DNA of 64,000 nucleotides. It comes from an uncultured bacterium. GTDB lineage: Bacteria > Patescibacteriota > Minisyncoccia > UBA6257 > GWB1-50-10. Made by a program: the position numbers and the translations under genes. The stretch spans positions 442,252 to 506,251 of the forward strand of contig OY970216.1 of the NCBI GenBank assembly GCA_963713955.1. The letters are read 5' to 3'. A model generated the notes under the pieces. The model ran no database searches and was not told the DNA's origin. It saw only the letters and a list, made by a program, of their open reading frames with translations. Each line of letters opens with the position of its first letter. Position 1 is the first letter of the stretch. This document shows positions 1 to 64,000 of the stretch, one piece after another.

Positions 1-8
1 TGAGGGTT

Positions 9-497
9 ATGGGCGTGACGAGTATAGCCGATAAAAAGCTCGAAAAACCCCTTGATATAGATATAGGGTTTGCCAGTAAATCTGATTTGAGCGTTTTTGG
101 CACACATGATGCTATTCAGGAGAAGCTGGAGTGGATTAATGAAAACATCGGTAAGGATGCTTATCAGCAAGTCATTGCGAATATCATTCTGGCTAAAGAG
201 GTGCTAAAAGAAGGTCACGCTTACAAGAGAGTGGAACACGGAGGTTTCGGAGGCGTTGGGGTGGAGAATTGGATTTTGGCCAATAGCGGTAATATGGTAG
301 AAGCGTTTAAAAGTTTTCGTGAAGCGGCTTACGAAGGCAGTTCAAAGATTCCATTTGAGGAGTTTAAGAAAAAATACAAACTCCTCAATGCTGGTATGAA
401 CATTAAGCATCTTTACCACGATAATTACATAGAGAATCTCAAACCAGAAGGTTACGAAGCGATGCTCGATACGATTGATAAGTATCTGGCTAAGTAA
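9..497 (+). CDS. hypothetical protein (start may lie upstream of window)
   Basis: 162-aa ORF at window edge; no recognisable motif. Confidence 0.35.
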   Translation: MGVTSIADKKLEKPLDIDIGFASKSDLSVFGTHDAIQEKLEWINENIGKDAYQQVIANIILAKEVLKEGHAYKRVEHGGFGGVGVENWILANSGNMVEAFKSFREAAYEGSSKIPFEEFKKKYKLLNAGMNIKHLYHDNYIENLKPEGYEAMLDTIDKYLAK

Positions 498-565
498 TTG
501 AGAAGTAACGGCAAAGGAAACCATTTTCCCCTGAAGAAGGATATTTGAGCGAATATCCTTTTTAA

Positions 566-781
566 TTTTACCGAGGGAAGGACACCTTCCTCTTGAACTG
601 GTTTGTTGAGGCGAATGAACAAATTCCCGAATTCCGACGCAGGAAATGGGAATTTAACAATGACTGAATCCCGAGCGGAGCGAGGTTGAGTTTGTTAAAT
701 TCCGTTCATTTCCCAGGAGGAACGAATTTGAATTTGTATGAGCCGAGACCTACGCCAGGGAGAGAGAAAGGTGTCCTTCCC
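566..781. repeat. ~215-bp element bounded by 12-bp perfect inverted repeat gaaggacacctt / aaggtgtccttc, directly upstream of hrcA promoter
   Basis: IR read in sequence at 566-581 and 761-781; no ORF >=60 aa inside. Confidence 0.4.
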
Positions 782-791
782 GAACCCTTCT

Positions 792-818
792 TTAGCGCTT
801 GACAACTCCGAGTGCTAA
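792..818 (+). promoter_or_regulatory. CIRCE operator (TTAGCGCTT-N9-GAGTGCTAA) overlapping sigma-70-like promoter (-35 TTGACA 799-804, -10 TATAAT 821-826)
   Basis: matches CIRCE consensus TTAGCACTC-N9-GAGTGCTAA with 2 mismatches; immediately upstream of hrcA. Confidence 0.65.
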
Positions 819-834
819 TCTATAATTGTCCTTA

Positions 835-1536
835 ATGCTCAAAGACAGGACGAAGGAAATATTGAAAACCGCAGTCGAGGGCTACATAAAAACTGGTAAA
901 CCCATAACCTCCGAAGGTCTCTATGAAGACCACGATTTCGGCATAAAGCCGGCCATGATCCGCTGGGAGTTGAACGATCTCGCCGAAGACGGCTATTTTT
1001 ATCAAAACCATCCTTCCGGCGGGAGGTTTCCGTCCGACAAAGCGTACCGATTTTTGGTTGAAGGGCTTCTGAAAGACGGGATAAAAGCCGATTATCCGGA
1101 GAGAGGGTATGAGGATGCCATTTTTAAATTTCTGAAAGGGGAGATTAATTCTTTCATAGAAGATGTTTCGAGTGAGCTTAAGTGCTTGAGCGTCGGTTAT
1201 GAAATCGGTAACGATGCATTGTGGAGCAGCGGTCTCCACGATCTGCTTTGTGGTTTGGATGTGGATGATAAGGAGGAATTGGTTGACGTGGTTGAGGATT
1301 TTGAAATGCTGCCGGCGAAGATAAAATCGGGATTCTGGAACGACGAAGAAACGTGGCCCAAGGTTTTCATAGGTAAGAACCCTTTCGTGCGGAGCAGGGA
1401 AGTATCCGTCGTGGCAAATTGCCTCAAGATCGGCGATGAGCATTTTCTCATCCTCGCCATAGGTCCGAAGCGGATGAATTACGCGAAACCCTTGAGTCTT
1501 TTTGAGACGTTGAATGAATCGGTCGAGAATAAATAA
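835..1536 (+). CDS. hrcA: heat-inducible transcription repressor HrcA (short form); probable start ATG 835 (ORF track TTG 826 overlaps the -10)
   Basis: first gene of hrcA-grpE-dnaK-dnaJ order; HrcA-like PSGGRFPSDKAYRFLVEGLL motif; CIRCE upstream. Confidence 0.6.
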   Translation: MLKDRTKEILKTAVEGYIKTGKPITSEGLYEDHDFGIKPAMIRWELNDLAEDGYFYQNHPSGGRFPSDKAYRFLVEGLLKDGIKADYPERGYEDAIFKFLKGEINSFIEDVSSELKCLSVGYEIGNDALWSSGLHDLLCGLDVDDKEELVDVVEDFEMLPAKIKSGFWNDEETWPKVFIGKNPFVRSREVSVVANCLKIGDEHFLILAIGPKRMNYAKPLSLFETLNESVENK

Positions 1537-1545
1537 AAGAAAACT

Positions 1546-2025
1546 ATGGAAGAAGATAATAAAAAGAACGAAGAAATAACCAAGCTTGAGAAGGAACGAG
1601 ACGAATACCTGGACGGGTGGAAACGGGCCAAGGCGGATCTCATAAATTATAAGAAGGAGGAAGCGGAGCGGATGGAGCAATTCGTGAAATTCAGCACTCG
1701 AGCCGTTGTCTCCGATCTGATAGCCGTTCTGGACAGTTTCGATTTGGGCCTCTCCATCATATCGGAAAGCGACCCGGCCCGAAAAGGGGTGATTCTCATC
1801 AAGAACCAGCTGGAAGACGTTCTTCGGCGGTACGGCTTGGAGAAAATGTCGGTGAGGCCGGGGGAAACGTTCGATCCCGCGGTCCACGAAGCGGTGAAGA
1901 GCATCGATTCGGAAGCTCCGCCGGGAACGGTCGCCGATGAGCTTTCTCCGGGCTATCGGCTCCAGGGAAAGGTCATACGCCCCGCGAGAGTAAACGTTTC
2001 AAAGCAAAAAGATCAAGGTCAATAA
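1546..2025 (+). CDS. grpE: nucleotide exchange factor GrpE
   Basis: GrpE-like coiled-coil plus C-terminal beta domain; precedes dnaK. Confidence 0.85.
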   Translation: MEEDNKKNEEITKLEKERDEYLDGWKRAKADLINYKKEEAERMEQFVKFSTRAVVSDLIAVLDSFDLGLSIISESDPARKGVILIKNQLEDVLRRYGLEKMSVRPGETFDPAVHEAVKSIDSEAPPGTVADELSPGYRLQGKVIRPARVNVSKQKDQGQ

Positions 2026-2047
2026 ACAATAAAAAATAATAAAACAT

Positions 2048-3919
2048 ATGAGTAAAATTTTAGGAATAGATCTGGGGACGACCAATTCGGCGATGGCCGT
2101 CATGGAAGGCGGCGAGCCCCAGGTTCTCGAGAATAGCGAAGGTTTACGGACGACTCCTTCCATAGTCGCCATGTCGAAATCCAATGAGAGACTGGTGGGA
2201 CTTCTGGCGAAGCGGCAATCCGTCGTGAATCCCAAGAATACCATCTACTCGGTTAAAAGACTGATGGGGCGCAAATTCACCGATCCGGAAGTGGAGCGGG
2301 ACAAGGCGTGGCTGCCGTATGAAATACGGGCTTCGCAAAACGGCGGCGTCGAAATCAAAATGGGGGATCGCTGGTATACCCCCGAGGAAATCTCGGCGAT
2401 GGTTCTCCAGAAATTGAAGGCCGATGCCGAGGCGAAAGTCGGCGGCAAGATCGACGAAGCGGTGGTAACCGTTCCGGCCTATTTCGACGACAGCCAGAGG
2501 CAGGCTACCAAGAACGCCGGCGAGATAGCCGGGTTTAAGGTACGGAGGATATTGAACGAGCCGACGGCAGCGGCACTGGCCTACGGGATGAACAAGCAGA
2601 AAAATGAGCGCATTGTCGTTTACGATTTCGGCGGTGGGACGTTCGACATTTCGATCCTCGAAGTGGGGGACGACACGGTCGAAGTCAAAGCGACGGGGGG
2701 TGATACCCATCTTGGCGGAGACGATTTCGACAAGAAGATCATGGAATATCTCGTGGCCGAATACAAGAAACAAGAAGGCATCGATTTGTCCAAGGACACC
2801 TTGGCTCTCCAGCGGTTGAAGGAAGCGGCCGAGCGTGCCAAGCACGAACTTTCGACGGTCACGGAAACGGAGATCAATTTGCCGTACGTCACTTCCGACG
2901 CGAGCGGCCCGAAGCATTTTCTCATGAAAATCACGAGAGCCAAATTGGAAGACTTGGTGAGAGACATGATTGACCGCTCGATTGAGCTCGTGAAAGACGC
3001 CGTCGAATCTCCCTCTCCCAAGGGGGCGGGAATGAAACTCTCGGATGTGAACGAGATTGTTTTGGTCGGCGGACAAACGAGGATGCCGGCGATACAGGAA
3101 GCCGTGAAGAATCTTTTCGGCAAAGAACCTCACAAGGGGATCAATCCGGATGAAGTTGTCGCCGTGGGTGCCGCCATTCAAGCCGGAATACTTCAGGGCG
3201 ACGTGAAGGACATATTGCTTTTGGACGTGACGCCCCTCACCTTGAGCATCGAGACCTTGGGCGGCGTTGCGACCCCGATGATTCCCAAAAACACCACGGT
3301 TCCTACCTCGAAGACGCAGACGTTCTCGACGGCAGCTGATAGTCAAACTTCCGTCGAAATACACGTTGGTCAGGGAGAACGGCCGATGATGGTTGATAAT
3401 AAGACGCTCGCGCGATTCATTCTGGACGGCATACCGCCGGCGCCGCGGGGTATGCCGCAGGTGGAGGTTACCTTTGACATAGATGCGAATGGGATTTTGA
3501 CTGTGTCGGCCAAGGATAAAGCGACGGGCAAAGAGCAATCGGTGAAAATCGAGGCGTCGACTGCCTTGAGCAAGGAAGAAATCGAGAAACTCAAGAAAGA
3601 AGCTGCGGAACATGCGGCTGAAGATCAGAAGAAAAAAGAGCTGGCGGAGGTGAGAAATCAAGCTGAGACCACCATTTATTCCGCCGAGAAGGCGCTCAAA
3701 GATGCCGGGGATAAGGTGTCGAATGAGATCAAAAATTCCGTCACGGAGAGGATTCAGAAGGTCAAGGAAGTGAAAGATGGGACGAATGCCGAGGCAATCA
3801 GGAACGCTTTGAGCGATCTTTCGACAGAACTTCAGAAAATAGGCGAGGCAATGTATAATAAGCAAGGAGACAAGCCGGAGAACAAACAAGATGGAACCGA
3901 GCCTGCAAATAGTCAGTGA
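2048..3919 (+). CDS. dnaK: molecular chaperone DnaK (Hsp70)
   Basis: [31 protein letters not shown]-type motifs. Confidence 0.97.
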
Positions 3920-4952
3920 GTCAAAGGAAGCGGAGGAAGACAAGAGCTGGTGGAAGTTGATATTCCTGGCTCTCTTGGGCGCGGGGGCGAACTGGGGAGC
4001 GTTTTATTACTTCGCTCGTTTCATGGCGGGATTGACTGCGCCGAGCTTTTGGCTGTTCGTTGCTCTTTTCGTTTTATCTCTCATCTTTGTCGTCCTCGAG
4101 ACGTTTTTCATCAAGAGTTTTTGGAGACTGTTCGTCACGGTCGCCGTGGGGACATTCGCGCCTCTTCTCGTTTTTTATCATGAATTCGGGAATGCAAACC
4201 AGAATTTCATGAGAATCCTGATCTTAGGTTTCATCGTCGGGTTTTATTTCGTGTTTTCGGGAATAAGAAGAGGACACCGGATGTTGGGAAACAGTCTCAA
4301 AGTACGTTTCTTTGAAGTGTCGAGGAGAATATTGCCTCGCGCGGCCTCCGGATTCCTCATCGCACTTGCGGTCGTCTTTTACCTGTCTTATTTTTCTTGG
4401 AATCTGGCTCCGCGTAATGCGGGCGAGATACTGGTCGACGGCATGATCCGCTCCGCGGAGCCGGTAGCCGGCATCGTCGTTCCGGGGCTCGCGATGAGCG
4501 GCGATGAAAAAATGGGGGATTTCCTGAAAAGCGTCGCCGAGAGCGAAGCCCAGAAGGTGAAGATTAACGTAACCGATCAGAATCAGGATATCATAGGAGA
4601 AACGTTCAATAGTTTGCCGCCTGATTATCAGGCTCAGGTGGTGAGCCAAATCACAGATCAGCTGGAAGCCGGTCTGAAGAGCAAATTTGCTGCCTTTGAT
4701 CCGAACCAGACGGTCTCGGAGTTCGCCTACATGGCCGCGAGTCAGTACTTCCTGAAATTTGAGTTTTGGCTGGGTCCGTATGCTCCCATCATTCTCGCAG
4801 CGATCTTATTTTTCGTGGCCAAGGGAGCGATGGCCCTGTTCTATTGGCTCATAGAACTTATGGCGTTCTTACTTCTGAAAATTTTCATTGTTTTTGGTTT
4901 TGCTTATACGACGCTGGAGACGAAAACGCGTGAATTTCTGCTCTTGTCGTAA
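3891..4952 (+). CDS. multi-pass membrane protein of unknown function inserted between dnaK and dnaJ
   Basis: 353-aa ORF with several hydrophobic helices; overlaps dnaK stop by 29 nt. Confidence 0.5.
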
Positions 4953-4980
4953 GCGACTTGTTTAGTTTATTTCTAACGGG

Positions 4981-6087
4981 ATGAAAGATTATTATAAAAT
5001 TTTGGGCGTTTCGAAGGACGCTCCCGATGAAGAGATCAAGAAAGCATACCGGAAGCTGGCCCATGAATATCATCCCGACCGCCCGGGCGGCAACGAAGCC
5101 AGATTCAAGGAAATAAACGAGGCTTACCAAGTTCTTTCCAATAAAGAGAAGAAGGCCCAGTACGACAGATTCGGCGAGGTTCCCGAGGGTGCGGCAGCGG
5201 GGTATGGCGGTGCGTGGAATCCGTTCGGGGAAGGCGGCTTCTCGGCCGGTTTCGGCGGCTTTGGAGCTCAGAACGGGTTCGGCGTCGATTTCGAGGACAT
5301 ATTCGAAGGCATATTTGGCGGGTCCGGCGGACAGAGGAGAAGAACGTACACCCAAGGATCGGACGTCGAGCTGGAAATCCAAATTACCCTCGAGGAAGCT
5401 TTCCGAGGGGTCGCGAGAGACATAAAATTCAAGACAAACGTTCTCTGCGACGTATGCGGAGGGGTGGGGTACGACCGGAGCAAGGGGACCAAGAAATGTG
5501 CGACCTGCGTCGGCAAGGGCGAAGTGAAAGTTGAGCGGAAGACTTTTTTCGGAAATTTTTCCCAGGTGAAGTTGTGTCCCGATTGCGGGGGAAGGGGTGA
5601 AATACCCAACGTCGTCTGCAAGAATTGCAAAGGGGAGGGGAAAGTTTTTTCCTCGAAGTCCGTTGCGGTCGACATAGCGCCCGGCATCGAGGACGGTCAG
5701 ATAGTCAAGGTGAGCGGCGGCGGCGAAGCGGGGAGTAAGGGCGGTGCGAGCGGCGATCTCTACATCGTGATCAGGATCACTCCCCATCCCGTTTTCACGA
5801 GGAAAAAGAGCGACCTCTACGTGACGAAGGACATCGATCTCGCTGAGGCTCTCCTCGGGAAAGAGATCGGGATGCACGACGTCGGCGGCGAAAAGTTCGG
5901 CGTCGTGATACCGACCGGCTTTTCGTTGAACGAAAAGATGAAAATCGCGAAGAGGGGCATGCCCAAGTTTGGGATGGGCAGCCGGGGTGATCTTTATGTG
6001 ACCTTCAATCTGAAGCTTCCGAAACATCTCTCGCCGCGAGCCAAGAAGATGATCGAGGAACTCGACGACGAGCTCAAAAATCAATGA
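4981..6087 (+). CDS. dnaJ: molecular chaperone DnaJ
   Basis: J domain (HPD), G/F-rich region, four CxxCxGxG zinc-finger repeats. Confidence 0.95.
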
Positions 6088-7214
6088 CTCTTGGAGAACG
6101 CAAAACCTGGAGCGTCGGAGATTTTATCGACCATTTAAACACCCTTCTCGGCGAGGAAGAGGCGGAGGTTACGGGGGAAGTTTGGGACTTGAAGAAGCAT
6201 CCGACGGGGTTTTATTTCGCGCTGAAGGACAAAGAGGGAGAAGGCCTTCTGCCCTGCTATCTGAATCCGTATCGGGCGAAGCTCTTCGGGTTCGGACTGG
6301 AAGACGGCTTGCTCGTCAAAGCGATCGGCGCACCCAGCGTTTACAAGCCGCGCGGTAATTTCAGTTTCGTCGTCGAAAGTCTCGAGCTCGTGGGAGAGGG
6401 ATCGCTCAAGAAAGCGTATGAACTTCTGAAAAGCAAGCTCGAGAAGGAGGGACTTTTCGCGAGAAAGCGGGAACTGCCGGAATTCATCTCTTCGATCGGA
6501 GTCATTACGTCGAAAACGGGAGCCGTCATCGACGATTTCAGAAAAAACCTGAAGAAGCTCGGATTCAAGATTTATCTCTATGATTCGCGCGTCGAGGGAA
6601 CGCAAGCCGTTCCTAACATCATTGCGGGGATCGATTATTTCAACGGGGACGCGGCCGACCACGTGGACATTCTCGTCGTCATCCGGGGCGGCGGCAGTTT
6701 GGAAGATCTCCAGGCATTTAACAACGAAGCGGTGGCAAGAAAGATATTTTCCTCCGGATTGCCGGTCCTCTGCGGCATCGGTCACGATCGAGACGTGCCG
6801 ATTGCGAGCCTCGTCTCAGATAAGGCGGTTTCCACGCCCTCCATGGCTGCCGAAGCAATGAACGCTTCGTGGGATGGACTGTTCCTCGATCTACCCGTCA
6901 TGTCGCACCGGCTTTCCTCTTCGTTCGCGGCAGCTTTCTCTCGCGGGATGAACGAACTCAATGCCCTCATAAGACCTTTATCCGGTCTTTTCTCCTCGAG
7001 GATGGAAAGCGTGAACGAAGAATTAAAAAACCTTTCGAAATACCTCGGGGCTGCCGATCCGATGAGGAATTTGAAACTCGGCTACAGCATCGTTTTCAAC
7101 CGAAGAGGGGAAGTCGTGAAAGATATCCAGTTTTTGAAAAAAGGTGATAGAATAAAGACCAAGCTTTATAAAGGATCGATTGAGAGTGAAATTTCGAGAA
7201 CCACGAACGAATAG
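6084..7214 (+). CDS. xseA: exodeoxyribonuclease VII large subunit
   Basis: OB-fold N-terminus, [11 protein letters not shown] and GIGHDRD motifs typical of XseA. Confidence 0.85.
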
Positions 7215-7424
7215 ATGACCGCCAAAAAGGAAAAAGGCAAAATAACGGAAGATCTCACGAAACTCAAGAAAATCGTGGAATGGTTTGAATCGCGCGAGGA
7301 GGTGGACGTCGAGGAAGGCTTGCGGAGAGTGAAGGAGGGATCGGAAATCGTGAAGCGCTTGCGATCGCGGATGAAGGAGGTTGAAAACGAGTTTGAAACG
7401 ATAAAGGAAGATCTCGAGCGGTAG
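7215..7424 (+). CDS. xseB: exodeoxyribonuclease VII small subunit
   Basis: 69-aa helical protein immediately after xseA; LEEIVxxLE-like pattern. Confidence 0.7.
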   Translation: MTAKKEKGKITEDLTKLKKIVEWFESREEVDVEEGLRRVKEGSEIVKRLRSRMKEVENEFETIKEDLER

Positions 7425-7552
7425 CATGCCCCGTAGGACAACTTCGAGGGGCATTGAGAAAGAGGTATTTCAAAACTACGGGAGAATCAGATTTAGCTAA
7501 AAGATTAAAGATCTACTGCATTAAACAATAACTTGAAGTTGTACTACAGGGT

Positions 7553-7903
7553 ATGGAAAACATTTCGATAGACAAGTTCAGGGAGATCGATCTTCGAGTG
7601 GCGAAGATAACGGCTGCCGAACGGATTGAGGGAACCGACAAACTTTTGCGCCTGGAGCTGGATTTGGGCCCTTCGACTGACTCAGGGGAGGCGAGAGAGA
7701 AAAGGCAGATAGTTTCTGGCATAGCCGAGCATTATACACCGGAATCCCTCGTCGGCAGGGAGATAATCGTGGTATTTAATTTGGAATCCAGAACGCTGAA
7801 GGGGGTGGAGAGTAACGGAATGCTCCTGGCTGCGTCCGGCGAGGATTTCATTTCCTTGCTTCAGCCGGATAAGGAAGTCCCGCCCGGAAGCCGGATACGT
7901 TAA
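7553..7903 (+). CDS. tRNA-binding protein (CsaA/Trbp111-like EMAP/OB domain)
   Basis: KLLRLELDLG...QIVSGI...NGMLLA pattern of MetRS C-terminal-like tRNA-binding domain. Confidence 0.7.
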   Translation: MENISIDKFREIDLRVAKITAAERIEGTDKLLRLELDLGPSTDSGEAREKRQIVSGIAEHYTPESLVGREIIVVFNLESRTLKGVESNGMLLAASGEDFISLLQPDKEVPPGSRIR

Positions 7904-7914
7904 CTGGAAGTCTT

Positions 7915-8952
7915 TCAGTTATGCTGCAGTATTTGCAATCCGTACATTTGGACCTGGGATACGGTAGCGCTGTTACCGAGATAAACAAGGAAGTAGGGTG
8001 AACCCCACGCGTTGCTGGTTTTGAGATAGATATAAGAAAAATAAGAGGCATTGCCGGTATTAGTTGAAACATTCGTGATATTTGAATCCCTGTCGTGGAT
8101 TTGAAATTGGCCATTGGCTCTATAAAAGAAGTTTATTTTATAAACGTTGTTCAATACAAAGGGTTGGGTCATAGCTCCCGTGTCTGTCCAGCTCCTTTGC
8201 GACTGATTCCCGCCTGTTGCATCGAATTCCAAAACTTGCCCATTAAAGCCATTTCCTGGCGAGGTTAAATTCCAAGTGAGATAACTCGGTGTGGGGTTAT
8301 CCCAGCCGGTAAAAGATTGTGCTCTATAAGTTGAGTTAATCATCAAGTTATTACTCCACAGTAAAGATAAGCTGCTCCCCACTTCATACGTTGAATCATC
8401 AAGCCCTCCATCCGTCGACACGACATCATTGCTTCCCCCATAGCCATATCGTTGGGATTCCATAGAGGCGGTTAATTCGTATTTCCCTCCGCTGGTGGTG
8501 TAGGTATAATAGAGGCCGGTCGATGATGAGTTTATGGGATCTATCGGGAGTTTCGATAGGGGAGATCCTGATGAAATGAGCGTCAGATTCACCGGTATCC
8601 AACCTGTGCCGTCCACCTTGGTGGAAGAAGCAGCTGGAACGCAATGATAGCTCCAGCCTGAAGGGAGAATGGGAAGAGACCATGATCCGCAGGTGGAAGA
8701 TGAATCCGGGAGGGAAACGTAGGTAGTCGATGCGGTTCCCAAGGGTTGGGTGAATTGATCCGCCGTGAAGAGAGATAAGGCGCTATTCAGAGCTGCGAGG
8801 TCTGAGAGGCGGGTGGAATCCCTTCCTTGAGCTATGAGTTGGGTTGGGTTCAGGACGAGAACCACGGCAGTCGCCAGAACGGCGAGAATTGCAATTACAA
8901 CGAGGAGTTCAATAAGTGTAAAACTGGCTCTATCGCGGAGATTCATTATCAC
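7915..8952 (-). CDS. type IV pilin-like protein (class III signal peptide, FTLIELLVVIAILAVLA) with conserved N-terminal module and divergent beta-rich C-terminal domain; paralog 1 of 3
   Basis: prepilin N-methylation motif; ~75% aa identity to N-terminal 170 aa of 34703..35887 and 58197..59432. Confidence 0.85.
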   Translation of the reverse strand: MIMNLRDRASFTLIELLVVIAILAVLATAVVLVLNPTQLIAQGRDSTRLSDLAALNSALSLFTADQFTQPLGTASTTYVSLPDSSSTCGSWSLPILPSGWSYHCVPAASSTKVDGTGWIPVNLTLISSGSPLSKLPIDPINSSSTGLYYTYTTSGGKYELTASMESQRYGYGGSNDVVSTDGGLDDSTYEVGSSLSLLWSNNLMINSTYRAQSFTGWDNPTPSYLTWNLTSPGNGFNGQVLEFDATGGNQSQRSWTDTGAMTQPFVLNNVYKINFFYRANGQFQIHDRDSNITNVSTNTGNASYFSYIYLKTSNAWGSPYFLVYLGNSATVSQVQMYGLQILQHN

Positions 8953-8971
8953 TTATTATAACAAAGTTTTG

Positions 8972-9053
8972 TGCCCGGGGTGGGACTCGAACCCACATGG
9001 GATAGACCCATACGATTTTGAGTCGTACGCGTAAACCATTCCGCCACCCGGGC
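8972..9053 (-). tRNA. tRNA-Leu (anticodon CAA), class II with long variable arm
   Basis: manual fold: acceptor GCCCGGG/CCCGGGC, D-arm GCGGAATGG, anticodon loop CUCAAAA, T-loop TTCGAGT. Confidence 0.8.
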
Positions 9054-9099
9054 AGATTGTTATTGAGAATAACATAGAAAAACGTTATAGTAAATACTG

Positions 9100-9903
9100 A
9101 TGGCTCGAATAATCGCCATTTTCAACGCGAAAGGCGGCGTCGGCAAAACGACGACCACCATCAATCTTGGGGCTTACCTTGCGATGCTCGGCAAGAAAAT
9201 TCTCCTTATTGATTTTGATCCGCAATACAATGCGACCATTGCCTTGGGCGTCCGGCATGGAACTGACGAGACCATCTATCACGCTCTCCTTGCCGGCGTC
9301 GGGCCCGAACGGACGATCAAGCAAACATATCTTGCGAATCTCGAAATAGTACCGGCCTCGGCAGATCTCGCGGGCGCCTTGGTCGAGCTCGTGGAGCTCC
9401 CGGAGCGGGAGTGGTATCTCAAAAATTTCTTGGAGAAAATCCGCGGTTGGTATGATTTCATTTTCATCGACCTCGGGCCGAGCTTGAATCTCCTCACGGT
9501 AAACGGCCTTGCCGCTTCCGATGAGGTGTTGGTTCCCATCCAGTGCGAATATCTAAGCTTGGAAGGATTGAGTCAGCTTCTCCAAACGATTGATTTAGTT
9601 AAAAACAATTTGGGGCACGACATACGGAGCGTGAGCGCGCTTCTCACCATGTACGACAAGCGGGAACGGTTGTCCCGCGAGATCGCGCGGGAAATACGGA
9701 AGCGGTTCCCGAACTACGTGTACGAAGTGGAAATCCCGAGATCTGTCGCTCTCGCGGAGGCGCCGAGCTTCCAGAAACCCATCATGCTTTACGCTCCGCA
9801 GAGCCCCGGCGCCCTAGCCTATGAGCGGCTGGCGCGGGAAATTTCAGAAGGGAAAATTTCCCCTTCTGAAACTGAGGAAAAGGAGGAAAAAGCAGCCTTT
9901 TGA
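9100..9903 (+). CDS. parA: chromosome partitioning ATPase ParA/Soj
   Basis: deviant Walker A KGGVGKTT. Confidence 0.9.
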   Translation: MARIIAIFNAKGGVGKTTTTINLGAYLAMLGKKILLIDFDPQYNATIALGVRHGTDETIYHALLAGVGPERTIKQTYLANLEIVPASADLAGALVELVELPEREWYLKNFLEKIRGWYDFIFIDLGPSLNLLTVNGLAASDEVLVPIQCEYLSLEGLSQLLQTIDLVKNNLGHDIRSVSALLTMYDKRERLSREIAREIRKRFPNYVYEVEIPRSVALAEAPSFQKPIMLYAPQSPGALAYERLAREISEGKISPSETEEKEEKAAF

Positions 9904-9914
9904 CCCCGCACCGA

Positions 9915-9951
9915 GCCAAGCCCCGTACTACAAATTGTAGTACAAGGGCAA
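9915..9951. repeat. palindromic element ccccGTACTACAAaTTGTAGTACaaggg flanked by AAG (repeat family F3, copy 1)
   Basis: perfect 9-1-9 palindrome; second copy nested at 51594-51623. Confidence 0.6.
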
Positions 9952-10382
9952 GCGCTGCAACGCCTCACGCTTCCGACGTTCCTGCCTAAATATGCTTGAT
10001 TGAAAATAATCGCAAGGACTTTTCCCGGTCTTCGATTCGCTTCACGGCGTTGGAAGCGAAGCACTTGATCTGGTGACGGGGTTTTGACATCGTCCGGTGA
10101 TATGCTATCATTCTTCTCGGAACGTACCGTTCTTGAGATATTGAGGGAGTGATCATATGCGGCCGCTTTGGTTGCGACTTTGGTGTCTTAGGAGTGGCGC
10201 GAACCACGTCTAGACGTTTTACTAAGGCGGAGGTTGAATCGAGTTTCAAGAGCTTATCTCTAACTGATACTGCGAGTTGCTCTTTTTTTATTTATTACTC
10301 TCGTAGTAAAATCGGTGGACAGGTTGGTTTCTTGAAGCTTCTATTCGCCTCCGTTTTAGTTTTGTTGTAATATTAAATTGAT

Positions 10383-11402
10383 ATGCCGATAGGAAGAGGA
10401 TTATCGTCTCTCATTCCGCCGAGGGAAGGAGGGAATGATGTCTCGGCGGAACAGCTTCAGAAAACCGACCGTCCACCCGCTCCAGCGGCGGGTAGCGGTC
10501 TTGACTCTCACCGCGATGCCTCCAAAACGTTTGGAGACCAAGCGCATCGCGGTTCCGAGACATTTTCTTCAGCTGTTCTGCCGAGACAAATGAGTGGAGT
10601 TGGTGGTAAGAAGCCGCAATCACGCGAAGCGGTTTTTCAAATTGAAACAAATAAGATCGTTCCGAATCCGTTCCAGCCGAGACGCGAATTCGAAGACGGC
10701 ACGCTCGACGAGCTCGCCGAATCGATAAAACAATTCGGCATCATCCAACCGCTCATCGTTTCGAAAGTGACCGAGGAAACGGAAACCGGAACGGACGTCT
10801 CGTACCAGCTCATCGCCGGCGAACGGCGGCTCCGAGCTGCGCAGAAACTTGGTCTGGAGCGAGTGCCGGTCATCGTGAGAGAGATTGAATATCCGGGACA
10901 CAAGCTTGAACTGGCGCTCATCGAGAATATCCAAAGGCGCGATTTGAATCCCATCGAAGAAGCCAAGGCCTATTCCCGTTTGCAAGACGAATTCGGTTTG
11001 ACGCAAAAGGAAATAGGGGTGCGAGTCGGGAAAAGCAGGGAAGTGGTGGCTAACAGTCTCCGGCTCCTTAATTTGCCGCGGGACATCCAGAAAGCCCTTG
11101 CGGAGAGCAAGATAAGCGAGTCCCAGGCGAGAGCACTCCTTTCCATTCCGAACGCTGCCGACCAGGAACGGACCTTCAGAGATATTCTCGATCAGAAATT
11201 GAGCGTCAGGAGCATTCGGAGCGAGATAAAAAAGCAGGAACGCCCCGAAGATCCGGAAGTCATTTTTTTGAAAAAGAAGCTCGAGGAACATCTCGGCATG
11301 CCTGTCAGGATCGTGGGACAGGGCGGGAAGGGAAAGATCGTGATCGATTTCTTTTCCAAGGAAGATATTAAGAATTTTATCGACAAGCTCGGCGGAGAGT
11401 AA
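10383..11402 (+). CDS. parB: chromosome partitioning protein ParB/Spo0J with ~70-aa low-complexity N-terminal extension
   Basis: RGLSSLIP N-terminal motif, LIAGERRLRAA ParB box, HTH. Confidence 0.85.
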   Translation: MPIGRGLSSLIPPREGGNDVSAEQLQKTDRPPAPAAGSGLDSHRDASKTFGDQAHRGSETFSSAVLPRQMSGVGGKKPQSREAVFQIETNKIVPNPFQPRREFEDGTLDELAESIKQFGIIQPLIVSKVTEETETGTDVSYQLIAGERRLRAAQKLGLERVPVIVREIEYPGHKLELALIENIQRRDLNPIEEAKAYSRLQDEFGLTQKEIGVRVGKSREVVANSLRLLNLPRDIQKALAESKISESQARALLSIPNAADQERTFRDILDQKLSVRSIRSEIKKQERPEDPEVIFLKKKLEEHLGMPVRIVGQGGKGKIVIDFFSKEDIKNFIDKLGGE

Positions 11403-11424
11403 TAACTCTTTGTTATAATTTACT

Positions 11425-11856
11425 GTGATGGAAATCAAACAATTCATCGCGGGGAGAGCTCTTATCGTCCATGACGGGAAAGTTCTCATTATCCGCGAAT
11501 CAACTAAATATAAAGGTGGCTCGAATATCGGGAAGTACGATTTTCCGGGAGGGAAAATAAAGCCGGGAGAAAGCTATCAGCAAGCGCTCGAGCGGGAATC
11601 GCTTGAGGAGTGCGGGTTGAAGATAAAGATAGGTAAACCATTCTTCGTAGCTGAGTGGTGGCCGGAGGTAGCGGCCGGAGAAGTACAAATAATCGGCATC
11701 TTCTTCGAATGTACCGCCGAGAGCGATCAGGTAACCTTGAGCAACGACCACGATGACTATCAATGGATCAATCCCGTCGATTATCGCAATTACGATATGA
11801 TCGAAGCGGATAAAAAGGCACTCGGGGTTTATCTTAAGGAGCAAGCATTAAAATAG
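11425..11856 (+). CDS. NUDIX hydrolase
   Basis: Nudix box GGKIKPGESYQQALERESLEECGL. Confidence 0.8.
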   Translation: MMEIKQFIAGRALIVHDGKVLIIRESTKYKGGSNIGKYDFPGGKIKPGESYQQALERESLEECGLKIKIGKPFFVAEWWPEVAAGEVQIIGIFFECTAESDQVTLSNDHDDYQWINPVDYRNYDMIEADKKALGVYLKEQALK

Positions 11857-12043
11857 CCATCGCTTTATCAAATATGAAATCAGTCATCATTTGCGGTAGT
11901 CGTCGTTTCAAGCCGGAACGGAAATAAGGGAATTTGCCAGTAGATTGAGAGAACTGGGAGTGGTTGTGTATGAGCCGTATCTTCACTGAAGCTTACCGAA
12001 CAGGCAGAACCTTCTGGGATTCCTAAACAAATAAATAAAACAA

Positions 12044-12121
12044 GGGCTCGGTAAGGCGAAAAAGTGGGTAAGACTTGGCCTAGCGGCCCGGAGCGCACAC
12101 TTTTTCGGCTTGCCGGGCCCC
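12044..12121. repeat. structured palindromic repeat, family F1 copy C (reverse orientation), between convergent genes
   Basis: ~78 bp; 10-bp stem CGAAAAAGTG/CACTTTTTCG plus inner hairpin; 3 copies in window. Confidence 0.7.
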
Positions 12122-12129
12122 GCAGTGTC

Positions 12130-13833
12130 TTACCTCAGGAACTTATAACTCACTTCCTTGGCACCAGGCACTCTCTTGATCTTCACGACAAGCGTTTCCA
12201 ATTTCCCCTGCGAGAGCGCCGGGCAGCGGAGAATCACCGTCGAGAAAGTCGAGCGGTGGTCCGTCTCGCTCGTGAGGTAAGTTATGTTTATTTTGGAGTT
12301 GGCGAAAACCTCGGTAATGTCTTTCAAGAATCCCGGCCGATCCAGATTGACGATTTTGAACTCCACTCCCTTCGGTGCAATCTTGCCGACGAGTTTCCGT
12401 TCATTCTCGTTGATCGCGCTTTTGACTTTTTTCTTGGCTTCACTCGTTTTCACGAATCGGAGCCACCCTTCCGAAGGTTTCTTTCCTTTTTGAGTGACTA
12501 TTTCCACGACGTCTCCCGATTTAAGTTCGTAATCCAAGGGCGTGATTTTGCCGTTCACGCGAGCGCCGACGCACGTGTCGCCGATTTGGGAATGAATGCG
12601 ATAAGCGAAGTCAACCGGCGTCGATCCGGCGGGAAGATCGATCACGTCGTTGTGGGGCGTGAAGACGAAAATCCGATCCTTAAAAAAGTCTACTTTCACC
12701 GAGTTCAGGAATTCTTTCTGATTCGGAAACGCTTTTTGCCAATTTTGGAGTTGTTTTACCCATGTCAATTCTTTTTTATTCTTGACGCCTCGCCACCCGG
12801 CGACCGATTTGGTCGATTTCTTTTCCTGCTCGTAAGCCCAGTGGGCGGCGATGCCGAGCTCGTTTTCCTCGTGCATTTCCTGAGTTTTGATTTGCACTTC
12901 CAGGATCTTGTTGTCCAGGCAGAAGACGGTGGTATGCAAGCTCCGGTAGCCGTTCGGCTTCGGCCGGGCGATGTAATCTTTGAAACGGCCAGTCATCGGC
13001 GGCCACAAACTGTGAATGACGCCGAGCGTCGCATAGCACTCTTCGACGGTTCCGACGATGATGCGGAGCGCCACGAGATCGTAAATTTCGCTCAAATTCA
13101 TGTTGTGACGCAGCAGTTTCTTGTACAAACTGTAGTATCGTTTGGCGCGAGCATCGATGTGGAGCGGATGGATGTTCTTTTCTTCCAACGTTTTCTCTAT
13201 GATCGGGACGACCTTCTTGACGTATTTCTGACGCTCTTCGAAGGTATCTTTCACCTCCTTGAGGAGCCATTGGTATTCTTCGGGGTGGATGTAAGGGAAA
13301 GCGAGATCCTCGAGTTCCCCGGAGAGTTTCTGCATGCCGAGGCGATAGGCGAGGGGGGCGTAGATTTCCGACGTTTCGAGGGCGAAGATTTTCTGGCGTT
13401 CCGGGAGCAGGAACTCAAGCGTCTGCATATTATGCAGGCGGTCGGCGAGCTTCACGATGAGAACGCGGAGATCTTCGCTGAAGGCAATGATGAAACGGCG
13501 CATATTCTCGGCGTCTTGATTCTGGGGATATTGGAGATTCTCGAGTTTCGTGAGCCCCTGGACCAGGAAGGCTATTTCCTCGCCGAAGTTTTTCTTGATC
13601 TCGTCGATCGTGACCGTGGTGTCTTCCACGACGTCGTGGAGGAGGGCGGCGGCAACGGATGCTTCGTCCAAATTCCATTCGCTTACGCTCCGCGCGACCG
13701 CGAGGGGATGAGTGATGTACGGTTCTCCGTTCATTCGCTTTTCTCCCTCGTGGGCTTTCTGTGCGAAGTCATAGGCTTTTTGGATCAAAGGAGAGTTTGT
13801 TTTTTCGACCCACTCTATTGACATATATTGCAA
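12130..13833 (-). CDS. rel: bifunctional (p)ppGpp synthetase/hydrolase Rel (HD, synthetase, TGS, ACT domains; short form)
   Basis: HD motif HDVVEDT, synthetase RIIVGTVEECY, TGS GDTCVGARVNGK. Confidence 0.9.
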   Translation of the reverse strand: MQYMSIEWVEKTNSPLIQKAYDFAQKAHEGEKRMNGEPYITHPLAVARSVSEWNLDEASVAAALLHDVVEDTTVTIDEIKKNFGEEIAFLVQGLTKLENLQYPQNQDAENMRRFIIAFSEDLRVLIVKLADRLHNMQTLEFLLPERQKIFALETSEIYAPLAYRLGMQKLSGELEDLAFPYIHPEEYQWLLKEVKDTFEERQKYVKKVVPIIEKTLEEKNIHPLHIDARAKRYYSLYKKLLRHNMNLSEIYDLVALRIIVGTVEECYATLGVIHSLWPPMTGRFKDYIARPKPNGYRSLHTTVFCLDNKILEVQIKTQEMHEENELGIAAHWAYEQEKKSTKSVAGWRGVKNKKELTWVKQLQNWQKAFPNQKEFLNSVKVDFFKDRIFVFTPHNDVIDLPAGSTPVDFAYRIHSQIGDTCVGARVNGKITPLDYELKSGDVVEIVTQKGKKPSEGWLRFVKTSEAKKKVKSAINENERKLVGKIAPKGVEFKIVNLDRPGFLKDITEVFANSKINITYLTSETDHRSTFSTVILRCPALSQGKLETLVVKIKRVPGAKEVSYKFLR

Positions 13834-13883
13834 ATTATAGCGTTTTTATGAAGAGTTGACAAATCCGCTTTCAAAAAATAAAA

Positions 13884-13910
13884 TTAGCGACAAAAGGTCA
13901 ACATTGCTAA
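13884..13910 (+). promoter_or_regulatory. degenerate CIRCE-like inverted repeat (TTAGCGACA-N9-CATTGCTAA) and promoter (-35 TTGACA 13853-13858) upstream of groES
   Basis: TTAGC...GCTAA arms with 9-nt spacer; position relative to groES. Confidence 0.35.
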
Positions 13911-13922
13911 TATAAATAAAAA

Positions 13923-14213
13923 ATGAACTTCAAGCCATTGTCCAATCATTTGTTCATAGAGCCGCAGGAAGAAGAAGCGGTCACGAAATCGGGCATCGTT
14001 CTGCCGGACACTGCGGAAAAGGAACGTCCGATCCGCGGCAAGGTATTGGCCGTCGGTCCCGGGAAGCTGAACGACAAGGGAGAAAGAATTCCCATGTCGG
14101 TAAAGGTCGGGGATATCGTCCTTTTCAAAAAATACGGCCCCGATGAAATAGAGATAGAAAACAAGAAGTACTTGGTCGGAGACGAGGATGACATCCTCGC
14201 GGTTATAGAATAA
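13923..14213 (+). CDS. groES: co-chaperonin GroES
   Basis: 96 aa, mobile-loop and Hsp10 fold signature. Confidence 0.95.
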   Translation: MNFKPLSNHLFIEPQEEEAVTKSGIVLPDTAEKERPIRGKVLAVGPGKLNDKGERIPMSVKVGDIVLFKKYGPDEIEIENKKYLVGDEDDILAVIE

Positions 14214-14221
14214 CTACGAAT

Positions 14222-15871
14222 ATGGCAAAACAAATATTATTCGACGAGAACGCACGTTCTTCGATGAAAAAAGGGATAGACAAACTGGCGAAGGCCGTCC
14301 GGATGACTTTAGGCCCGCGCGGCAGAGCGGCAGTCATAGAGAAAGGCTACGGCGCGCCGCAAGTCACGTTCGACGGCGTGACGGTCGCAAAGGAGATAGA
14401 ACTCCAGGATAAGTATGAGAATCTGGGTGCAGAGTTTTTGAAACAAGCCGCCGACAAGACCGATGAGCAGGTGGGAGACGGCACGACGACATCCGTCGTC
14501 TTGGCGCAGGCGATGATCGAGGAAGGCGAAAAAGCCATCAATGAAAAAGGATTTAACGTGATCCAGCTTGCCGAGGAATTGAAACGCGGGAGCGTTGCCG
14601 TCGTGAAGGCCCTGGAAAGTCAGAAAGAGGAAATAAACGACAACAAAAAGGTTGAGGAAGTGGCCACCCTTTCTTCCAAGGAGAAGGCGATCGGAAAGCT
14701 CATCGCCGAAGTCATGGCCAAGGTCGGGCGGGACGGCGTCGTGACGGTTGAAGACTCCAACACCATTGGCAATTCCTATGAAATTGTTGAAGGGATGCAG
14801 TTTGATCGTGGCTACATTTCCCCCTATATGATCACCAATCAGGAAAAAATGGAAGCGGTTTTGGAGGATCCCTATATTCTCGTGACGGACCGGAAGATTT
14901 CTTCGATCAACGATTTGCTGCCGCTTTTGGAAAAGATAATACAGAGCGGAAAGAAAGAACTCCTCATCATCGCGGACGACGTTGACGGAGAGGCGCTTGC
15001 GACCCTGGTGCTTAATAAGATCAGGGGCGTTTTCAGCGTCGTAGCGGTAAAATCCCCCGGCTTCGGCGACCGGAAAAAAGAAATGCTCCAAGACGTAACG
15101 ACGGTAACCGGCGCTGCGTTCATTTCGGAAGATTTGGGGAAGAAGATCGAAAATGTCGATTTGGGAGATTTGGGTCATGCGCGCCGGATCGTCGTTGACA
15201 AGGATAACACGACGATCGTCGGCGGGGCGGGCGACAAGTCGGCAATCGGCGAAAGGGTTAATCAAATCAAAGCGCAGATAAAGAAGACCGATTCCGATTT
15301 TGACAAAGAAAAGCTTCAAGAAAGGCTGGGGAAGCTTTCCGGTGGAGTAGCCGTAATAAAGGTAGGCGCCCCGACCGAATCGGCGCAGAAAGAACTGAAA
15401 CAGCGCGTTGACGACGCGGTGGCGGCAACACGCGCGGCAATGGAAGAAGGCATCGTCCCCGGCGGCGGCGTGGCGCTTTTCAACGTTGTGCCTTCAATAA
15501 CCCCGGAAAAAGTAGAAAGCGGCTCCGTCGGAGCGGCGGTTTACACAATATTGAGTCGTGCTCTCCAATCGCCAATCGCGGCTATCATTGAGAACAGCGG
15601 TGAGAGCGTCGCGAGTGTCACGGATAAACTGAAGGAAAATTGGCGGAAGGGAAACGCTTGGAATGGTTTCAACGCTTTCACGAATAAAGTTGAAGATCTA
15701 AAGTCCGCCGGCGTGATCGATCCCTTGAAAGTGACGAAAACCGCTTTTATGAATGCCGTGTCCGTCGCAGCCACCTATCTCACGATCGGCGCGGCTGTCA
15801 CGGACTTGCCCGAGAAGAAAGACAAAGGAACTCCCGGCATGGGCGATATGGGCATGGGCGGCGACTACTAA
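14222..15871 (+). CDS. groEL: chaperonin GroEL
   Basis: Hsp60 family, C-terminal GGM repeat. Confidence 0.97.
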   Translation: MAKQILFDENARSSMKKGIDKLAKAVRMTLGPRGRAAVIEKGYGAPQVTFDGVTVAKEIELQDKYENLGAEFLKQAADKTDEQVGDGTTTSVVLAQAMIEEGEKAINEKGFNVIQLAEELKRGSVAVVKALESQKEEINDNKKVEEVATLSSKEKAIGKLIAEVMAKVGRDGVVTVEDSNTIGNSYEIVEGMQFDRGYISPYMITNQEKMEAVLEDPYILVTDRKISSINDLLPLLEKIIQSGKKELLIIADDVDGEALATLVLNKIRGVFSVVAVKSPGFGDRKKEMLQDVTTVTGAAFISEDLGKKIENVDLGDLGHARRIVVDKDNTTIVGGAGDKSAIGERVNQIKAQIKKTDSDFDKEKLQERLGKLSGGVAVIKVGAPTESAQKELKQRVDDAVAATRAAMEEGIVPGGGVALFNVVPSITPEKVESGSVGAAVYTILSRALQSPIAAIIENSGESVASVTDKLKENWRKGNAWNGFNAFTNKVEDLKSAGVIDPLKVTKTAFMNAVSVAATYLTIGAAVTDLPEKKDKGTPGMGDMGMGGDY

Positions 15872-15897
15872 CTCTCTAGAAGCTTAATATCTAAGCA

Positions 15898-17571
15898 ATG
15901 GAAACTTGGCAAGAATACGAGCCAGATCTTACTCCCCATCATTGGACTTCTGAAGACAGGTTTTATCTAGAGCCCTTTGCCACGAACCCTGACGGCTTCA
16001 TTTCGGTCTTGAGGAACCTTCCTCCCGAGATCGCTGGTGCTCTCTGCTCAAGAGCCAGCCGCGCTTCGGGTTCTCTCCTCGAGGTATTTCTGAAGGAGTA
16101 CGTCTATCCCATCGTTAAGGGGGAGGATAAAGAACTTGCTGCTGAGCTCGAGAATACGGTGAAATTCCTGCGCGAACACGGCTTCAAGAAAATCTTAAAC
16201 AACCAACGCGCCCAGTCTTTTTACGCCAAATGGCTTTCGCAGTACGGCGATGATTCCATCGCCCAGATGACCGGAACCCACCTGATATTCTGGGGCATAT
16301 CCCAGGTGGCGATGAAATTTATAGAAGACCAGCGTATCGGCCTTGAACCAATCGAGAAATCCACGCGGTACGTCAATTTCGGGAGCAAAACCGACGGTCA
16401 TTATTTGTATTACGTTCCGAGGCCGGATTTGGAAAAAATCGGTCTCCTCGGCGAATACCAAAAAACTCTCGATAATCTCTTTGACACGTACGTCGAGCTT
16501 TTGCCGCCGCTCGTCGGATGGCTCAAAGAGAACTTCGACGAGAAGGATTCCATATTGGAGAAAAAGGCTTTCGATACGCTGCGGGGACTTTTGCCGATGG
16601 CGACCCTCGGCCAAGTCGCGTTCCGGGGGAACGCCCAGGCGTTCGAGTACCTCGTGAATCGGACCGCAAAGCACCACTTGGGCGAACTCCGGTGGATTTC
16701 GCGGGCGGTCAAGAAGGAGTTGGACGAGGAAATTCCATCGCTCCTCCTCAGGGTCAACGATGAGCCGGCGGCCGCCTATCAATCCTACTTGAGCGGAAGA
16801 CACGGTGCTGTGAGAAAATTCCTGAAGGAAAACGGTATCGACGTGCGAAAATCGCTCTCGGGGGAGCCTACCGTGAAGCTCGTTGAGTGGGACGACGCCG
16901 CCGAGTCGAAGATCATGTCGGGGATCGTTTTTGAGCATACGCACGGTGAGTGGAATAATATCCTGGAATCGGTGGAGAAGATGTCGGAAGAGAAAAGGAG
17001 AGAATTGATCGCGACTTACCTCAAAGACAGGAGTCAAAGATGGCATAAGGTAGGCCGGGCTTTCGAGAATTCGTACTTGAGGTTCGAGATAACCATGAAC
17101 ATCGGCGCGTACCGCGATTTGCATCGGCACCGGATGATGACGCAGGAACGGCAGCTCTTCTCGACCCATCATGGGTACGATGTTCCTCAAGAGATCATTG
17201 AATCTGACTTGAAGGACAGATTCACGTCGGCTCTCGATAAAGCGGGCGAGTTTTTCCTTAAGATTGAGTCTTTCGACGCCGGCCTCGCCCAATATGTCGT
17301 CCCTCTAGCTTACCGGATGAGATTTTTCCAATGGCAAAATTTCCGGCAGCTTTTTTGGGAGTCGGAACTTCGAACGATATCCCAGGGACACCCCGACTAC
17401 CGGCACATTGAGCAGGAGAAATACCGCTTGGTGAAAGAGAAATTCCCGCTTATATCAAGCTTCATGCTGGTTGACATGAACGAGTACGACGTCGCGAGGA
17501 GGGGAACAGAGGAAGAGATAAAAAAGAAAGAGGAGTTCTTGGTGGAAAAATTGAAGAAGAAAGTGCTATAG
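15898..17571 (+). CDS. thyX: tandem-domain ThyX-family protein (flavin-dependent thymidylate synthase-like); N-terminal domain degenerate
   Basis: C-terminal half carries RHRMMTQERQ...STHHGY and RFFQWQNFRQLFW motifs resembling the ThyX RHR...S.RY and YTRFFW motifs; N-terminal half retains STRY but lacks RHR. Confidence 0.55.
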   Translation: METWQEYEPDLTPHHWTSEDRFYLEPFATNPDGFISVLRNLPPEIAGALCSRASRASGSLLEVFLKEYVYPIVKGEDKELAAELENTVKFLREHGFKKILNNQRAQSFYAKWLSQYGDDSIAQMTGTHLIFWGISQVAMKFIEDQRIGLEPIEKSTRYVNFGSKTDGHYLYYVPRPDLEKIGLLGEYQKTLDNLFDTYVELLPPLVGWLKENFDEKDSILEKKAFDTLRGLLPMATLGQVAFRGNAQAFEYLVNRTAKHHLGELRWISRAVKKELDEEIPSLLLRVNDEPAAAYQSYLSGRHGAVRKFLKENGIDVRKSLSGEPTVKLVEWDDAAESKIMSGIVFEHTHGEWNNILESVEKMSEEKRRELIATYLKDRSQRWHKVGRAFENSYLRFEITMNIGAYRDLHRHRMMTQERQLFSTHHGYDVPQEIIESDLKDRFTSALDKAGEFFLKIESFDAGLAQYVVPLAYRMRFFQWQNFRQLFWESELRTISQGHPDYRHIEQEKYRLVKEKFPLISSFMLVDMNEYDVARRGTEEEIKKKEEFLVEKLKKKVL

Positions 17572-17588
17572 TATATCAATAAGAGGGT

Positions 17589-18035
17589 ATGAAAGTGCGC
17601 GATGTTATGATAGCGCCAGTCATAACGGTATCGCCGTGGACGACATATGAAGATACCGCGCTTTTGCTTTGTGCCCGCAACATCAGCGGCGTGCCGGTCG
17701 TGAACGACGAGGGCGAACTCGTAGGTATCGTATCGGAGAAAGATCTTTTCCGTGCCATGTATCCTCGCTACGAGGAATACATTTTGGAGCCGCATGCATT
17801 CTGCGATCGGGAACTTCAGGAGGAAGAAATCAAGACTGTCCGAAAGCAGCCGGTCGAAAAATATATGTCGAAGCAAGTGGTGACGATCGACGCCGATGCC
17901 CCCATCCTCCGGGCCGGCGGCCTTATGCTCGCGCGAGGCCTTCACCGGCTGCCCGTCATTGACAAAGGGAAACTTGTCGGCATCGTCACGCGGGAAGACA
18001 TTTACGGTACCATTCTCAAAAAACACTTGGGTTGA
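17589..18035 (+). CDS. CBS domain pair protein
   Basis: two CBS repeats (GVPVVNDEGELVGIVSEKD / RLPVIDKGKLVGIVTRED). Confidence 0.8.
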   Translation: MKVRDVMIAPVITVSPWTTYEDTALLLCARNISGVPVVNDEGELVGIVSEKDLFRAMYPRYEEYILEPHAFCDRELQEEEIKTVRKQPVEKYMSKQVVTIDADAPILRAGGLMLARGLHRLPVIDKGKLVGIVTREDIYGTILKKHLG

Positions 18036-18112
18036 CACGGAATGTATCAGTGAGGTAAATTAAACTCTGGTCCTTAAGAACCTTTTTGCAGACATTGTGA
18101 TGGATAGGTTTC

Positions 18113-19237
18113 TTTAGACAGTCACTCGACAAGTTTTCTCGTCGTTTTTTCATTCTCTCACACTGCTATCTTCTCTGCAAACACCGAAGGCGGCATCCTG
18201 AGAGCGGAGTGGATTCTTGTATGGTTGTACTCCCAAAGCGTTCGGTAGATCTCCGCCACAAGTTCCCCTAAGGATCTGAACCGATTAGGATCGCCAAGAT
18301 CCATTTTGAATTTTCCGTAGAAAGATTCTTGGTATCCGTTCTCCCACGGCGATCCGGGGCGTGAGCGGGAGATGGTGATGCCGTAGCGCTCAAGCATAGC
18401 GATGAACGCCTTCGCTTCGTATTCCCTCCCGTTGTCAGAATGGAAGATCACGGGTCGCGGGCAATGGAAGAGCGCGTTCGCCAGAGTTTGGATGGTGAGC
18501 GTCGATCCCTTCCGGGTCGCCACATGAACGCCCATCAGTTGCCTCGTAAACAGGTTAAGGATCGTTGATACGTACAGCTTCTTCCCGTGAAAGACAAGCT
18601 CCGTGAAATCCGTCGCCCAGACATGGTTCGCATATGATGGCATAATGCCGAGGAGGAGGTTCGGGAAGTGCCGTTCCGCCTTGGATTTCCTGTATTTTCT
18701 CCCATGCCTGCGGTAGGGCTTGATGCCGTAAATCCGCATGACCCGTTGCGCTCTCGGTCTGCCGATGCCGAGCGCAATCGCCAGTCGGCGTGAGCCGTAT
18801 GAGGGATGCTCGTGAAGCACCTCCTCCGTCCGGACCTTTAATGCCCAATCCTTCTTGTCCTGCGTTGCGACGTAATAGAGCGATGAGCGCGAGACACCCA
18901 TGGCGCGAGCCAGGGCGGATACGTTCCTTTCCCTGCTCAATTCTTTTTTTGGGTCTGGGACAGCTTGATCGTGAGTTCACCGATCACTTCGAAGAGTTCC
19001 TGATTCTGTTTCTTTAGGCGATTGATTTCTCCCCAGGAGGGAGCGCTCGTGGCACCGGCGCCGAGCCATCCATACACGGTTGTCTCGTGGACGCCTGCAT
19101 CTTTTGCCGCTTCTGCGACGGAGACGCCTTCTTCCTTCACGCGGCGGACAATCTCCGCTTTTACCTCTTTCGCTACCCGATATCCTTTTTTGTTAGCCAT
19201 GACACAATGGTAATTTGTTCCGACCTTTGTGTCTAAA
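18113..19237 (-). mobile_element. IS3-family insertion sequence (copy 1): orfA 18937..19200 (HTH) and orfB 18158..18940 (DDE integrase) on minus strand; ends approximate
   Basis: orfA/orfB overlap typical of -1 frameshift; DDE core HSDNGREY...PWENGYQESF; terminal TTTAGACA(G/C) at both ends. Confidence 0.8.
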
Positions 19238-19265
19238 TTTTCCTATCCGGAACATACTAAGAGTA

Positions 19266-19296
19266 GAGGTCGCAGGTTCAAGCCCTGCTGTCTGCA
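19266..19296 (+). pseudogene. tRNA-like 3' half (T-arm GCAGG-TTCAAGC-CCTGC plus acceptor TGTCTGC-A) immediately downstream of IS copy 1
   Basis: complementary acceptor 5' strand GCAGACA lies at 18088-18094 just upstream of the IS, which suggests an IS-split tRNA-like gene. Confidence 0.4.
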
Positions 19297-19505
19297 CGAC
19301 TCACGGGTAAAGGCAAGCCCTATCTCCTGAGGATTAAAATATACTCGCATCCCCATCCGGGATAAAAGGCGAGGTGCCCGGAGGATAGAGCTTAATATCC
19401 CGTGTGGCATGGTATCTTCCATGCCTTTTCCCATGCGTACGAAGGTGGCCTGTTCCTAATATAAGCCACCTTCTCTTCCTATTTGCTTTGTTGTATAATC
19501 GACAC

Positions 19506-20060
19506 ATGAATTTAGTGACAATATTAATACTCATTCTCGTTTTGGTCGTTCTGTGGCTCATTTTCGCCTTCAATGGCCTTGTGCGAAGGAGAAACCGCGT
19601 CCAAGAAGCGTGGTCCGACATAGAGGTCCAATTGAAAAGGAGGTACGATTTAATACCCAATCTCGTTGAAACGGTGAAGGGCTATGCGACACACGAAAAG
19701 ACAGTCTTGGAAAACGTGACAAACGCTCGGGTTGCGGCCATGGGCGCCGTCGACCCGAAGGCGAAACTCGCGGCGAATGACCAGCTTTCAAATACTTTGA
19801 AATCGCTTTTCGCGGTCGCCGAAAATTACCCGAATCTCAAGGCGAACGAGAATTTCTTGAAATTGCAGGATGAATTGACCGACACCGAAGACAAGATCCA
19901 GGCAGCGAGGAGATTCTACAATGCGAACGTCAGGGATTTCAACACGGCAATCGAAGTGTTCCCGACGAACCTGATCGCGGGCGCGTTCCATTTCACGAGG
20001 CGGGAACTTTTCGACGTGGATAATCCCGCGGAAAAGGAACCGGTCAAAGTTCAATTTTAG
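19506..20060 (+). CDS. lemA: LemA family protein (ORF track start 19404; probable start ATG 19506)
   Basis: N-terminal TM helix plus LemA motif; -10 TATAAT at 19493; canonical lemA-htpX pair. Confidence 0.8.
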   Translation: MNLVTILILILVLVVLWLIFAFNGLVRRRNRVQEAWSDIEVQLKRRYDLIPNLVETVKGYATHEKTVLENVTNARVAAMGAVDPKAKLAANDQLSNTLKSLFAVAENYPNLKANENFLKLQDELTDTEDKIQAARRFYNANVRDFNTAIEVFPTNLIAGAFHFTRRELFDVDNPAEKEPVKVQF

Positions 20061-20062
20061 GA

Positions 20063-20971
20063 ATGAAGACACTTTATACTGAAGCGTCATCCAATGTCAG
20101 GAAGACGTGGATTCTCCTCACGGGAGTTTTTGTTTTGATCATCGCTCTCGGGTGGATTTTCAGCCAGGTTTACGATTCGCCCGGCATTTTGGTCTTCGCC
20201 GTCATTTTGAGCATTGTTTTGAATGTTGTGAGCTACTGGTACTCCGACAAAATCGTTCTTGCAACGAGCGGCGCCAAGCAAATCCAAAAGCAGGAGAACC
20301 CGGAACTTTGGAGGATCGTCGAGAATCTCTCGATCGCCGCGGGCCTTCCGATGCCCAAGCTCTACGTCGTGCCGGTCGCGGCCCCCAACGCGTTCGCGAC
20401 GGGGCGCGATAAGGAACATGCGTCGGTCGCCGTGACGCAGGGTCTCCTTCAAATTATGAACAAGGACGAACTCGAAGGAGTTCTCGCCCACGAGCTGTCG
20501 CATGTGGGAAACAGGGATATGCTGGTTTCGACCGTCGTCGTCGTTCTCGTGGGGGTGATATCGGTCCTAGCTGATTGGTTTCTCCGGATGAGTTTCTGGG
20601 GCGGCAGGAGAAACGACCGGGAAGGAGAAGGAAATCTCTTGTTTTTTCTTGGTATCGTCGGAGCCATTCTCGCGCCGATTGCCGCAATGCTGATCCAACT
20701 TGCCATATCGAGGAAACGGGAGTCCTTGGCGGATGTTTCCGGAGCGCTTCTCACGCGCTATCCGCAAGGTTTGGCAAGCGCGCTGGAAAAGATAGAAAAA
20801 TATCCCTTCCCCACGGCAGGCGCGAGTTCGGCGACCGCCCACCTTTATTTCGCAAATCCTTTCAAAGCCGACGCGGGGAACTCCAAAAAGACTCCGTTTT
20901 TTGTTAAACTCTTTATGACCCATCCGCCCATCGAAGAGCGCATTAAGGTCTTGAGGCAGATGTCACTATGA
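20063..20971 (+). CDS. htpX: membrane zinc metalloprotease HtpX (M48)
   Basis: HELSHV zinc motif, TM helices. Confidence 0.9.
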   Translation: MKTLYTEASSNVRKTWILLTGVFVLIIALGWIFSQVYDSPGILVFAVILSIVLNVVSYWYSDKIVLATSGAKQIQKQENPELWRIVENLSIAAGLPMPKLYVVPVAAPNAFATGRDKEHASVAVTQGLLQIMNKDELEGVLAHELSHVGNRDMLVSTVVVVLVGVISVLADWFLRMSFWGGRRNDREGEGNLLFFLGIVGAILAPIAAMLIQLAISRKRESLADVSGALLTRYPQGLASALEKIEKYPFPTAGASSATAHLYFANPFKADAGNSKKTPFFVKLFMTHPPIEERIKVLRQMSL

Positions 20972-21660
20972 AATATAAATTCGGAAAAACGATCGTCATT
21001 GCCCTCGGAGGTTCGATTGTCTATCCCAAGGACATTGACATTTCTTTTCTCAAGAATTTCAAGAAGTTCATCGGGAAAGAAATCAAGAAGGGGAGAAAGT
21101 TCGTGATTGTCGTCGGGGGAGGACAACTCTGCCGACCCTTTCAAAGGGCGGCCGATGAAATCTCTTCTGTTACCGACGAAGACAAGGATTGGATCGGTAT
21201 CCATTCAACGCGCTTGAACGCCCAGCTTCTCCGGACCATTTTCAAGAAAGCGGCGGATCCCGTAGTTTTTGATAAGAGAAAGAAAATAAAGGTTCTGAAA
21301 CATCCCGTCACAGTGGCTTCCGGCTGGCGGCCGGGATGGTCGACTGACTTCGTTGCTGCCGCCATAGCGAAAGACCTGGGCACCGGAGAATTCGTGGTCG
21401 CCGGCAAGCCGGCGTTCGTTTATGATTCCGATCCGTCGCTCCACCGGCGGGCAAAACCGTTCCGTGAAATTGGTTGGAAGGATTATCGGCGGCTCATCCC
21501 CGAAAGATGGGTTCCCGGTTCCCACGCGCCCGTGGATCCCGTGGCCGCCAGGCTTTCACAGGGGGCCGACGTGAAAGCGATAGTGATAAACGGCCGTGAC
21601 ATCCGTAATTTCGGAAATCTCCTGGATGATAGGGAATTTGAAGGAACCGTGATAGGCTGA
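20968..21660 (+). CDS. amino-acid kinase family protein (archaeal-type UMP kinase / isopentenyl-phosphate kinase-like)
   Basis: IVIALGGS and VVGGG motifs. Confidence 0.5.
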   Translation: MKYKFGKTIVIALGGSIVYPKDIDISFLKNFKKFIGKEIKKGRKFVIVVGGGQLCRPFQRAADEISSVTDEDKDWIGIHSTRLNAQLLRTIFKKAADPVVFDKRKKIKVLKHPVTVASGWRPGWSTDFVAAAIAKDLGTGEFVVAGKPAFVYDSDPSLHRRAKPFREIGWKDYRRLIPERWVPGSHAPVDPVAARLSQGADVKAIVINGRDIRNFGNLLDDREFEGTVIG

Positions 21661-21687
21661 TCCCGGATTTTACGCGGCTCTGTCTCT

Positions 21688-22077
21688 ATGAAAAGAAAAG
21701 CGGATGAATACATAAAATTTACCCTTGTCCTCCTCGTTATCATATTGGCGGCGCTCCTCGTCGCTTTTATCAAAGAATATTCCGATTTGAGAAAAGCGGA
21801 AGTTCTGGGTCCCCGGGAGGCTTTCCTCGGCGCCGTAAGCCGCCATGGCCCCTTCACGGTGAATGATCTCGGTATAATTCAAGGGTGGATGACGTTCGAC
21901 TACGTGAACAAGCTTTTCGGCTTGCCGTCCAACTACCTCAAATCCAATCTCAACATCTCGGATCCCCATTATCCCAGGCTTCTTATCTACCGATACGCCG
22001 AGAAGAATAAGATGGGTCTGCAATCTTTTCTCAATGAGGTGAGAAACTCAATTCGCAGTTATCTCGCAAACAAATAG
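21688..22077 (+). CDS. hypothetical membrane-anchored protein
   Basis: N-terminal TM helix, no recognised domain. Confidence 0.45.
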   Translation: MKRKADEYIKFTLVLLVIILAALLVAFIKEYSDLRKAEVLGPREAFLGAVSRHGPFTVNDLGIIQGWMTFDYVNKLFGLPSNYLKSNLNISDPHYPRLLIYRYAEKNKMGLQSFLNEVRNSIRSYLANK

Positions 22078-22080
22078 ATA

Positions 22081-22680
22081 ATGGGATCAATACTGACTTT
22101 TCTTCTCTCTTATCTCCTTCTCTATAAGTACGCGGCACTTTTCTTGATAGTCTTCTCGTCGGCCATGATACTGCCCTTGCCGGTGACGGAGGTCATGCTC
22201 GCCGTGGGAGCGTTCGTCGGCCAAGGCTATTTCGACTTTATAATCTCCCTTACCGTCGCCCAAGTTGCCAACGTTTTGGGCGATCTCGTGGACTACGCGA
22301 TAGCCAGGAAATACGGTTATGGGGTTATCCATAAATTGAGACTAAATAGATCCCGTTTTTTTACAAAGTTGGAACAGGAAATGCAGGTGCACGCGAGATC
22401 GACCATTTTCGTGACTCGTTTCGCCGGAGGATTGGGACCCGTTGTCAATCTTCTCTCCGGAGCCATAGGGATATCTCTCCGAAAGTTCCTTGTTTACGAT
22501 TTTGCCGGTAACCTCGTTTACTACATCGCGGCGCTTTTGATCGGATACTGGGCCGGAAGTTATTGGGAGAACTTCTCGGAGCTCATGAGTCTCGTCGTGG
22601 GAATCTTAGTCGTCGTCGTCGTGATGATTGCTCTTTGGAGGATTTACAAAAGAATAAGATTGAACCACTCCAAACATTAG
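22081..22680 (+). CDS. DedA/SNARE-associated family membrane protein
   Basis: DedA-like topology and motifs. Confidence 0.75.
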   Translation: MGSILTFLLSYLLLYKYAALFLIVFSSAMILPLPVTEVMLAVGAFVGQGYFDFIISLTVAQVANVLGDLVDYAIARKYGYGVIHKLRLNRSRFFTKLEQEMQVHARSTIFVTRFAGGLGPVVNLLSGAIGISLRKFLVYDFAGNLVYYIAALLIGYWAGSYWENFSELMSLVVGILVVVVVMIALWRIYKRIRLNHSKH

Positions 22681-22683
22681 GAG

Positions 22684-22756
22684 ACCCGGCAAGCCGAAAA
22701 AGTGTGCGCTCCGGGGCGCTAGCCCAAGTCTTACCCACTTTTTCGCCTCACCGGGC
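22684..22756. repeat. structured palindromic repeat, family F1 copy A, between convergent genes
   Basis: cccggcaagccGAAAAAGTGtgcgctccgGGGCgctaGCCCaagtcttaccCACTTTTTCgcctcaccggg. Confidence 0.7.
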
Positions 22757-22770
22757 CTCCTGTGGTAGAT

Positions 22771-23583
22771 TTAATCCTTTGAAAGCGTCAAGAGAAGCGG
22801 GTCGTGGTCCGAGAGCGGGGGATCCAGGTATTCCGGTTCATATTTCACGACCCTCAAGCCCATTTTATCGATGTTTCTGACGAGCATGTAATCGTATCTT
22901 TTGGGGAAACGTATCCTGTTTCGCCAATTGTCGACGTACGCGTTGCCGGGCCGGTAGGTCGGTTGCATTCGCTCGCCGTCCTCGAGTTTTATCGGGCTCG
23001 AGAATCCCGTCGTTTTGAAAAGCTCGGTGAATTCGTCTTCTCTCATGAGATAATCCTCGTTGAAATCTCCGGCGATTATCGTCGGCAGTTGGTCGCCGTT
23101 CGTTTTCATGATCATTTTCGTCGTCTGGATGAGACGGATCTTCCGGTCGAAGAAAACGGTCTCATGATGCATGTGAGTGTTCACTATTTTGAGATTACCG
23201 AGAGGAGTCTTAACCGTCACTTCGAGAAATCCTTTTCGTCCGAACGCCTCCGTTATCGTCGAATTCAAGAAGCGACCATAAGGGACAAAGCGGCTGCTTA
23301 CGACGGGGAATTTGGAAAAAACGACCAGTCCGCCGGTTACGTCGAACAATTTGATGAAAAGGATGCGCCGGTGGTCTTTCGCGTCGCCGGCGATTTGATA
23401 TTTGTCCTTGAGTTTGTCGCGCAGAAAGGCACGGTTATAGATATCAAAAGATTCCTGAAGGCAGACGATGTCGGCATCCGAGTTCCGCAGATACTCTGCG
23501 ATGCCAGCTACCCTCTTTTTTCTGTCCTTGACGAACCAGAACGGCAAATCCCAAATATTGAAGGTGATAATCTTTATTTGCAC
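22771..23583 (-). CDS. endonuclease/exonuclease/phosphatase (EEP) family protein
   Basis: EEP fold motifs (ITFNIW...CLQE...D...HD). Confidence 0.75.
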   Translation of the reverse strand: MQIKIITFNIWDLPFWFVKDRKKRVAGIAEYLRNSDADIVCLQESFDIYNRAFLRDKLKDKYQIAGDAKDHRRILFIKLFDVTGGLVVFSKFPVVSSRFVPYGRFLNSTITEAFGRKGFLEVTVKTPLGNLKIVNTHMHHETVFFDRKIRLIQTTKMIMKTNGDQLPTIIAGDFNEDYLMREDEFTELFKTTGFSSPIKLEDGERMQPTYRPGNAYVDNWRNRIRFPKRYDYMLVRNIDKMGLRVVKYEPEYLDPPLSDHDPLLLTLSKD

Positions 23584-23654
23584 GTTACTCTATGGTAGAG
23601 AATACGCGCTGTTGAGTCAATCCGTTCCCGGTGATAGAATGGGTGTGCTCTCTT

Positions 23655-23739
23655 GGAGGGGTCGCATAGTGGCCTAGTGCGCGCGCTTGGAGAGCGCGTA
23701 TACCGCAAGGTATCGTGGGTTCGAATCCCACTCCCTCCG
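23655..23739 (+). tRNA. tRNA-Ser (anticodon GGA), class II
   Basis: manual fold; anticodon loop TTGGAGA; variable arm TATACCGCAAGGTATC resembles that of a bacterial tRNA-Ser(GGA); promoter TTGAGT..TAGAAT upstream. Confidence 0.8.
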
Positions 23740-23751
23740 CAAATCAAATAT

Positions 23752-24156
23752 TTAATTACTTTTAAGGTATCTTAGAAAAATATTCTTGATCTCTGTTCGA
23801 AAAGGAATGTTATCCAACACCGTGAGTGGTATCCATTCGAGATGATAAATGTTGTCGGGGGATTGCCGCTTTACCTCGGGACCGCCGAGCCTTGGCTCTC
23901 CCTTGAACGAATCAGCAATATAAAATGACTCGAGGGAGTCGTTGATTTTCAGAGAATCGATCTTCTTGCCTAAAATAATATCCAGTCCCGTTTCCTCCTT
24001 GATTTCGCGCACCGCGGTTTGCCCTTCGGTTTCTCCTGATTTCATTCCTCCGCCCGGCACGGCGTAGTATTCTTTCCCGTCCTTGAAGCGGTAGAGGAGA
24101 AGTATCCTGCCATGGTCGATGATGAATACGGCAACGCGGTGCCTCAGATGAGTCAT
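23752..24156 (-). CDS. NUDIX hydrolase
   Basis: Nudix box GGGMKSGETEGQTAVREIKEETGL. Confidence 0.8.
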   Translation of the reverse strand: MTHLRHRVAVFIIDHGRILLLYRFKDGKEYYAVPGGGMKSGETEGQTAVREIKEETGLDIILGKKIDSLKINDSLESFYIADSFKGEPRLGGPEVKRQSPDNIYHLEWIPLTVLDNIPFRTEIKNIFLRYLKSN

Positions 24157-24816
24157 TTATTGAGTCTCTTGTTCAATGATCGGACGCATTTCTTGAAAAG
24201 TATCGGCGAAATGAATCAGATTAAGATCTCGAAGGTCATGGATAAGAAAATCTTCTTTTAGGGGATTGTTTTTTAGCCAATCCAATAACCCATCCCAATA
24301 TTTTTTATCCGTACAGATGATCGGGACTGTGTCTACGATGTCTGTCTGCATGAGGACGGCATATTCAAAAAGCTCATTAAGAGTACCGTATCCACCGGGG
24401 TAAAAAATAAGAGCTTCGCTCTTTATTGCCATGAGAAAGCGCCGCACGAAAAGAAAGTGAAACGAAAGATCGTGGGTGAAGATAGGATCTTCTACTCTCT
24501 CTCCCTTGAGAAGAAGAGCTCTCAAAGCGATCGAGGGGGCTCCTACTTGCATCCCACCGGAATTTGCGGCGTGCATGATACCTGGGCCCCCGCCACTCAA
24601 TATCGCATAATTGTTTTTCCCGAATTCCGCTCCGAGATTCTTCGCTTGTTGGTAATAGATGCTTTCAGGGGTAATGCGATGAGATCCGAAAAAAGTGACT
24701 ATGGGTTTGTCGACACTATTGAGTAAGGCAAGACCATTGTTAATTTCCTCTCGGACTTTTTCGACGGTCCAATCGACATTTCCGAAGTATTCTTTATTCT
24801 TATGCAGTCTACTCAT
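24157..24816 (-). CDS. LOG family protein (cytokinin riboside 5'-monophosphate phosphoribohydrolase / TIGR00730-like)
   Basis: GGGPGIM and PGGYGTLNEL motifs. Confidence 0.8.
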   Translation of the reverse strand: MSRLHKNKEYFGNVDWTVEKVREEINNGLALLNSVDKPIVTFFGSHRITPESIYYQQAKNLGAEFGKNNYAILSGGGPGIMHAANSGGMQVGAPSIALRALLLKGERVEDPIFTHDLSFHFLFVRRFLMAIKSEALIFYPGGYGTLNELFEYAVLMQTDIVDTVPIICTDKKYWDGLLDWLKNNPLKEDFLIHDLRDLNLIHFADTFQEMRPIIEQETQ

Positions 24817-24843
24817 TTTATAACAAGTCTAGCATGAGTTCTG

Positions 24844-25422
24844 TTATTTGAGTTTTATCTCAATTCGCACGTCAATGCCCTCATCGCCAATCCTTTCGGT
24901 GCTGTTCAGCCACACTTTCTCCGGCACCGCTTTATATATGCGTCTTGGCCGCGAATCAAGGAAACGGCTCACGTCTCTCAAAGTTTTCTTCTTCCTCGTG
25001 TAGAGGAGATAAATCGCTCTCACCATCTCTTTAAGGTCGGTGACTACCGATGCCCGCGCTTGAACGTATACGCCTTCTCCCGTCCCTTCGGGCACGGTTG
25101 AATCATAGATCACGAGGAAAACGTCCGGCTTTTCGGTGATGTTCTTGCTGTGCTGGGCCGCGCGGGGCGAAACCCAATAAAAGGTGTAATTATTCTTATC
25201 GTAGGCGGAGTACACGGGGCTATTCCACGGCTTGCCTTCCGGAGTGACGGTCGCAATCGTGATATAGATTATTTTCTCTATGATCTCTTTCGCGCGTTTT
25301 ACCAATTCCTCCTGCATGCGATAATTGTATCTCTTTAAACTTATCCTATCCAGGGAGCAATCGATCACTGTTTGATCTTTGACAGCGTGAAGCGTCCGGT
25401 GTATTTTATTTTCAATCGGCAT
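24844..25422 (-). CDS. pyridoxamine 5'-phosphate oxidase-like FMN-binding split-barrel protein
   Basis: general-stress-protein-26-type fold motifs; probable ATG start at 25422. Confidence 0.55.
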   Translation of the reverse strand: MPIENKIHRTLHAVKDQTVIDCSLDRISLKRYNYRMQEELVKRAKEIIEKIIYITIATVTPEGKPWNSPVYSAYDKNNYTFYWVSPRAAQHSKNITEKPDVFLVIYDSTVPEGTGEGVYVQARASVVTDLKEMVRAIYLLYTRKKKTLRDVSRFLDSRPRRIYKAVPEKVWLNSTERIGDEGIDVRIEIKLK

Positions 25423-25427
25423 TCTCA

Positions 25428-25727
25428 ATGAAAAAATATTCCATCGGAAAATCGAGGATACACGGTAAGGGAATCATTCTCTCTAAAGATGTTAAGAAAA
25501 ACGAGGCCATTTTTGTTTTCAAGGGAAAGGATATTTATTATTCTGGGGGGATCTGGTGGAAAGAACCGGACTCGCTCCAAGTAGGGTATATCCACTGGAT
25601 AAAGCCACTGGCCGGCTCTCCCGGAGCGTATCTGAACCATTCGTGTAATCCGACTGCCGGCATCCGCGGCAACAGGATTATCGTCGCGATGCAGCCTCTC
25701 AAGAAGTGTAAAGACCCCCAAAGTTAA
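25428..25727 (+). pseudogene. SET-domain protein (lysine methyltransferase fold), C-terminally truncated at the IS copy 2 boundary
   Basis: GKGIILSKDVKKNEAIFVFKG N-SET region and NHSCNPT (NHSCxPN) motif; post-SET ELxxDY region absent; ORF runs into IS end. Confidence 0.6.
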
Positions 25728-26824
25728 GACACTTTTTCGACAAGTTTCTGGTAGCGATTCGAGAACAGTGCAGGCGGCATCCTGAGGGCGGAGTGGATTC
25801 TCCGGTGGTTGTAGTCCCAGACCAGGCGATGGATCTCGTAGACCAGCTCTCCCAGCGATTTGAACCTCTCCGGATCGCCCAGATCCACCTTGAACTGGGA
25901 GTAGAAGGACTCCTGGTAGCCGTTCTCCCATGGCGATGACTTCCTCGATCTCGATATCCTGACGCCGAGGTTCAAAAGAGCTCCGGTGAAGATCCTTGAG
26001 CCATACTCCCTTCCGTTGTCCGAGTGGAAGATGTTGGGTCTCGGATGATGTTCCGCCGCGGAGAAGAGTGCCTGGAGGACCAGAGGCACCGAGTGGGTAT
26101 TCATCACGGCCCAGCCCACGATCTCCCTCGCAAACAAATCCATCACGGTGGCGAGATACAGGAACTTCCCTTGGTACGGGATGTACGTGAAGTCCGCCAC
26201 CCAGATATCGTTCAATCCTTTGGGGAAGTTCTTCTGAAGGAGATTGGGATACAGGATACTCGAGAAGCCCGTTTTCCTTGGCCTTCTGCCCCTTCTCCGA
26301 TATGCCTTCATCCCGAAGAGCCTCATCACCCGTTGGGCTCTTTTTTTGTTGATCTTGAGCTCCAAAGCCACTCTTCTGAAGCCGTATGAAGGATGGTCTC
26401 TCAAGACTGATATGATCCTTTCCTTGAGCGACCAATCCTTGGGCGATTGTTTCGAGACATAGTAGAGGGAGGCGCGGGAGAGGCCGAGTTCACGGGCAAG
26501 TTCCCACTTCGTCTTCTTCTGCTTTTTGATCAACGCTTTTTTTGAGTGCGTGAGGAGGCCAGGGTGAGCTCGCCCACGAGGGCGAGGAGCTCTTCGTTCT
26601 GGCGCTTGAGGCGGACGAGTTCACCGATCGTGGGGGTGCCTTTCACGCCCCTTCCCAGCCAGTTGTATATGGTGGCGGGATTCAGACCGTGTTCCTTGGC
26701 GGCCTGGACGACCGGGATCCCTTCCTCCTTGATTCTCTTCAATATCTGCTCCTTCACCTCGGGAGCAGTGCGATATGTTTTCTTCATGACACAAGGGTAT
26801 ATTGACTTCGACCTTTGTGTCTAA
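25724..26824 (-). mobile_element. IS3-family insertion sequence (copy 2): orfA 26530..26787, orfB 25724..26533; ~50% aa identity to copy 1, so a distinct IS of the same family
   Basis: DDE motifs, orfA/orfB overlap; ends TTAAGACAC ... GTGTCTAA homologous to copy 1 ends. Confidence 0.8.
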
Positions 26825-26845
26825 TATATGGGGGTCAGGCCACTC

Positions 26846-26903
26846 CTTCGCTAAAGCTTCGGACGGGCACAGCGATACTGCGCTGATGCTGGCTGCCGAG
26901 AGT
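26846..26903. repeat. 58-bp direct repeat (family F4 copy a): ctccttcgctaaagcttcggacgggcacagcgatactgcgctga..tggctgccgag, a candidate att site
   Basis: 54/58 identity to 29722-29779, which overlaps the 3' end of tRNA-Gln. Confidence 0.65.
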
Positions 26904-27063
26904 CTATTCTCACCGGTATAGATTTATCCGCTTAAACTCTCACTTTTTATTTTATCACTCCGGTTCGAATTCCGGGCGGGTCGTCAAAAAAACAGAATCA
27001 CGTCTCAAGATGAATGCCTACGCGTTTTCAGTAAGGATATCTATTTTTTGATATAATTAACTT

Positions 27064-27354
27064 ATGAATAAAAAGGTATTATTAATTGTTTTAATAGTCG
27101 TGGTTTTGGCCCTAGCAGGGGGCGGTTACTACTATTGGAAAATAAAAATGCAAAAAGCCCCTGAGGCTTCAAAGCCCGCGGCGCAACAAGCAACGGAGGA
27201 TATTCAAAAAACAGTAACTGGTGTTGCAGCTGACGTTGGCAATAGCGTTTCGCCAAACGTAACAACGCCGATTGTCACTCCGACTCCACAAGACGCCAAT
27301 CCCTATAACAAAACCAATCCTTTTTCAAATTTAAAAACCAACCCTTTCCAATAA
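27064..27354 (+). CDS. small membrane-anchored protein with C-terminal TNPF repeats
   Basis: N-terminal TM helix; NPYNKTNPFSNLKTNPFQ tail; -10 TATAAT at 27050. Confidence 0.5.
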   Translation: MNKKVLLIVLIVVVLALAGGGYYYWKIKMQKAPEASKPAAQQATEDIQKTVTGVAADVGNSVSPNVTTPIVTPTPQDANPYNKTNPFSNLKTNPFQ

Positions 27355-27363
27355 ATAGAAACG

Positions 27364-29583
27364 ATGAATAAAAAAACTTTAAGCGTTCTCGTTATTATTT
27401 CCGGAATTTTAGTTTCTGGCGCAATAATCGGTTTTGCTAAGGCCCAAATAACAACGAATCAGTCGGTGCAAACTCAGCCACCGCAACCGCAGGAACAACA
27501 AACGCCAGAGAACATCCAATATCCCATAAAGGAATTGGGCAATTGCCAAAGCAAAGAAGATTGCAAGGTTTTTTGCGATGATTCCAAAAATTCCGATGCC
27601 TGTCTGGCTTTTGCCCAGCAAAATAATTTGATGAGTTCTGATGAAATAGTCACCGCCAAAAAATTTATGGATAACGGCATGGTCGGCCCGGGCGGCTGCA
27701 AGGGACAAACCGCATGCGATCAATACTGCGGCAACTCCGATCATTTGGAAGAATGCATCACTTTCGCCCAAAAAAATGGGATGATGTCAGCCCAGCAACT
27801 GCAAGATTCCCAAAAGGTTTTGGCGGCTATCAAGAACGGACTAAAACCTCCTGCTTGCGCCGGCCCTCAACAATGCAACGCATATTGCAGTAGCCCCGAC
27901 CATATGGAGGAGTGTATGACCTTTTCTTTGGCGGCTGGAATTGTACCGGACAATCAGAAAGCACAAATGCAAAAGACCTTGGATGCCATAAAACAAGGTG
28001 TAAAACCACCGGCTTGCCAACCAACCCCGCCGCCCGGTCAAATACAATCCAGCCAGTCCGGACAGAGTCTGCCGGCATGCGACACGTATTGCAGTAGCCC
28101 CGACCATATGGAGGAGTGTATGACCTTTTCTTTGGCGGCTGGTATGGTGTCGGACAATCAGAAGGCACAGGTACAGAAAACTTTGGATGCCATAAAGCAG
28201 GGCATCAAACCACCGGCTTGCCAACCTAACCCACCTGGCCAGTCCGGCAAACCCGGACAGCCTGGACAATCCAGTCAAACCAATCAATCCAGTCAATCTG
28301 GACAGGGACTGCAACCATGTGACCAATATTGCGCAGACCCCACTCACGTTGAAGAATGCGTGAAATTTTCCGTGGCAATGGGAAACATGACCGAACAGCA
28401 GGCGCAAACTGCCATAAAAAACGGCAACAAGGGTCCCGGCGGATGCATCGGTAAAGATGCCTGTGACGCTTTCTGTAATAATCCCGACAACCAAGAAACT
28501 TGTTTCAATTTTGCCAAAGACAACGGAATGGTCCCGCAAGACCAACTTCAACAAATGCAAGCTAGCCAGCAAAAGATGAAAGATTCTTTCAGTCAGATAC
28601 CTGCGGAGGTTCTAACTTGCATAACGAACTCGGCGGGTGCCGATGTAGTTGAGGAGATGAAAAGCGGTTCGTTTATACCCAGCCAAAGCGGTGAAGCCAT
28701 AAACCAGTGTTTTCGGAATTATGCTCCGCAGAACCAAGTACCGAATCAAAATCAGCCTGGACAGCCAGGGCAAGGCGGCCCGAATAATATGCCCGGAGAT
28801 TTAAGGGATTGCCTTCAATCTCAAGTTGGCGAAGATGGTCTGGCGAAAATTCAATCAGGAAATGTTGATGACCCCGTTTTAATGGAAAAAGCAAAAACTT
28901 GCTTTGATAAATACGGCCAGCCTGGTCAATCTAATCAACCGATGAATCCAGGACAGCCTAACCAGTCGGGACAATCCGGTTCAATGCAACCAATGATGCC
29001 CGGTGTTCAGTTTGCTTCGGGAACCGGTCCGAATGTGCCGTCATCTCCCCAGCAGGGAGTCATGTCGTCCGGAACCCAATTTGCTCCCCGTACAGGACCG
29101 AGTATGCCGCCGCCAAATTTTCAAAATAATTTTCCCGGCGGACCGGCAAGCGGCACAACTATTGTGGGACCAGGCGGTTGCAAGACTCCCCAAGAATGCG
29201 CGGCGTTCTGCGCTAGCAATCCTCAAATCTGCAACAATTTCCAGCCGCCATCTTCCGGGCAGCAGGGGCAAATGCAGCCGATGATGCCTCCGCAAGGAAT
29301 GAAGTCTGGCACAGAGTTCGCTTCCGGAACCAGTCCGAATATGCCACCGCAGGAAGGAATGCCCCTGAATCCGACAACGCCGCTCAATGAGACGAAATCT
29401 CCTCCCGGAGGAACGCAGCCTCAGTCCGGAACGCAAGAGATGATACCGCAAGGCGGAATGCAGCCATTCGTGTCTCCGCCTCCTCCGCCTGCGCCCGGAA
29501 CTACATCGACCACATCTGGCTTGCAGAACCAAGAATTCCTCGGGGCATTGATTGAATTGTTCCGGCCCGTATTCGGCCTCTAA
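27364..29583 (+). CDS. secreted cysteine-rich repeat protein: signal peptide, seven CX5CX3CX8C modules, Q/P-rich linkers, proline-rich C-terminus
   Basis: Sec signal MNKKTLSVLVIISGILVSGAIIGFAKAQ; modules such as GPGGCKGQTACDQYCGNSDHLEEC...FAQKNGMM; repeats 3 and 4 near-identical at DNA level. Confidence 0.75.
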   Translation: MNKKTLSVLVIISGILVSGAIIGFAKAQITTNQSVQTQPPQPQEQQTPENIQYPIKELGNCQSKEDCKVFCDDSKNSDACLAFAQQNNLMSSDEIVTAKKFMDNGMVGPGGCKGQTACDQYCGNSDHLEECITFAQKNGMMSAQQLQDSQKVLAAIKNGLKPPACAGPQQCNAYCSSPDHMEECMTFSLAAGIVPDNQKAQMQKTLDAIKQGVKPPACQPTPPPGQIQSSQSGQSLPACDTYCSSPDHMEECMTFSLAAGMVSDNQKAQVQKTLDAIKQGIKPPACQPNPPGQSGKPGQPGQSSQTNQSSQSGQGLQPCDQYCADPTHVEECVKFSVAMGNMTEQQAQTAIKNGNKGPGGCIGKDACDAFCNNPDNQETCFNFAKDNGMVPQDQLQQMQASQQKMKDSFSQIPAEVLTCITNSAGADVVEEMKSGSFIPSQSGEAINQCFRNYAPQNQVPNQNQPGQPGQGGPNNMPGDLRDCLQSQVGEDGLAKIQSGNVDDPVLMEKAKTCFDKYGQPGQSNQPMNPGQPNQSGQSGSMQPMMPGVQFASGTGPNVPSSPQQGVMSSGTQFAPRTGPSMPPPNFQNNFPGGPASGTTIVGPGGCKTPQECAAFCASNPQICNNFQPPSSGQQGQMQPMMPPQGMKSGTEFASGTSPNMPPQEGMPLNPTTPLNETKSPPGGTQPQSGTQEMIPQGGMQPFVSPPPPPAPGTTSTTSGLQNQEFLGALIELFRPVFGL

Positions 29584-29721
29584 ATATTTCTACTCGCGTT
29601 AGTTCGAATCCAGTCGGGTGAAAAGAGAACACCAATCCGAATTCTAAAAAGGTCACGGGTCTCGGATTAGAACTGATATTCAAAAAAGATAGAATTTAAG
29701 GCTCTCCGGTCTCGCTCCCTC

Positions 29722-29779
29722 CTTCGCTAAAGCTTCGGACGGGCACAGCGATACTGCGCTGACTGTGGCTGCCGGGCTT
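29722..29779. repeat. 58-bp direct repeat (family F4 copy b) overlapping the last 14 nt of tRNA-Gln
   Basis: see 26846-26903. Confidence 0.65.
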
Positions 29780-29839
29780 GGATTCGAACCAAGATACTGG
29801 GCTCCAAAGGCCCATGTCCTACCGTTAGACGACCCGGCA
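29766..29839 (-). tRNA. tRNA-Gln (anticodon TTG), CCA encoded
   Basis: manual fold: acceptor TGCCGGG/CCCGGCA, anticodon loop CTTTGGA, T-loop TTCGAAT. Confidence 0.8.
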
Positions 29840-29884
29840 ATAAAAACTTTTCATAATGGTATAATGGAGTAAACTAAATATCAA

Positions 29885-30571
29885 ATGAATCAGATTCTAC
29901 TTTCAATCTTTCTAAGTCCAGCTTTGAATTACATTCCTGAGATATTTTTCGGGCTGCTGATTTTATTCGCCGGAATACGGTATTACGCGAGGCTCAGGAG
30001 AGGGGACCTGGAAGGAATCAAGACAAGCCGATTCTTCGGGAAGCTCATTCTCGTCGCGATCGGCTTCAAAACCCTCTACGCGGCGCTTCTGACGTGGGGA
30101 CAATACGTTATCTGGAAATCGAGTACATTGGCATCGGCGCTCCTTTCGGAAGCGGTCGTGAAAGACAAAGCTGGCATTGCGGGAGCGTTTCCCAAACTTT
30201 TCGACGAGAAGGGCGGTTATTTCCTTTACTACTCCTTGAGCCACTTCTGGCTCGAATTCGGAATAACGCTCGTTCTCGGCCTGGCTTTCTATCTTCTCCT
30301 TATGTCGTTTCAAAAGAAGAACCCGCGGTTTCTCACGTTGGCTGATGCAAGGCTCGGACTTCTGGGCGGAATCACAGCTGGCTGGCCTGGCTTCGTCGTG
30401 TACCTTTTCGGCTTCGCCCTGATCTTTCTCCTCTATGGTCTTGTGAGGAAATTGGTACTGAAAGAAGAATACACCCCTATTACAGAGCCGCTTTTCATCG
30501 CGGCCTTCCTCGCCGCCGCCTTCGGCTTCTGGATTATAAACTTCTTGGGACTGTCAGCTCTAAGGATTTAG
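29885..30571 (+). CDS. polytopic membrane protein, possible A24 prepilin-peptidase-like
   Basis: LADARLGLLGGITAGW resembles the GDFKLLAALGAW catalytic-Asp region; weak. Confidence 0.35.
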   Translation: MNQILLSIFLSPALNYIPEIFFGLLILFAGIRYYARLRRGDLEGIKTSRFFGKLILVAIGFKTLYAALLTWGQYVIWKSSTLASALLSEAVVKDKAGIAGAFPKLFDEKGGYFLYYSLSHFWLEFGITLVLGLAFYLLLMSFQKKNPRFLTLADARLGLLGGITAGWPGFVVYLFGFALIFLLYGLVRKLVLKEEYTPITEPLFIAAFLAAAFGFWIINFLGLSALRI

Positions 30572-30584
30572 AAATCGCACTAAA

Positions 30585-30665
30585 GCTGACTCGGCAAGCC
30601 GAAAAAGTGTGCGCTCCGAGCCGCTAGGCCAAGTCTTACCCACTTTTTCGTCTCACCGAGTCAGC
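30585..30665. repeat. structured palindromic repeat, family F1 copy B, between convergent genes (overlaps dnaX stop)
   Basis: outer stem gctgactcgg/ccgagtcagc, inner stem AGCC-gcta-GGC covaries with copies A and C. Confidence 0.7.
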
Positions 30666-31786
30666 TATTTGCTATTAATTCCCTGGAGCCCTTCCACAAT
30701 TGCTACCTCGAGAGGAATCCTCGGGAACTGGCTGTAGCGCATTTCGCCGTAGGCATTGATGAGCACCTTGATAAGCCCCACGTGAGCTTGCTTGAAGTTT
30801 TTGGACTGGGCGACGAGTTTCTGAAGATGTTCCGGCATCATTTCTTTTTTGAAAACATTTTCCATGGGAGGGCTCGCCCGGAGGACGAGGATTCTCCGGA
30901 GGTATTGGATCACGTCCCGCAAAAACTGGCTCAAGCTGAACCCGCCGTCGGCTATCTCTGAGACGAACTTCAAAGCGCTCGCTTCGTCTCCCTTTACCAA
31001 AAACTCCGTAAACTTATCTATTTTGTCGAAATTAATTTTCCCGACGGCTTTCTCAATTTCCTCAACTTCTATGCTCTTGTCGCCGAGCGAAATCATCTGG
31101 TCGAGAAGCGACTCGGAATCCCGGAAACTGCCTTCCGCGTAGTCAGCGATGAGATCCAGGGCTTCATCGGAGATTTTCACTTTCTCCTCCTTCGTGATCT
31201 TCGTGAGCTTTTTCACGATTTCCTCGCGGGGGACGAGCTTGAAATAAAATTTCTGGGCGCGGGAAGCGATGGTCGCGGGGACTTTCTCTATTTCGGTCGT
31301 CGCGAGAATGATGATGATGTACGCCGGCGGCTCCTCCAGGGTTTTCAAAAGCGCGTTCCAGGCGTCCTTCGTCAACATGTGCGCTTCGTCGATGATGTAA
31401 ACTTTGAATCTCGCGGAAGCCGGAGCGGTCCGTATGGATTCCTTGAGATTCCGTATCTCGTCCACGCCGCGGTTCGACGCGCCGTCGATTTCGAGAACGT
31501 CGAGCGTTTTCCCCTCGTCTATCCCGAGACATGTGGGGCAGGCGTTGCACGGCTCTCCTTTTTTCTTGAATTCCGGGTCCTTCGCCCGCTTCTCGCAGTT
31601 CGCGATTTTCGCGATGAGCCTCGCCGACGTGGTCTTCCCCGTGCCGCGGGGGCCGGAGAAGATATAGGCGTGCGAAAGCCGGTCCTGCCGGGCTTCTTCC
31701 TTCAGGATTTTCACGATAGTCTCCTGGCCCAAGAGATCCTCGAATGTAGCTGGCCGGTATTTTCTATATATGGCGAGGTGGGGCAT
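30665..31786 (-). CDS. dnaX: DNA polymerase III subunit gamma/tau (short form)
   Basis: Walker A GPRGTGKTT, zinc module CNACPTC, clamp-loader motifs. Confidence 0.9.
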   Translation of the reverse strand: MPHLAIYRKYRPATFEDLLGQETIVKILKEEARQDRLSHAYIFSGPRGTGKTTSARLIAKIANCEKRAKDPEFKKKGEPCNACPTCLGIDEGKTLDVLEIDGASNRGVDEIRNLKESIRTAPASARFKVYIIDEAHMLTKDAWNALLKTLEEPPAYIIIILATTEIEKVPATIASRAQKFYFKLVPREEIVKKLTKITKEEKVKISDEALDLIADYAEGSFRDSESLLDQMISLGDKSIEVEEIEKAVGKINFDKIDKFTEFLVKGDEASALKFVSEIADGGFSLSQFLRDVIQYLRRILVLRASPPMENVFKKEMMPEHLQKLVAQSKNFKQAHVGLIKVLINAYGEMRYSQFPRIPLEVAIVEGLQGINSK

Positions 31787-31851
31787 GGATTAATTATACA
31801 AGGGATTAGGGTCTAGGGGTAGAGTATTTTATAATTAATCTGTGGGCCAAA

Positions 31852-32391
31852 ATGGCGATAATCTTGATACTTGTCGTTTTAATAACGGCGGGGTTCGTGC
31901 TACTATTTGAAGGAAGAGAAAACGATCTTGGGAACATGGGAAATCTAACGCTCAAAAGCTCGGCTTTCAAAGAAGGGGACACGATCCCGAGGAAATTCAC
32001 CTGCGATGGCGAGAACGTGAATCCGCTCTTGGAAATAAAGGATACGCCGACCGGCACGAAAAGCTTTGTCCTCATCGTGGACGATCCGGATGCCACGAAC
32101 GGCAAGACGTGGGACCATTGGGTCATGTGGAACATTGATCCGAAAACTCAGTACATCATGGAGGACAATCTGCCGTCGGGCGCCGTGCAAGGCATAAACA
32201 GCTGGAACAAAAATAAATACGGCGGACCGTGCCCGCCCCAGGGTGCGAAGCCGCACCGGTACATGTTCAAACTCTACGCACTCGATGCGGCGCTTGATCT
32301 TGCAACTTCTTCGACGGCAGCCGACGTGGAACGAGCGATGGCGAACCATGTTATCGAAAAAACAACCCTCATGGGGCTTTACGGGAGATAA
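31852..32391 (+). CDS. YbhB/YbcL (PEBP/Raf-kinase-inhibitor-like) family protein
   Basis: DDPDA...W.HW...GPCPPQG..HRY motifs. Confidence 0.8.
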   Translation: MAIILILVVLITAGFVLLFEGRENDLGNMGNLTLKSSAFKEGDTIPRKFTCDGENVNPLLEIKDTPTGTKSFVLIVDDPDATNGKTWDHWVMWNIDPKTQYIMEDNLPSGAVQGINSWNKNKYGGPCPPQGAKPHRYMFKLYALDAALDLATSSTAADVERAMANHVIEKTTLMGLYGR

Positions 32392-32422
32392 GTACCTCTG
32401 GACGCTCCACTCCCAGTTCAAG

Positions 32423-32749
32423 ATGAAATATTACGGGATTGCGGAATCCCGCGTGAAGCGCATCATCCGGTTCCCGACTCGATATGAAGAAGGGATCGTG
32501 CCGAATACCGTCGCCGTCATGCAGCCCGCCGGGACTAAGCGGTACTCGGAGATATGGGTGATGTATTCGCTTACGCGCGCCGACCAAGGCGGAAAATCAC
32601 GCGGACCAACGCGGAAACCATATTGGCCGGACAGAACCGGTTCTGGAAAGGCACTAAAAATAATAACGGTTTGGAGATACCCGGGCGTGAGTCCGAAGCG
32701 CGACCCGATACCGACCGAAGTTTTGAACGAAATAAAAAATCTACTGTGA
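32423..32749 (+). CDS. hypothetical protein (start uncertain; ORF track 32243 overlaps upstream gene)
   Basis: ORF only. Confidence 0.35.
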   Translation: MKYYGIAESRVKRIIRFPTRYEEGIVPNTVAVMQPAGTKRYSEIWVMYSLTRADQGGKSRGPTRKPYWPDRTGSGKALKIITVWRYPGVSPKRDPIPTEVLNEIKNLL

Positions 32750-32792
32750 TTTAAACGGAGGTGGTACAACCTGTTAGACCACCCTATGAAAA

Positions 32793-33332
32793 ATGAGAAA
32801 AATTCTCGACAGAAAGTTTTTTGAACAACCGACGCTTACGGTGGCGAGGGAACTTCTCGGGAAGTACCTGGTAAGAAAATGCCCTTCGACAAGCTCAGGG
32901 CGACGCTCGCGCGTCGTCACGGGGATGATAACTGAGGTCGAAGCATACGATGGATCAAATGATTTGGCTTCGCATGCTTCGCGGGGTCTCACGCCCCGGA
33001 CGAAGATCATGTTCGGTCCGGCGGGGCATTGGTACGTGTATTTTACGTACGGTATGCACTGGATGCTGAATATAGTGACAGGAAAAGTAGGTTATCCGGC
33101 AGCTGTTTTAATACGTGCCATGGAAGGAGTAAACGGACCAGCACGGATTACTAAATTTTTCAAAATCGACAAGAAATTCAACGGGAAGCCGGCCGACCGG
33201 CGAACTGGTCTCTGGATCGAGGATCGAGGCGTCAAAATCAGAGAATCCCGCGTAAAGAGAACTTCGCGTATCGGCGTCGATTACGCGGGTCCGGTCTGGT
33301 CGAAGAAAAAGTATCGATTCATGTTAAAATAA
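32793..33332 (+). CDS. DNA-3-methyladenine glycosylase (Mpg/AAG family)
   Basis: EVEAYDG...GPAGHWYVYFTYGMHWMLNIV motif block. Confidence 0.8.
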   Translation: MRKILDRKFFEQPTLTVARELLGKYLVRKCPSTSSGRRSRVVTGMITEVEAYDGSNDLASHASRGLTPRTKIMFGPAGHWYVYFTYGMHWMLNIVTGKVGYPAAVLIRAMEGVNGPARITKFFKIDKKFNGKPADRRTGLWIEDRGVKIRESRVKRTSRIGVDYAGPVWSKKKYRFMLK

Positions 33333-33345
33333 GAAAACCATACCC

Positions 33346-33906
33346 ATGCATCAAGAAGTTGAGATCAAAGCAAAAATCGAAGATCCCAAAGGTGTCGAGA
33401 GGAAACTGAGGAGGATTGGGAAATTCACGAGAGTGCGGAAGCAGGTTGATGAATACTTTGTTCCTCCCCAACAGGACTTTTTCAAGAAGAATCCTCCGAT
33501 CGAATATCTCCGCGTGAGATACGAAGGGGAGCGGAGCCACTTGAACTATTCTTTCCTGCATTTCAGGAAGGATGGATGGCTTGCCGTGACGGACGAATAC
33601 GAAACACTTGTCCAAAATCCGAGAACGGTTGGAGAGGTTTTGAAGAAAATAGGGATGATTCACAAAGTCACAGTCGAAAAGACCCGCAAGTATTTCGACT
33701 GCGGAAAGTTCGAGGTAGTATTGGACGAAGTGAGAAACTTAGGGAGCTTCGTTGAGGTTGAAGCGAAGAAAGTTTTCGGAAGCCTCGCCGAAACGAGAAA
33801 AGCTTGTATGGATTTTCTTGAAAACCTTAAAATCAAGTACGAAATGAATAATGACATGGGCTATCCCCGAATGCTCTACAAAAAACTGAAAAGCAGGAAC
33901 AGGTAA
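33346..33906 (+). CDS. CYTH-domain protein (class IV adenylate cyclase / triphosphatase-like)
   Basis: EVEIKAKI N-terminal and FVEVEAK C-terminal CYTH signatures. Confidence 0.65.
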   Translation: MHQEVEIKAKIEDPKGVERKLRRIGKFTRVRKQVDEYFVPPQQDFFKKNPPIEYLRVRYEGERSHLNYSFLHFRKDGWLAVTDEYETLVQNPRTVGEVLKKIGMIHKVTVEKTRKYFDCGKFEVVLDEVRNLGSFVEVEAKKVFGSLAETRKACMDFLENLKIKYEMNNDMGYPRMLYKKLKSRNR

Positions 33907-34021
33907 TGTTGGGGTGTTGTTGGATAACCTGGAAGACTTGTCAAACTAAAAAATTAATGTTATAAATAGCACCACAGTTTAGTTCGTTCACATTCAAATT
34001 TAAAAAAAGAAGGAGGTTCTC

Positions 34022-34639
34022 TTGAGCCTAAGTCTGATCTGGAAAGAAAAAACACCGCGAGAACGTGTGGTGATTGTTGCTGGAATGATAGCGGCGCTTA
34101 TCATGATCGTTCAGGCCTCCGTATATATCTGGCGTACGGGTTATGGCAGCGCACGACCAGTGTTCACGACATGGGTTTTGTTTTTCGTTGCCTCAAGTCT
34201 GAGCTTCTGGACATACCGATCCTCCAAGAAGCACAGCCTTATTGGCAACGTCGCCAATCTGGCAGATATGTTCATTTGCGGGGCAATTGTCATCGGTATC
34301 CTGATTTTCAGAAGTCATAATCTTCTCGGGAACCGGCTCGATGTTTATTGCATAGTTATCTCAGGAATAATTCTTCTTTTCTGGAGAATAACTGAGCATC
34401 ATGATTTGGCGAACATTCTATTGCAAATCGTCATGGCAACCGCTTACCTGCCGACGTTTGCCAAATTATGGTATGCAACGCAAAATACCGAGCCATTAGT
34501 GGTTTGGATCATGTCGTGGTTCGTGTCCGTCCTAGCCTTAATTCCAGCAATAGACAAGAAAGAGAAACTATCGATTGTCTATGCCACGCGAGGTTTAATT
34601 CTCGTATCAGTCGTTATTTGGCTGATTCTGAGGATTTAA
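34022..34639 (+). CDS. multi-pass membrane protein of unknown function
   Basis: hydrophobic profile; terminator hairpin 34642-34675 follows. Confidence 0.5.
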   Translation: MSLSLIWKEKTPRERVVIVAGMIAALIMIVQASVYIWRTGYGSARPVFTTWVLFFVASSLSFWTYRSSKKHSLIGNVANLADMFICGAIVIGILIFRSHNLLGNRLDVYCIVISGIILLFWRITEHHDLANILLQIVMATAYLPTFAKLWYATQNTEPLVVWIMSWFVSVLALIPAIDKKEKLSIVYATRGLILVSVVIWLILRI

Positions 34640-34702
34640 TAGGTCGTCTCTTAAAAAATGAGACGACCTTTTCCCTTTTCGGTATGTTATAATAAAGTGG
34701 AA

Positions 34703-35887
34703 ATGTCCATCCATTCTCGTTCTTCCTTCACCCTGATCGAGCTCCTGGTAGTCATCGCCATCCTTGCCGTCCTTGCAACCGCCGTCGTCTTGGTCTTGAA
34801 TCCCGCCCAGCTCTTAGCTCAAGGAAGAGATTCAACCAGGCTCTCTGATCTCTCTGCCTTGAATAGTGCCCTCTCCCTCTTCCAGGCAGATCAATATACC
34901 CAGTCCTTAGGGACTCCAAATACCCTCTACGTATCAGTTCCCGATACCACATCCACCTGTGCCAATCTGGGACTGTCTTCTCCTCCTATAGGATGGGCCT
35001 ATCACTGTGTTCCAAGCTCTTCCTCAACAAGAGTAGACGGAACAGGCTGGATTCCCGTGAATCTTACCCTCCTATCATCAGGATCCCCTTTATCCAAGCT
35101 CCCGATAGACCCTACGAATACCACTAGTTCTGGACTCTACTATACCTACGTATCAGGAGGCTCCTATGCCTTATCCAGTGCCTTGGAATCACAGAAATAC
35201 CTTGTATCCACCGCATCCCAAGACCAAGGCTATGATCCTGGGAGGTATGAGATCGGTTCTGACCTATCCCTTATTGGAAGGAGTGAAGGATTAGTAGGAT
35301 GGTGGCCCCTGGATGGAGACCCGGGGGACAGGAGTGGGAACGGGAACAATGGGACGTGGTATGGATCCATGATCGGAGGTTCTTACTATACGGGAGGGAA
35401 GATCAACCAGGCTGGGAACTTTAATGGGACGGATGATTATGTGAATGTTCCAACGAGCCCGTTATTACATCCCTTGAGCTACGTTACGGTTTCTGCCTGG
35501 GTAAATATGACATCGTCAACTGGCCCATTTGATGGAATCACTACTGATAACGGCAACGACTACTATTTGCAAGCACAATGGCCCAAGTGGCGTTTCTATG
35601 TCATTAACACCTCTAGTGTATATAAAGATGTCTTTTCGATAAATAACATTACGACTGGGCAGTGGTATTTTTTAACCGGTGTCTACGACGGATCGAACGT
35701 TTCCCTATATGTCAATGGCGTTCTACAAGCACAAAATCCTCAAACAGGGAACATACAAAATTCGGCCGGAAACATAACAATATCAACGGGTGGACGTCAT
35801 TTTTATGGAACGATCGACGACGTCCGCATCTACAACCGAGCATTGTCCGCGGCAGAGATTCAGGCGATTTATAATGCACAAAAGTAG
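34703..35887 (+). CDS. type IV pilin-like protein with C-terminal LamG/concanavalin-A-like lectin domain; paralog 2 of 3 (ORF track start 34658; probable ATG 34703)
   Basis: FTLIELLVVIAILAVLA prepilin motif; C-terminus ...DDVRIYNRALSAAEIQAIYNAQK typical of LamG_3 jelly-roll domains. Confidence 0.85.
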   Translation: MSIHSRSSFTLIELLVVIAILAVLATAVVLVLNPAQLLAQGRDSTRLSDLSALNSALSLFQADQYTQSLGTPNTLYVSVPDTTSTCANLGLSSPPIGWAYHCVPSSSSTRVDGTGWIPVNLTLLSSGSPLSKLPIDPTNTTSSGLYYTYVSGGSYALSSALESQKYLVSTASQDQGYDPGRYEIGSDLSLIGRSEGLVGWWPLDGDPGDRSGNGNNGTWYGSMIGGSYYTGGKINQAGNFNGTDDYVNVPTSPLLHPLSYVTVSAWVNMTSSTGPFDGITTDNGNDYYLQAQWPKWRFYVINTSSVYKDVFSINNITTGQWYFLTGVYDGSNVSLYVNGVLQAQNPQTGNIQNSAGNITISTGGRHFYGTIDDVRIYNRALSAAEIQAIYNAQK

Positions 35888-35900
35888 GGGATAAACCAGT

Positions 35901-37670
35901 ATGGCGAAAGAGAAAAAGCCTTCCACGTTGAAAAGGGTCATAGCGCTCTTGAAGGACCGGAAGAAAACGGTTTTGTTTTTGTTCGCCCTGATTGTCATTT
36001 CGCAGGGAGCCAACATCGTGGTGCCGTTCATCTTGCGGTTCCTCATCGACACTCTGACCGCTTACATCAAGGGCAGCGGTCCCTTGTCTTGGATCTCCCT
36101 CATCTATCCAGCGCTCGGGATACTCGTCGCGACCGTCGTCAGCAGTGCTCTCCAGTCAAGCTATAACTACCATCTTTTCAAACTTGTCACGAAGGTTGAA
36201 GACCGGATGCGGAGCATGGCGTTCGAAAAATACCTGGAACTCCATGCGCTTTTCCATCACGGATCCTCGAGCGGGCAGATCATCGGGCGCATCGAACGCG
36301 GGGGACTCGCCGTTTACGCCATTCTGAATGACATCATCGGTCAGAACCTTCTGCCGCCCCTCGTCGTTTTCGTGGGATCGTTCGCGGCTCTTCTCTACCA
36401 GAACTATTGGATCGGTCTCGCGGTTCTCATGCCGTTTCCGGTGTATTTCTTGGTAACGCGGAAACTCTCCAATCGGATTTACGAAATCGAGCAAAAAGCG
36501 AACGATGCCTTCGAAGATGTATCGAAAGAGCTCTACGACGTGGCCGGCAACGTTCTCACGGTGAAAAAATTCTCGGAGGAAAAGGCGGAAACCGAGAGCA
36601 ACAGGCGCCTCATGGGCGAAGCGCGTGACATCCAGTATGGCGCCGAGCGTCTGTGGGGGATTGTCGAGAACGTCCAGACTGCTATCGCGACCGTCGGGCG
36701 CGTAGCCGTTCTCATGCTGAGCGGCTGGTTCGTCTTGAATGGCACGGCAACCATCGGCGAGTTCGTTCTCTACGTCACGCTCCAAAATATGGCCTACGCA
36801 CCGCTTTCGCAGCTTTCGATCATCTTCCCGCGCCTGCGGAGGAACATCACCCGCGTCGACCGTCTTTTCATGATTCTCGATGAGTCGGTCGCCGTGAAAG
36901 ACAAGCCAGGCGCGATCGATTTGCCGCCGCTCCAAAAGAAAATCGAGTTCAAAAACGTTTCTTTTGCCTACCGGAGCGGCCGCGAATGGACGCTTAAAGA
37001 TATTAACCTTGCGGTACTCGCCGGCAAGACCATCGCGCTCGTCGGCCGCTCCGGGAGCGGTAAGACAACGTTCATCAACTTGCTGCTTCGTTCATTTGAC
37101 CCACAGAAAGGGAAGATACTCATCGACGGCATTGACGTGAGGGACGTGACGCAGGAAAGCCTCCATCGGCAGATTGCGGTCGTACCGCAGGAGGTTGACC
37201 TGTTCTCGCGGACCGTCTCCGAAAACATAGCATACGGGAGGCCGGACGTGACGAAAACTCAGATCGAAAACGCCGCGAAGACCGCCCTCGCGCATGATTT
37301 CATATTGAAATTGGAAAATGGGTACGGCACGGTGGTCGGCGAGCGGGGGATCAAGCTCTCGGGAGGCGAGCGCCAGCGGATCGGCATCGCCCGGGCGGTT
37401 CTCCGGGACCCGAGGATACTCATCCTCGACGAGGCCACGAGCCATCTCGACACGGAAAGCGAACAGCTCATCGCGAAGGCAACCGACGCGCTCATCAAAA
37501 ACAGGACATCGTTCATCATCGCGCACCGTCTTTCGACCATCCTTCACGCGGACATGATCGTCGTCTTCAAGGATAACCAAATAGAAGCCATGGGTAGACA
37601 CAAAGAGCTTTTGAGAAAGAGTCCGACGTATCGGCGGCTTTATGACTTACAGTTCGGCGAAGAAGAATAA
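35901..37670 (+). CDS. ABC transporter permease/ATP-binding protein (MsbA-like exporter)
   Basis: 6-TM domain plus Walker A GRSGSGKTT, LSGGERQR signature, Walker B ILILDEATS. Confidence 0.9.
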   Translation: MAKEKKPSTLKRVIALLKDRKKTVLFLFALIVISQGANIVVPFILRFLIDTLTAYIKGSGPLSWISLIYPALGILVATVVSSALQSSYNYHLFKLVTKVEDRMRSMAFEKYLELHALFHHGSSSGQIIGRIERGGLAVYAILNDIIGQNLLPPLVVFVGSFAALLYQNYWIGLAVLMPFPVYFLVTRKLSNRIYEIEQKANDAFEDVSKELYDVAGNVLTVKKFSEEKAETESNRRLMGEARDIQYGAERLWGIVENVQTAIATVGRVAVLMLSGWFVLNGTATIGEFVLYVTLQNMAYAPLSQLSIIFPRLRRNITRVDRLFMILDESVAVKDKPGAIDLPPLQKKIEFKNVSFAYRSGREWTLKDINLAVLAGKTIALVGRSGSGKTTFINLLLRSFDPQKGKILIDGIDVRDVTQESLHRQIAVVPQEVDLFSRTVSENIAYGRPDVTKTQIENAAKTALAHDFILKLENGYGTVVGERGIKLSGGERQRIGIARAVLRDPRILILDEATSHLDTESEQLIAKATDALIKNRTSFIIAHRLSTILHADMIVVFKDNQIEAMGRHKELLRKSPTYRRLYDLQFGEEE

Positions 37671-37673
37671 TCC

Positions 37674-38495
37674 ATGTATTCCTATTTCAACGGCACAATC
37701 GTACCTCTCAAAAACGTCAGCGTCGATCCTTACGACCTCGGATTTTTGAGAGGCTATGGAGTTTTCGATTTCATGCGCACGGCGAACGGCAAGCCGTTCC
37801 TCATCCGTGAACATTTCATCCGCCTCGAATGTTCGGCAAAATCATTGGGATTGAAATTGCCTTTCGGAGAAAGCGAATACGAAAAAATCATTGATAGGCT
37901 TTTGAAATTGAACGGTTTCAAGGAATCGACGGTGAGAACCGTCGTGACGGGCGGGATAAGTTCAGACGCTTTCTCGATTGGCAAAGAGACAATCCTCGTT
38001 TTGGTCGAAAAATTCAAGCCACTGCCGCGGGCGGTATACCGAAAAGGCGCGAAGGTGATCACGTTAGACTACCGGAGGCTGAATCCACGCGTAAAAGTCA
38101 CGAACTACATTGAAGCCATCAGAAACCAATCCAGGAAGAGAAAGGCCGGGGCGCTCGAGATCATTTACGTGCATAAGGGGAAGGTTTTTGAGTCTTCCAC
38201 GAGCAACGTGTTTATCGTTAAAAAGAAACAGGTGATAACGCCGAAGGAAGGAGTCTTGTTTGGGATCACGAGATACGCCGTCATGAAACTCGCAAAGAAG
38301 AACGGTCTCGGAATCGCCGAGAGAAGCGTTTCCGAGAAGGAACTCTATTCGGCCGATGAGGTTTTCTTGACGGCAACCAATAAAGGCGTCGTTCCCGTCA
38401 TTTCGGTGGACGGGGAAAAGATTGGCAATGGCAAGCCCGGCGAGGTAACGAAACTCCTCATGAAATTGCTTGACGATTTTATGAGGGCGAGATAG
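37674..38495 (+). CDS. class IV aminotransferase (branched-chain/D-amino-acid aminotransferase or ADC lyase-like)
   Basis: GYGVFDFMR...LIREHFIRL fold-type-IV motifs. Confidence 0.75.
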   Translation: MYSYFNGTIVPLKNVSVDPYDLGFLRGYGVFDFMRTANGKPFLIREHFIRLECSAKSLGLKLPFGESEYEKIIDRLLKLNGFKESTVRTVVTGGISSDAFSIGKETILVLVEKFKPLPRAVYRKGAKVITLDYRRLNPRVKVTNYIEAIRNQSRKRKAGALEIIYVHKGKVFESSTSNVFIVKKKQVITPKEGVLFGITRYAVMKLAKKNGLGIAERSVSEKELYSADEVFLTATNKGVVPVISVDGEKIGNGKPGEVTKLLMKLLDDFMRAR

Positions 38496-38971
38496 ATCTC
38501 GTAGGAAGCGAAGAAAAGGCCGCTGAAGAACAAATCGGAAATGAGGGTATTCCTGAAAAACGGGATTCCCATCGTGTAACTCTCGAAAAGCCCCAAAATC
38601 GTATGGGGATAGAGACCCCCGAAGAGCCACACTGCCGCATTGGTCACGAGGAAAAACAAGATCGAACCGGCGAGCGAAGAAAAAGCGACGCTCCCGACCG
38701 ATTTTATTTTCCTAAAGAAAAAACCGATAAGGCCGATGAGTGCGAAGCTGCCGTAAACGGCGGCCATGATGCCGGGGGCGTAGAATCCCAAGAGAAGATC
38801 GCTCAAAAACATCACGGCGAGCGGGATGACGACAGTGTATTTCTTCATCGGCAAGTAGAATCCCCCGAAAAGCGCCAAAGCTCCCACCGCCGCGAAATTG
38901 GGTGCATGAGGAATGATTCTTAAAACAAAAGCGAGCACCGCGAAAATGATTGTAAAAATAATCGGGCTCAT
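38345..38971 (-). CDS. multi-pass membrane protein (possibly ECF-type substrate-capture component); 3' end overlaps the convergent gene by ~150 nt
   Basis: 5-6 TM helices, IPHAPNFAAVGALALFGG motif. Confidence 0.4.
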   Translation of the reverse strand: MSPIIFTIIFAVLAFVLRIIPHAPNFAAVGALALFGGFYLPMKKYTVVIPLAVMFLSDLLLGFYAPGIMAAVYGSFALIGLIGFFFRKIKSVGSVAFSSLAGSILFFLVTNAAVWLFGGLYPHTILGLFESYTMGIPFFRNTLISDLFFSGLFFASYEIYLALIKSSSNFMRSFVTSPGLPLPIFSPSTEMTGTTPLLVAVKKTSSAE

Positions 38972-38974
38972 TTT

Positions 38975-39418
38975 TTATTCCTGTGATTTTATGAATTTCC
39001 ACTCGATGACATCGCCCGGCTGAACGATGTATTTGTCCGCTCCAAGGGGCGGCGCAATGTTGTTTACCCAATATTGCCAGTATTTCTCGCCGTCGCCGTT
39101 TTTCATTTGACCGATTTGAACCACGAGAACTCCCAAACTCCCGTAATTTTTTGTCTCAAGACCGATGCCGCTTTCCTTCGCTGCGTCGGTCAAGAGTTGA
39201 AGCATCGTTTCGTTCGGCGAAAGCGATCTTTCGAAAGTTTTAAGAGTTCCGTTGCCATAGTCGATCATCAAACTCGCGGAGAAGCCGGTACTTACCGTTT
39301 TTTGCTGCTGCACCACTTCCGATTTTCGTCCGTAATTAATAAAAGAACCGGCTGCGAAACCGACGACGAGAGATAAAATAATGAGAAGAGAAAGATTCTT
39401 TTTATTCATGTTATTCAT
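38975..39418 (-). CDS. DUF4430-like secreted/membrane-anchored protein
   Basis: N-terminal TM anchor; beta-rich domain with YIVQPGDVIEW. Confidence 0.35.
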   Translation of the reverse strand: MNNMNKKNLSLLIILSLVVGFAAGSFINYGRKSEVVQQQKTVSTGFSASLMIDYGNGTLKTFERSLSPNETMLQLLTDAAKESGIGLETKNYGSLGVLVVQIGQMKNGDGEKYWQYWVNNIAPPLGADKYIVQPGDVIEWKFIKSQE

Positions 39419-39580
39419 GTTTGCCCCGTCACCAGATCGAGCACTTCACTTTCAACGCTTAATCAATTTTGGACGGTATGAAAAATGACTTCTCTGTTGA
39501 AAGTGATAAGCGTTGCAGTGCTCGGCTCGGTGCGGGGTTTGACTATTATAAACCTTAAAATTAAAATTACCTAGCGACAC

Positions 39581-40375
39581 ATGGAAATCATCGAGGTAAC
39601 AAATCTTACGAAGAAATTTGGCGATTTCACCGCTGTGGATAACATTTCTTTTTCCGTCAAGCGGGGAGAGATATTCGCTTTTCTAGGGCCGAACGGCGCC
39701 GGCAAATCGACGACCATTAAAATGCTCACAACCATACTCCGCCCGACGGGCGGGAGCATTTTCCTCGACGGCCATGATCCTTCGAAGGACGCTCTCGGGG
39801 TCAGAAAATCATTCGGCATCGTGTTCCAGGATCCGAGTCTCGACGACGAACTCACGGCTTATGAGAACATCGAATTTCATGGTGTCCTCTACGGCGTTCC
39901 CCGGAATGTCGGGAAAGAGCGTACCGAACAGCTCTTGAAATTCGTGGAACTGTGGGATCGGCGGAACGATCTCGTCAAGAATTTTTCCGGCGGTATGAAA
40001 CGGAGGCTGGAGATTGCCCGCGGCTTTTTGCATCATCCGAAGATACTGTTCCTCGACGAGCCGACGCAAGGGCTGGATCCCCAGACGAGAAACCACATCT
40101 GGAGCTACATTGTAAATTTGAACAAGGAAGAGAAAATAACTATTTTCTTCACCACCCACTACATGGAAGAAGCGGAAAAGATGGCGGAGCGGGTGGATAT
40201 CATAGATCACGGCACGATAGTCGCCGAAGGAACACCGGAAGAGCTCAAGTCGAAAACCGGAACTGGATCGCTCGAAGAAGCATTCCTTTCTCTCACGGGT
40301 CACGGCATACGGGAAGAGAACGCCTCGGGTTCCGATCATATGAGAAGGCGAGCGAGAGCTTGGGGCCACCGGTAA
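39581..40375 (+). CDS. ABC transporter ATP-binding protein
   Basis: Walker A GPNGAGKST, signature FSGGMKRRL, Walker B LFLDEPT. Confidence 0.9.
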   Translation: MEIIEVTNLTKKFGDFTAVDNISFSVKRGEIFAFLGPNGAGKSTTIKMLTTILRPTGGSIFLDGHDPSKDALGVRKSFGIVFQDPSLDDELTAYENIEFHGVLYGVPRNVGKERTEQLLKFVELWDRRNDLVKNFSGGMKRRLEIARGFLHHPKILFLDEPTQGLDPQTRNHIWSYIVNLNKEEKITIFFTTHYMEEAEKMAERVDIIDHGTIVAEGTPEELKSKTGTGSLEEAFLSLTGHGIREENASGSDHMRRRARAWGHR

Positions 40376-40382
40376 AACTAAC

Positions 40383-41135
40383 ATGCAAGCGATTTACATC
40401 ATTTGGCTCCGGCAACTCAAGAGATACCTCCGTTCGAAACCGAGGATTATCGGTTCTTTGGGCCAACCTCTTTTGTTTCTCGTGGCTCTCGGTTTCGGTC
40501 TTGGACCGGTTTTCGAAAAAGCCGGCAACGGGAATTATCTCGAGTTTCTGGCACCAGGGGTCATCTCTATGGGAATTCTCTTCACGGCTATTTTTTCTGG
40601 CATCGAAATCATCTGGGATCGGCAGTTTGGATTCTTGAAGGAAATGATGGTAGCGCCAGTATCAAGACTCAAGATCATGATCGGAAGGACGCTCGGGGGA
40701 GCGACGGTCGCCATAATTCAGGGTATTGTCGTTTTCCTCCTTGCTTTTCTCGTGGGTTTTCGTCCCGAACACTTGAATGTTCTTAGTTTTCTCCTCGCCT
40801 TGGTTTTCATGTTTCTTATAGCTGTTCTCTTTACGGCTCTCGGGACGGCAATTGCTTCTCCCCTGGATGACATGCAGGGCTTCCAACTCATCATGAATTT
40901 CGTAGTCATGCCGCTTTTTTTCCTCTCGGGAGCTCTTTTCCCGGTAAATGATCTGCCGAGCGGGATTGCTCTCGTGGTAAAAATCGACCCTCTGTCGTAC
41001 GGCGTCGACGGGCTGCGCCACGCTTTCACGGGCATTTCCCAGTTTGGATGGGGTCTTGACTTCACGGTACTCGCGGTTGTGACGGCGCTCCTCGTCGCCC
41101 TCGGAAGCTATCTCTTTTCAAAAATACAGATTTAG
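40383..41135 (+). CDS. ABC-2 type transporter permease
   Basis: 6 TM helices downstream of ABC ATPase. Confidence 0.8.
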   Translation: MQAIYIIWLRQLKRYLRSKPRIIGSLGQPLLFLVALGFGLGPVFEKAGNGNYLEFLAPGVISMGILFTAIFSGIEIIWDRQFGFLKEMMVAPVSRLKIMIGRTLGGATVAIIQGIVVFLLAFLVGFRPEHLNVLSFLLALVFMFLIAVLFTALGTAIASPLDDMQGFQLIMNFVVMPLFFLSGALFPVNDLPSGIALVVKIDPLSYGVDGLRHAFTGISQFGWGLDFTVLAVVTALLVALGSYLFSKIQI

Positions 41136-41207
41136 AATTAAGCGGAGAGGGGGCAACAATGGTTTGCAAAAAAGTTGTCTATCGAGTAAAATATCGGTGG
41201 TCTTATC

Positions 41208-41963
41208 TTGTTTAAGATGAACATTGGAGATGCAATCTCATTGAAAGCCGAGCCGATATTCAACCTGGCTGGTTTTCAGATAACGAATACGCTCCTCTTG
41301 AGCTGTCTCGTAGTTCTGTTGTTCTTAATAATCGGTTTTTTCGCCAGGGGAAAAATCAAAGTTCTGCCGGGCAAATTCCAGGTTTTCTTTGAATCCTTGA
41401 CGGAGGAAATACTCGATCTTATGGAAAGCGTCCTCGGAGACAGGACTTTAGCGGAGAAATACCTTCCGCTTATCGCCTCTATCTTCTTCTTCATCATAAC
41501 GTCCAACTGGATCGGGCTCCTTCCGGGATTGAGTTCCATAGGGCTTAAGGAAGGCGTGAAGCCGATAATCCCGTTTCTGAGGTCTCCGGCAAGCGATCTG
41601 AACTTCACCCTGGCGCTTGCCTTGGCTTCCGTCATTGCGACGAACGCGATTGCCGTGAAATCTCTCGGCATAAAACTGCACCTCAAAAAGTTCTTCAATT
41701 TTCAAAACCCGATAAAGTTTTTCGTGGGAATTCTGGAGCTGATTTCCGAATTCGCCAAAATCATCTCTTTCTCTTTCAGGCTTTTCGGAAATGTTTTCGC
41801 CGGCGAGGTTCTTTTGATCATTGTGGGGGCGCTCGCTCCGTACTTCATCCCTATGCCCTTCATGATCATGGAACTCTTCGTTGGCTTCATCCAAGCTTTT
41901 ATATTCGCCATGCTGACCCTCGTTTTCATAGCGTCCGCAACTGCGGCACACGAGGAGCATTGA
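41208..41963 (+). CDS. atpB: F0F1 ATP synthase subunit a
   Basis: conserved R in LFGNVFAGE helix. Confidence 0.85.
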   Translation: MFKMNIGDAISLKAEPIFNLAGFQITNTLLLSCLVVLLFLIIGFFARGKIKVLPGKFQVFFESLTEEILDLMESVLGDRTLAEKYLPLIASIFFFIITSNWIGLLPGLSSIGLKEGVKPIIPFLRSPASDLNFTLALALASVIATNAIAVKSLGIKLHLKKFFNFQNPIKFFVGILELISEFAKIISFSFRLFGNVFAGEVLLIIVGALAPYFIPMPFMIMELFVGFIQAFIFAMLTLVFIASATAAHEEH

Positions 41964-42013
41964 ATAAAGGTCGAGATTAAAGATTAAGAATTTTGAATTA
42001 GAAATCAAACAAT

Positions 42014-42241
42014 ATGGACTTAGCAAGCATAAAAGTTGTCGCTACCGCCCTCACGATAGCAATCGGCGTGATAGCGCCGGCAATCGCCATAGGTAAGATA
42101 GGTTCCAATTCGGCTGAAGCCATAGGGAGAAATCCGGAGGCTGCGCCGAAAATCCAAACGGCCATGATCTTAGCCATCGCTTTCGCGGAAGCGCTCGCGA
42201 TTTACGCGCTCGTCATAGCGCTCATCGTAAAGTTCACGTAA
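42014..42241 (+). CDS. atpE: ATP synthase subunit c
   Basis: 75-aa hairpin proteolipid with conserved carboxylate (AFAEALAIY). Confidence 0.9.
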
Positions 42242-42244
42242 TCA

Positions 42245-42748
42245 ATGCAATCATTAGTTGAAAACTTCGGCATAGATTGGAGACTTTTGCTGAGCCAGTT
42301 CTTTAACTTCCTTGTGATTCTCGCAATATTCACTTTCCTGATCTACAAGCCGCTCTCAAAGAACATTGCCGAGAGAAGAAAAAAAATAAAAGAGGGATTA
42401 GACAAGGAGGAGGAAGCCTCAGAACGCTTGTCGGAAATCGCCGTCTTGGAAAAGGAAACCCTGAAGAAAGCCGAGGGTGAAGCCGTCGGCATTATATCCG
42501 GCGCTGAGGCAAGGGCCAAGGAACGCGAATCCGAGATTCTCCAGGAAGCCGAGGAGAAGAACAAGGAAATGCAGCGCAAGGCTCTCGAGGAAATCAACGA
42601 AGAGAAACAAGAGTCGCTCCGGAAAGCCGAAAAAGAAATAGCGTCCCTCGCCAAGGAAGTACTGGTAAAGGCCGTCAAGGTTAATCCGTCGGCCGTCGAC
42701 GAAGCGCTCTTGAAAAGAGTCACGGAAGAAACGGTGAAAGAGAAATGA
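42245..42748 (+). CDS. atpF: ATP synthase subunit b
   Basis: N-terminal TM then long charged helix. Confidence 0.8.
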   Translation: MQSLVENFGIDWRLLLSQFFNFLVILAIFTFLIYKPLSKNIAERRKKIKEGLDKEEEASERLSEIAVLEKETLKKAEGEAVGIISGAEARAKERESEILQEAEEKNKEMQRKALEEINEEKQESLRKAEKEIASLAKEVLVKAVKVNPSAVDEALLKRVTEETVKEK

Positions 42749-43137
42749 GGATACCGCCCCATTCATACGCAAAAGTTTTCTGGGAACTCACCAGAGGGGG
42801 ATCTCCCGAAGAGACGGAGAAAATAACCCGGAAGTTTATTTCCCTCGTTTCCAAGAACGGCGACCTCCCGTCGAAGAAGAAGATCCTCGAATCCGTCGAA
42901 AGATGTGCGAGAGACGCGAGCGGAAAGCGCCTACTGACTGTTGAAACCGCGAGAGCGATGCCAGACGATTTCTACGCCGACATGGTGAGGAAAATCGGGG
43001 GAGGCAGATACGACGTTCGCCGGGTCGTGAGTGAAAATCTTGTCGCCGGTGCGAAGTTATCCATCGACGAATCACGAGAGCTCGATCTTTCATTCGCTAC
43101 CGTTCTTAGAAATTTATTCGACAAGAAACAAAATTAA
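42745..43137 (+). CDS. atpH: ATP synthase subunit delta (short form)
   Basis: position between atpF and atpA; helical OSCP-like. Confidence 0.55.
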
Positions 43138-43138
43138 A

Positions 43139-44643
43139 ATGAGTTATGAAATAATAGAAAAGTTAAGAAAGGCACTCAGTGAGTATGATGACAAAGCCGA
43201 ATGGCAGGATATCGGACGGGTCATAGAAGTCGGCGACGGAGTCGCGAGAATTTCGGGACTCACAAATGTGAAGAGCCAAGAACTCATCACGGTAGAGACC
43301 GAGAGGGGGAACGTGCCCGCATTGGCTTTGAATCTGGAAGAGGGGACAATCGGGGCTCTCGTCCTTGGTTCTGACACCGGCATACGGAGCGGCAATGTCG
43401 TGAAGAGAACGAATCAGATATTGTCGATAGAAGTCGGGGAGGAAATGTTGGGAAGAGTCATCGATCCCTTAGGGAAGCCACTTGACGGAAGAGGGGAAAT
43501 TTTCAAAAACAAAGAGCATCGCCGCTATTTTTTGGAACGGAAAGCTCCGTCGGTCTTGGATCGGGAATCGGTAAAAGTCCCTCTCCATACCGGCATAAAA
43601 GCCGTCGACGCCATGATTCCGATCGGCCGCGGTCAGCGGGAACTTATCATTGGAGACCGTCAAACCGGTAAAACAGCTATCGCAGTCGATGCCATTATCA
43701 ATCAAAAGCAAGACAAGGGAAGAAAAATTCCCGTCTGTATCTACGTCGCGATAGGCCAGAAAGAATCGAAAGTCGCAGGACTTGTGAAAACGCTTGAAGA
43801 AAACGGCGCTCTGAAGTATTCGATCATCGTCGTTGCGGGCGCTTCGAGTCCAGCGGCCTTCTGGTATCTCGCTCCGTACGCCGGTTGCGCCATCGGCGAA
43901 TACTTTATGGATAAAGGCGATGATGCTCTCGTGATTTATGACGACCTTTCAAAACATGCATGGGGATACCGGCAAATTTCCCTTTTGCTTCGAAGGCCGC
44001 CGGGACGGGAAGCGTATCCGGGGGACGTTTTTTATCTCCACTCGAGGCTTTTGGAACGAGCCGCAAAACTCAACAAAGAGAAAGGTGGCGGATCATTGAC
44101 GGCACTCCCGATCATCGAAACCCAGCTTGGAGACATCTCCGCCTACATCCCGACGAACGTCATCTCGATAACCGATGGGCAAATTTACCTCGAATCCGAT
44201 CTTTTCTATCAAGGTGTGCGGCCGGCTATTAACGCCGGACTTTCCGTCTCGCGCGTTGGATCTTCCGCTCAAACGAAAGCCATGAAAAAAGTTGCCGGAA
44301 AACTCCGCTTGGAGCTCGCTCAATTCCGGGAACTCGCGGCCTTCGTTCAATTCGCCTCGGAAGTTGACGAAGCGACCAAGAAAAGGATACGGCGGGGAGA
44401 AATATTGACCGAAATATTAAAACAGGACGACTTGAAACCGGTGCCTTTCGAGGAGGAAGTGGTTCTGATCTACGCCGCAACGAACGGTTATTTCGACGAG
44501 TTGAAAAAAGAGGAGGTCGGAACGAAAACCGAGGAACTCCTGACCTATCTCAAGGATGTACATACGGAGACGCTCCAAAAAATATCGACGTCGGGGGAAA
44601 TAAACCAAGAAACCGAGGGATCGCTCAAAAAAGCGCTTGATTC

Positions 44644-44656
<13 letters not shown>
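43139..44656 (+). CDS. atpA: ATP synthase subunit alpha (ORF track start 43031; probable ATG 43139)
   Basis: Walker A GDRQTGKT. Confidence 0.95.
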
Positions 44657-46968
<2,312 letters not shown>

Positions 46969-46969
<1 letters not shown>

Positions 46970-47220
46970 TGATGTATGTCAAGGTAGATTCATTGAAGGG
47001 AATTTTATTCGAATCGGAAATCAAGAGTCTCACGGTTATGACAACGACGGGCGAAATCACCGTCTTGCCGAACCATCGCCCCCTTATCACTTCCCTAAAG
47101 CCCTGCGCAGCGAGGGCAGTCGACGGAAACGGCGACGAAAAGTTTTTCGAGGTGAAGTCCGGCTTCCTCGAAGTCAAAAAGTCCAAAGACGGGACATTTC
47201 TGACTCTCCTCGTTGACTAA
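46969..47220 (+). CDS. atpC: ATP synthase subunit epsilon (beta-sandwich domain only)
   Basis: 83 aa, position after atpD. Confidence 0.75.
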
Positions 47221-47638
47221 ACGAATGAAGAAAATCGTCCCATTGAATTTATCACGAGAGCACTACACAGCGAAAGGCACACTGTTGTGGTGTTTTGACG
47301 ATAGATTCACCGAAGCCCTTGAGAAATTCAAAGCGCTAACCCCTAATATCCATTTCGATGATATTAGGTTGGCTAGCGGGGGGTTGAAAAGATTAGCCTC
47401 TCCAGAAAAAGAATCTGACAGGGAAGCTATCCTGGAGGAGATTTTCAAATCGGTAAAATTGCATCATAGTGATACAGTTTTCATAATGGCCCACAACGAG
47501 TGTGGGGACTTCGACGGAAACACCGATGTGAATTTCTACCTGGGAGAACTGAAGAAAGCCGAGAGGGTTATCAAAGAACGGTTTAACGTTAAAATTGTTA
47601 AATTGTTCGTAGATTTTGACGGGGTTTATAAAGTTTAG
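47213..47638 (+). CDS. hypothetical protein translationally coupled to the end of the atp operon
   Basis: 8-nt overlap with atpC; terminator 47666-47701 follows. Confidence 0.5.
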   Translation: MTKRMKKIVPLNLSREHYTAKGTLLWCFDDRFTEALEKFKALTPNIHFDDIRLASGGLKRLASPEKESDREAILEEIFKSVKLHHSDTVFIMAHNECGDFDGNTDVNFYLGELKKAERVIKERFNVKIVKLFVDFDGVYKV

Positions 47639-47665
47639 TTAGTAGTTAATAAGACATCATTTTAG

Positions 47666-47701
47666 CCGCAGGATTGCTTTTCCTGCGGTTTCGTCTTTTT
47701 T
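47666..47701 (+). terminator. rho-independent terminator (gccgcagg...cctgcggt + T-run)
   Basis: GC stem plus TTTTTT. Confidence 0.6.
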
Positions 47702-47745
47702 GAATCTAGGCCATATTTTTACAAGGGAGCCCACTTGGGTATAGA

Positions 47746-49464
47746 ATGGGGGTAATGTCGAAAGATACTGATCTTATCAAAGAGAAGGTTGATATAGTCG
47801 ATTTCCTCAAGCAATACCTGACTCTTACTCCGACCGGCAAGAATTTCAAAGCGCTCTGCCCGTTCCATCAGGAAAAAACGCCTTCTTTTTTCATTTCTCC
47901 GGAACGGAAAATCTGGCATTGCTTCGGGTGCGGACTCGGGGGTGACGTCATCAAGTTCGCGATGCTCTACGAGCATATCGAGTTCCCCGAAGCCTTGAAG
48001 CTTCTCGCCGAGAAAGCCGGCCTCCAGATACAAACCATGAGTCCCTCTGAGCAGCGGGAATTTGGGATACTGTATGACATAAACGCCGCCGCGGCTAAGT
48101 TCTATCGGGATGCGCTCATGAAAAACGGGAGAGTGATAGACTACCTGAAAAACCGCGGGTTGAAAAGCGAAACCATCGATGAATTCGATCTCGGATACGC
48201 CCCGGGAGGGGAGGAACTCACGAAGTTCCTTATGAAGAACGGATATGCCGTGAACGATATCGTAAGGGCGGGGTTAGCGCAGAAAAACGTAAGAGGTTTG
48301 TACAAGGATAAGTTTTATGAACGAATCATGTTCCCGATAGCGAACCAAATAGGGAAGATTGTGGCTTTCACGGGAAGAACCGTCCCGGACGCTTCCGGCA
48401 ACGATCCGAAGGATGCTCCAAAGTATCTGAATTCCCCGGAAACGATCATCTTCAACAAATCGAAAATACTTTACGGCTTTGACAAATCCAAGCAGTTCGT
48501 AAGCGAGGCAAAAACCGTCGTCATCGTCGAAGGCCAGATGGATCTCCTTATGGTGTGGCAATCAGGCGTGAAAAACGCGGTTGCGGTTTCCGGCACGGGG
48601 CTCACCGAAGAACACTTGCTCCGGCTCCGGAGATTCGCCGACACGGTCATGGTCAGCTTCGACAAGGACGAGGCGGGGATCAAGGCGCTCGAAAGAAGTT
48701 TGGAACACTTCCATAATTTCGATTTCCATATCAAAGTCATCGACCTCGGCGGCTTCAAGGATCCGGCCGACGCGTGCAAGGCGAATCCCGATTTCATGAA
48801 AACAGCCTTGAGCTGGGCGAAACCTGCCCTTTCATATCTCATGAACGCTTATTTTTCAGACACCTCATACCAGGGCGGCGATATCCCGGTCAAAAAGAGA
48901 ATCTTACGGCACGTATTGGCTCAAATAAACACCGTGAAGAGTGCCGTTGAAAGAGGCATCTGGATCAGGGAAGCGTCGGAGCTTTCGGGCATACCGGAAA
49001 ACGATCTGAGGCAAGAACTGAGAAACATGGACTCCGGAGAACCGGAAAGTCTCGGTTCGAATTTCTCGAGCGAAACCGAAAAATCCGACCAGAGGGAAGA
49101 AATAGCAAGAAAGCTTACGGTCATCGCTTTGACAAGGGAAGACTTCCTTGATACATTGAAAGGCGAAATAGCCCTCCTGCCGGATAATTTCAGGAAAATC
49201 GTAGAAGGAGGAAAAGATGCCGAGGATGCGGCTCTCTTGGAACTTGAATCTTCCTACCTCACGAGTTCCCGCGACGAAAAGACTATAAAGAAGGAGTTCG
49301 ACGACCTTCTCAAAAAGTTGAAAATACTCTCCCTCAAGGAATCGAAATCTTCCCTCAAGAAGGCCCTCAGGGAAGCCGAGAACGGGGGAAGCGAAGAAAA
49401 GGTATCGGAGATCCTCGGCAAATTCTCGGATGAAAGCAAAAAACTAAACGACCTCTCCCGATGA
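47746..49464 (+). CDS. dnaG: DNA primase
   Basis: zinc ribbon [17 protein letters not shown] domain. Confidence 0.95.
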
Positions 49465-50660
49465 CCAAATCCAAAACCAAAAAATCTCAAAAAAAGAACA
49501 AGCGACCTCTCCGGAAGGTCGCTTCGAAAAAACCCAAAAAGACGGCAAAGCAAGCTATCAGGAAGGAAAAGAAGATCATCGTTCCGCCCGAGTACGAAGA
49601 AGCACTGGAAGAACTCGTGAAAAGGGGGAGAGGAAGAGAGTTCCTGACGGATGCGGAAGTTCTGAACTATTTCCCGGACATAGAAAAGAACCTCCCGTTC
49701 CTTGAGAGGGTTTACGCGCGGCTCGAAAAAGAGGGGATTAAAATCAAGGAATCCGGGCCGGTCATAAAAAATCTTAACCTCGAGGAAGTTTCCGCCAACG
49801 AGCTCAAGGAAGCAACCAAAGTCGAAACCGACTTGCCGGACGCCGTTCAGATGTACCTCAAGGAAATCGGGAAGACCGCGCTTCTCACGTCCGCCGAAGA
49901 AAAAGAACTCGCTAAACGCATCGAAAAAGGCGACGAATCCGCCAGGAAAAGACTGATACAAGCCAATTTGAGACTCGTAGTTTCCATCGCAAAGCGATAT
50001 GCCAATCGGAGCCAGCGCTTGAGCATTCTCGATCTCATTCAAGAGGGGAACATCGGTCTTTCCCGCGCCGTCGACAAATTCGACTACACGAAAGGATTCA
50101 AATTTTCCACGTACGCCACGTGGTGGATCCGCCAAGCCGTGACGAGAGCTCTGGCCGACTATTCAAGGACCATACGAATACCGGTCCACATGGTTGAAAC
50201 CATAACCAAATACACCCAGACGAAAAGGCAGCTCATGCAAGAATTGGGCCGGGAACCCCTGCCTGAAGAGATCGCTTCCGAAATGGGGATGGACGTCAAG
50301 AAAATCCACTATATCCAGAAAATTTCGCAGGAGGTGATGTCTCTCGAAGCGCCGATCGGGGACGGCGAGGATGATCTCACGCTTTCCGATTTCATCAAAG
50401 ACGAACAAAGTTTGAGCCCCGACGAGATGGCGAACCAGGCACTCTTGAAAGACCAGATACGTGAAATTCTGGCTGATTTGACTGAACGCGAGCAAAGAAT
50501 ACTCGCCATGCGATTCGGTCTCGACGACAACATTCCTCATACGCTCGAGGAGGTCGGGAAAGAATTCGGCGTAACCCGGGAACGCATCCGGCAAATCGAA
50601 GCCAAGGCTCTGGATCGAATCCGGAACCACGAAAAATCAAAGAAACTGGAAGGGTACTGA
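49461..50660 (+). CDS. rpoD: RNA polymerase sigma-70 factor RpoD
   Basis: regions 1.2-4.2; region 2 includes YATWWIRQA. Confidence 0.95.
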
Positions 50661-50670
50661 AAATGCTCGC

Positions 50671-50740
50671 CAGGTACTCCTTCCTCAGGCAGTCTCCGGG
50701 GCGACGCCCAAGTCTTAGCCTTCGGAAGGAGTGCCTGCCT
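50671..50740. repeat. structured repeat family F2 copy 1 (caggtactccttcctcaggcagtctccggggcgacgcccaagtcttagccttcggaaggagtgcctg)
   Basis: 3 copies (50671, 51547, 59745 rc); shares core ctccgGGGC...GCCCaagtctta with F1. Confidence 0.65.
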
Positions 50741-50830
50741 TGCGGCAGACAAACCGGACTCCACACGGTTTTATATCAGAAGCAAAATTTCTCTGTTGTA
50801 AAAAAGAATTTACTGTGATATAATTGAAAC

Positions 50831-50905
50831 ATTGCTTTGGCCTAATAGAGGTCAAGTTTTTACGGGGTCCTACTGAAAACACCAGAGGACCCTTCGCATT
50901 TTTTG
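50831..50905 (+). ncRNA. candidate small RNA: promoter (-35 TTGTAA 50796, -10 TATAAT 50819) to intrinsic terminator (gggtcct...aggaccc + ATTTTTTG)
   Basis: promoter and terminator ~75 nt apart with no ORF. Confidence 0.3.
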
Positions 50906-50976
50906 TCGGGCTGCCGAGATCATATCTGCTTAACCTCGCACGACTCGGGACGAATATATAAAACCTCTAACTTCTG

Positions 50977-51047
50977 TCGGAGTGGGGAGAATCGAACTCC
51001 CGCTACATGCACCCCATGCATGCGTACTGCCACTATACGACACTCCG
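50977..51047 (-). tRNA. tRNA-Pro (anticodon GGG)
   Basis: manual fold: acceptor CGGAGTG/CACTCCG, anticodon loop ATGGGGT, T-loop TTCGATT. Confidence 0.75.
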
Positions 51048-51136
51048 AGCGCTGTTACATTTACTCCGTAGTATCGCGAAGCGATTACTGCAGGGCTACA
51101 GCCCGAATAGTAGAAGTATAAGCTATTCGATTGAAA

Positions 51137-51161
51137 TTAAAAACACCCTATCGGGAGGGTG
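51137..51161 (-). terminator. rho-independent terminator downstream of rpmB
   Basis: caccctcccgatagggtg hairpin followed by TTTTT on minus strand. Confidence 0.55.
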
Positions 51162-51354
51162 CTTTCTTTTTTCCTTTACTGATCGTCTTAAGACACCTGA
51201 CGCAGATCAGAACCCTTTTTCCCGGAATAATGTTCCTTACGAGTTTCAAGTTCGCCTTCTTCTTTTGCGAAGAGGTAGGGTTGTAATGGCTCCGGAGCAT
51301 CACCCGAGTATTCCCCGCCGTATACGATTTCCCGCAAATGTAGCACTGCCGCAT
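51148..51354 (-). CDS. rpmB: 50S ribosomal protein L28
   Basis: CYICGKSYTAGNTR..SH and RVLICVRCLKTISKGK align to the L28 family. Confidence 0.8.
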   Translation of the reverse strand: MRQCYICGKSYTAGNTRVMLRSHYNPTSSQKKKANLKLVRNIIPGKRVLICVRCLKTISKGKKKAPSR

Positions 51355-51546
51355 GCCCTGTAGTACAACTTCGAATTTACTTGTTCGAATGGTAAACTTT
51401 CATTTCTCGACCGTAAATTTCTCCATGATGAGATACATCTCTAGTTTCTGAGCAATTATATGCCCGAGACACTATCGAAGTTGTCCTACGGGGCATGGTC
51501 TGTAGATTATCAAAACAACATACTTATGTCAATAAATTTGCGCTCA

Positions 51547-51649
51547 CCTGGTACTCCTGCTCAGGCAGTCTCCGGGGCGACGTCCAAGCCCCGTACTACA
51601 ACTTCGTTGTAGTGCAGGGCAAGTCTTAGCCTTCGCAGAAGTACCAGGC
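51547..51649. repeat. repeat family F2 copy 2 carrying a nested F3 palindrome (51594-51623) inserted at CAAG
   Basis: identical to F2 copies 1 and 3 apart from the 30-bp insertion ccccgtactacaacttcgttgtagtgcaggg. Confidence 0.65.
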
Positions 51650-51686
51650 TCGCCCTTCAAGAAGAAGTGCTTTAGTCTTCTTCGTT

Positions 51687-52358
51687 TTATCCGACAGTGG
51701 TCTGCTTGTACGTTTTTGCGTTGAAGTCGAATTGATAAAAATTAGGACTATCGGGAGAGCCTACCTCGAGGATAATGCTCGTCGTCCCCGGATCAATCTT
51801 GAAATTCACGGCGCCGTCAACTGAACTTTGGGGCGGCATGGCCTTGAAAGCTCCGACGACGTTGTCGGCAACGGTATTGCTCCCCGTCGGATTGAATATT
51901 TGAATGAGGTTTCCCATGTCGACCGCGCTGTAGCTTGAAGCGGAATCGGTGAAAACCTTGACTGCAACTGCAAGGGTGCCATCCGTCATTTCCGACACTT
52001 TGCTCACGAGTATCGTGAGATCTGTTTGGGGTTCGAGATCAGCGCTGGAACTCGCGTTGAACAAGATGTTCGACGCTATGGAGATCGCCGCACTGGTCGC
52101 TTGGCTTCCCGTTGTGGTGCTTCCCGTTTGCGTTCCGTTTGCCGAGCTTCCGGTCGTAGTCGGCTCGCTCCCGGAATTCCCCGTCGTCGTCACGACGCTC
52201 AAGGGAGAAGACGTGCTCCCGGGAAGAACGTTCTGCGTTCCATTGTTTCCAATAATATTCTCGATCCCGCTTATCTTATTGAAAAGAAAATAAAAACCGA
52301 GGAGCATTACGACAATGACGACCGCGAAGAGCAGGTAAATGTTTCTTATGTTTCTCAT
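51687..52358 (-). CDS. secreted/membrane-anchored Thr/Ser-rich protein of unknown function
   Basis: N-terminal TM/signal anchor, T/S/G-rich low-complexity segment. Confidence 0.5.
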   Translation of the reverse strand: MRNIRNIYLLFAVVIVVMLLGFYFLFNKISGIENIIGNNGTQNVLPGSTSSPLSVVTTTGNSGSEPTTTGSSANGTQTGSTTTGSQATSAAISIASNILFNASSSADLEPQTDLTILVSKVSEMTDGTLAVAVKVFTDSASSYSAVDMGNLIQIFNPTGSNTVADNVVGAFKAMPPQSSVDGAVNFKIDPGTTSIILEVGSPDSPNFYQFDFNAKTYKQTTVG

Positions 52359-52404
52359 GTTATAATTATAGCAAATCTGTTGTACTTTGTAGTAGAATCG
52401 AACT

Positions 52405-53037
52405 ATGGCAATAACGATATTTGGGATAATCGTATTGATACTTTCCGCCGTTTTTCACGAAGTATCGCATGGTTTCATCGCCGACAAACTCGGCGACCCG
52501 ACAGCACGCCTCTCCGGCCGCTTGACCATGAATCCCCTAAAGCATTTAGATCCTTTCGGATCGGTGATCTTACCGATCCTTCTCTCGCTCATACCCGGCG
52601 GAATCATATTCGGCTGGGCGAAACCGGTTCCGTACAATCCTTACAACCTGAAGGATCCCGAAAAAGGGGCAGCTGAGATAGCTGCAGCGGGACCCTTGAG
52701 CAATCTCCTTCTCGCACTCGTCTTCGGAATCGTCTTCCGATTGACCACGGGATTTGAGAACGGCATCCTATTCAACCTGAACCAGTTGTCGGGAATCATA
52801 GTCATGATAAACGTGATCCTGGGAGTTTTTAATCTCGTGCCGATACCGCCCTTGGACGGCGCGAAGGTTTTGACGGTATTCATCCCCGAGAGTGCCCGCG
52901 GCATCAAAAAATTCTTGTATGAAAGGAATCCCTACGGATGGATCATACTCATCGCCTTCATATTTTTCGGCATATCGATCATCTACCCGATCATTTCCTT
53001 CGTATTCAGGATCTTCACCGGCGTCCCCCTTTACTAA
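52405..53037 (+). CDS. M50 family (site-2 protease-like) membrane metalloprotease
   Basis: HEVSHG (HExxH) in a TM helix. Confidence 0.8.
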   Translation: MAITIFGIIVLILSAVFHEVSHGFIADKLGDPTARLSGRLTMNPLKHLDPFGSVILPILLSLIPGGIIFGWAKPVPYNPYNLKDPEKGAAEIAAAGPLSNLLLALVFGIVFRLTTGFENGILFNLNQLSGIIVMINVILGVFNLVPIPPLDGAKVLTVFIPESARGIKKFLYERNPYGWIILIAFIFFGISIIYPIISFVFRIFTGVPLY

Positions 53038-53129
53038 CCATCAATTAAAGAAACTTGTGATGAGCGAGGATCGGTAAGCCTCGCTCTGGTTGACAATTCC
53101 ACTGTTTCCCCTTACCATATCTACTCGTA

Positions 53130-53540
53130 ATGCCCACGGTAAATCAACTCATCAAAAAAGGCAGATCGACCGTCAAGAAGAAAGCGAAGACTCCGGCATT
53201 GGAGTTTTATTTCAATTACTTGAAAAACAGGCCCGTCGATTCTCCGTCGCCCTTCAAGCGGGGTGTATGTCTCAAAGTTTTCACGACAACGCCGAAAAAA
53301 CCGAACTCGGCCTTGAGGAAAGTCGCGAGAGTGCGACTTACGAACGGCATGGAAGTCACGGCGTATATCCCGGGAGAAGGGCACAATCTTCAGGAACACT
53401 CGGTAGTCGTCGTGAGAGGCGGCAGGGTGAAGGACCTGCCGGGCGTGCGGTATCACGTCGTGAGAGGCGTACTCGACACGCAGGGAGTGGAAGCCAGGAA
53501 GCAACAGCGATCCAAATACGGAGCCAAGAAACCAAAATGA
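53130..53540 (+). CDS. rpsL: 30S ribosomal protein S12 (with ~13-aa insertion after residue ~24)
   Basis: PTVNQL..., [22 protein letters not shown]. Confidence 0.95.
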
Positions 53541-54007
53541 GGAGAAAAGGATTCAAAAAAAGAGAACACGCCGCCGACAGCGCTTATGCGAGAGTTGACA
53601 TGGGCAGATTCATTAACTATTTGATGGAGGGCGGCAAAAAAACGGTAGCCGAGAAGGTTTTTTATGGCGCACTTCGCGAAATAGAAAAAACGACCAAGGA
53701 AGATCCCGTGAAGATTTTTGAGAAAGCCGTTGAGAATGCAACTCCTCTCCTCGAGGTAACCTCAAAAAGGATAGGTGGCGCCAACTACCAGATTCCGCGA
53801 GAGGTGAGGAATGAAAGAAAATTTTTCCTTGCGACGCACTGGATCATAGACGCGGCAAGGAAGAAAAAAGGCAAACCGATGGCTGAGAAGCTGGCGGAAG
53901 AAATCGTGGCCGCCTCCAAGAATGAGGGGGCAGCTATAAAAAAGAAACAAGACACGCACCGGATGGCAGAGGCGAACCGCGCGTTCGCAAGCTACTTGAG
54001 GGGTTAA
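53537..54007 (+). CDS. rpsG: 30S ribosomal protein S7 (start ATG 53537 overlaps rpsL stop)
   Basis: S7 family block ...[16 protein letters not shown]... Confidence 0.9.
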
Positions 54008-54008
54008 T

Positions 54009-54138
54009 CCCTCACCCTTCGAGGATAAGCAATTATCCGGAAGCGGAAGGAGAATTAATCATGAAAATGAAAAGTTTATCAAACAACAGTCGCTCAGATT
54101 ATAAGGATCACTTTTTGATGATCCTCGAAGGGTGAGGG
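54009..54138 (+). promoter_or_regulatory. 18-bp perfect inverted repeat (ccctcacccttcgaggat / atcctcgaagggtgaggg) enclosing a 24-codon mini-ORF (54061..54135, own GGAGG RBS); right arm contains the fusA Shine-Dalgarno
   Basis: read directly; mini-ORF stop TGA lies 3 nt before the fusA ATG. Confidence 0.6.
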
Positions 54139-56244
54139 ATGCCGAGACAATACCCACTGGAAAAAGTAAGGGATATCGGCATTATTGCCCACATCGATGC
54201 GGGCAAGACCACGACGTCGGAGCGCGTCCTTTTTTACACCGGCGTTTCGCACAAAATAGGCGAGGTGCACGAAGGTGACACGATAATGGATTGGATGGAA
54301 CAAGAACGGGAGCGGGGCATAACGATAACTTCCGCGGCGACGACCTGCTTTTGGATCCCCACGTACGCCAAGGGAAATAAAGCGGACGAACACCGGATAA
54401 ATCTCATAGACACCCCTGGCCACATAGACTTCACCGTTGAAGTCAAAAGATCTCTCAGGGTTCTTGACGGAGCCGTTGTCGTCTTCGACGGCGTCGCCGG
54501 CGTAGAACCTCAGTCGGAAACAAACTGGCATTACGCCGACGAATATAAAGTTCCGAGAATCTGCTTCATAAACAAACTGGATCGCATGGGAGCCAGCTTC
54601 GATTTCAGCTTCAACTCCATAATGGAGCGCCTGACGCCGAACGCCATAGCCATACAACTACCCCTAGGCCTTGAATCGGCTTTTGAAGGAGTGATCGATT
54701 TGTTGAACATGAAAGCCATAAGATTCGAAGGCGAGCACGGAGAAAAAGTAATCGAAGGCGAGATTCCGGAAAACATGCGGGAAGAAGCCAAGAAAAAAAG
54801 GCATGAATTGATAGAAAAAATAGTAGAGAAAGACGACGGACTCATGGCACTTTATTTGGAGGGGAAAGAACCGGACATTGCTTCGCTTAAAAGGACACTC
54901 CGAACCGAAACGATAGCCAACCGCCTCGTGCCGGTTTTTTGCGGGTCGGCCTTGCAGAATAAGGGCGTTCAGTTGATCTTGGACGCAGTGGTCGATTACC
55001 TCCCGTCCCCGATCGACATGCCACCCATAAAAGGAATAAATCCCTCGACTGGCATGGAAGAAGAACGGCATCCTCTTGACGACGAACCGCTCGCCGGCCT
55101 CGCTTTCAAAATTGCTGCCGATCCTTTCGTCGGATCTCTCACGTACTTCAGGGTTTATGCCGGAACGATAAAACGAGGAAGCTATGTCCTGAACGCGACG
55201 AAAAACTCACAGGAAAGGATCGGGAGGTTGGTCAGAATGCACGCTAATCACCGGGAAGAGGTAGAGGAGTTGTACGCGGGCGATTTGGGCGCCATCGTCG
55301 GCCTCAAGAACACGACGACGGGCGATAGCTTGACCGATCCGGAACATCCGATCATACTCGAAAAAATAATTTTCCCAGAGCCGGTCATTTCAGTACGAAT
55401 CGAACCAAAGACGAAAGCTGATCAAGAAAAAATGGGCATCGCCTTACACCGCCTCTCGGAAGAAGACCCTACCTTCAAGGTTTCCGGCGACGAAGAAACC
55501 GGCGAAACCATTATTGCCGGCATGGGAGAACTCCACCTGGAAATCATAGTCGACCGGATGAAAAGGGAATTCGGCGTCGAGGCAAGCGTCGGCCGTCCAC
55601 AGGTTGCCTACAAAGAAACAATAAAAGGAGAGGCGGAGGCGGAGGGGAAATACATACGGCAATCGGGCGGACGTGGCCAATACGGACATGTCTGGCTCAA
55701 AGCCGAGGCACTGGAGAGGGGAGAGGGCTTTGAATTTGTCGATTCGATAAAGGGCGGCGTGATCCCGCAAGAATTTATTCCTGCCGTCGAAAAGGGGGTA
55801 CGGGAAGCTCTCGAGAGAGGAATCCTCGCGGGGTATCCCGTGATCGATCTCAAAGTGACTCTCTTCGACGGTTCGTACCACGAAGTCGATTCGTCGGAAT
55901 TCGCTTTCAAGATAGCCGGCTCAATGGCTCTCCAAGAAGCCGCAAAAAGAGCGAAGCTCGTTCTCCTCGAACCGATCATGAAGGTTCAAGTCATCGTTCC
56001 ACCCGATTTCTTGGGCGACGTGACGGGCGATTTGAGTTCAAAGAGGGGAAAAATCAAAGCGATGGGCGAGCGCGGCACGGTGCGGGTGATAGACGCAAAC
56101 GTCCCCCTAGCCGAAATGTTCGGCTACTCGACGAGTTTGAGATCGATGACTCAGGGAAGGGGATCTTTCAACATGGAATTCTCGCACTATGAAGAAATAC
56201 CCCAAAGCGTAGCGCAAACCATAATAGAAGGAAGAAAAAAATGA
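54139..56244 (+). CDS. fusA: elongation factor G
   Basis: GTPase G1-G5 motifs, EF-G domains II-V. Confidence 0.97.
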
Positions 56245-56322
56245 GGAGTTGACTGTTTTAAGGAAACTGTTCTACAATATAAAAAATGGTCTTTAGGTCG
56301 AAATAAAAAGAACAAAAAAACA

Positions 56323-57522
56323 ATGGCAGAAAAAGAAAAATTCGTCAGGAGCAAACCCCATGTGAACGTTGGAACCATCGGGCATGTTGACCACGGCAAA
56401 ACAACTTTGACCGCAGCAATCACGCACGTTCTCCACATGAAGGGGTTGGCCAAGAAAGAAGAGGGAGTTGATCAAATCGACAACGCCCCCGAAGAAAAAG
56501 CTCGCGGTATCACGATTGCGCTCCACCACTCCGAATATGAGTCGGAGAAGCGCCACTACGCCCACATCGACGCGCCGGGACATGCGGATTACATAAAGAA
56601 CATGATCACCGGTGCCGCCCAGATGGATGGTGCAATTTTGGTCGTATCGGCGGCGGACGGTCCGATGCCGCAAACAAGGGAGCACATTTTGCTCGCTTAC
56701 CAGGTCGGAGTTCCGAAAATAATCGTTTTTCTGAACAAGGTTGATATGGTTGATGATCCGGAACTCATCGATCTCGTCGAATCAGAGGTCCGCGAACTTC
56801 TGAAGAAATATCATTTTGACGGCGATGCGACACCGGTAATTCGCGGGTCAGCCTTGAAAGCGCTCGAAACGAAGTCCGCCGACGACGAAGCGGCCAAGCC
56901 GATATTGGAATTGGTCAAAGCCCTCGATGATTACATTCCCGAGCCGGTGAGGGATACGGATAAACCGTTCCTTATGCCCATCGAAGACATCTTTTCGATA
57001 GAAGGCCGCGGAACGGTCGTCACGGGCAGAGTTGAACGGGGGATGGTCAAGGTAAACGACGAAGTTGAAGTCATAGGACTCAAGCCGACCCAAAAAACAG
57101 TTATAACCGGCATAGAAATGTTCCAAAAAACTCTCGACGAGGGGCAGGCAGGGGATAACGTGGGAGTGCTCCTTCGGGGTTTAAAGAAAGAAGACGTGGA
57201 GCGGGGCCAGGTCATCGCGAAACCCGGCAGCGTCACGCCGCACACCGAATTCACGGCGGAAGTTTACGTCTTAAGCAAAGAGGAAGGCGGAAGACACACG
57301 CCGTTCTTCAAAGGATATAAACCGCAGTTCTACATAAGAACCACCGATGTCACCGGCGAAGTGACGTTGCCGGAAGGAATGGAAATGGTGATGCCGGGGG
57401 ATACCGTGAACATCACGATCAAGCTCATTGCGCCGGTTGCCCTCGAAGAGAAACAGCGGTTCGCCATCAGGGAGGGCGGCAAGACGGTTGGTGCCGGCGT
57501 GGTAACCAAGATCATTAAATAA
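56323..57522 (+). CDS. tuf: elongation factor Tu
   Basis: [19 protein letters not shown] motifs. Confidence 0.98.
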
Positions 57523-57548
57523 CCTGCGACGAAGGGGAGAAAAATCTC

Positions 57549-57881
57549 ATGCCCAAAAAAGAAGCAGACCTCCAAAAAGACAAACTGAGAATAAAGATAA
57601 AAGCTTACGATTCGAAACTGATCGATAATTCGGTACGTCAGATAATCGAGACGATAAAAAGACAGGGCGGTGACGTACGAGGTCCCATACCGCTTCCGAC
57701 TGAATTCAAGAAATATGCAGTGAATCGTTCCACCTTCGTTCACAAGAAATCGGGAGAGCAATTTGAACTCAGAATCCACAAGCGGCTCCTCGACATCGTG
57801 AATCCGGAGCAAAAAATCATCGAGTCACTGACGGATCTCAATCTCCCCTCGGGAGTGGATGTGGAAATAAAGATGGAGTAA
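57549..57881 (+). CDS. rpsJ: 30S ribosomal protein S10
   Basis: S10 family; followed by intrinsic terminator 57902-57928. Confidence 0.9.
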   Translation: MPKKEADLQKDKLRIKIKAYDSKLIDNSVRQIIETIKRQGGDVRGPIPLPTEFKKYAVNRSTFVHKKSGEQFELRIHKRLLDIVNPEQKIIESLTDLNLPSGVDVEIKME

Positions 57882-57901
57882 GCAAGAGCAACCACCAAAA
57901 A

Positions 57902-57928
57902 CACCGCTCATTTGAGCGGTGTTTTTGG
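57902..57928 (+). terminator. rho-independent terminator after rpsJ (caccgctcatttgagcggtg + TTTTT)
   Basis: perfect 8-bp stem plus T-run. Confidence 0.65.
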
Positions 57929-57959
57929 TTTTCTTCAATGTGAATCTGAGAAAGCAGCT

Positions 57960-58166
57960 GGAATCCCTTTTCACTAAAACCCTCAGTTGTTAAAATCCTC
58001 CTCGCTCTTCATCGGAATAAAGTCGCACAATAGCGAACTCAACCTTGGTTTCATTAATGAAACCAGCGGGATTCAAACATTCGCTATTGTGCTCATTCCT
58101 TCCTCATCGCTCGGGGATTTATAAACAACCTCGGGCAAACCGTTCAAAGGGATTCCAGCTGCTTCT
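57960..58166. repeat. ~207-bp MITE-like element with 21-bp terminal inverted repeats (gaaagcagctggaatcccttt / aaagggattccagctgcttct) and nested palindromes (gcacaatagcgaa...GGTTTCATTAATGAAACC...ttcgctattgtgc)
   Basis: read directly; lies between the rpsJ terminator and the pilin-lectin gene promoter. Confidence 0.55.
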
Positions 58167-58196
58167 TTTCTCTTGTCTTGTAGTATAATTAACCTA

Positions 58197-59432
58197 ATGA
58201 ATCTCAGAGGTAGAGAATCCTTCACCCTGATCGAGCTCCTGGTCGTGATTGCGATCCTTGCCGTCCTTGCGGTGGCCGTCGTCTTGGTCTTGAACCCTGC
58301 CCAGCTCCTGGCTCAAGGAAGAGATTCGACTCGTTTGTCTGATCTTTCCGCTCTGAATAGCGCCCTCTCCCTCTTCCAGGCAGATCAATATACCCAGTCC
58401 TTAGGGACTCCGAATACCCTCTACATATCAGTCCCTGACAATGCCTCCTCCTCCTGTGGTTCCTTAGGCCTCCCAACTCCTCCCCCAGGATGGGCCTATC
58501 ACTGTGTTCCCCAAGCTTCTTCCACGAAGGTAGATGGTTCCGGCTGGATTCCCGTGAATCTGACCCAAATCTCATCAGGAAGTCCCTTATCCAAGCTTCC
58601 GATAGACCCTGCCAATTCTTCCTCCTCAGGACTCTACTATACCTATACGCTCTCCAGCAACGGGAAGTATGAATTGACCTCAGAATTGGAGTCCCAGAAA
58701 TACGTTCCTACCATGGCCCAGGATGGAGGTTCCTATGACGGTCTCTACCAGATTGGTTCCCAGGTGGATATCACTCCTCCCTTCCGGAGCTCTGGACTCA
58801 TGGGGTATTGGCCGTTCGACGAGGGGAGTGGGACCACGGCATACAATTCCTCGGGGAATAATAACAATGGGAGCTGGAGCGGGGCGACGCCGTATTATAC
58901 AGCCAGCGCGAAGGTGGGAGCGTACGCTGGGAATTTCAATGGGAGCAATGATATCGTTACCTTACCGACAGGCAGCACTCAATTAGAGACACCCAGCATA
59001 ACTGTTTCTGCTTGGATTAATTTTACGGCCGCTACGAGTAGTAACTATGATATCTTTCAGAAGAAGCGTCCCTATGGCAATTACCGCGGCTACGAACTTT
59101 ATATAAACCTCAGCAATCAAGCACAATTTGATATCGGAAATGGCTCAGCGTATATTACGGGTCCGTCATCCTCAGTTTCTAAGAATACATGGACTTTTAT
59201 TGTAGGAAGCTATGATGGCAATAACATCAACATATATGTCAATGGAACCCTAAAATCTACTGTAGCGAATAATACCGGTATTAGTTATTCTGGGGGTAGT
59301 AGTCCGGGGACATATATAGGCACTGACAGTGGTAATGCTAATTACTTTACCGGCTTCATGGACGACGTCCGCATCTACAACAGGGCATTATCCGCCGCGG
59401 AGGTCCAGGCGATCTATAATGCACAGAAATAG
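58197..59432 (+). CDS. type IV pilin-like protein with C-terminal LamG-like lectin domain; paralog 3 of 3, located inside the S10 operon (ORF track TTG 58173; probable ATG 58197)
   Basis: ~88% nt identity to paralog 2 over the first ~500 bp and the last ~70 bp; divergent middle. Confidence 0.85.
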   Translation: MNLRGRESFTLIELLVVIAILAVLAVAVVLVLNPAQLLAQGRDSTRLSDLSALNSALSLFQADQYTQSLGTPNTLYISVPDNASSSCGSLGLPTPPPGWAYHCVPQASSTKVDGSGWIPVNLTQISSGSPLSKLPIDPANSSSSGLYYTYTLSSNGKYELTSELESQKYVPTMAQDGGSYDGLYQIGSQVDITPPFRSSGLMGYWPFDEGSGTTAYNSSGNNNNGSWSGATPYYTASAKVGAYAGNFNGSNDIVTLPTGSTQLETPSITVSAWINFTAATSSNYDIFQKKRPYGNYRGYELYINLSNQAQFDIGNGSAYITGPSSSVSKNTWTFIVGSYDGNNINIYVNGTLKSTVANNTGISYSGGSSPGTYIGTDSGNANYFTGFMDDVRIYNRALSAAEVQAIYNAQK

Positions 59433-59744
59433 AAGGTAAAGCACCAAATCCCAAGCACCAAATCCCAAATAATACCCCAATGTTCGAATTTCAAATTTAA
59501 GTATTTATTTGTTATTTGGAATTTGGATCTTGGAATTTCACTGCTTCGGTTAACCGAAGCGGTCTCATTAATGAAACCACCTCTACAAACATTAGGCTCG
59601 AGCTTAATCTTTGTAAAACGAGAGCTTACAATATTCCTACTTCCAAAGAGAAGCAGCCCAAGGTTTCCTTGAACGTTTTTCCGGAAGGCGTTTGAGTCCC
59701 AGTCGTTTATTTCTTTTAGGAGGTGGGATGATTCCAAAGAGCGA

Positions 59745-59812
59745 GGCAGGTACTCCTTCCGAAGGCTAAGACTTGGGCGTCGCCCCGGAGACTGCCTGAG
59801 GAAGGAGTACCT
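59745..59812. repeat. repeat family F2 copy 3 (reverse orientation) upstream of rplC promoter
   Basis: near-identical to 50671-50740. Confidence 0.65.
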
Positions 59813-59850
59813 GACGAGTAAGAAGAAATCATCTCGCCGACGCCCCTTTG

Positions 59851-59880
59851 TTGACAAAAAAAGCCCTTTTAGCTAATATA
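59851..59880 (+). promoter_or_regulatory. sigma-70-like promoter for rplC and downstream genes (-35 TTGACA 59851, -10 TAATAT 59875)
   Basis: consensus hexamers with 18-nt spacing. Confidence 0.45.
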
Positions 59881-59949
59881 AAGGCCAAAGAGACAGGTAG
59901 CCAGAAAATAAACCGGGCTAGGGTCTCGGTTCTTTTTTTGGATAAAAAT

Positions 59950-60375
59950 ATGGTGAAAATCACCGGCATAAAACTCAAAATGTCGCAGGTATGGAAGGGA
60001 GACGAAGTGATCGCTGTCACGCCGGTTAAAGTTTCCGAGGAAAGCGCCCTCGGAGAGGTGAAAGAAGGAGAAAAAGTCAAAGTAAGCGGTGCAAGCAAGG
60101 GAAGAGGATTTCAAGGGGTGGTGAAAAGACACGGATTTCACGGCGGGCCCAAGAGCCATGGACAAAAAGACCGCTTGCGGGCGCCGGGCTCGATAGGTCC
60201 CACCGCGCCCCAGAGAACCATCAAGGGAAGAAGAATGGCGGGCCACATGGGAACAAGGAAAGTAACGGTCAAGAATTTGGAAATCATCGGAATCAAAAGC
60301 GACGAAAAGACGCTTCTTGTGAAGGGCGCCGTGCCGGGTCCGGTAGGCGGGAAAATTGAGATAACCAAACAATAA
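59950..60375 (+). CDS. rplC: 50S ribosomal protein L3 (short; ORF track start 59848; probable ATG 59950)
   Basis: GRGFQGVVKRHGFHGGPKSHG... Confidence 0.85.
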   Translation: MVKITGIKLKMSQVWKGDEVIAVTPVKVSEESALGEVKEGEKVKVSGASKGRGFQGVVKRHGFHGGPKSHGQKDRLRAPGSIGPTAPQRTIKGRRMAGHMGTRKVTVKNLEIIGIKSDEKTLLVKGAVPGPVGGKIEITKQ

Positions 60376-60381
60376 ACAGCG

Positions 60382-61017
60382 ATGAAAACCGAACTTTTCG
60401 ACAAAACAAACAAAAAAGTCGGAACCATTGATTTGCCCGACAAACTATTCGGAGTCAAATGGAATGCCGATCTTGTGCACCAGGCTTTTTCTGCTTTCAC
60501 CGCCAACCAAAGAAAACCGTGGGCTCATACAAAAGATCGGTCGGAAGTCTCGGGTGGCGGCAAGAAACCGTGGAGGCAAAAGCACACAGGACGATCCCGG
60601 CACGGGAGCACGCGCTCACCGCTTTGGAAGGGAGGTGGTGTCACCTTCGGTCCCATGAAAACCAAGGACTATTCCAAGAAAATCAACACGAAAATGAAAC
60701 GGCTTGCTTTGTTTTCAGTTCTCTCCAAAAAACTCAGCGATGGAAACCTGAAAATCATCGAAAAACTGGAATTGGAAAAACCGAAAACGAAGGAAGCGGC
60801 GGGAATACTCAAAAACTTTTTCGCCAAGCCGGAAAGCACCCTCCTGGTGGTGATTCCAGAGAATAAAAACTCGCGTCTCGCGTTCCGAAACATACCAAAG
60901 ATCGAGGTCGCAACGCCGGGTTCGCTCAATATTTATGAATGCCTTGCGAGTCGAAACATCTTTTTCGAAAAGAGTGCCGTCGACGCGTTCGTGAAAAAAT
61001 ACGAGTCTGAAAAATAA
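60382..61017 (+). CDS. rplD: 50S ribosomal protein L4
   Basis: L4 family, position. Confidence 0.9.
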   Translation: MKTELFDKTNKKVGTIDLPDKLFGVKWNADLVHQAFSAFTANQRKPWAHTKDRSEVSGGGKKPWRQKHTGRSRHGSTRSPLWKGGGVTFGPMKTKDYSKKINTKMKRLALFSVLSKKLSDGNLKIIEKLELEKPKTKEAAGILKNFFAKPESTLLVVIPENKNSRLAFRNIPKIEVATPGSLNIYECLASRNIFFEKSAVDAFVKKYESEK

Positions 61018-61022
61018 TTTCC

Positions 61023-61397
61023 ATGGCTTTTCTGAAAATCAAAAAACAAAAAATGCCCGCGATGGCCGAAACGAAAAAGGAAGAAAGTCAAAAGACGGAG
61101 ACGAAAATACCATCAGTCAAGCACTTCACGAGAAACATACTCGTGAAACCGTGGATAACGGAAAAATCGACCGATCTCGGCTCCCAGAACAAATACATGT
61201 TCCTCGTTAAGGGGAATGCCACGAAACCGCTCATCAGGGAGAACATCTCAAGGAGATACAACGTGAACGTCCTTGGCGTTGACGTCGTGAACATTAAGGG
61301 CAAGATGAAACACTTCAGAAATCAGGCCGCGAGGAAGTCGGGGCTCAAAAAAGCCATTATAACCTTGAAAAAAGGCGATAAGATTGAAATTCAATGA
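61023..61397 (+). CDS. rplW: 50S ribosomal protein L23 (start uncertain)
   Basis: L23 family, position. Confidence 0.8.
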   Translation: MAFLKIKKQKMPAMAETKKEESQKTETKIPSVKHFTRNILVKPWITEKSTDLGSQNKYMFLVKGNATKPLIRENISRRYNVNVLGVDVVNIKGKMKHFRNQAARKSGLKKAIITLKKGDKIEIQ

Positions 61398-62218
61398 TCA
61401 AGAAATTAAAACCCAGAACGCCATCGATGCGATCCATGACGGTAGTGGATTACAACGCCATTTCCGGCGCGAAACCATACAAAAATCTTACGAAGAGACT
61501 CAGGAAAAACGCAGGACGGAACAATCAAGGAAGGATCTCGGTCAGACATCAAGGAGGAGGTAACAAGATAATCTACCGGATCGTGGACTTCAAGCAATCC
61601 AAAATGGGCGTCCCCGGCAAGGTTGAAACCATAGAATACGATCCGTACCGAACCGCTTTCATAGCCCGTATCCTCTATGCCGACGGCGAAAGAAGCTATA
61701 TCTTGGCGCCCCACGGATTAAAAATAGGAGACAGAATCACGGCGGGACCCGACGTTGCGATAGAACCGGGAAATCGAACAGCGCTCCAACGAATACCGGT
61801 TGGCTCCTTCGTCCACAACGTTGAGATTCAGCCGGGGAGCGGGGGACGGTTCGGGAGATCCGCAGGAACATCCGTGCAAATCGTGGCGCATGAGGACGGA
61901 TACACACACCTCAAAATGCCGTCGGGAGAAATAAGAAAAATTCAATGGAATGCGTACGCTTCAATTGGACAAATGTCCAATCCAGAATATAATTTGGTAT
62001 CCAGCGGTAAAGCCGGACGCTCCCGATGGCTCAACATCCGACCAACCGTGAGAGGCTCCGCTATGAATCCAAGAGACCATCCGTACGGCGGAGGCGAAGG
62101 GAAGCAGCCGCGCGGCACGAAGAGACCGAAAACAAAGTGGGGCAAGATAACCGGGGGCCACAAAACGAGGAGGAAAAAGAGGTATTCGAACCATTTAATC
62201 GTCAAGAGAAGGAAATAA
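61394..62218 (+). CDS. rplB: 50S ribosomal protein L2
   Basis: L2 family motifs (GGG..KP..RG..MNP.DHPHGGGEG). Confidence 0.95.
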
Positions 62219-62223
62219 CCACT

Positions 62224-62547
62224 ATGTCACGCTCAAGCAAAAAGGGTCCGTTCGTCGATCCTAAACTTCTGAAAAAAATATCCAAACTGAAGCCGGGAAA
62301 CGCCGGGGCCATCAAAACATGGTCAAGGGATTCGGAAATCTCTCCGGAGATGGTTGGTTTCACGTTTCTGGTTCACAACGGCAAAGATTTCATAGAAGTT
62401 CATACCAGCGAAGAAATGGTCGGTCACCGACTGGGCGAGTTCTCCCTGACGAGAAAGTTCATAAAGCACGGAGGCAAAATGCAGCGAGACCTTGAAAAAA
62501 CATCAGGAACGCCCGCTTCTCCGGCGGGAGGAGTCGCCCAAAAGTAA
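62224..62547 (+). CDS. rpsS: 30S ribosomal protein S19
   Basis: [11 protein letters not shown]... S19 family. Confidence 0.9.
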
Positions 62548-62556
62548 TCTAAACAC

Positions 62557-63090
62557 ATGGCGACAGACGGATCCGAAATAAAAGTCAAGTTTAATTATCT
62601 GAGAATTCCTCCTCGGAAGGTTCGTTTCGTAGCCGATTTGATAAGGGGTCTGCCAGTCGAGGAGGCCGAGGCGAAGCTCCTCATAAACCCACGGAGACCG
62701 AAGGAAAACCTCGTGAAACTTTTGCGGTCAGCCGTCGCTGCTGCCAAGAATAACCACAACGTTGAAGCCGCAAAACTTTTCGTAAAAGAAATAAGGGTTG
62801 ACGGAGGCCCTATGTTCAAACGATGGACGACGCGGGCGAGGGGAGGCGTGGATCCGATACAAAAGAAGACCAGTCACGTAACTTTGGTTTTAGGGGTCTC
62901 GGAAAAAATATCAGAGAGCAGGTTCAACATCGTAAAACCGAAAAAGGAGAAGAAGAACAAGAAAGAAAACGAAGAAAAAGAGCCCACGATCAAAACGGAA
63001 CCCGTAAAGGAAATGAAAGAAACCGACAAAAAGAAACCTTCAAGCGAGGCCGGCACTTTCAAGAAAATGTTCAGAAGAAAAGCAATATAA
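62557..63090 (+). CDS. rplV: 50S ribosomal protein L22 with Lys-rich C-terminal extension
   Basis: L22 family core plus KKEKKNKKENEEKE tail. Confidence 0.85.
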   Translation: MATDGSEIKVKFNYLRIPPRKVRFVADLIRGLPVEEAEAKLLINPRRPKENLVKLLRSAVAAAKNNHNVEAAKLFVKEIRVDGGPMFKRWTTRARGGVDPIQKKTSHVTLVLGVSEKISESRFNIVKPKKEKKNKKENEEKEPTIKTEPVKEMKETDKKKPSSEAGTFKKMFRRKAI

Positions 63091-63092
63091 AA

Positions 63093-63767
63093 ATGGCGCA
63101 AAAAATAAAACCAAACGCATACCGGCTAGGCATCACGATTCCTTGGTCATCCAAGTGGTTTTTTAAGAAATCGCTGAAATTTTTCTTGGAAGAAGATCAC
63201 CTGATACGGCGGGTGATAAACAAAGAGATCCTTCAGTCCGGGATCGCCGGAGTAGAAATAGAAAGAACCGGCGAAAACATAAGAATCACCGTGAAATCAT
63301 CGAAACCGGGACTCATTATCGGCAGAGGCGGCAAGGGAGTGGAAGAGCTGAAAAACAAAATATACAAGGAAATAAAAAAATTGAGGAGAAAAAATAAGGT
63401 TACCCAGACGCCGGCCCTCAACATAAACATAGAAGAACTTAGAAGATTCGACGTCTCGGCCCAGGTAACGGCGCAGCAGCTGGCTTACGACATAGAAAAG
63501 AGGTTGCCGTACCGCCGAGTCATGAAAAAGGGGCTGGAAGCGATTATGCAAAATAGGGAAGTCAAGGGCGCAAAAATAAAAATGGGCGGGCGATTGGACG
63601 GCGCTGAGATATCGAGAAGCGACTCCATGCTGAAGGGCAAAATGCCCCTTTCGAGCCTCAGATCCAACATTGATTACGGTGAAGCGGTGGCTTACAACAC
63701 GTATGGGACGGTAGGGGTGAAAGTCTGGATCTATAAGGGAGAAATTTTCGACGAAAATAAAAAATAA
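63093..63767 (+). CDS. rpsC: 30S ribosomal protein S3
   Basis: MAQKIKPNAYRLGI..., KH domain. Confidence 0.9.
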   Translation: MAQKIKPNAYRLGITIPWSSKWFFKKSLKFFLEEDHLIRRVINKEILQSGIAGVEIERTGENIRITVKSSKPGLIIGRGGKGVEELKNKIYKEIKKLRRKNKVTQTPALNINIEELRRFDVSAQVTAQQLAYDIEKRLPYRRVMKKGLEAIMQNREVKGAKIKMGGRLDGAEISRSDSMLKGKMPLSSLRSNIDYGEAVAYNTYGTVGVKVWIYKGEIFDENKK

Positions 63768-64000
63768 ATGCTCTTACAACCCAAAAAACAAAAACACAGG
63801 AAGCAGCAAAAAGGCAGATCCAAGAAGAGGATCACGGAAACTCGGGGGCTCGATCTTAGTTTCGGCGCATTCGGTCTTCAGTCCCGGGAAATGGCTTGGA
63901 TAACCGCCCAACAAATCGAAGCCGCAAGGAAATCGATAACGCACGCCCTGAAGAAAGGCGGCAAGCTCTGGATAAGGATTTTCCCCGATAAGCCCGTAAC
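63768..64000 (+). CDS. rplP: 50S ribosomal protein L16 (3' end beyond window)
   Basis: [17 protein letters not shown]... L16 N-terminus. Confidence 0.85.

Follow-up and report, generated by a model that had tools for sequence, protein, structure and literature searches.

How did one palindrome come to lie inside another in this stretch of DNA? The hairpin repeat F2 occurs three times in the window, by which we mean the whole 64-kb stretch that was analysed, and its copy at 51547-51649 contains a second palindrome, F3. A sequence-only reading had described F3 as an insert flanked by CAAG on both sides, had suggested that the repeats are a modular family of small mobile palindromes that target one another and had named IS200/IS605 TnpA as an example of a transposase to look for. 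We find the insertion to be real, whereas such a family and this enzyme are not supported. Very likely, F3 (51589-51619) is a non-autonomous derivative, reduced to its ends, of a very small element of Patescibacteria (CPR) that encodes a GIY-YIG nuclease, duplicates 4 bp of its target and is nearly always found exactly at start codons.

The interrupted F2 hairpin and the F1/F2 family

Aligned to the two intact F2 copies of the window, which share 96% identity over 78 nt, the copy at 51547-51649 matches from end to end apart from 35 added nucleotides that follow CAAG. These consist of a 31-nt palindrome, CCCCGTACTACAACTTCGTTGTAGTGCAGGG, and a second CAAG (Table 1). At the point of interruption the intact sequence is ...GGGGCGACGCCCAAG|TCTTAGCC... 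and contains CAAG only once, both intact copies reading GGGGCGACGCCCAAGTCTTAGCC. The interrupted copy has the order ...GGGGCGACGTCCAAG (CCCCGTACTACAACTTCGTTGTAGTGCAGGG CAAG) TCTTAGCC.... In the mini-stem of its 5' half a C is replaced by T compared with the intact copies, and the outer arm of its 3' half shows compensatory changes compared with the copy at 50671. In the predicted fold the stem of F2 is retained, with F3 branching off it as a hairpin of its own. The alignment to the intact copies confirms that F2 is interrupted by F3 between two CAAG. The form with F3 is the inserted and not the ancestral one, since intact F2 is the general form and the insert exists independently elsewhere.

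Relatives of the window's RpoD bear the labels Patescibacteria group, Jorgensenbacteria, Minisyncoccia or Paceibacterota. Four syntenic relatives with 89-94% identical RpoD (L189, L191, L192 and L193) share the same dnaG-rpoD...M50 peptidase-S12-S7-EF-G neighbourhood. An F2 copy at the position of 51547 is missing from all of them, and the empty-site evidence for the insertion of F3 into F2 therefore comes from the two paralogous intact F2 copies. Downstream of rpoD, two strains with identical RpoD differ: L192 has F2 and L191 has an ordinary terminator.

Table 1. Repeat copies and parts of the interrupted F2 hairpin, with positions in the window
Feature	Position	Strand	Flanks or basis
Internally deleted element, 123 bp, at ATG 7553 of tRNA-binding-domain gene	7429-7551	+	CATG 7425-7428; TATG 7552-7555
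Second ends-only element, CCCCGTACTACAA-A-TTGTAGTACAAGGG, between parA and parB	9921-9948	.	CAAG 9917-9920 and 9949-9952
F1 hairpin	12047-12117	-	
F1 hairpin with the apex of F2 and different arms	22685-22755	+	
F1 hairpin with compensatory G-C to C-G change in the mini-stem	30590-30660	+	
Intact F2 hairpin, 10 nt past rpoD stop; empty-site reference	50671-50738	+	
Internally deleted element (MITE), 138 bp, at rpmB start codon	51356-51493	-	CATG 51494-51497 and 51352-51355
5' half of interrupted F2: outer arm, CTCCGGGGCGACGTCCAAG	51548-51588	+	Alignment to intact copies; sequence
Left CAAG, 4-bp target duplication	51585-51588	+	Intact F2 has a single CAAG here
F3, very likely an ends-only miniature element	51589-51619	.	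Arm sequences recur as terminal inverted repeats of the GIY-YIG element
Right CAAG, 4-bp target duplication	51620-51623	+	Alignment; sequence
3' half of interrupted F2: TCTTAGCC and outer arm	51624-51649	+	Alignment; sequence; fold
Intact F2 hairpin; second empty-site reference	59745-59812	-	

As had been noticed earlier, F2 shares a core with a further repeat, F1. The motif CTCCGG(G/C)CG-loop-G(C/G)CCAAGTCTTA is present in six window copies, three of F1 and three of F2, and a scan of metagenomes for this core returned at least 120 F1/F2 stretches, mostly from groundwater and sediment assemblies. An invariant apex of about 27 nt is common to the copies listed (at least 120). Among the matches listed, 69 copies form the mini-stem pair as C-G and 51 as G-C, none with the pair broken, and each of the 12 aligned stem pairs below the apex shows 20-61 double compensatory changes. 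For the same matches, RNAfold predicts that the apex is surrounded by about 30 bp (median), and their arms are just 32% identical between copies. In the window, F1/F2 have been duplicated as whole hairpins. F1/F2 is a separate and widespread family of CPR hairpins in which the stems co-vary beneath a constant apex.

In the window, a covariance model of this family retrieved the five intact copies and nothing else. At the gathering score, Rfam reported only four tRNAs in the whole window and no match to F1/F2 or F3, and at E≤10 the region 50600-51750 gave a tRNA and otherwise noise-level matches. F1/F2 copies occur in both orientations relative to genes, with a rough sense to antisense ratio of 38:29 that depends on crude ORF calls placing 44 of 124 copies 'inside' ORFs. 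A role as intrinsic terminator was rejected, as a T-run follows only 2 of the 119 copies listed and A/T tracts occur in either polarity. A border motif, CTCGC, was also considered as a target duplication of F1/F2 and was dropped, being present in only 16 of the 119 copies listed.

Terminal repeats around a GIY-YIG gene

The arm motif of F3, CCCCGTACTACAA, occurs nine times in the window when up to two mismatches are allowed, compared with 0.63 expected occurrences, and none of 100 shuffles reached nine. In F3 itself, a left repeat CCCCGTACTACAACTTCG is fused directly to a truncated right repeat TTGTAGTGCAGGG. The free-standing palindrome lies 18 nt past the parA stop, and the identity of ParA and ParB was confirmed by Pfam. 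Its flanks, previously given as AAG, are CAAG on both sides. The pair of half-site-like sequences that had been noted after xseB turned out to be the two ends of a longer copy at 7429-7551, located at a gene with the Pfam domain tRNA_bind. This copy still encodes the start MPRRTTS and part of the C-terminal end of the nuclease, with RKRYFKTTGESDLAKRLKIYCIKQ (tblastn, 7457-7528) where the full-length nuclease has RREGYLKTTGGLRFIVKRLKVYYLNK. A homologous fourth copy at 51356-51493, overlooked by the sequence-only reading, lies 54 nt from the F2 element, and its CATG at 51352-51355 contains the rpmB ATG (complement of 51352-51354; Pfam Ribosomal_L28). The two longer copies are in opposite orientations; 23-26 nt at each end match near-perfectly, whereas their interiors are essentially unrelated. 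No autonomous, i.e. coding, copy was detected in the 64-kb window by tblastn.

Coding copies were found in other genomes. We scanned 185,579 GTDB genomes, one per species, for the exact pattern GCCCYGTASKACAACTTCG and obtained 54 loci, 17 of which are real copies, each with a (C/T)ATG flank and a second, inverted repeat no more than 340 bp away. They belong to Saccharibacteria (L026, L033, L037), Patescibacteria (L028), Harrisonbacteria (L041) and unclassified MAGs (L006, L018), and ten are found in one MAG that carries the label Gammaproteobacteria. The other approximately 37 loci were discarded as chance matches within coding sequence of Actinomycetota and other phyla, having neither partner repeat nor ATG flank. 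A match on one viral contig was discarded likewise, as it lies inside unrelated sequence and also has neither feature. Full-length among the GTDB copies are L033 (Saccharibacteria) and L041 (Harrisonbacteria). Read from the flanking ATG, they encode proteins of 94 and 95 aa (MPRSTTS...KRLKVYYLNK and MPRTTTS...YYQSKL) that match the Pfam family GIY-YIG (PF01541) with E=6e-16 and 3e-12, respectively. A protein search returned 72 close homologues from Sungbacteria, Patescibacteria and Dojkabacteria that are annotated only as 'GIY-YIG nuclease family protein', and many of them start with MP(S/R)xTTS. Protein homology alone, without the DNA pattern, led to four more full-length copies (L056, L066, L067, L194). 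Each has matching repeats at its two ends and is followed after 8-22 nt by a called host gene (PrgI-like, def, gatC, MFS).

The full element has a length of 290-340 bp and consists of two terminal inverted repeats of about 19 bp (CCCYGTAsKACAACTTCGA) around one gene. The repeat is present at both ends in more than 30 copies, and the arms of F3 are the same repeats. The enclosed gene codes for a stand-alone GIY-YIG nuclease of 86-106 aa of the prokaryotic Slx1/UPF0213 type that comprises the domain only. Its motif is intact and conserved, with the columns Y13, Y24, G26, R34, H38 and E58 invariant in 30 homologues. Among PDB sequences, phmmer matched the two UPF0213 proteins 1zg2 (1.4e-7) and 1ywl (4.5e-5) and the SLX1 structure 7wme (0.017). 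A distant homologue with 55% identity, P0069 (L195), is neither bounded by repeats nor located at a start codon, so that the mobile clade makes up only part of the stand-alone GIY-YIG proteins of Slx1/UPF0213 type.

In all six full-length copies, which come from different lineages, the nuclease ORF fits precisely between the repeats, and in places the repeats are themselves coding sequence. The left repeat encodes MP(R/S)xTTS and its reverse complement reads TCG AAG TTG TAG, i.e. SKL-stop, so that in one repeat variant both ends of the protein are encoded by the repeat. Of 30 predicted homologues, 19 start with MPxxTTS. The frame of the element ends within the right repeat or immediately ahead of it, leaving 8-22 nt to the restored ATG of the host gene. 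The flanking ATG is in frame with the nuclease in five of the six full copies and out of frame in L194. Repeat sequences differ between elements and co-vary within an element (CCCAGTAGTAC, CCCAGTACTAC, CCCCGTGCTAC, CCCGGTGTTAC). Private variants occur at both ends, namely GTGCTAC in L067 and GGTGTTAC in L194, and the variant GTGCTAC is shared by a deleted copy of 100 bp located 9 kb from the full copy of L067 (L067 10004 and 19475).

Shortened copies form a series. In MAG CAZNKO01, ten copies of 126-129 bp have spread to ten different genes with unrelated flanks, and the homology between them begins and ends exactly at TATG. Four of the ten contain a relic ORF of 40 aa with MPRTTTS at one end and ...KRLQTFFKSKL at the other. 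As the relics keep both the N- and the C-terminus, these copies are internal deletions of the nuclease gene. Internally deleted copies are common overall; in the window, the copies at 7429-7551 and 51356-51493 are of this kind, and the copy at 9921-9948 and the insert in F2 consist of ends only. The most extreme derivative is two repeats joined to each other over 27-31 nt. The earlier view of the F3 insert as a derivative of a mobile element is supported.

Terminal inverted repeats together with a short duplication of fixed length are the hallmark of DDE transposases, and F3 and the longer copies could be MITEs that are moved in trans by a conventional DDE enzyme producing 4-bp duplications (IS5, IS701 and IS1380 types), with the GIY-YIG gene as passenger or coloniser. 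It would agree with this explanation that GIY-YIG transposases are without precedent, as we know of no GIY-YIG enzyme acting in this way, and that some of these genomes contain DDE genes (IS1595-type, L067 18364-19149; rve fragments, L057). However, these nearby genes are not bounded by the repeats of the element. In about 1.45 Mb of loci and the exact-repeat scan of the 185,579 GTDB genomes, no pair of repeats was more than 340 bp apart and a GIY-YIG gene was the only gene enclosed. No recognised transposase class (DDE, HUH, serine, tyrosine or Cas1) was found between the repeats, where the PF01541 GIY-YIG domain is encoded by the sole ORF. The precise fit of this ORF in six of six full-length copies also argues against a passenger, and we consider movement by a DDE enzyme unlikely.

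Target sites and the proposed route of insertion

At the 20 sites that we tabulated, both flanks end in ATG without exception, position -4 is T in 15, C in four and A in one, and there is an excess of purines at -5 to -11. The ATG of the right flank opens a co-oriented host ORF, among them those for LeuRS, RuvB, L5, IF2, GAPDH, TrxB, def, gatC, L28 and the tRNA-binding protein. At the four loci found by protein homology (L056, L066, L067, L194), gene calls made independently agree that the host gene begins with that ATG. Another four copies flanked by ATG likewise lie on host starts: L037 (ribosomal protein L3), L066 9565 (S41 peptidase), L067 19475 (gene at 19576) and L194 (MFS). Every one of the 24 ATG-flanked copies checked coincides precisely with the start ATG of a host gene in the same orientation. 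Since only about 24 of the roughly 106 non-coding YATG sites in the window are start codons, this association is far from random. The pattern of the GTDB scan begins with G, which biases the flanks recovered by it towards NNNG; the loci derived from protein homology are free of this bias.

The flanks of 4 bp have the form YATG/YATG and are identical at all four bases in 15 of the 20 sites, and they are CAAG/CAAG in the two short copies of the window. TATG or CATG flanks most copies, and all tetranucleotides observed fit YAWR. In L056, two short copies stand in tandem in the arrangement TTTA|element|TTTA|element|TTTA, 6 nt upstream of the start of EPSP synthase. The threefold TTTA indicates a true duplication, the sequence of which is not built into the element. 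The family produces direct repeats of 4 bp with varying sequence (YATG, CAAG, TTTA), and the CAAG around F3 is a genuine duplication of the target-site type. The first base of the flank is unequal between the two sides in five of 20 sites, and given these, a 3-bp duplication combined with a preference for Y may be an alternative. The flanking tetranucleotide is constant within each sub-lineage (TATG ten times, CAAG twice, TTTA three times), and the CAAG common to both short copies could also travel with the element instead of being duplicated.

An empty site is available at rpmB. The relative L189 reads TTTTGATAATCTACAAGCTATGCGTCAG where the window reads TTTTGATAATCTACAGACCATG [138 bp] CATGCGGCAG, and L191, L192 and L193 are likewise free of the element at this position. 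The empty site was read by eye from the conserved motif TTTTGATAATCTACA, as a MAFFT alignment left the element ungapped.

These target sites bear on the idea that F3 and its relatives are REP- or PATE-like hairpins that IS200/IS605 TnpA or RAYT moves in single-stranded form, the small palindromes inserting into each other. F3 is indeed a hairpin-forming palindrome that contains GTAG/GTAC, it lies in the single-stranded loop of another hairpin, and a single tetranucleotide per sub-lineage recalls guide-directed target choice. However, the elements end in true inverted repeats and not in a pair of dissimilar subterminal hairpins, direct repeats of variable sequence flank the copies, and the full-length copies contain a GIY-YIG gene and no Y1/HUH gene. 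The notion of modular palindromes that target one another is not supported either: F3 and F1/F2 are unrelated families, the usual target of the F3 family is a start codon, and no F3-type repeat occurs in about 0.8 Mb around approximately 120 F1/F2 metagenome copies listed, which were found with a pattern that requires an intact core and cannot retrieve interrupted copies. Overall, single-strand transposition of this type is highly improbable. It is more improbable still that F3 is a functional palindrome bound by a protein, be it an operator or, in the parA-parB interval, a site like parS, and that it is ancestral or convergent within F2. The perfect 9+9 symmetry of the copy in this interval and the stable predicted fold would suit such a site, but a mobile family with coding full-length members has ends identical to the arms, 4-bp direct repeats flank the palindrome, which presumably bears no resemblance to the canonical parS sequence, and the insert is absent from both intact F2 copies of the window and from all metagenome F1/F2 copies retrieved by their intact core.

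Given the preferred reading of F3 as a remnant of the GIY-YIG element, we infer that the GIY-YIG protein cuts and moves the element and does so in trans for the four defective copies of the window. More tentatively, and with slightly less than even confidence, we propose that this protein of about 95 aa is itself the transposase and that the insertion mechanism, beyond selection, directs the element to start codons, where it borrows ribosome-binding site and ATG and hands on translation. A counterpoint is that a catalytic domain of about 95 aa seems to have no obvious DNA-binding module for recognition of the repeats.

Insertion duplicates 4 bp of the target, roughly YAWR, and the left copy of the duplicated ATG would open the element's own frame using the ribosome-binding site of the host gene. 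Expression of the host gene could be maintained by termination-reinitiation coupling, which we propose because the ORF of the element ends so shortly before the host ATG, or could depend on repeat-repeat pairing in the mRNA. Alternatively, the host gene might be translated once the very stable stem formed by the two repeats, with predicted energies of -37.5 and -52.8 kcal/mol, has been opened or bridged. Internal deletions yield MITEs of 100-200 bp and eventually repeat-to-repeat palindromes such as F3. One F3 copy would have entered the single-stranded 3' internal loop of the F2 hairpin apex at CCAAG|TCTTA with duplication of CAAG, probably as an off-target event at a YAWR site. It may already have been short when it entered, or it may have been longer and have collapsed later. 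Palindromes are readily deleted.

If the nuclease moves the element, it would represent a new enzyme class among the transposases of TIR/TSD transposons, and the element of about 300 bp might be the smallest autonomous transposon known. Its target would be set by gene function, i.e. the initiation codon, and not by a long sequence. Three questions would then be open to direct test: by what means a GIY-YIG domain on its own finds and rejoins DNA ends, why essential genes such as those for L28, L3, L5, LeuRS, IF2 and RuvB can bear a hairpin-forming insert of 130-340 bp at their start codon, and what allows mobile DNA to survive in genomes as extremely compact as those of CPR bacteria. In practice, the elements distort the prediction of gene starts in CPR genomes and create spurious ORFs for MPxTTS peptides. 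A compact insertion module that seeks start codons could be of interest as a tool. Alongside the GIY-YIG element, F1/F2 is a second abundant element of CPR genomes.

Comparison with known systems

A full-text literature search returned no published description of GIY-YIG elements with inverted repeats, of transposons that target start codons or of the F1/F2 hairpin. The family of start-codon-associated mini-transposons encoding a GIY-YIG nuclease is apparently undescribed. Non-intron insertions that encode GIY-YIG proteins and tend to sit at stem-loops have been reported from rRNA genes of CPR bacteria (PMC11270868), the same host group. They may be the same elements; terminal repeats, a duplication, MITE derivatives or a targeting of start codons are not described for them.

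GIY-YIG homing endonucleases such as I-TevI and the T4 Seg proteins (PMC1564403) are also selfish, have a GIY-YIG nuclease as their sole gene and are located between conserved genes or at their start. In contrast, they possess DNA-binding modules, address one cognate allele and lack inverted repeats and duplications, whereas the protein described here is a bare domain of about 90 aa and at least 20 unrelated genes are targeted. The best sequence matches are stand-alone proteins of the Slx1-like/UPF0213 (YhbQ) type (1zg2, 1ywl; 7wme). Size and motifs fit the minimal GIY-YIG domain as which 1ywl, a member of the Slx-1 cluster, has been described (PMC1564403). Such proteins are regarded as structure-specific nucleases or nucleases of cellular repair, without any known link to repeats.

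IS200/IS605 PATEs and REP/RAYT systems resemble the GIY-YIG elements in being small, intergenic, hairpin-forming repeats that can have a lineage-specific flanking tetranucleotide. However, they have no terminal inverted repeats, duplicate no target and use Y1 HUH enzymes, none of which is true of the GIY-YIG elements. The SDR elements of heterocyst-forming cyanobacteria, said to have been described by Elhai et al. in 2008, are reportedly mobile sequences of 20-30 nt nested inside other small repeats. They differ from the GIY-YIG elements in sequence, host phylum and target and are without a known coding parent.

IS-derived MITEs of bacteria, such as Correia elements, Nezha and RPEs, arise by internal deletion. 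Like the GIY-YIG elements, they have terminal inverted repeats, a short target duplication, a coding parent and many short non-coding copies, and they may be co-transcribed with neighbouring genes. In contrast to these MITEs, the parent of the present family is only about 300 bp long and encodes a GIY-YIG instead of a DDE protein, its sites are start codons, and its most extreme form is a pair of joined repeats of 27-31 nt.

F1/F2 hairpins and the region 3' of rpoD

The F1/F2 hairpin is a widespread element in its own right. Its apex of about 27 nt, CTCCGGSCG-loop-GSCCAAGTCTTA, is invariant and shows perfect G-C/C-G covariation, and the long, near-perfect stems differ wholly in sequence from copy to copy. 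The exact core gave at least 120 matches in CPR-rich metagenomes. Copies occur in both orientations, no T-runs follow them on the 3' side and the hairpin is absent from Rfam.

The protein P0073 is 100% identical to the RpoD of the window. In L192, one of the loci syntenic with the rpoD region, an F2-type hairpin lies directly 3' of rpoD, while two other relatives, L191 and L193, carry a canonical terminator AAAACGTCC-loop-GGACGTTTTT instead, preceded by the AT-rich repeat aatttttaatttacaattttcaattttt that has further occurrences elsewhere in L193. L191 and L192 encode identical RpoD proteins, yet their DNA diverges right after the stop codon (~5200-5300).

Repeats and genes in the window and in metagenomes
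Feature	Position (strand)	Remarks
rpoD	49461-50660	
F1/F2 hairpins	12047-12117(-), 22685-22755(+), 30590-30660(+), 50671-50738(+), 59745-59812(-)	metagenome copies in L069-L188
Three paralogous pilin-like genes	8498-8948(-), 34724-35148(+), 58195-58648(+)	N-terminal methylation motif, Laminin_G_3 domain
72-nt direct repeat	26843-26914, 29719-29790	copies 86% identical
26-nt inverted repeat	54007-54032 / 54115-54140	arms 92% complementary, 82 nt apart

Variants and hosts of the GIY-YIG elements

Eight of the GIY-YIG proteins (P0010, P0013, P0014, P0017, P0022, P0051, P0055 and P0059) form a subgroup with the N-terminus MPSNTTS, in which the C-terminal ...KRL.YY.SKL is replaced by ...RRFLGLRL...G(A/S)GS. 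The subgroup suggests a second GIY-YIG lineage, one whose right end differs. Two loci reached through protein homology hold shorter elements. In L056 (1297-1447), two short copies in tandem, one of 71 bp and one of about 80 bp, have repeats that have diverged. They do not occupy the ATG of the EPSP synthase gene, whose start lies 6 nt downstream of the pair, and one TTTA target has been used repeatedly. The 151-bp element of L066 (18538-18688) differs in its inverted repeats (CCCCGCACTAACTTTGCAGG...) and possibly represents a related family.

The richest MAG (L008-L054, contigs CAZNKO01...) harbors ten internally deleted copies (MITEs) of 126-129 bp. It is a binchicken co-assembly bin labeled 'uncultured Gammaproteobacteria' and the remaining hosts are all CPR; since its taxonomy is the bin label taken as given, a host range outside CPR is uncertain.

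Other repeats in the window

The pilin-like paralogues have stretches of 200-440 nt in common that are 70-86% identical, and two of them share a C-terminal ...DDVRIYNRALSAAEIQAIYNAQK segment (35813-35898, 59358-59443). The 26-nt inverted repeat sits between two plus-strand genes and could be a further MITE-like element, belonging to another family.

Between the copies of the 72-nt direct repeat lie 2.8 kb with a 96-aa ORF and a 739-aa ORF, the latter with internal 159-nt tandem repeats (27873-28235). The second copy takes in the 3' end of the minus-strand tRNA-Gln gene (29766-29839). The pair thus resembles the att-type repeats of an element that has inserted at a tRNA gene, but no integrase was seen.

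Follow-up and report, generated by a model that had tools for sequence, protein, structure and literature searches.

The window (the whole 64-kb stretch of DNA that was analysed) was found to contain a unit in which rpsL and rpsG overlap by ATGA (53537-53540), and in which rpsG is followed by a 131-nt spacer and then by fusA. This spacer carries a long inverted repeat and a small ORF (Table 1). The rpsG stop codon TAA (54005-54007) adjoins the inserted element, and the 20-bp stem begins with the last A of this codon. At the opposite end, the fusA start codon (54139-54141) sits at the base of the stem, its A being the final base of the element.

Table 1. Features of the rpsG-fusA junction and its surroundings in the window.
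Feature	Coordinates	Strand	Basis
Promoter-like site TTGACA-17-TACCAT ahead of rpsL	53090..53118	+	Promoter scan of the unit
rpsG (ribosomal protein S7), cistron upstream of the element	53537..54007	+	ORF, translation; Pfam Ribosomal_S7 (identical protein)
Left arm of the perfect 20-bp stem (19 nt of the element and the A of the rpsG stop)	54007..54026	+	Repeat finder
Inserted element, member of the miniature family, 132 nt, TCCCTCACCCTTCGAGGAT ... ATCCTCGAAGGGTGAGGGA	54008..54139	+	Arms common to a dispersed family
Mini-ORF, 24 codons, MKMKSLSNNSRSDYKDHFLMILEG, in the frame of fusA	54061..54135	+	ORF list
Right arm of the stem, with GGGTGAGGG, the mini-ORF TGA and the A and T of the fusA ATG	54121..54140	+	Repeat finder, fold
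fusA (EF-G), cistron downstream of the element	54139..56244	+	ORF; Pfam GTP_EFTU/EFG domains on the same gene in L202

The segment ccctcacccttcgaggat (54009-54026) is the exact reverse complement of atcctcgaagggtgaggg (54121-54138), as had been noticed in an earlier reading of this DNA, made from the sequence only. This 18-bp repeat is real and was slightly understated: the repeat finder extends it to a perfect match of 20 bp, so that it takes in the final base of the rpsG TAA on one side and the first two bases of the fusA ATG on the other, and an imperfect extension reaches 26 nt with 92% complementarity (54007-54032 and 54115-54140). The right 18-bp arm had been placed 1 nt before the fusA ATG, but was shown to adjoin it directly. 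When the 18-mer was searched in the window with up to 3 mismatches, two matches were obtained compared to 0.05 expected, a number reached in none of 100 shuffles; no further copies of the arms were found in the 64 kb at this threshold, and the element is present there as a single copy. A check of the fold energy showed a very stable stem (-55.7 kcal/mol for the RNA 53995-54155, z = -5.5, with none of 200 shuffles equally stable), and the 137 nt from TAA to ATG were predicted to fold at -52.7 kcal/mol. In the predicted structure, the first two bases of the fusA AUG, together with the 18 nt ahead of them, pair with the 20 nt whose first base is the final A of the rpsG stop.

The promoter-like site ahead of rpsL was the only one called upstream of fusA in the unit, the next (56249-56278) being located between fusA and tuf, and transcription of rpsL-rpsG therefore probably continues across the element into fusA. 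The scan gave no terminator-like site in or beside the element (54007-54145), and the right arm is followed by ATGCCGAGAC, without the U-run 3' of the stem that is a feature of an intrinsic terminator or attenuator. No Rfam match was obtained over the element, either at E <= 1 (52000-58000) or at gathering thresholds (whole window), and a search of five related loci at E <= 1 gave nothing relevant.

Three independent assemblies (L201-L203) of this organism have an identical spacer; their contigs showed an exact S7 match and represent the same strain, and the spacer is therefore not an assembly artefact. No relatives with an S7 identity between 87% and 100% were present in the protein collection. 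The relative with an 87% identical S7 (L204) has a 7-nt spacer without the element (element A), and spacers of 4-9 nt without such a structure were found in L001, L003-L007, L012 and L015. Since the closest relatives have spacers of this size, the 131-nt block was shown by sequence comparison to be inserted relative to them. At the rpsG-fusA junction, the element was shared only with the nearest species (L002/L205), in a decayed form. The elements of the window and L002 align over their full length with 104 out of 145 columns identical; the L002 copy is separated from fusA by another insert and its stem has decayed to approximately 11 bp plus a bulge, while the window copy still adjoins the fusA ATG and has a perfect stem. 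Most relatives were found to lack the inverted repeat or the mini-ORF, an outcome that the sequence-only reading had itself named as speaking against its interpretation.

A scan of metagenomes with the arm cores only matched at least 120 stretches, and 124 copies were analysed (122 from the listed metagenome loci, the window copy and the L002 copy). Nearly all of the 292 arm occurrences in the listed loci were paired at a distance of ~130 nt. Among the matches listed, seven loci with eight copies and differing flanking genes were located on a single contig of 635 kb (Ga0076053_15), and the host junctions comprised L2/S19, L16/L29 (in two genomes), L18/S5, L32/NusB and a site upstream of MraZ. 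Of the 124 copies, 78 were flanked on both sides by co-directional ORFs with a length of 50 codons or more. The upstream stop was at offset 0 from the left arm in 59 of these 78 operonic copies, and the downstream ATG was at offset 0, with its A as the last base of the element, in 70. The copies analysed were oriented in the direction of the host genes. Where no upstream gene adjoins, the left flank is variable in sequence, and the TAA beside the left arm is therefore the stop of the neighbouring gene. As far as the sequences tell, the elements were thus shown to form a multi-copy, dispersed family with a wide distribution among CPR bacteria of the Paceibacteria type. No prior description of such palindromic elements, in CPR bacteria or with GIY-YIG genes (see below), was found in the literature, and this appears to be a large, undescribed family of small palindromic elements residing inside ribosomal-protein and other essential operons.

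These comparisons bear directly on the possibility that the hairpin is a dedicated, lineage-specific regulator of EF-G, for example an attenuator, a riboswitch-like leader or an S7 autoregulatory site, which resembles repeats elsewhere by chance. The location in the str operon, which in E. coli is known to be under S7-mediated translational control, would fit such a regulator, as would the very stable fold. However, the structure is absent in the nearest relatives, belongs to no Rfam family in the region or in the whole window, is not followed by a U-run, and occurs with the same arms and architecture ahead of many unrelated genes. A chance likeness of the other copies is excluded by the copy number together with the shared geometry, and we consider a dedicated regulator effectively refuted by the dispersed family. 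The claim of the sequence-only reading that this is a device controlling EF-G synthesis is not upheld, since the nearest relatives have 4-9 nt spacers and the same element precedes many unrelated genes. The annotation "EF-G regulatory hairpin", tempting as it is, would be wrong, and the insertion explains an odd 131-nt gap in a highly conserved operon.

We put a probability of roughly 65% on the following reading: the repeat represents the terminal arms of a nuclease-less miniature from a polar, palindrome-bounded mobile family, and the stem preserves coupling of the flanking genes by looping out the insert. On this reading, the hairpin is a tolerated selfish insert rather than an evolved EF-G regulator, and it may be tolerated in essential operons because the stem keeps stop and start adjacent. 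The mRNA stem would loop out the insert and bring the rpsG stop next to the fusA start at the foot of the helix; on terminating at the end of rpsG, a ribosome would melt the outer base pairs and free the AUG, and could then reinitiate on fusA. The genes would thus be coupled through RNA unfolding, reinitiation or both, in an organism in which Shine-Dalgarno (SD) initiation is scarce. We infer this mechanism from geometry alone, and insertion-site specificity, instead of selection for coupling, could account for the exact abutment. A structure directly after the stop codon lowers coupling in E. coli according to Chemla et al., as cited in PMC12548453. From the unmasking or coupling device suggested previously, the part that stands is that the fusA start is buried in a stem whose other strand starts at the rpsG stop; the part concerning control of EF-G does not. 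A link to coupling is plausible because the geometry recurs in ~100 other copies at other junctions and is hence no coincidence, but the role given to the mini-ORF is weakened by an unconserved peptide and by the presence of an ORF in only about half of the copies.

RNA unfolding and reinitiation are the two models of coupling in a review, in which unfolding is exemplified by E. coli rpmI-rplT and by phages MS2 and f1 (PMC12548453). The CPR element resembles these systems in that the start of the downstream gene lies hidden in a helix, the other strand of which is reached by the ribosome of the upstream ORF; they are single evolved loci, whereas the CPR element is portable. If ribosomes do pass from stop to start via the stem, the family would offer a natural, portable test case for RNA unfolding versus reinitiation in coupling, and could be used as it stands as a building block in the engineering of operons. 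Such passage would also represent a bacterial counterpart of ribosome shunting, found in organisms largely without SD initiation. Shunting is a eukaryotic mechanism; in cauliflower mosaic virus, a short ORF stops just short of a stable stem, directly beyond which the ribosome takes up translation again. We know of no case in bacteria of reinitiation across a linear gap of 131 nt that is spanned by a 20-bp stem.

A second route is conceivable for the window copy. The mini-ORF described previously is present, with its TGA (54133-54135) 3 nt ahead of the fusA ATG; the motif in front of it was given as GGAGG and is in fact AAGGAG (54047-54052), 8 nt before the mini-ORF ATG. An SD-preceded mini-ORF could be translated through the right arm up to 3 nt before the AUG, followed by reinitiation. 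We regard it as unlikely that such a relay, with ribosomes starting in the loop and unwinding the right arm, is the main route of unmasking, although several observations agree with it. In L002, which differs by 28% and carries a 3-nt indel, the homologous frame has nevertheless stayed open. Of the 82 unique copies analysed, 43 have an ORF that starts with ATG, spans at least 20 aa and terminates at the TGA of the arm, and ORFs of this length numbered 43 in the forward and two in the reverse direction, which shows the element to be polar. The frame ending at this TGA was open for a median of 27 codons compared to 6 in a control frame. On the other hand, approximately half of the copies have no ORF or one of just 5-12 codons and occupy the same type of junction, and the presence of the mini-ORF was not associated with a missing abutting upstream stop (p = 0.5). 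A relay through the loop also leaves the upstream stop touching the left arm unexplained. Furthermore, the peptide was not found to be conserved: 11 of 22 residues are identical between the window and its L002 ortholog, and ungapped pairs within the family showed 16 synonymous versus 97 non-synonymous codon differences. The product of the 24-codon window mini-ORF had no Pfam match. Indels in the mini-ORFs were multiples of three in 25% of cases, a figure that carries no information, since the AT-rich interiors over-align. In CPR metagenomes, gene calling can be misled by spacers, mini-ORFs and duplicated gene ends of this kind.

The use of SD sequences also speaks against the relay. An SD-like motif preceded only 2 of the 43 mini-ORFs, AAGGAG being peculiar to the window copy and, in degenerate form, to L002. 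SD-like 4-mers were found upstream of 8 of the 48 window genes and of 11% of 437 genes from the host loci, compared to 17% in an intragenic control; the host genomes barely use SD sequences. It is for this reason doubtful that the right arm contains a genuine fusA Shine-Dalgarno sequence, as had been proposed.

The stem itself is of sharply fixed length. Among the 82 unique copies the median perfect run was 19 bp, and family-wide pairing was 82-100% at stem positions 1-19 but 9% at position 20. At positions 14-17, AT, GC and CG pairs interchange with 90-95% pairing, which represents compensatory variation in the inner stem. A test for selection at the RNA level, in which 18 G·U were compared with 13 A·C at those stem positions that vary, gave no sense-strand signature, and the covariation could equally well reflect a need at the DNA level, i.e., recognition of identical ends by a protein, or hairpin DNA.

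A length of 19(+1) bp, about two helical turns, would also suit RNA processing, in which RNase III or another structure-specific RNase cuts the ~20-bp duplex and separates rpsL-rpsG from fusA, leaving a fusA mRNA that is leaderless or has a very short leader, which an organism prone to leaderless transcripts could translate as such. The position of the AUG exactly at the base of the stem is consistent with this, both in the 70 operonic copies and in copies without an upstream gene, and many window genes have a TATAAT-like box 6-10 nt ahead of their ATG and would seem to be leaderless. Cleavage by RNase III has been reported for the mRNA hairpins of the Correia elements, and CPR rRNA genes carry short ORF-less insertions that the authors describing them regard as intervening sequences of the RNase III type (PMC11270868). 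Nothing useful on leaderless genes in CPR bacteria was found in a promoter paper in NAR (2025). Nevertheless, processing does not explain why the upstream stop codon abuts the element exactly, and the stem has no G·U bias on the sense strand; we therefore consider it quite improbable.

The preferred reading, that of a mobile element with a coupling-preserving stem, is further supported by longer relatives. Versions of ~300 bp (about 292-294 bp) with the same arms were found to carry a small gene for a GIY-YIG nuclease of 85-88 aa (L167, L179, L198, L180/L193 and L206-L214), with the stop/start geometry of the short copies. Their proteins matched Pfam GIY-YIG with E from 1e-15 to 1e-16 and consist of the bare catalytic domain. 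This form, with a gap of 268-270 nt, was the only longer one in 1.36 Mb of loci, in which no kb-scale elements and no transposase within the same arms were found; viral contigs were without any copy. The window itself contains no GIY-YIG gene (tblastn with three family nucleases), and the gene is confined to the longer relatives in other genomes. With the arms removed, short and nuclease-bearing interiors gave no nhmmer matches at E <= 10, and a profile of the nuclease tail scored the mini peptides marginally above shuffles (p = 0.03; -0.6 bits for the window peptide). Since the interiors have no detectable homology, the link between the two forms rests on arms, polarity and geometry. That the miniatures are internal deletions of the nuclease form, with the mini-ORF as a nuclease relic, was considered and is not established by the null nhmmer and marginal profile results. 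Several features of a MITE are present, namely a size of 132 nt (below ~500 bp), no transposase gene, 19-bp terminal inverted repeats and many dispersed copies, and we infer that the short copies belong with the nuclease-bearing form as its non-autonomous, MITE-like relatives. GIY-YIG proteins are not established as transposases, and we know of no transposition mechanism for a bare GIY-YIG protein. The occupation of many non-homologous junctions argues against classical single-site homing.

A bolder and, in our opinion, doubtful extension is that these elements constitute an undescribed selfish class of Paceibacteria-type CPR bacteria: a 19-bp palindrome with or without a bare GIY-YIG gene, inserting at the stop/start junctions of essential operons and being "translationally transparent", with ribosomes reinitiating across the base of the helix. 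The free-standing GIY-YIG genes (Seg) of T-even phages are likewise small selfish genes between or within conserved genes, but Seg proteins have DNA-binding domains and no bounding 19-bp inverted repeats, in contrast to the bare domain of 85-88 aa in CPR bacteria. Insertions in CPR rRNA genes that encode GIY-YIG proteins have been reported to be non-intron and unlike classical homing, beside many short ORF-less insertions (PMC11270868); neither inverted repeats nor intergenic sites are named anywhere in the text of that paper. The element family bears on the nature of these non-intron insertions, as well as on how streamlined genomes tolerate selfish DNA.

Small repeats in transcription units are known from other bacteria. 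ERIC/IRU, RUP, BOX and the Rickettsia palindromic elements are small palindromic repeats tolerated in transcription units, the Rickettsia elements even in frame inside genes. They are comparable as selfish repeats harmless to host expression but are unlike the CPR element in sequence and host phyla, and we know of none reported with stop and start at the base of the stem or supplying the A of a start codon. Mycobacterial interspersed repetitive units (MIRUs), reportedly described by Supply et al. in 1997, are said to be dispersed intercistronic repeats in operons, oriented with the genes; the ends of their small ORFs reportedly overlap or abut the upstream stop and the downstream start, which has been read as preserving translational coupling. 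MIRUs, however, are direct tandem units of 46-101 bp without a long inverted repeat or stem, and to our knowledge no nuclease-bearing parent is known. The Correia elements (NEMIS) of Neisseria are ~100-155 bp in size, have long terminal inverted repeats, occur in many copies and are often co-transcribed, and their mRNA hairpins affect the expression of flanking genes. Small size, long terminal inverted repeats, copy number and an mRNA hairpin are thus shared with the CPR element. The arms of the latter are unrelated in sequence, the element is polar and lies exactly between stop and start, and its family includes a version with a GIY-YIG gene and the same arms, whereas we know of no autonomous partner of the Correia elements.

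Correia elements duplicate a TA target and carry promoter and IHF sites. In the CPR family, target-site duplications of 4-5 nt (ATGAA, ATGGG and ATGA) were detected in 11 of 83 copies compared to ~4 expected from shuffled pairing, a modest enrichment, and most of these 83 copies share just a single A across their ends.

The inverted repeat between rpsG and fusA, described in the sequence-only reading as 18 bp long, was exact in sequence, and a repeat search showed that pairing continues without mismatch to 20 bp, and to 26 nt at 92% complementarity. The 20-bp stem opens with the final A of the rpsG TAA and closes with the first two bases, A and T, of the fusA ATG. Two arm matches were found in the window compared to 0.05 expected, far beyond chance, and the fold energy, which that reading had proposed to compute, was −55.7 kcal/mol (z = −5.5). 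The mini-ORF in the loop is real and ends 3 nt ahead of the fusA ATG as described, except that the motif found 8 nt before its own ATG is AAGGAG and not GGAGG; it shares its reading frame with fusA. In this organism, the spacer was identical across three independent assemblies. No Rfam family matched the element in searches of the region and the whole window, and no second copy was found in the 64-kb window. Promoter-like sites were predicted ahead of rpsL and next between fusA and tuf, and no terminator-like site in or beside the element; thus, fusA is probably read through it.

Coordinates of the rpsG-fusA region and of other features in the window
Feature	Position	Strand	Remark
rpsL	53130-53540	+	
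rpsG	53537-54007	+	ATGA overlap with rpsL
Spacer rpsG-fusA			131 nt
Arms of the inverted repeat	54007-54026 / 54121-54140		
Mini-ORF	54061-54135		24 codons
fusA	54139-56244	+	
tuf	56323-57522		
rpsJ	57549-57881		
Terminator hairpin after rpsJ	57894-57929		Perfect, 17 bp
Type IV pilin-like gene	58197-59432		Own promoter; N-terminus MNLRGRESFTLIELLVVIAIL
Gene starts with TATAAT-like box (examples)	835, 7915-8946(-), 9100, 12130-13824(-), 19506, 30665-31786(-), 51687-52358(-), 58197		
Imperfect palindrome	31779-31849		TATAAT-like boxes on both strands; between 30665-31786(-) and 31852-32391(+)
~80-nt hairpin	12044-12120 (inverted), 22679-22761, 30584-30666		Folds −46 to −49 kcal/mol
Stable intergenic stem	575-781		Fold −92 kcal/mol
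Stable intergenic stem	51352-51497		Fold −55 kcal/mol
Stable intergenic stem	57952-58164		Fold −88 kcal/mol

Judged against 80 rpsG-fusA junctions from related genomes (L001-L080; S7 identity 66%-86%), the spacer is an insertion. In the closest relatives (L001, L003-L007, L012, L015), whose EF-G N-termini are 93-97% identical, the spacer is 4-9 nt long (e.g., TAA tcatt ATG), and in the near relative L204 (S7 87%) it is 7 nt. The sequence-only reading had proposed a comparison with relatives for conservation of the repeat; a homologous block directly after the rpsG stop was found only in L002/L205 (S7 86%, among the closest), identical in 104 of 145 aligned columns. The L002 block is set apart from fusA by a further element of ~90 nt, and its stem has decayed to ~11 bp with a bulge; the stem of the window copy, still in contact with the fusA ATG, is perfect. 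The protein collection contained no S7 with identity between 87% and 100%, which limits how finely the insertion is dated.

Insertions recur at the rpsG-fusA junction across the clade, making it a hotspot: spacers run from 0 to 1140 nt (the latter in L042), and many of them are bounded by inverted repeats. In L025/L026, the spacer (3471-3926) contains a PD-(D/E)XK nuclease gene (PF13366, E = 7e-25) bounded by an inverted repeat, gctacgaaatacgaaat..., also touching stop and start. Duplicated rpsG 3′ ends were seen in the L013 and L038 spacers, and fusA 5′ remnants in those of L032 and L038. An unrelated element of ~100 nt, element B, was observed at L002:3609-3698, L008:3438-3495, L052:3672-3729, L204 (after 1026), L005:809-866, and L065:124-148. 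It had no Rfam match and keeps a frame open that reads SLTPCGFSxxTTGKLPFSRPLSR. A duplicated stretch of its target lies on its flank: in L008, L052, and L204 this is fusA codons 1-21, in L005 the 3′ end of tRNA-Pro.

A metagenome contig scan with the arm cores conserved between window and L002 (CCTCACCCTT, 90-120 nt, GAAGGGTGARGGA) matched at least 120 stretches, compared to ~2 chance matches by a rough estimate based on an assumed size of the collection, not on a tool's computation. From the matches listed, 122 copies were extracted, giving 124 with the window and L002; about seven G+C-rich matches among those listed look like chance, and one 635-kb contig had seven listed loci with eight copies. 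In 1.36 Mb of fetched DNA there were 292 arm occurrences, nearly all paired at ~130 nt; viral contigs contained no copy. By its arms, the element belongs to a dispersed, strongly polar family. The locus is therefore ordinary, one copy of a repeat, and not the device specific for EF-G synthesis previously proposed. No earlier description of the family was found in the open-access papers and preprints searched; of interest are the family itself, its junction-exact placement and its GIY-YIG partner.

Of the 124 copies, 78 are operonic, with an ORF of 50 codons or more on either side and both ORFs running in the same direction. In 59 of these 78 operonic copies the upstream stop directly precedes TCCCTC, and in 70 the element ends on the A of the downstream ATG; the stops were TAA (65), TGA (9), and TAG (4). 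About 20 more listed copies likewise lead into a long ORF, with no abutting upstream gene; their left flank is not fixed, which shows the TAA to be the neighbor's stop codon, outside the element. Host junctions identified by Pfam were L2|S19, L16|L29 (in two genomes), L18|S5, L32|NusB, and upstream of MraZ; contexts recognized by eye only are presumably UvrA|UvrC, PheS|PheT, and GlyRS. Short duplications of ATGA-type overlaps were seen in 11 of 83 listed copies (~4 expected), and the exact abutment on stop and start could reflect insertion-site choice rather than selection.

Among the copies listed, the stem is sharply defined in length, positions 1-19 being 82-100% paired and position 20 only 9%, and it covaries: A-T, G-C, and C-G interchange at positions 14-17 with pairing kept at 90-95%. 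G·U and A·C mismatches were about equal in these copies (18 vs. 13), and the covariation thus proves selection for complementarity, not that selection acts on the sense RNA. The interior of listed copies is AT-rich (median 29% G+C) and highly variable, and whole elements fold at a median of −45 kcal/mol. 'Empty' palindromes, with arms and a loop of only 3-6 nt, were observed at L156:9245-9290 and L132:~1350-1400.

The frame closing at the right-arm TGA (GAA GGG TGA ggg ATG) stays open over a median of 27 codons, compared to 6 in the only fair control frame. Among the matches listed, an ATG ORF of 20-37 codons closes at this TGA in 43 of 82 unique copies, and only two copies have one in reverse reading, which makes the element strongly polar relative to host genes. 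However, the remaining half of the listed family has either no ORF or one of just 5-12 codons, the peptides lack conservation except for the arm-encoded ...(I/L)(F/L)EG (97 non-synonymous vs. 16 synonymous codon differences in ungapped pairs), an SD-like motif precedes only two of the 43 listed, including that of the window, and presence of the ORF was not associated with lack of an abutting stop codon in the copies listed (p = 0.5). Together, these comparisons argue against the mini-ORF being essential. A relay through it, as an alternative or additional route to fusA, is plausible for the window copy with its AAGGAG, but would not be general across the family.

The same arms were found ~270 nt apart in L167, L179, L198, and L180/L193, and, through protein searches, in L206-L214. 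These long forms enclose an ORF of 85-88 aa, a GIY-YIG catalytic domain (Pfam PF01541, E 1e-15 to 1e-16), which starts 2-10 nt past the left arm and stops inside the right arm, at the same TGA as the mini-ORFs (L167, L206) or at a TAA two codons earlier (L179, L198, L180, L207). They, too, sit between genes of the same direction; the upstream stop abuts the left arm, and GGG-ATG or GGGTGAGGG-ATG stands at the right. Public annotation, in Wolfebacteria and Colwellbacteria, names the protein no further than 'GIY-YIG nuclease family protein'. The same architecture occurs with other arms in other lineages (L088, CCCTCACCTTTGGAGC; L132, CCCCCACATAACTTGCAA). From the shared ends, polarity and geometry we infer that the long form is the parent and the miniatures its derivatives; with arms removed, their interiors showed no detectable homology, and mini peptides resembled the nuclease tail marginally. 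In a tandem or nested arrangement (L180:12456-12874, = L193), a short copy starts right after the TGA of the GIY-YIG ORF, in place of the right-arm end. At L151:~850-1270, a GIY-YIG ORF lies inside an apparent split tRNA gene (5′ GCTGGGGGGTCGTCTAATGG..., 3′ ...GGTTCGAATCCCTGTCCCCCAGC), i.e., a nuclease-bearing intervening sequence.

The right arm had been taken to contain the fusA Shine-Dalgarno. SD-like 4-mers were found at −20 to −4 in 8 of 48 window genes (crude gene calls) and in 11% of 437 genes of family host loci compared to 17% in an intragenic control; at this low frequency GGGTGAGGG is unlikely to be one, and a plain stem is the better reading of the G+C-rich arms. Many window ATGs lie 6-10 nt past a TATAAT-like box, a signature of leaderless mRNAs, on which, together with coupling, the organism appears largely to rely instead of SD initiation. 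The palindrome at 31779-31849 resembles two divergent leaderless promoters in symmetric arrangement.

We infer that the stem bridges stop and start. In the mRNA it would loop out ~94 nt and place the rpsG UAA and fusA AUG opposite each other at the helix base; a ribosome terminating on rpsG would melt the outer base pairs, exactly those holding the AUG, and could then reinitiate on fusA. This would correspond to both the RNA-unfolding and the reinitiation models of coupling (reviewed in PMC12548453). If internal cistrons have no usable SD, only inserts preserving stop-start proximity would survive in ribosomal operons, which would account for the junction geometry. Alternatively or additionally, RNase III may cut the ~20-bp duplex and leave a fusA mRNA with a short leader, by analogy with the non-intron GIY-YIG insertions and short insertions in CPR rRNA genes (PMC11270868). 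In behavior, the element resembles Correia/NEMIS and ERIC elements as a long-hairpin MITE inside transcripts, MIRUs as an intercistronic repeat with small ORFs bridging stop and start, and free-standing GIY-YIG homing endonuclease genes, but neither its sequence nor the features that define these groups make it a member of any of them.

Further hairpins were observed in the window. The three ~80-nt copies have 26-nt arms (...GCCGAAAAAGTG / CACTTTTTCG...) and a conserved 31-nt loop, each lie between convergent genes, had no Rfam match at gathering thresholds, and may be a repeated bidirectional terminator or small RNA family. The three very stable intergenic stems (19-23 bp arms, 100-175 nt loops) do not touch any stop or start codon and may represent further families of miniature elements. 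After the rpsJ terminator, the pilin-like gene is a non-ribosomal gene where rplC normally follows rpsJ.

Follow-up and report, generated by a model that had tools for sequence, protein, structure and literature searches.

Discovery of a pilin gene inside the S10 ribosomal cluster

In the 64-kb window, by which we mean the whole stretch of DNA that was analysed, a pilin-lectin gene lies between the ribosomal protein genes rpsJ and rplC. This arrangement probably arose when a gene from a large family of modular pilins (stalk, LamG head and own promoter) was inserted into a Paceibacterota rpsJ-rplC spacer that was already an open boundary. There was no tight operon here to be broken, and the gene insertion itself is an ordinary event. 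The rpsJ-rplC pair is among the most conserved gene adjacencies in bacteria and lies within the syntenic ribosomal protein block used for placing uncultivated lineages. A Paceibacterota junction that has its own promoter and leader and repeatedly captures unrelated genes matters for operon prediction in Paceibacterota genomes, for ribosomal protein control (the control point seems to lie before rplC, not before rpsJ) and for quality checks of binned genomes that presume tight synteny.

Layout of the rpsJ-rplC gap

The two genes are separated by 2,068 nt containing, in order, a terminator, a hairpin element of ~215 nt, a gene for a 411-aa pilin-LamG protein, further hairpins, a repeat and a promoter. 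The first-pass annotation had put rpsJ and rplC about 2 kb apart and had listed these features between them; all were found where it had placed them, to within a few bases. The features are as follows.

57549-57881, plus strand: rpsJ (ribosomal protein S10); Pfam PF00338 Ribosomal_S10 108 bits, NF001861 139 bits
57894-57936, plus strand: intrinsic-terminator-like hairpin with a 16-bp stem (8 G-C pairs), a 4-nt loop and a T-rich tail
57948-58171, unstranded: 'LH' palindromic repeat element, ~215 nt, recognised by inverted repeats, fold and homologous copies
58046-58065, unstranded: 20-nt perfect palindrome TGGTTTCATTAATGAAACCA, which includes an 18-bp motif and forms the tip of this LH copy
58184-58189, plus strand: pilin -10 box TATAAT, read from the sequence, 7 nt before the ATG
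58197-59432, plus strand: modular type IV pilin gene, 411 aa; Pfam N_methyl 26.8 bits, Laminin_G_3 110 bits; TIGR02532
59439-59538, unstranded: AT-rich imperfect hairpin beginning with a 14-nt tandem duplication (two copies of AAGCACCAAATCCC)
59540-59563, unstranded: G+C-rich hairpin ACTGCTTCGGTT/AACCGAAGCGGT without a T-run, abutting the second palindrome
59561-59593, unstranded: second palindrome site, GGTCTCATTAATGAAACC plus ~15 nt, aligning directly with 58047-58081
59584-59735, unstranded: two further hairpins, one at 59584-59615 and a long one at ~59630-59735
59741-59818, plus strand: F2 repeat, forming a hairpin whose ~45-nt core is invariant and whose stem covaries from copy to copy
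59851-59879, plus strand: rplC-operon promoter TTGACA-17-TAATAT, from the sequence and from relatives
59897-59940, plus strand: rplC leader with a TAGCCA box, an A-rich tract, a terminator-like hairpin (AACCGGGCT...GGTCTCGGTT) and U7
59950-60375, plus strand: rplC (ribosomal protein L3); Ribosomal_L3, TIGR03625 137 bits

The rpsJ gene starts 26 nt after tuf and is therefore probably the last gene of an rpsL-rpsG-fusA-tuf-rpsJ unit. The rplC product is unusually short (141 aa), and rplC is followed by rplD, rplW, rplB, rpsS, rplV and rpsC. A stem-loop followed by a U-run was found at 57894-57929 (followed by TTTTCTT) and at 59911-59931 (followed by CTTTTTTT), and an intrinsic terminator function is predicted for both. 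The first of these, annotated earlier as a terminator at 57902-57928, has a folding energy of -27.3 kcal/mol (z = -7.5) and probably ends the tuf-rpsJ transcript. A hairpin directly 3' of rpsJ was also present in two relatives with long spacers (L010 and L088).

On the other side of the pilin gene, the stretch 59433-59850 as a whole folded with z = -7.9, and within its long hairpin, 59659-59671 and the TTTTT after it form a weak terminator-like site. The F2-family repeat that had been noticed here was recovered at 59741-59818, ~30 nt upstream of the rplC promoter. It is an inverted copy of 50666-50743 (96-97% identity) and belongs to a set of at least five copies in ~100 kb of this genome. One F2 copy carries an extra palindrome, a nested insertion.

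A 147-aa minus-strand ORF (59414-59857) and four small ORFs in the flanks had no Pfam match; we treated them as spurious, and the flanks have no credible coding potential. At the gathering threshold, an Rfam scan of the whole window returned four tRNAs only. A permissive scan of 57850-59990 gave just sub-threshold matches that tracked the hairpins, with no family even at E <= 10, and a scan of the loci of 11 relatives found 16S rRNA only.

The arrangement is supported by independent assemblies

Two assemblies span the locus: the 804,691-bp contig and ENA contig_145351 (32 kb; loci L001/L004), a second assembly that covers the whole locus at 99.9% identity. The arrangement is the same in both, with the unique DNA on either side of the pilin gene contiguous. 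Logan contigs from two other runs extend from rpsJ 164 nt into the gap and from rplC 161 nt into it, at 100% identity. Since the two spanning assemblies and the Logan junctions agree, the rpsJ-pilin-rplC arrangement is not an assembly chimera. A false join between a multi-copy pilin gene and the ribosomal cluster might have been suspected from the at least 12 similar copies of the pilin family and from the breaks of short-read assemblies around the gene, but with both long contigs and both gap junctions in agreement such an artefact is extremely improbable. No structural variant of the locus was seen between the two near-identical spanning assemblies. Both Logan contigs on the rpsJ side (L002 and L003) stop at 58045, the left edge of the first palindrome, and these breaks could reflect population heterogeneity at that point.

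The inserted gene encodes a modular type IV pilin with a LamG head

The protein starts with MNLRGRES|FTLIELLVVIAILAVLAVAVV, an 8-aa leader with Ser at -1, Phe at +1 and Glu at +5. It thus has the class III signal peptide of type IV pilins: a short charged leader, G/A/S at -1, Phe/Met at +1, Glu at +5 and a hydrophobic helix. Among 67 homologues, 31 have Ser at -1, 20 have Ala and 16 have Gly. The Pfam N_methyl score exceeded its cut-off (26.8 against 21.2 bits), as did TIGR02532 (20.5 against 16.3 bits). The LamG domain was identified both by profile (PF13385, 110 bits against a cut-off of 27.6, residues 248-404) and by its jelly-roll fold. In an AlphaFold2 model with a mean pLDDT of 88, an N-terminal helix (residues 11-63) is followed by a small pilin beta domain, a LamG/concanavalin-A-like beta sandwich (~residues 200-395, nt ~58795-59381) and a conserved C-terminal helix. 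Foldseek matched the sandwich to carbohydrate-binding jelly rolls, including domain 4 of AbnA (5hon_A, E = 8e-12, TM 0.78), a trans-sialidase lectin domain and clostridial toxin Hc domains. At E <= 1e-10 the pilin had 1,696 homologues, whose source names were Paceibacterota or Patescibacteria prepilin or LamG proteins. The scanned ORFs of the 64-kb window included no pilus machinery genes.

The position of the -10 box implies a pilin mRNA that would be leaderless or nearly so. With a terminator before it and a promoter of its own, the pilin gene therefore looks like a separate transcription unit, as predicted from these signals. It has no canonical terminator, and read-through into the rplC leader is therefore possible.

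The pilin gene belongs to a dispersed paralogue family

At least 12 pilin paralogues are dispersed over the same 804,691-bp contig. They are near-identical in the N-terminal ~150-200 residues and in the last ~23, and their LamG cores are variable; at 12 copies or more within 805 kb, this family, constant in the stalk and variable in the lectin head, is strikingly expanded. Each paralogue stands alone amid housekeeping genes; their neighbours include tRNA-Leu and tgt, each followed by a paralogue, and nusB near secE-nusG-rplK. A -10-like box was located 7-9 nt before the ATG in all eight copies read; in the seven other than the copy studied here, it lay at 8-9 nt and read TATAAT in six (mostly TGnTATAAT) and TACAAT in one. 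The 18-bp palindrome and the LH element were absent from the flanks of all seven. Outside the coding region, homology between paralogues reaches just ~15 nt upstream of the ATG and ~11 nt past the stop codon.

Recent duplication of a paralogue was rejected as the origin of the gene, the third-codon-position identity to the nearest copy being just 40-78% in the conserved N-terminal half. The G+C content of the insert is within the range of its surroundings and the same genome has many paralogues; recent horizontal acquisition was therefore rejected as well. A limited full-text literature search returned no account of the placement of this family in the S10 cluster, of its leaderless promoters or of the constant-stalk/variable-head pattern.

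The pilin gene is absent from this junction in relatives

A synteny check of rpsJ-rplC was run across relatives. The pilin gene was found at the junction in none of ~45 relatives, the nearest of which share just ~83% S10 identity with the window, and no pilin match was present at the junction in any of ~160 loci. The earlier reading of a pilin-lectin gene inserted between rpsJ and rplC is supported by its absence from this position in every relative examined. Five relatives with 78-83% S10 identity (L006, L007, L008, L086 and L087) have a spacer of 120-260 nt without a gene. In 48 Patescibacteria-like loci, those sharing 58% S10 identity or more, the minimal spacer had a median of ~260 nt and reached 1,958 nt, against a median of 10 nt in the other 98 loci. 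Some of the longer spacers contain genes of other kinds: an aldo/keto reductase (L011), a NUDIX gene with others (L093) and hypothetical ORFs (L009, L010 and L094). As judged from these sequences, the rpsJ-rplC junction is an open, regulated boundary in this clade, at which different lineages hold different genes.

These data also bear on whether the pilin gene was gained or lost. If the common ancestor had carried it at the junction, repeated losses would have left the long spacers; such long, variable spacers are indeed widespread among the relatives and could be scars of lost genes, and an LH element is retained at the junction in L009 and L088. However, tblastn detected no pilin remnant in any spacer, the cargo genes of other lineages are mutually unrelated, and the short spacers of the closest relatives contain promoter and leader only. 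Several independent losses would be required against one gain. We therefore regard ancestral presence as very unlikely; parsimony favours gain over repeated loss, and the pilin insertion appears to be lineage-specific.

The rplC promoter and leader predate the insertion

The promoter before rplC had been described as fresh. The comparison did not bear this out, for the promoter and the leader hairpin, which ends 10 nt before the rplC ATG, are conserved in relatives lacking the pilin gene. A sigma-70-like promoter with a spacing of exactly 17 nt precedes rplC in 14 of 15 relatives, at a distance of 47-161 nt, which narrows to 68-120 nt once two relatives are set aside. In L007, the closest relative, both hexamers and their spacing are those of the window and the leader hairpin is almost identical too; the TAGCCA box is likewise kept, together with a terminator-like leader hairpin, in relatives without the pilin gene. 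Compensatory changes were seen at 5 of the 10 pairs of the hairpin (alignment A1). A leader model (R1) built from alignment A2, with the window and nine relatives as seed, scored 40.8 bits at the window and matched the rpsJ-rplC spacer of 14 relatives, five of them outside the seed. The terminator after rpsJ was considered as a possible duplicate of the leader; it matched this model weakly (20 bits, E about 0.1), and the two stems are unrelated.

With promoter and leader hairpin conserved in relatives without the pilin gene, the boundary therefore predates the gene, and the ribosomal cluster, on these predicted signals, was split at rpsJ-rplC before the pilin insertion. Thus, of the proposal that the ribosomal operon is split around the pilin gene, the part that stands is that the gene looks like a unit of its own; the boundary itself is older. 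In analogy to the L4-controlled E. coli S10 leader, the rplC leader hairpin may act as an attenuator, or it may be a simple terminator for upstream transcripts.

The LH element and the 18-bp palindrome

The element upstream of the pilin gene has an outer stem of 19 perfectly paired nt (57952-57970/58146-58164), particular to this copy, and inner arms at 58014-58037/58080-58103. As DNA, it has a folding energy of -49 kcal/mol (z = -9.4). Its conserved core (~57966-58149) includes the boxes ACTCAACC and GGGATTCA on either side of a variable tip. A second copy in the same genome (L168:1509-1700) is 90-94% identical in the core and differs in tip and outer stem, and a third, diverged copy is located at 575-782 of the window (nhmmer match 587-748, E = 3e-4), giving three copies in ~100 kb of this genome. 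Relatives have homologues as well, two in L009 and one in L088; these belong to different species, and the central part of the present copy is in the opposite orientation to theirs. Every copy lies 10-20 nt upstream of a promoter. LH is a repeat family located upstream of promoters.

This element had been called MITE-like, with 21-bp terminal inverted repeats. It is indeed small, non-coding and multi-copy, and inverted repeats are present at its ends, but they are 19 nt perfect, not 21 nt. In a MITE recognised by a transposase, the ends are conserved between copies. The LH pattern is the reverse: the outer stems are entirely different between copies, with no terminal inverted repeats in common, and the inner core is conserved. 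No target-site duplication was found at LH, the flanks TCTGAGA and CTTTTCT containing no direct repeat.

The 18-bp motif GGTYTCATTAATGAAACC occurs exactly twice in the 64 kb (58047-58064 and 59561-59578), where none is expected by chance, which confirms that the same palindrome stands on both sides of the pilin gene. The match between the two sites, in direct orientation, reaches ~33 nt (58047-58081 against 59561-59593). Neither ~100 kb of this genome nor ~160 related loci yielded a further copy; the palindromes are accordingly not generic terminators. The palindrome is the variable tip of this single LH copy, and other LH copies have other tips. We read the second palindrome as an isolated fragment of the LH tip. 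The palindrome brackets the pilin gene because it is an LH tip: a full LH element precedes the pilin promoter and a tip fragment precedes the rplC promoter. Identical 18-bp tips at two LH-like sites around one gene are not explained by chance, and the two sites most likely derive from a local duplication. A second full LH element 3' of the pilin gene was rejected, as the LH core profile found nothing there; a weak local similarity of the downstream region to the L088 element (z = 3.5) was not convincing.

Possible roles of the palindrome pair

The first-pass annotation had taken the flanking palindromes as a cassette arrangement. In a mobile or switchable cassette, they would be sites of a site-specific recombinase, and the pilin gene could be cut out, inverted or swapped as in integrons, Xer-dif modules or fimbrial switches. 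Palindromes with a 4-6-bp centre look like minimal recombinase core sites, and variable adhesin genes are often phase-variable. Near-identical 18-20-bp palindromes, directly oriented over ~33 nt and confined to this locus in the DNA examined, flank a member of a variable adhesin family, and the contigs of two Logan assemblies end right at the edge of the first one. However, the cassette description found no support: the seven other paralogues are without palindrome or LH element, no tyrosine or serine recombinase was found among the window ORFs scanned (the sole mobile-element gene was an rve transposase 40 kb away), and there is no target-site duplication. Neither palindrome site has attC-like architecture or a GTTRRRY core. 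The first palindrome is just the variable tip of a repeat family with other tips elsewhere, and the arrangement is identical in the two spanning assemblies. A search for further palindrome-flanked cassettes found none in ~100 kb of this genome, and paired palindromes around cargo genes were found in none of the relatives. A recombinase-driven cassette is thus quite unlikely. In comparison with a fimS-type switch, inverted repeats are present, and both spanning assemblies have one orientation.

Alternatively, the palindrome could bind a dimeric transcription factor, and the two sites, 1.5 kb apart, could loop the DNA and switch this pilin independently of its paralogues. A perfect 9+9 palindrome is typical of the operators of dimeric helix-turn-helix proteins, and both of the only two copies are at this locus, the first of them preceding the pilin -10 box by ~130 nt. 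Yet that first site occupies the tip of a long hairpin element instead of overlapping the promoter, and the second follows the gene. The locus has no neighbouring regulator gene, and both sites are more simply explained as copies of one repeat tip. We consider an operator pair unlikely.

There is a small chance that the palindromes are working sites of either kind, at which a recombinase or a DNA-looping regulator, acting on the identical tips of two hairpin elements next to promoters, excises, inverts or silences this particular pilin-lectin gene. In that case, an ultra-small episymbiont carrying 12 or more adhesin variants could toggle individual variants from inside its ribosomal cluster. 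As side observations that fit such a role without showing it, the motif is exclusive to the locus in the DNA searched and the two short-read assemblies that break at the edge of the first palindrome are independent.

Under the insertion of a family member into an open spacer, the reading we prefer, the locus would work as follows, as far as its sequence can tell. Transcription of tuf-rpsJ would halt at the hairpin 57894-57929, and the pilin gene's own -10 box would drive a leaderless mRNA. A prepilin peptidase would process the pilin for assembly into type IV pili, whose LamG head may bind a glycan or another ligand on the host-cell surface. The hairpins and the F2 element would mark the 3' end of the gene, and the rplC operon would restart at its ancestral promoter and leader.

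Comparison with known systems

REP/BIME elements, the Correia elements of Neisseria and MITEs are non-coding, multi-copy, hairpin-forming intergenic repeats near promoters or gene ends. LH and F2 resemble them in all of these properties of sequence and copy number, and in the nested F2 insertion. LH differs in that its copies share an inner core instead of terminal repeats, in having no target-site duplication and no partner transposase found, and in lying consistently 10-20 nt before a promoter. A single gene between two short related palindromic sites is also the layout of integron cassettes and of Xer-dependent dif modules, but here no integrase or Xer gene is nearby, the sites lack attC architecture and have far shorter arms than dif sites, and the sampled DNA contains no second cassette.

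The E. coli S10 operon has a leader with an L4-controlled attenuator and a terminator hairpin (PMC3616713 and references therein). The rplC leader is similar in being promoter-proximal, in having a terminator hairpin with a U-run and in lying upstream of a ribosomal operon that encodes L4. It sits before rplC, whereas that of E. coli sits before rpsJ, and it has a single hairpin and a TAGCCA box where the E. coli leader has five helices; the E. coli structure was not matched, nor was any Rfam family, and structurally the likeness is limited to where a terminator hairpin sits in a leader.

Streptococcus sanguinis PilC (PMC9934059) and PilB (PMC8179133) are modular type IV pilins with a lectin module, and for PilC glycan binding has been shown, with a role in adhesion at the pilus tip (PMC9934059). 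As in PilC, the protein modelled here has an N-terminal class III signal peptide and a pilin module fused to a concanavalin-A-like/LamG sandwich. The likeness is in architecture only, with no detectable sequence relationship: a phmmer search of all PDB sequences matched geopilin, GspG, PilA and unrelated LamG-like domains, and PilC was not among the matches. The present pilin, known from sequence and model, also differs in having no Ig-like linker module and in being one of at least 12 dispersed paralogues, whereas PilC is one gene inside the pil locus.

In genomes of the CPR (Patescibacteria), several surface proteins with concanavalin/lectin domains have been described, and type IV pilus genes are thought to mediate host attachment, as shown in Saccharibacteria (PMC5220378, PMC9763046, PMC11623550). 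The pilin-LamG family, whose homologues are prepilin or LamG proteins of these same lineages, the Paceibacterota and Patescibacteria, is a good candidate for the means by which an episymbiont recognises its host.

Gene order and assembly support at the rpsJ-rplC gap

The ribosomal cluster reads rpsL, rpsG, fusA, tuf, rpsJ, then 2,068 nt, and then rplC, followed by rplD, rplW, rplB, rpsS, rplV and rpsC. The features of the gap were re-located in the window, and the description in the first-pass annotation was right except for small details.

Features of the rpsJ-rplC gap (window positions)
57549-57881: rpsJ, 5' border of the gap
57894-57929: strong terminator-like hairpin, 16-bp stem, T-rich tail
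57948-58171: LH element, a long imperfect palindrome with 19-nt perfect outer arms, inner arms and a central 20-nt perfect palindrome (58046-58065)
58184-58189: TATAAT box, 7 nt 5' of the pilin ATG
58197-59432: pilin-LamG gene, 411 codons, prepilin N-terminal methylation motif and Laminin_G_3 domain
59561-59578: second copy of the 18-bp palindrome, within a hairpin-rich stretch 3' of the pilin gene
59741-59818: F2 repeat, 78 nt, recurring at 50666-50743
59851-59879: rplC promoter, TTGACA-17-TAATAT
59911-59938: rplC leader hairpin with U7, ending 10 nt 5' of rplC
59950-60375: rplC, 3' border of the gap

Folded as DNA, the LH element reached -49 kcal/mol (z = -9.4), and the ~420-nt non-coding stretch from the pilin gene to the rplC promoter formed a string of hairpins (fold z = -7.9). 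The palindrome motif has exactly two sites in the window versus 0 expected by chance. Another structured spacer within the ribosomal cluster is a 134-nt hairpin (26-nt arms, 92% complementary) at 54007-54140, between rpsG and fusA.

The rpsJ-pilin-rplC arrangement is real. The window is part of an 804,691-bp contig (NCBI, ENA), and an independent 32-kb ENA contig covered the entire locus at 99.9% identity, differing within the gap only at 58121 and 58128 and by one added base at 58130. Logan contigs from two other sequencing runs supported both junctions at 100% identity, with tuf-rpsJ running into the gap's first 164 nt and its last 161 nt running into rplC.

The junction in relatives and the rplC promoter

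Relatives were fetched by S10 protein, 80 loci each from species-representative genomes and from metagenomes, and none of these 160 loci had a pilin gene at the rpsJ-rplC junction. The closest loci (L006, L007, L008, L086 and L087; 78-83% S10 identity, same short L3) had geneless spacers of 120-260 nt. Other spacers measured 645-705 nt in L088 and L009, 1,103 nt in L011, where an aldo/keto reductase gene is present, about 1,580 nt in L094, which has hypothetical ORFs there, and about 1,960 nt in L010, which has several small ORFs. The L093 cluster is interrupted by several genes, one of them for a NUDIX hydrolase. Measured uniformly, the minimal spacer had a median of about 260 nt where S10 identity was 58% or more (48 loci, mostly Patescibacteria) and of 10 nt for the 98 loci that fell outside this group. 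Since the relatives lack the pilin gene and their spacers are long and variable, the pilin gene is most parsimoniously a gain specific to this lineage; the junction itself is loose, and what occupies it varies across this part of the tree.

L3, the rplC product, is 141 aa long in the window, 137-148 aa in at least 12 relatives and about 200-250 aa elsewhere. Of the 202 positions in the bacterial L3 model, the window L3 matched only 97-201, and its score was just under the model's cut-off (136.9 versus 142.9 bits).

The rplC promoter had been called fresh, which was not borne out. A conserved pre-rplC module (window 59851-59940), in which a sigma-70-like promoter is followed by a TAGCCA box, an A-rich tract and a terminator-shaped hairpin that carries a U-run, was present in the spacers of L006-L009, L012, L086-L089, L091, L092, L095-L097 and L099. 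The closest relative, L007, which lacks the pilin gene, carries TTGACA-17-TAATAT followed by ATAGCCAAG...AACAACCGGGCTAGGTCTCGGTTGTTTTTTT, a leader hairpin almost identical to GTAGCCAG...AAACCGGGCTAGGGTCTCGGTTCTTTTTTT of the window. In 14 of 15 relatives, a promoter with the exact 17-nt spacing was located 47-161 nt 5' of rplC, and all but two have it at 68-120 nt. In the short-spacer relatives (L086, L095, L096, L097 and L099) its -35 box lies inside the last ~30 nt of rpsJ; in L086 the box is the GTTGAC of Val-Asp codons at the rpsJ 3' end. The leader hairpin showed compensatory changes at 5 of 10 pairs, and a covariance model of TAGCCA box and hairpin matched the rpsJ-rplC spacer in nine seed and five further relatives. 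Because promoter and hairpin are conserved in relatives, the ribosomal cluster in this clade runs as rpsL to tuf-rpsJ, then promoter plus leader, then rplC onward. The rplC promoter and leader are older than the pilin insertion, and the pilin gene landed upstream of a pre-existing promoter.

The pilin paralogue family

A homology search with the pilin returned 1,696 proteins at E <= 1e-10, named in their sources as prepilin or LamG proteins of Paceibacterota or Patescibacteria. The 804,691-bp contig carries at least 12 pilin-LamG copies (at least 11 besides 58197-59432). The paralogues are nearly identical over ~150-200 residues at the N terminus and over the final ~23 residues (DDVRIYNRALSAAEIQAIYNAQK), and the identity of their LamG cores falls to 0-57%.

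The flanks of eight copies were read, three in the window (58197-59432; 34703-35887; 7915-8946, minus strand) and five on further contigs from this genome (L166, L168 and L169). All eight have a -10-like box 7-9 nt 5' of the ATG (seven TATAAT, mostly TGnTATAAT, and one TACAAT), a distance too short for a ribosome-binding site. Because of this box, each copy read would have its own promoter and probably a leaderless mRNA. Each copy stands alone amid unrelated housekeeping genes, with examples following tRNA-Leu, preceding an ABC transporter gene, following tgt, and flanked by nusB and a DNA glycosylase gene near secE-nusG-rplK. Homology between copies ends ~15 nt 5' of the start and ~11 nt 3' of the stop, and no palindrome or long hairpin element was found beside the other seven copies read. 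The paralogue at 7915-8946 is without a LamG match and starts ~25 nt after tRNA-Leu (8971-9053, same strand), with its -10 box inside that gap; a copy in L166 (8687-9906) looks split or decayed.

The LH element and the two palindromes

Copies of the LH element (~200 nt, palindromic)
Window: 575-782 and 57948-58171
L168 (same genome): 1509-1700
L009 (relative): 412-615 and 7692-7905
L088 (relative): 6631-6845

The L168 copy is 90-94% identical to the gap copy over the inner ~150 nt, where stem differences are compensatory; tip and outer stem differ. The third copy of this genome (575-782) is more diverged. The gap copy and those of L009 (two) and L088 (one) have exact 12-14-nt blocks around the tip in common, in opposite orientation (nhmmer E = 0.009). 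The tip is flanked by short boxes, ACTCAACC and GGGATTCA, and differs from copy to copy; the gap copy's tip is simply the 18-bp palindrome. A promoter lies 10-20 nt 3' of every copy, serving hrcA, a glutaredoxin gene and the pilin gene in this genome and rpsL and rplC in L009 and L088. The label MITE-like thus held for a small, non-coding, multi-copy element, but not for its ends, which are not conserved, its lack of target duplication or its strikingly regular position. With variable ends and no target duplication, LH was rejected as a MITE.

The second palindrome site shares ~33 nt with the tip and right-arm start of the gap LH copy, and the rest of the element is absent there. Because LH tips differ among copies, a local duplication probably gave rise to one of the two same-tip sites from the other. 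The downstream site is located 3' of the pilin gene and 5' of the rplC promoter, the side bearing LH in L009 and L088; LH-type sequence, present now or formerly 5' of both promoters, would then bracket the pilin gene by position. Alternatively, the two sites may be used by a recombinase or regulator. Both independent Logan assemblies (L002 and L003) end at 58045, the base before the 20-nt palindrome, and no repeated k-mer accounting for this stop was found in the sampled DNA; a heterogeneous population, or further LH copies in another part of the genome, could be the cause.

The proposed cassette found no evidence of mobility in the data examined. The only mobile-element genes found in the window were an rve-family (DDE) transposase gene (18158-18940, minus strand) and a 174-nt stretch (25764-25937) that matches part of it at 75% identity and lies within an ORF of 336 aa without a Pfam match. 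As a whole, the first-pass observation was confirmed and its interpretation supported in part: one self-promoted gene from an expanded pilin-lectin family forms a lineage-specific insertion here, at a pre-existing ribosomal-cluster boundary with its own promoter and leader. The more original side products are the clade-wide open junction with its conserved rplC leader, the promoter-adjoining LH elements and the F2 elements.

F2 and other repeats

Copies of F2
Window: 59741-59818, 50666-50743 and 51540-51650
L169 (same genome): 8260-8300 and 11216-11261

These five copies in about 100 kb have an invariant ~45-nt core (CGAAGGCTAAGACTTGGGCGTCGCCCCGGAGACTGCCTGAG) within an outer stem, with compensatory changes at nine pairs; one has a nested extra palindrome. 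F2 is not in Rfam. Three copies lie 28-310 nt 3' of a protein-gene stop codon, one directly after another pilin paralogue, and a fourth about 230 nt 3' of tRNA-Pro, all in sense orientation. Two are followed after about 25-30 nt by a TTGACA promoter, that of rplC and that of a probable L28 gene. F2, placed mostly just 3' of genes or just 5' of promoters, is a genome-wide element and not a cassette part; in the gap, the pilin unit plausibly has its 3' end at F2.

The L28-like 55-aa ORF (51188-51354, minus strand; Pfam E = 0.002, below cut-off) has a TTGACA-17-TAATCT promoter upstream, directly 3' of an F2 copy. A further intergenic family (~70-100 nt, 81-96% identical, both orientations) occurs at 12045-12128, 22674-22757, 30592-30660 and 42605-42635. 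A 72-nt direct repeat (86% identical) lies at 26843-26914 and 29719-29790; its second copy runs into tRNA-Gln (29766-29839, minus strand) and could be a partial tRNA duplication or an integration-site scar.

The pilin-LamG protein and comparison with known systems

The product of 58197-59432 begins MNLRGRES|FTLIELLVVIAIL, with a short leader, a small residue at -1 (S, A or G among 67 homologues), Phe at +1, Glu at +5 and a hydrophobic helix. As these are the defining features of the class, it is a type IV pilin. An AlphaFold2 model built on the 67 homologues was confident (mean pLDDT 88) and predicted a long N-terminal helix spanning residues 11-63, then a small beta domain, a beta sandwich (~200-395) and a C-terminal helix. 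In the PDB, the sandwich matched jelly rolls that bind carbohydrates, namely AbnA arabinanase domain 4 (TM 0.78), a trans-sialidase lectin domain and the clostridial neurotoxin Hc domain. The modelled architecture is that of a modular pilin.

CPR bacteria are known to have several surface proteins with lectin domains, as well as type IV pili that have been tied to host attachment (PMC5220378, PMC9763046, PMC11623550). The best-studied modular pilin with a concanavalin-A-like module is PilC of S. sanguinis, which binds glycans (PMC9934059). It has the same design as the window pilin, but no sequence relationship between the two was detectable; the likeness is therefore one of design, not of family.

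The rplC leader had no Rfam match, and the conserved pre-rplC module is a candidate for a new ribosomal-protein leader or attenuator in Paceibacterota. A terminator-shaped hairpin located ~15 nt downstream of where an L4-encoding operon is predicted to start is reminiscent of the attenuator, controlled by L4, in the S10 leader of E. coli (PMC3616713); the E. coli leader precedes rpsJ, whereas the candidate leader of the window precedes rplC.
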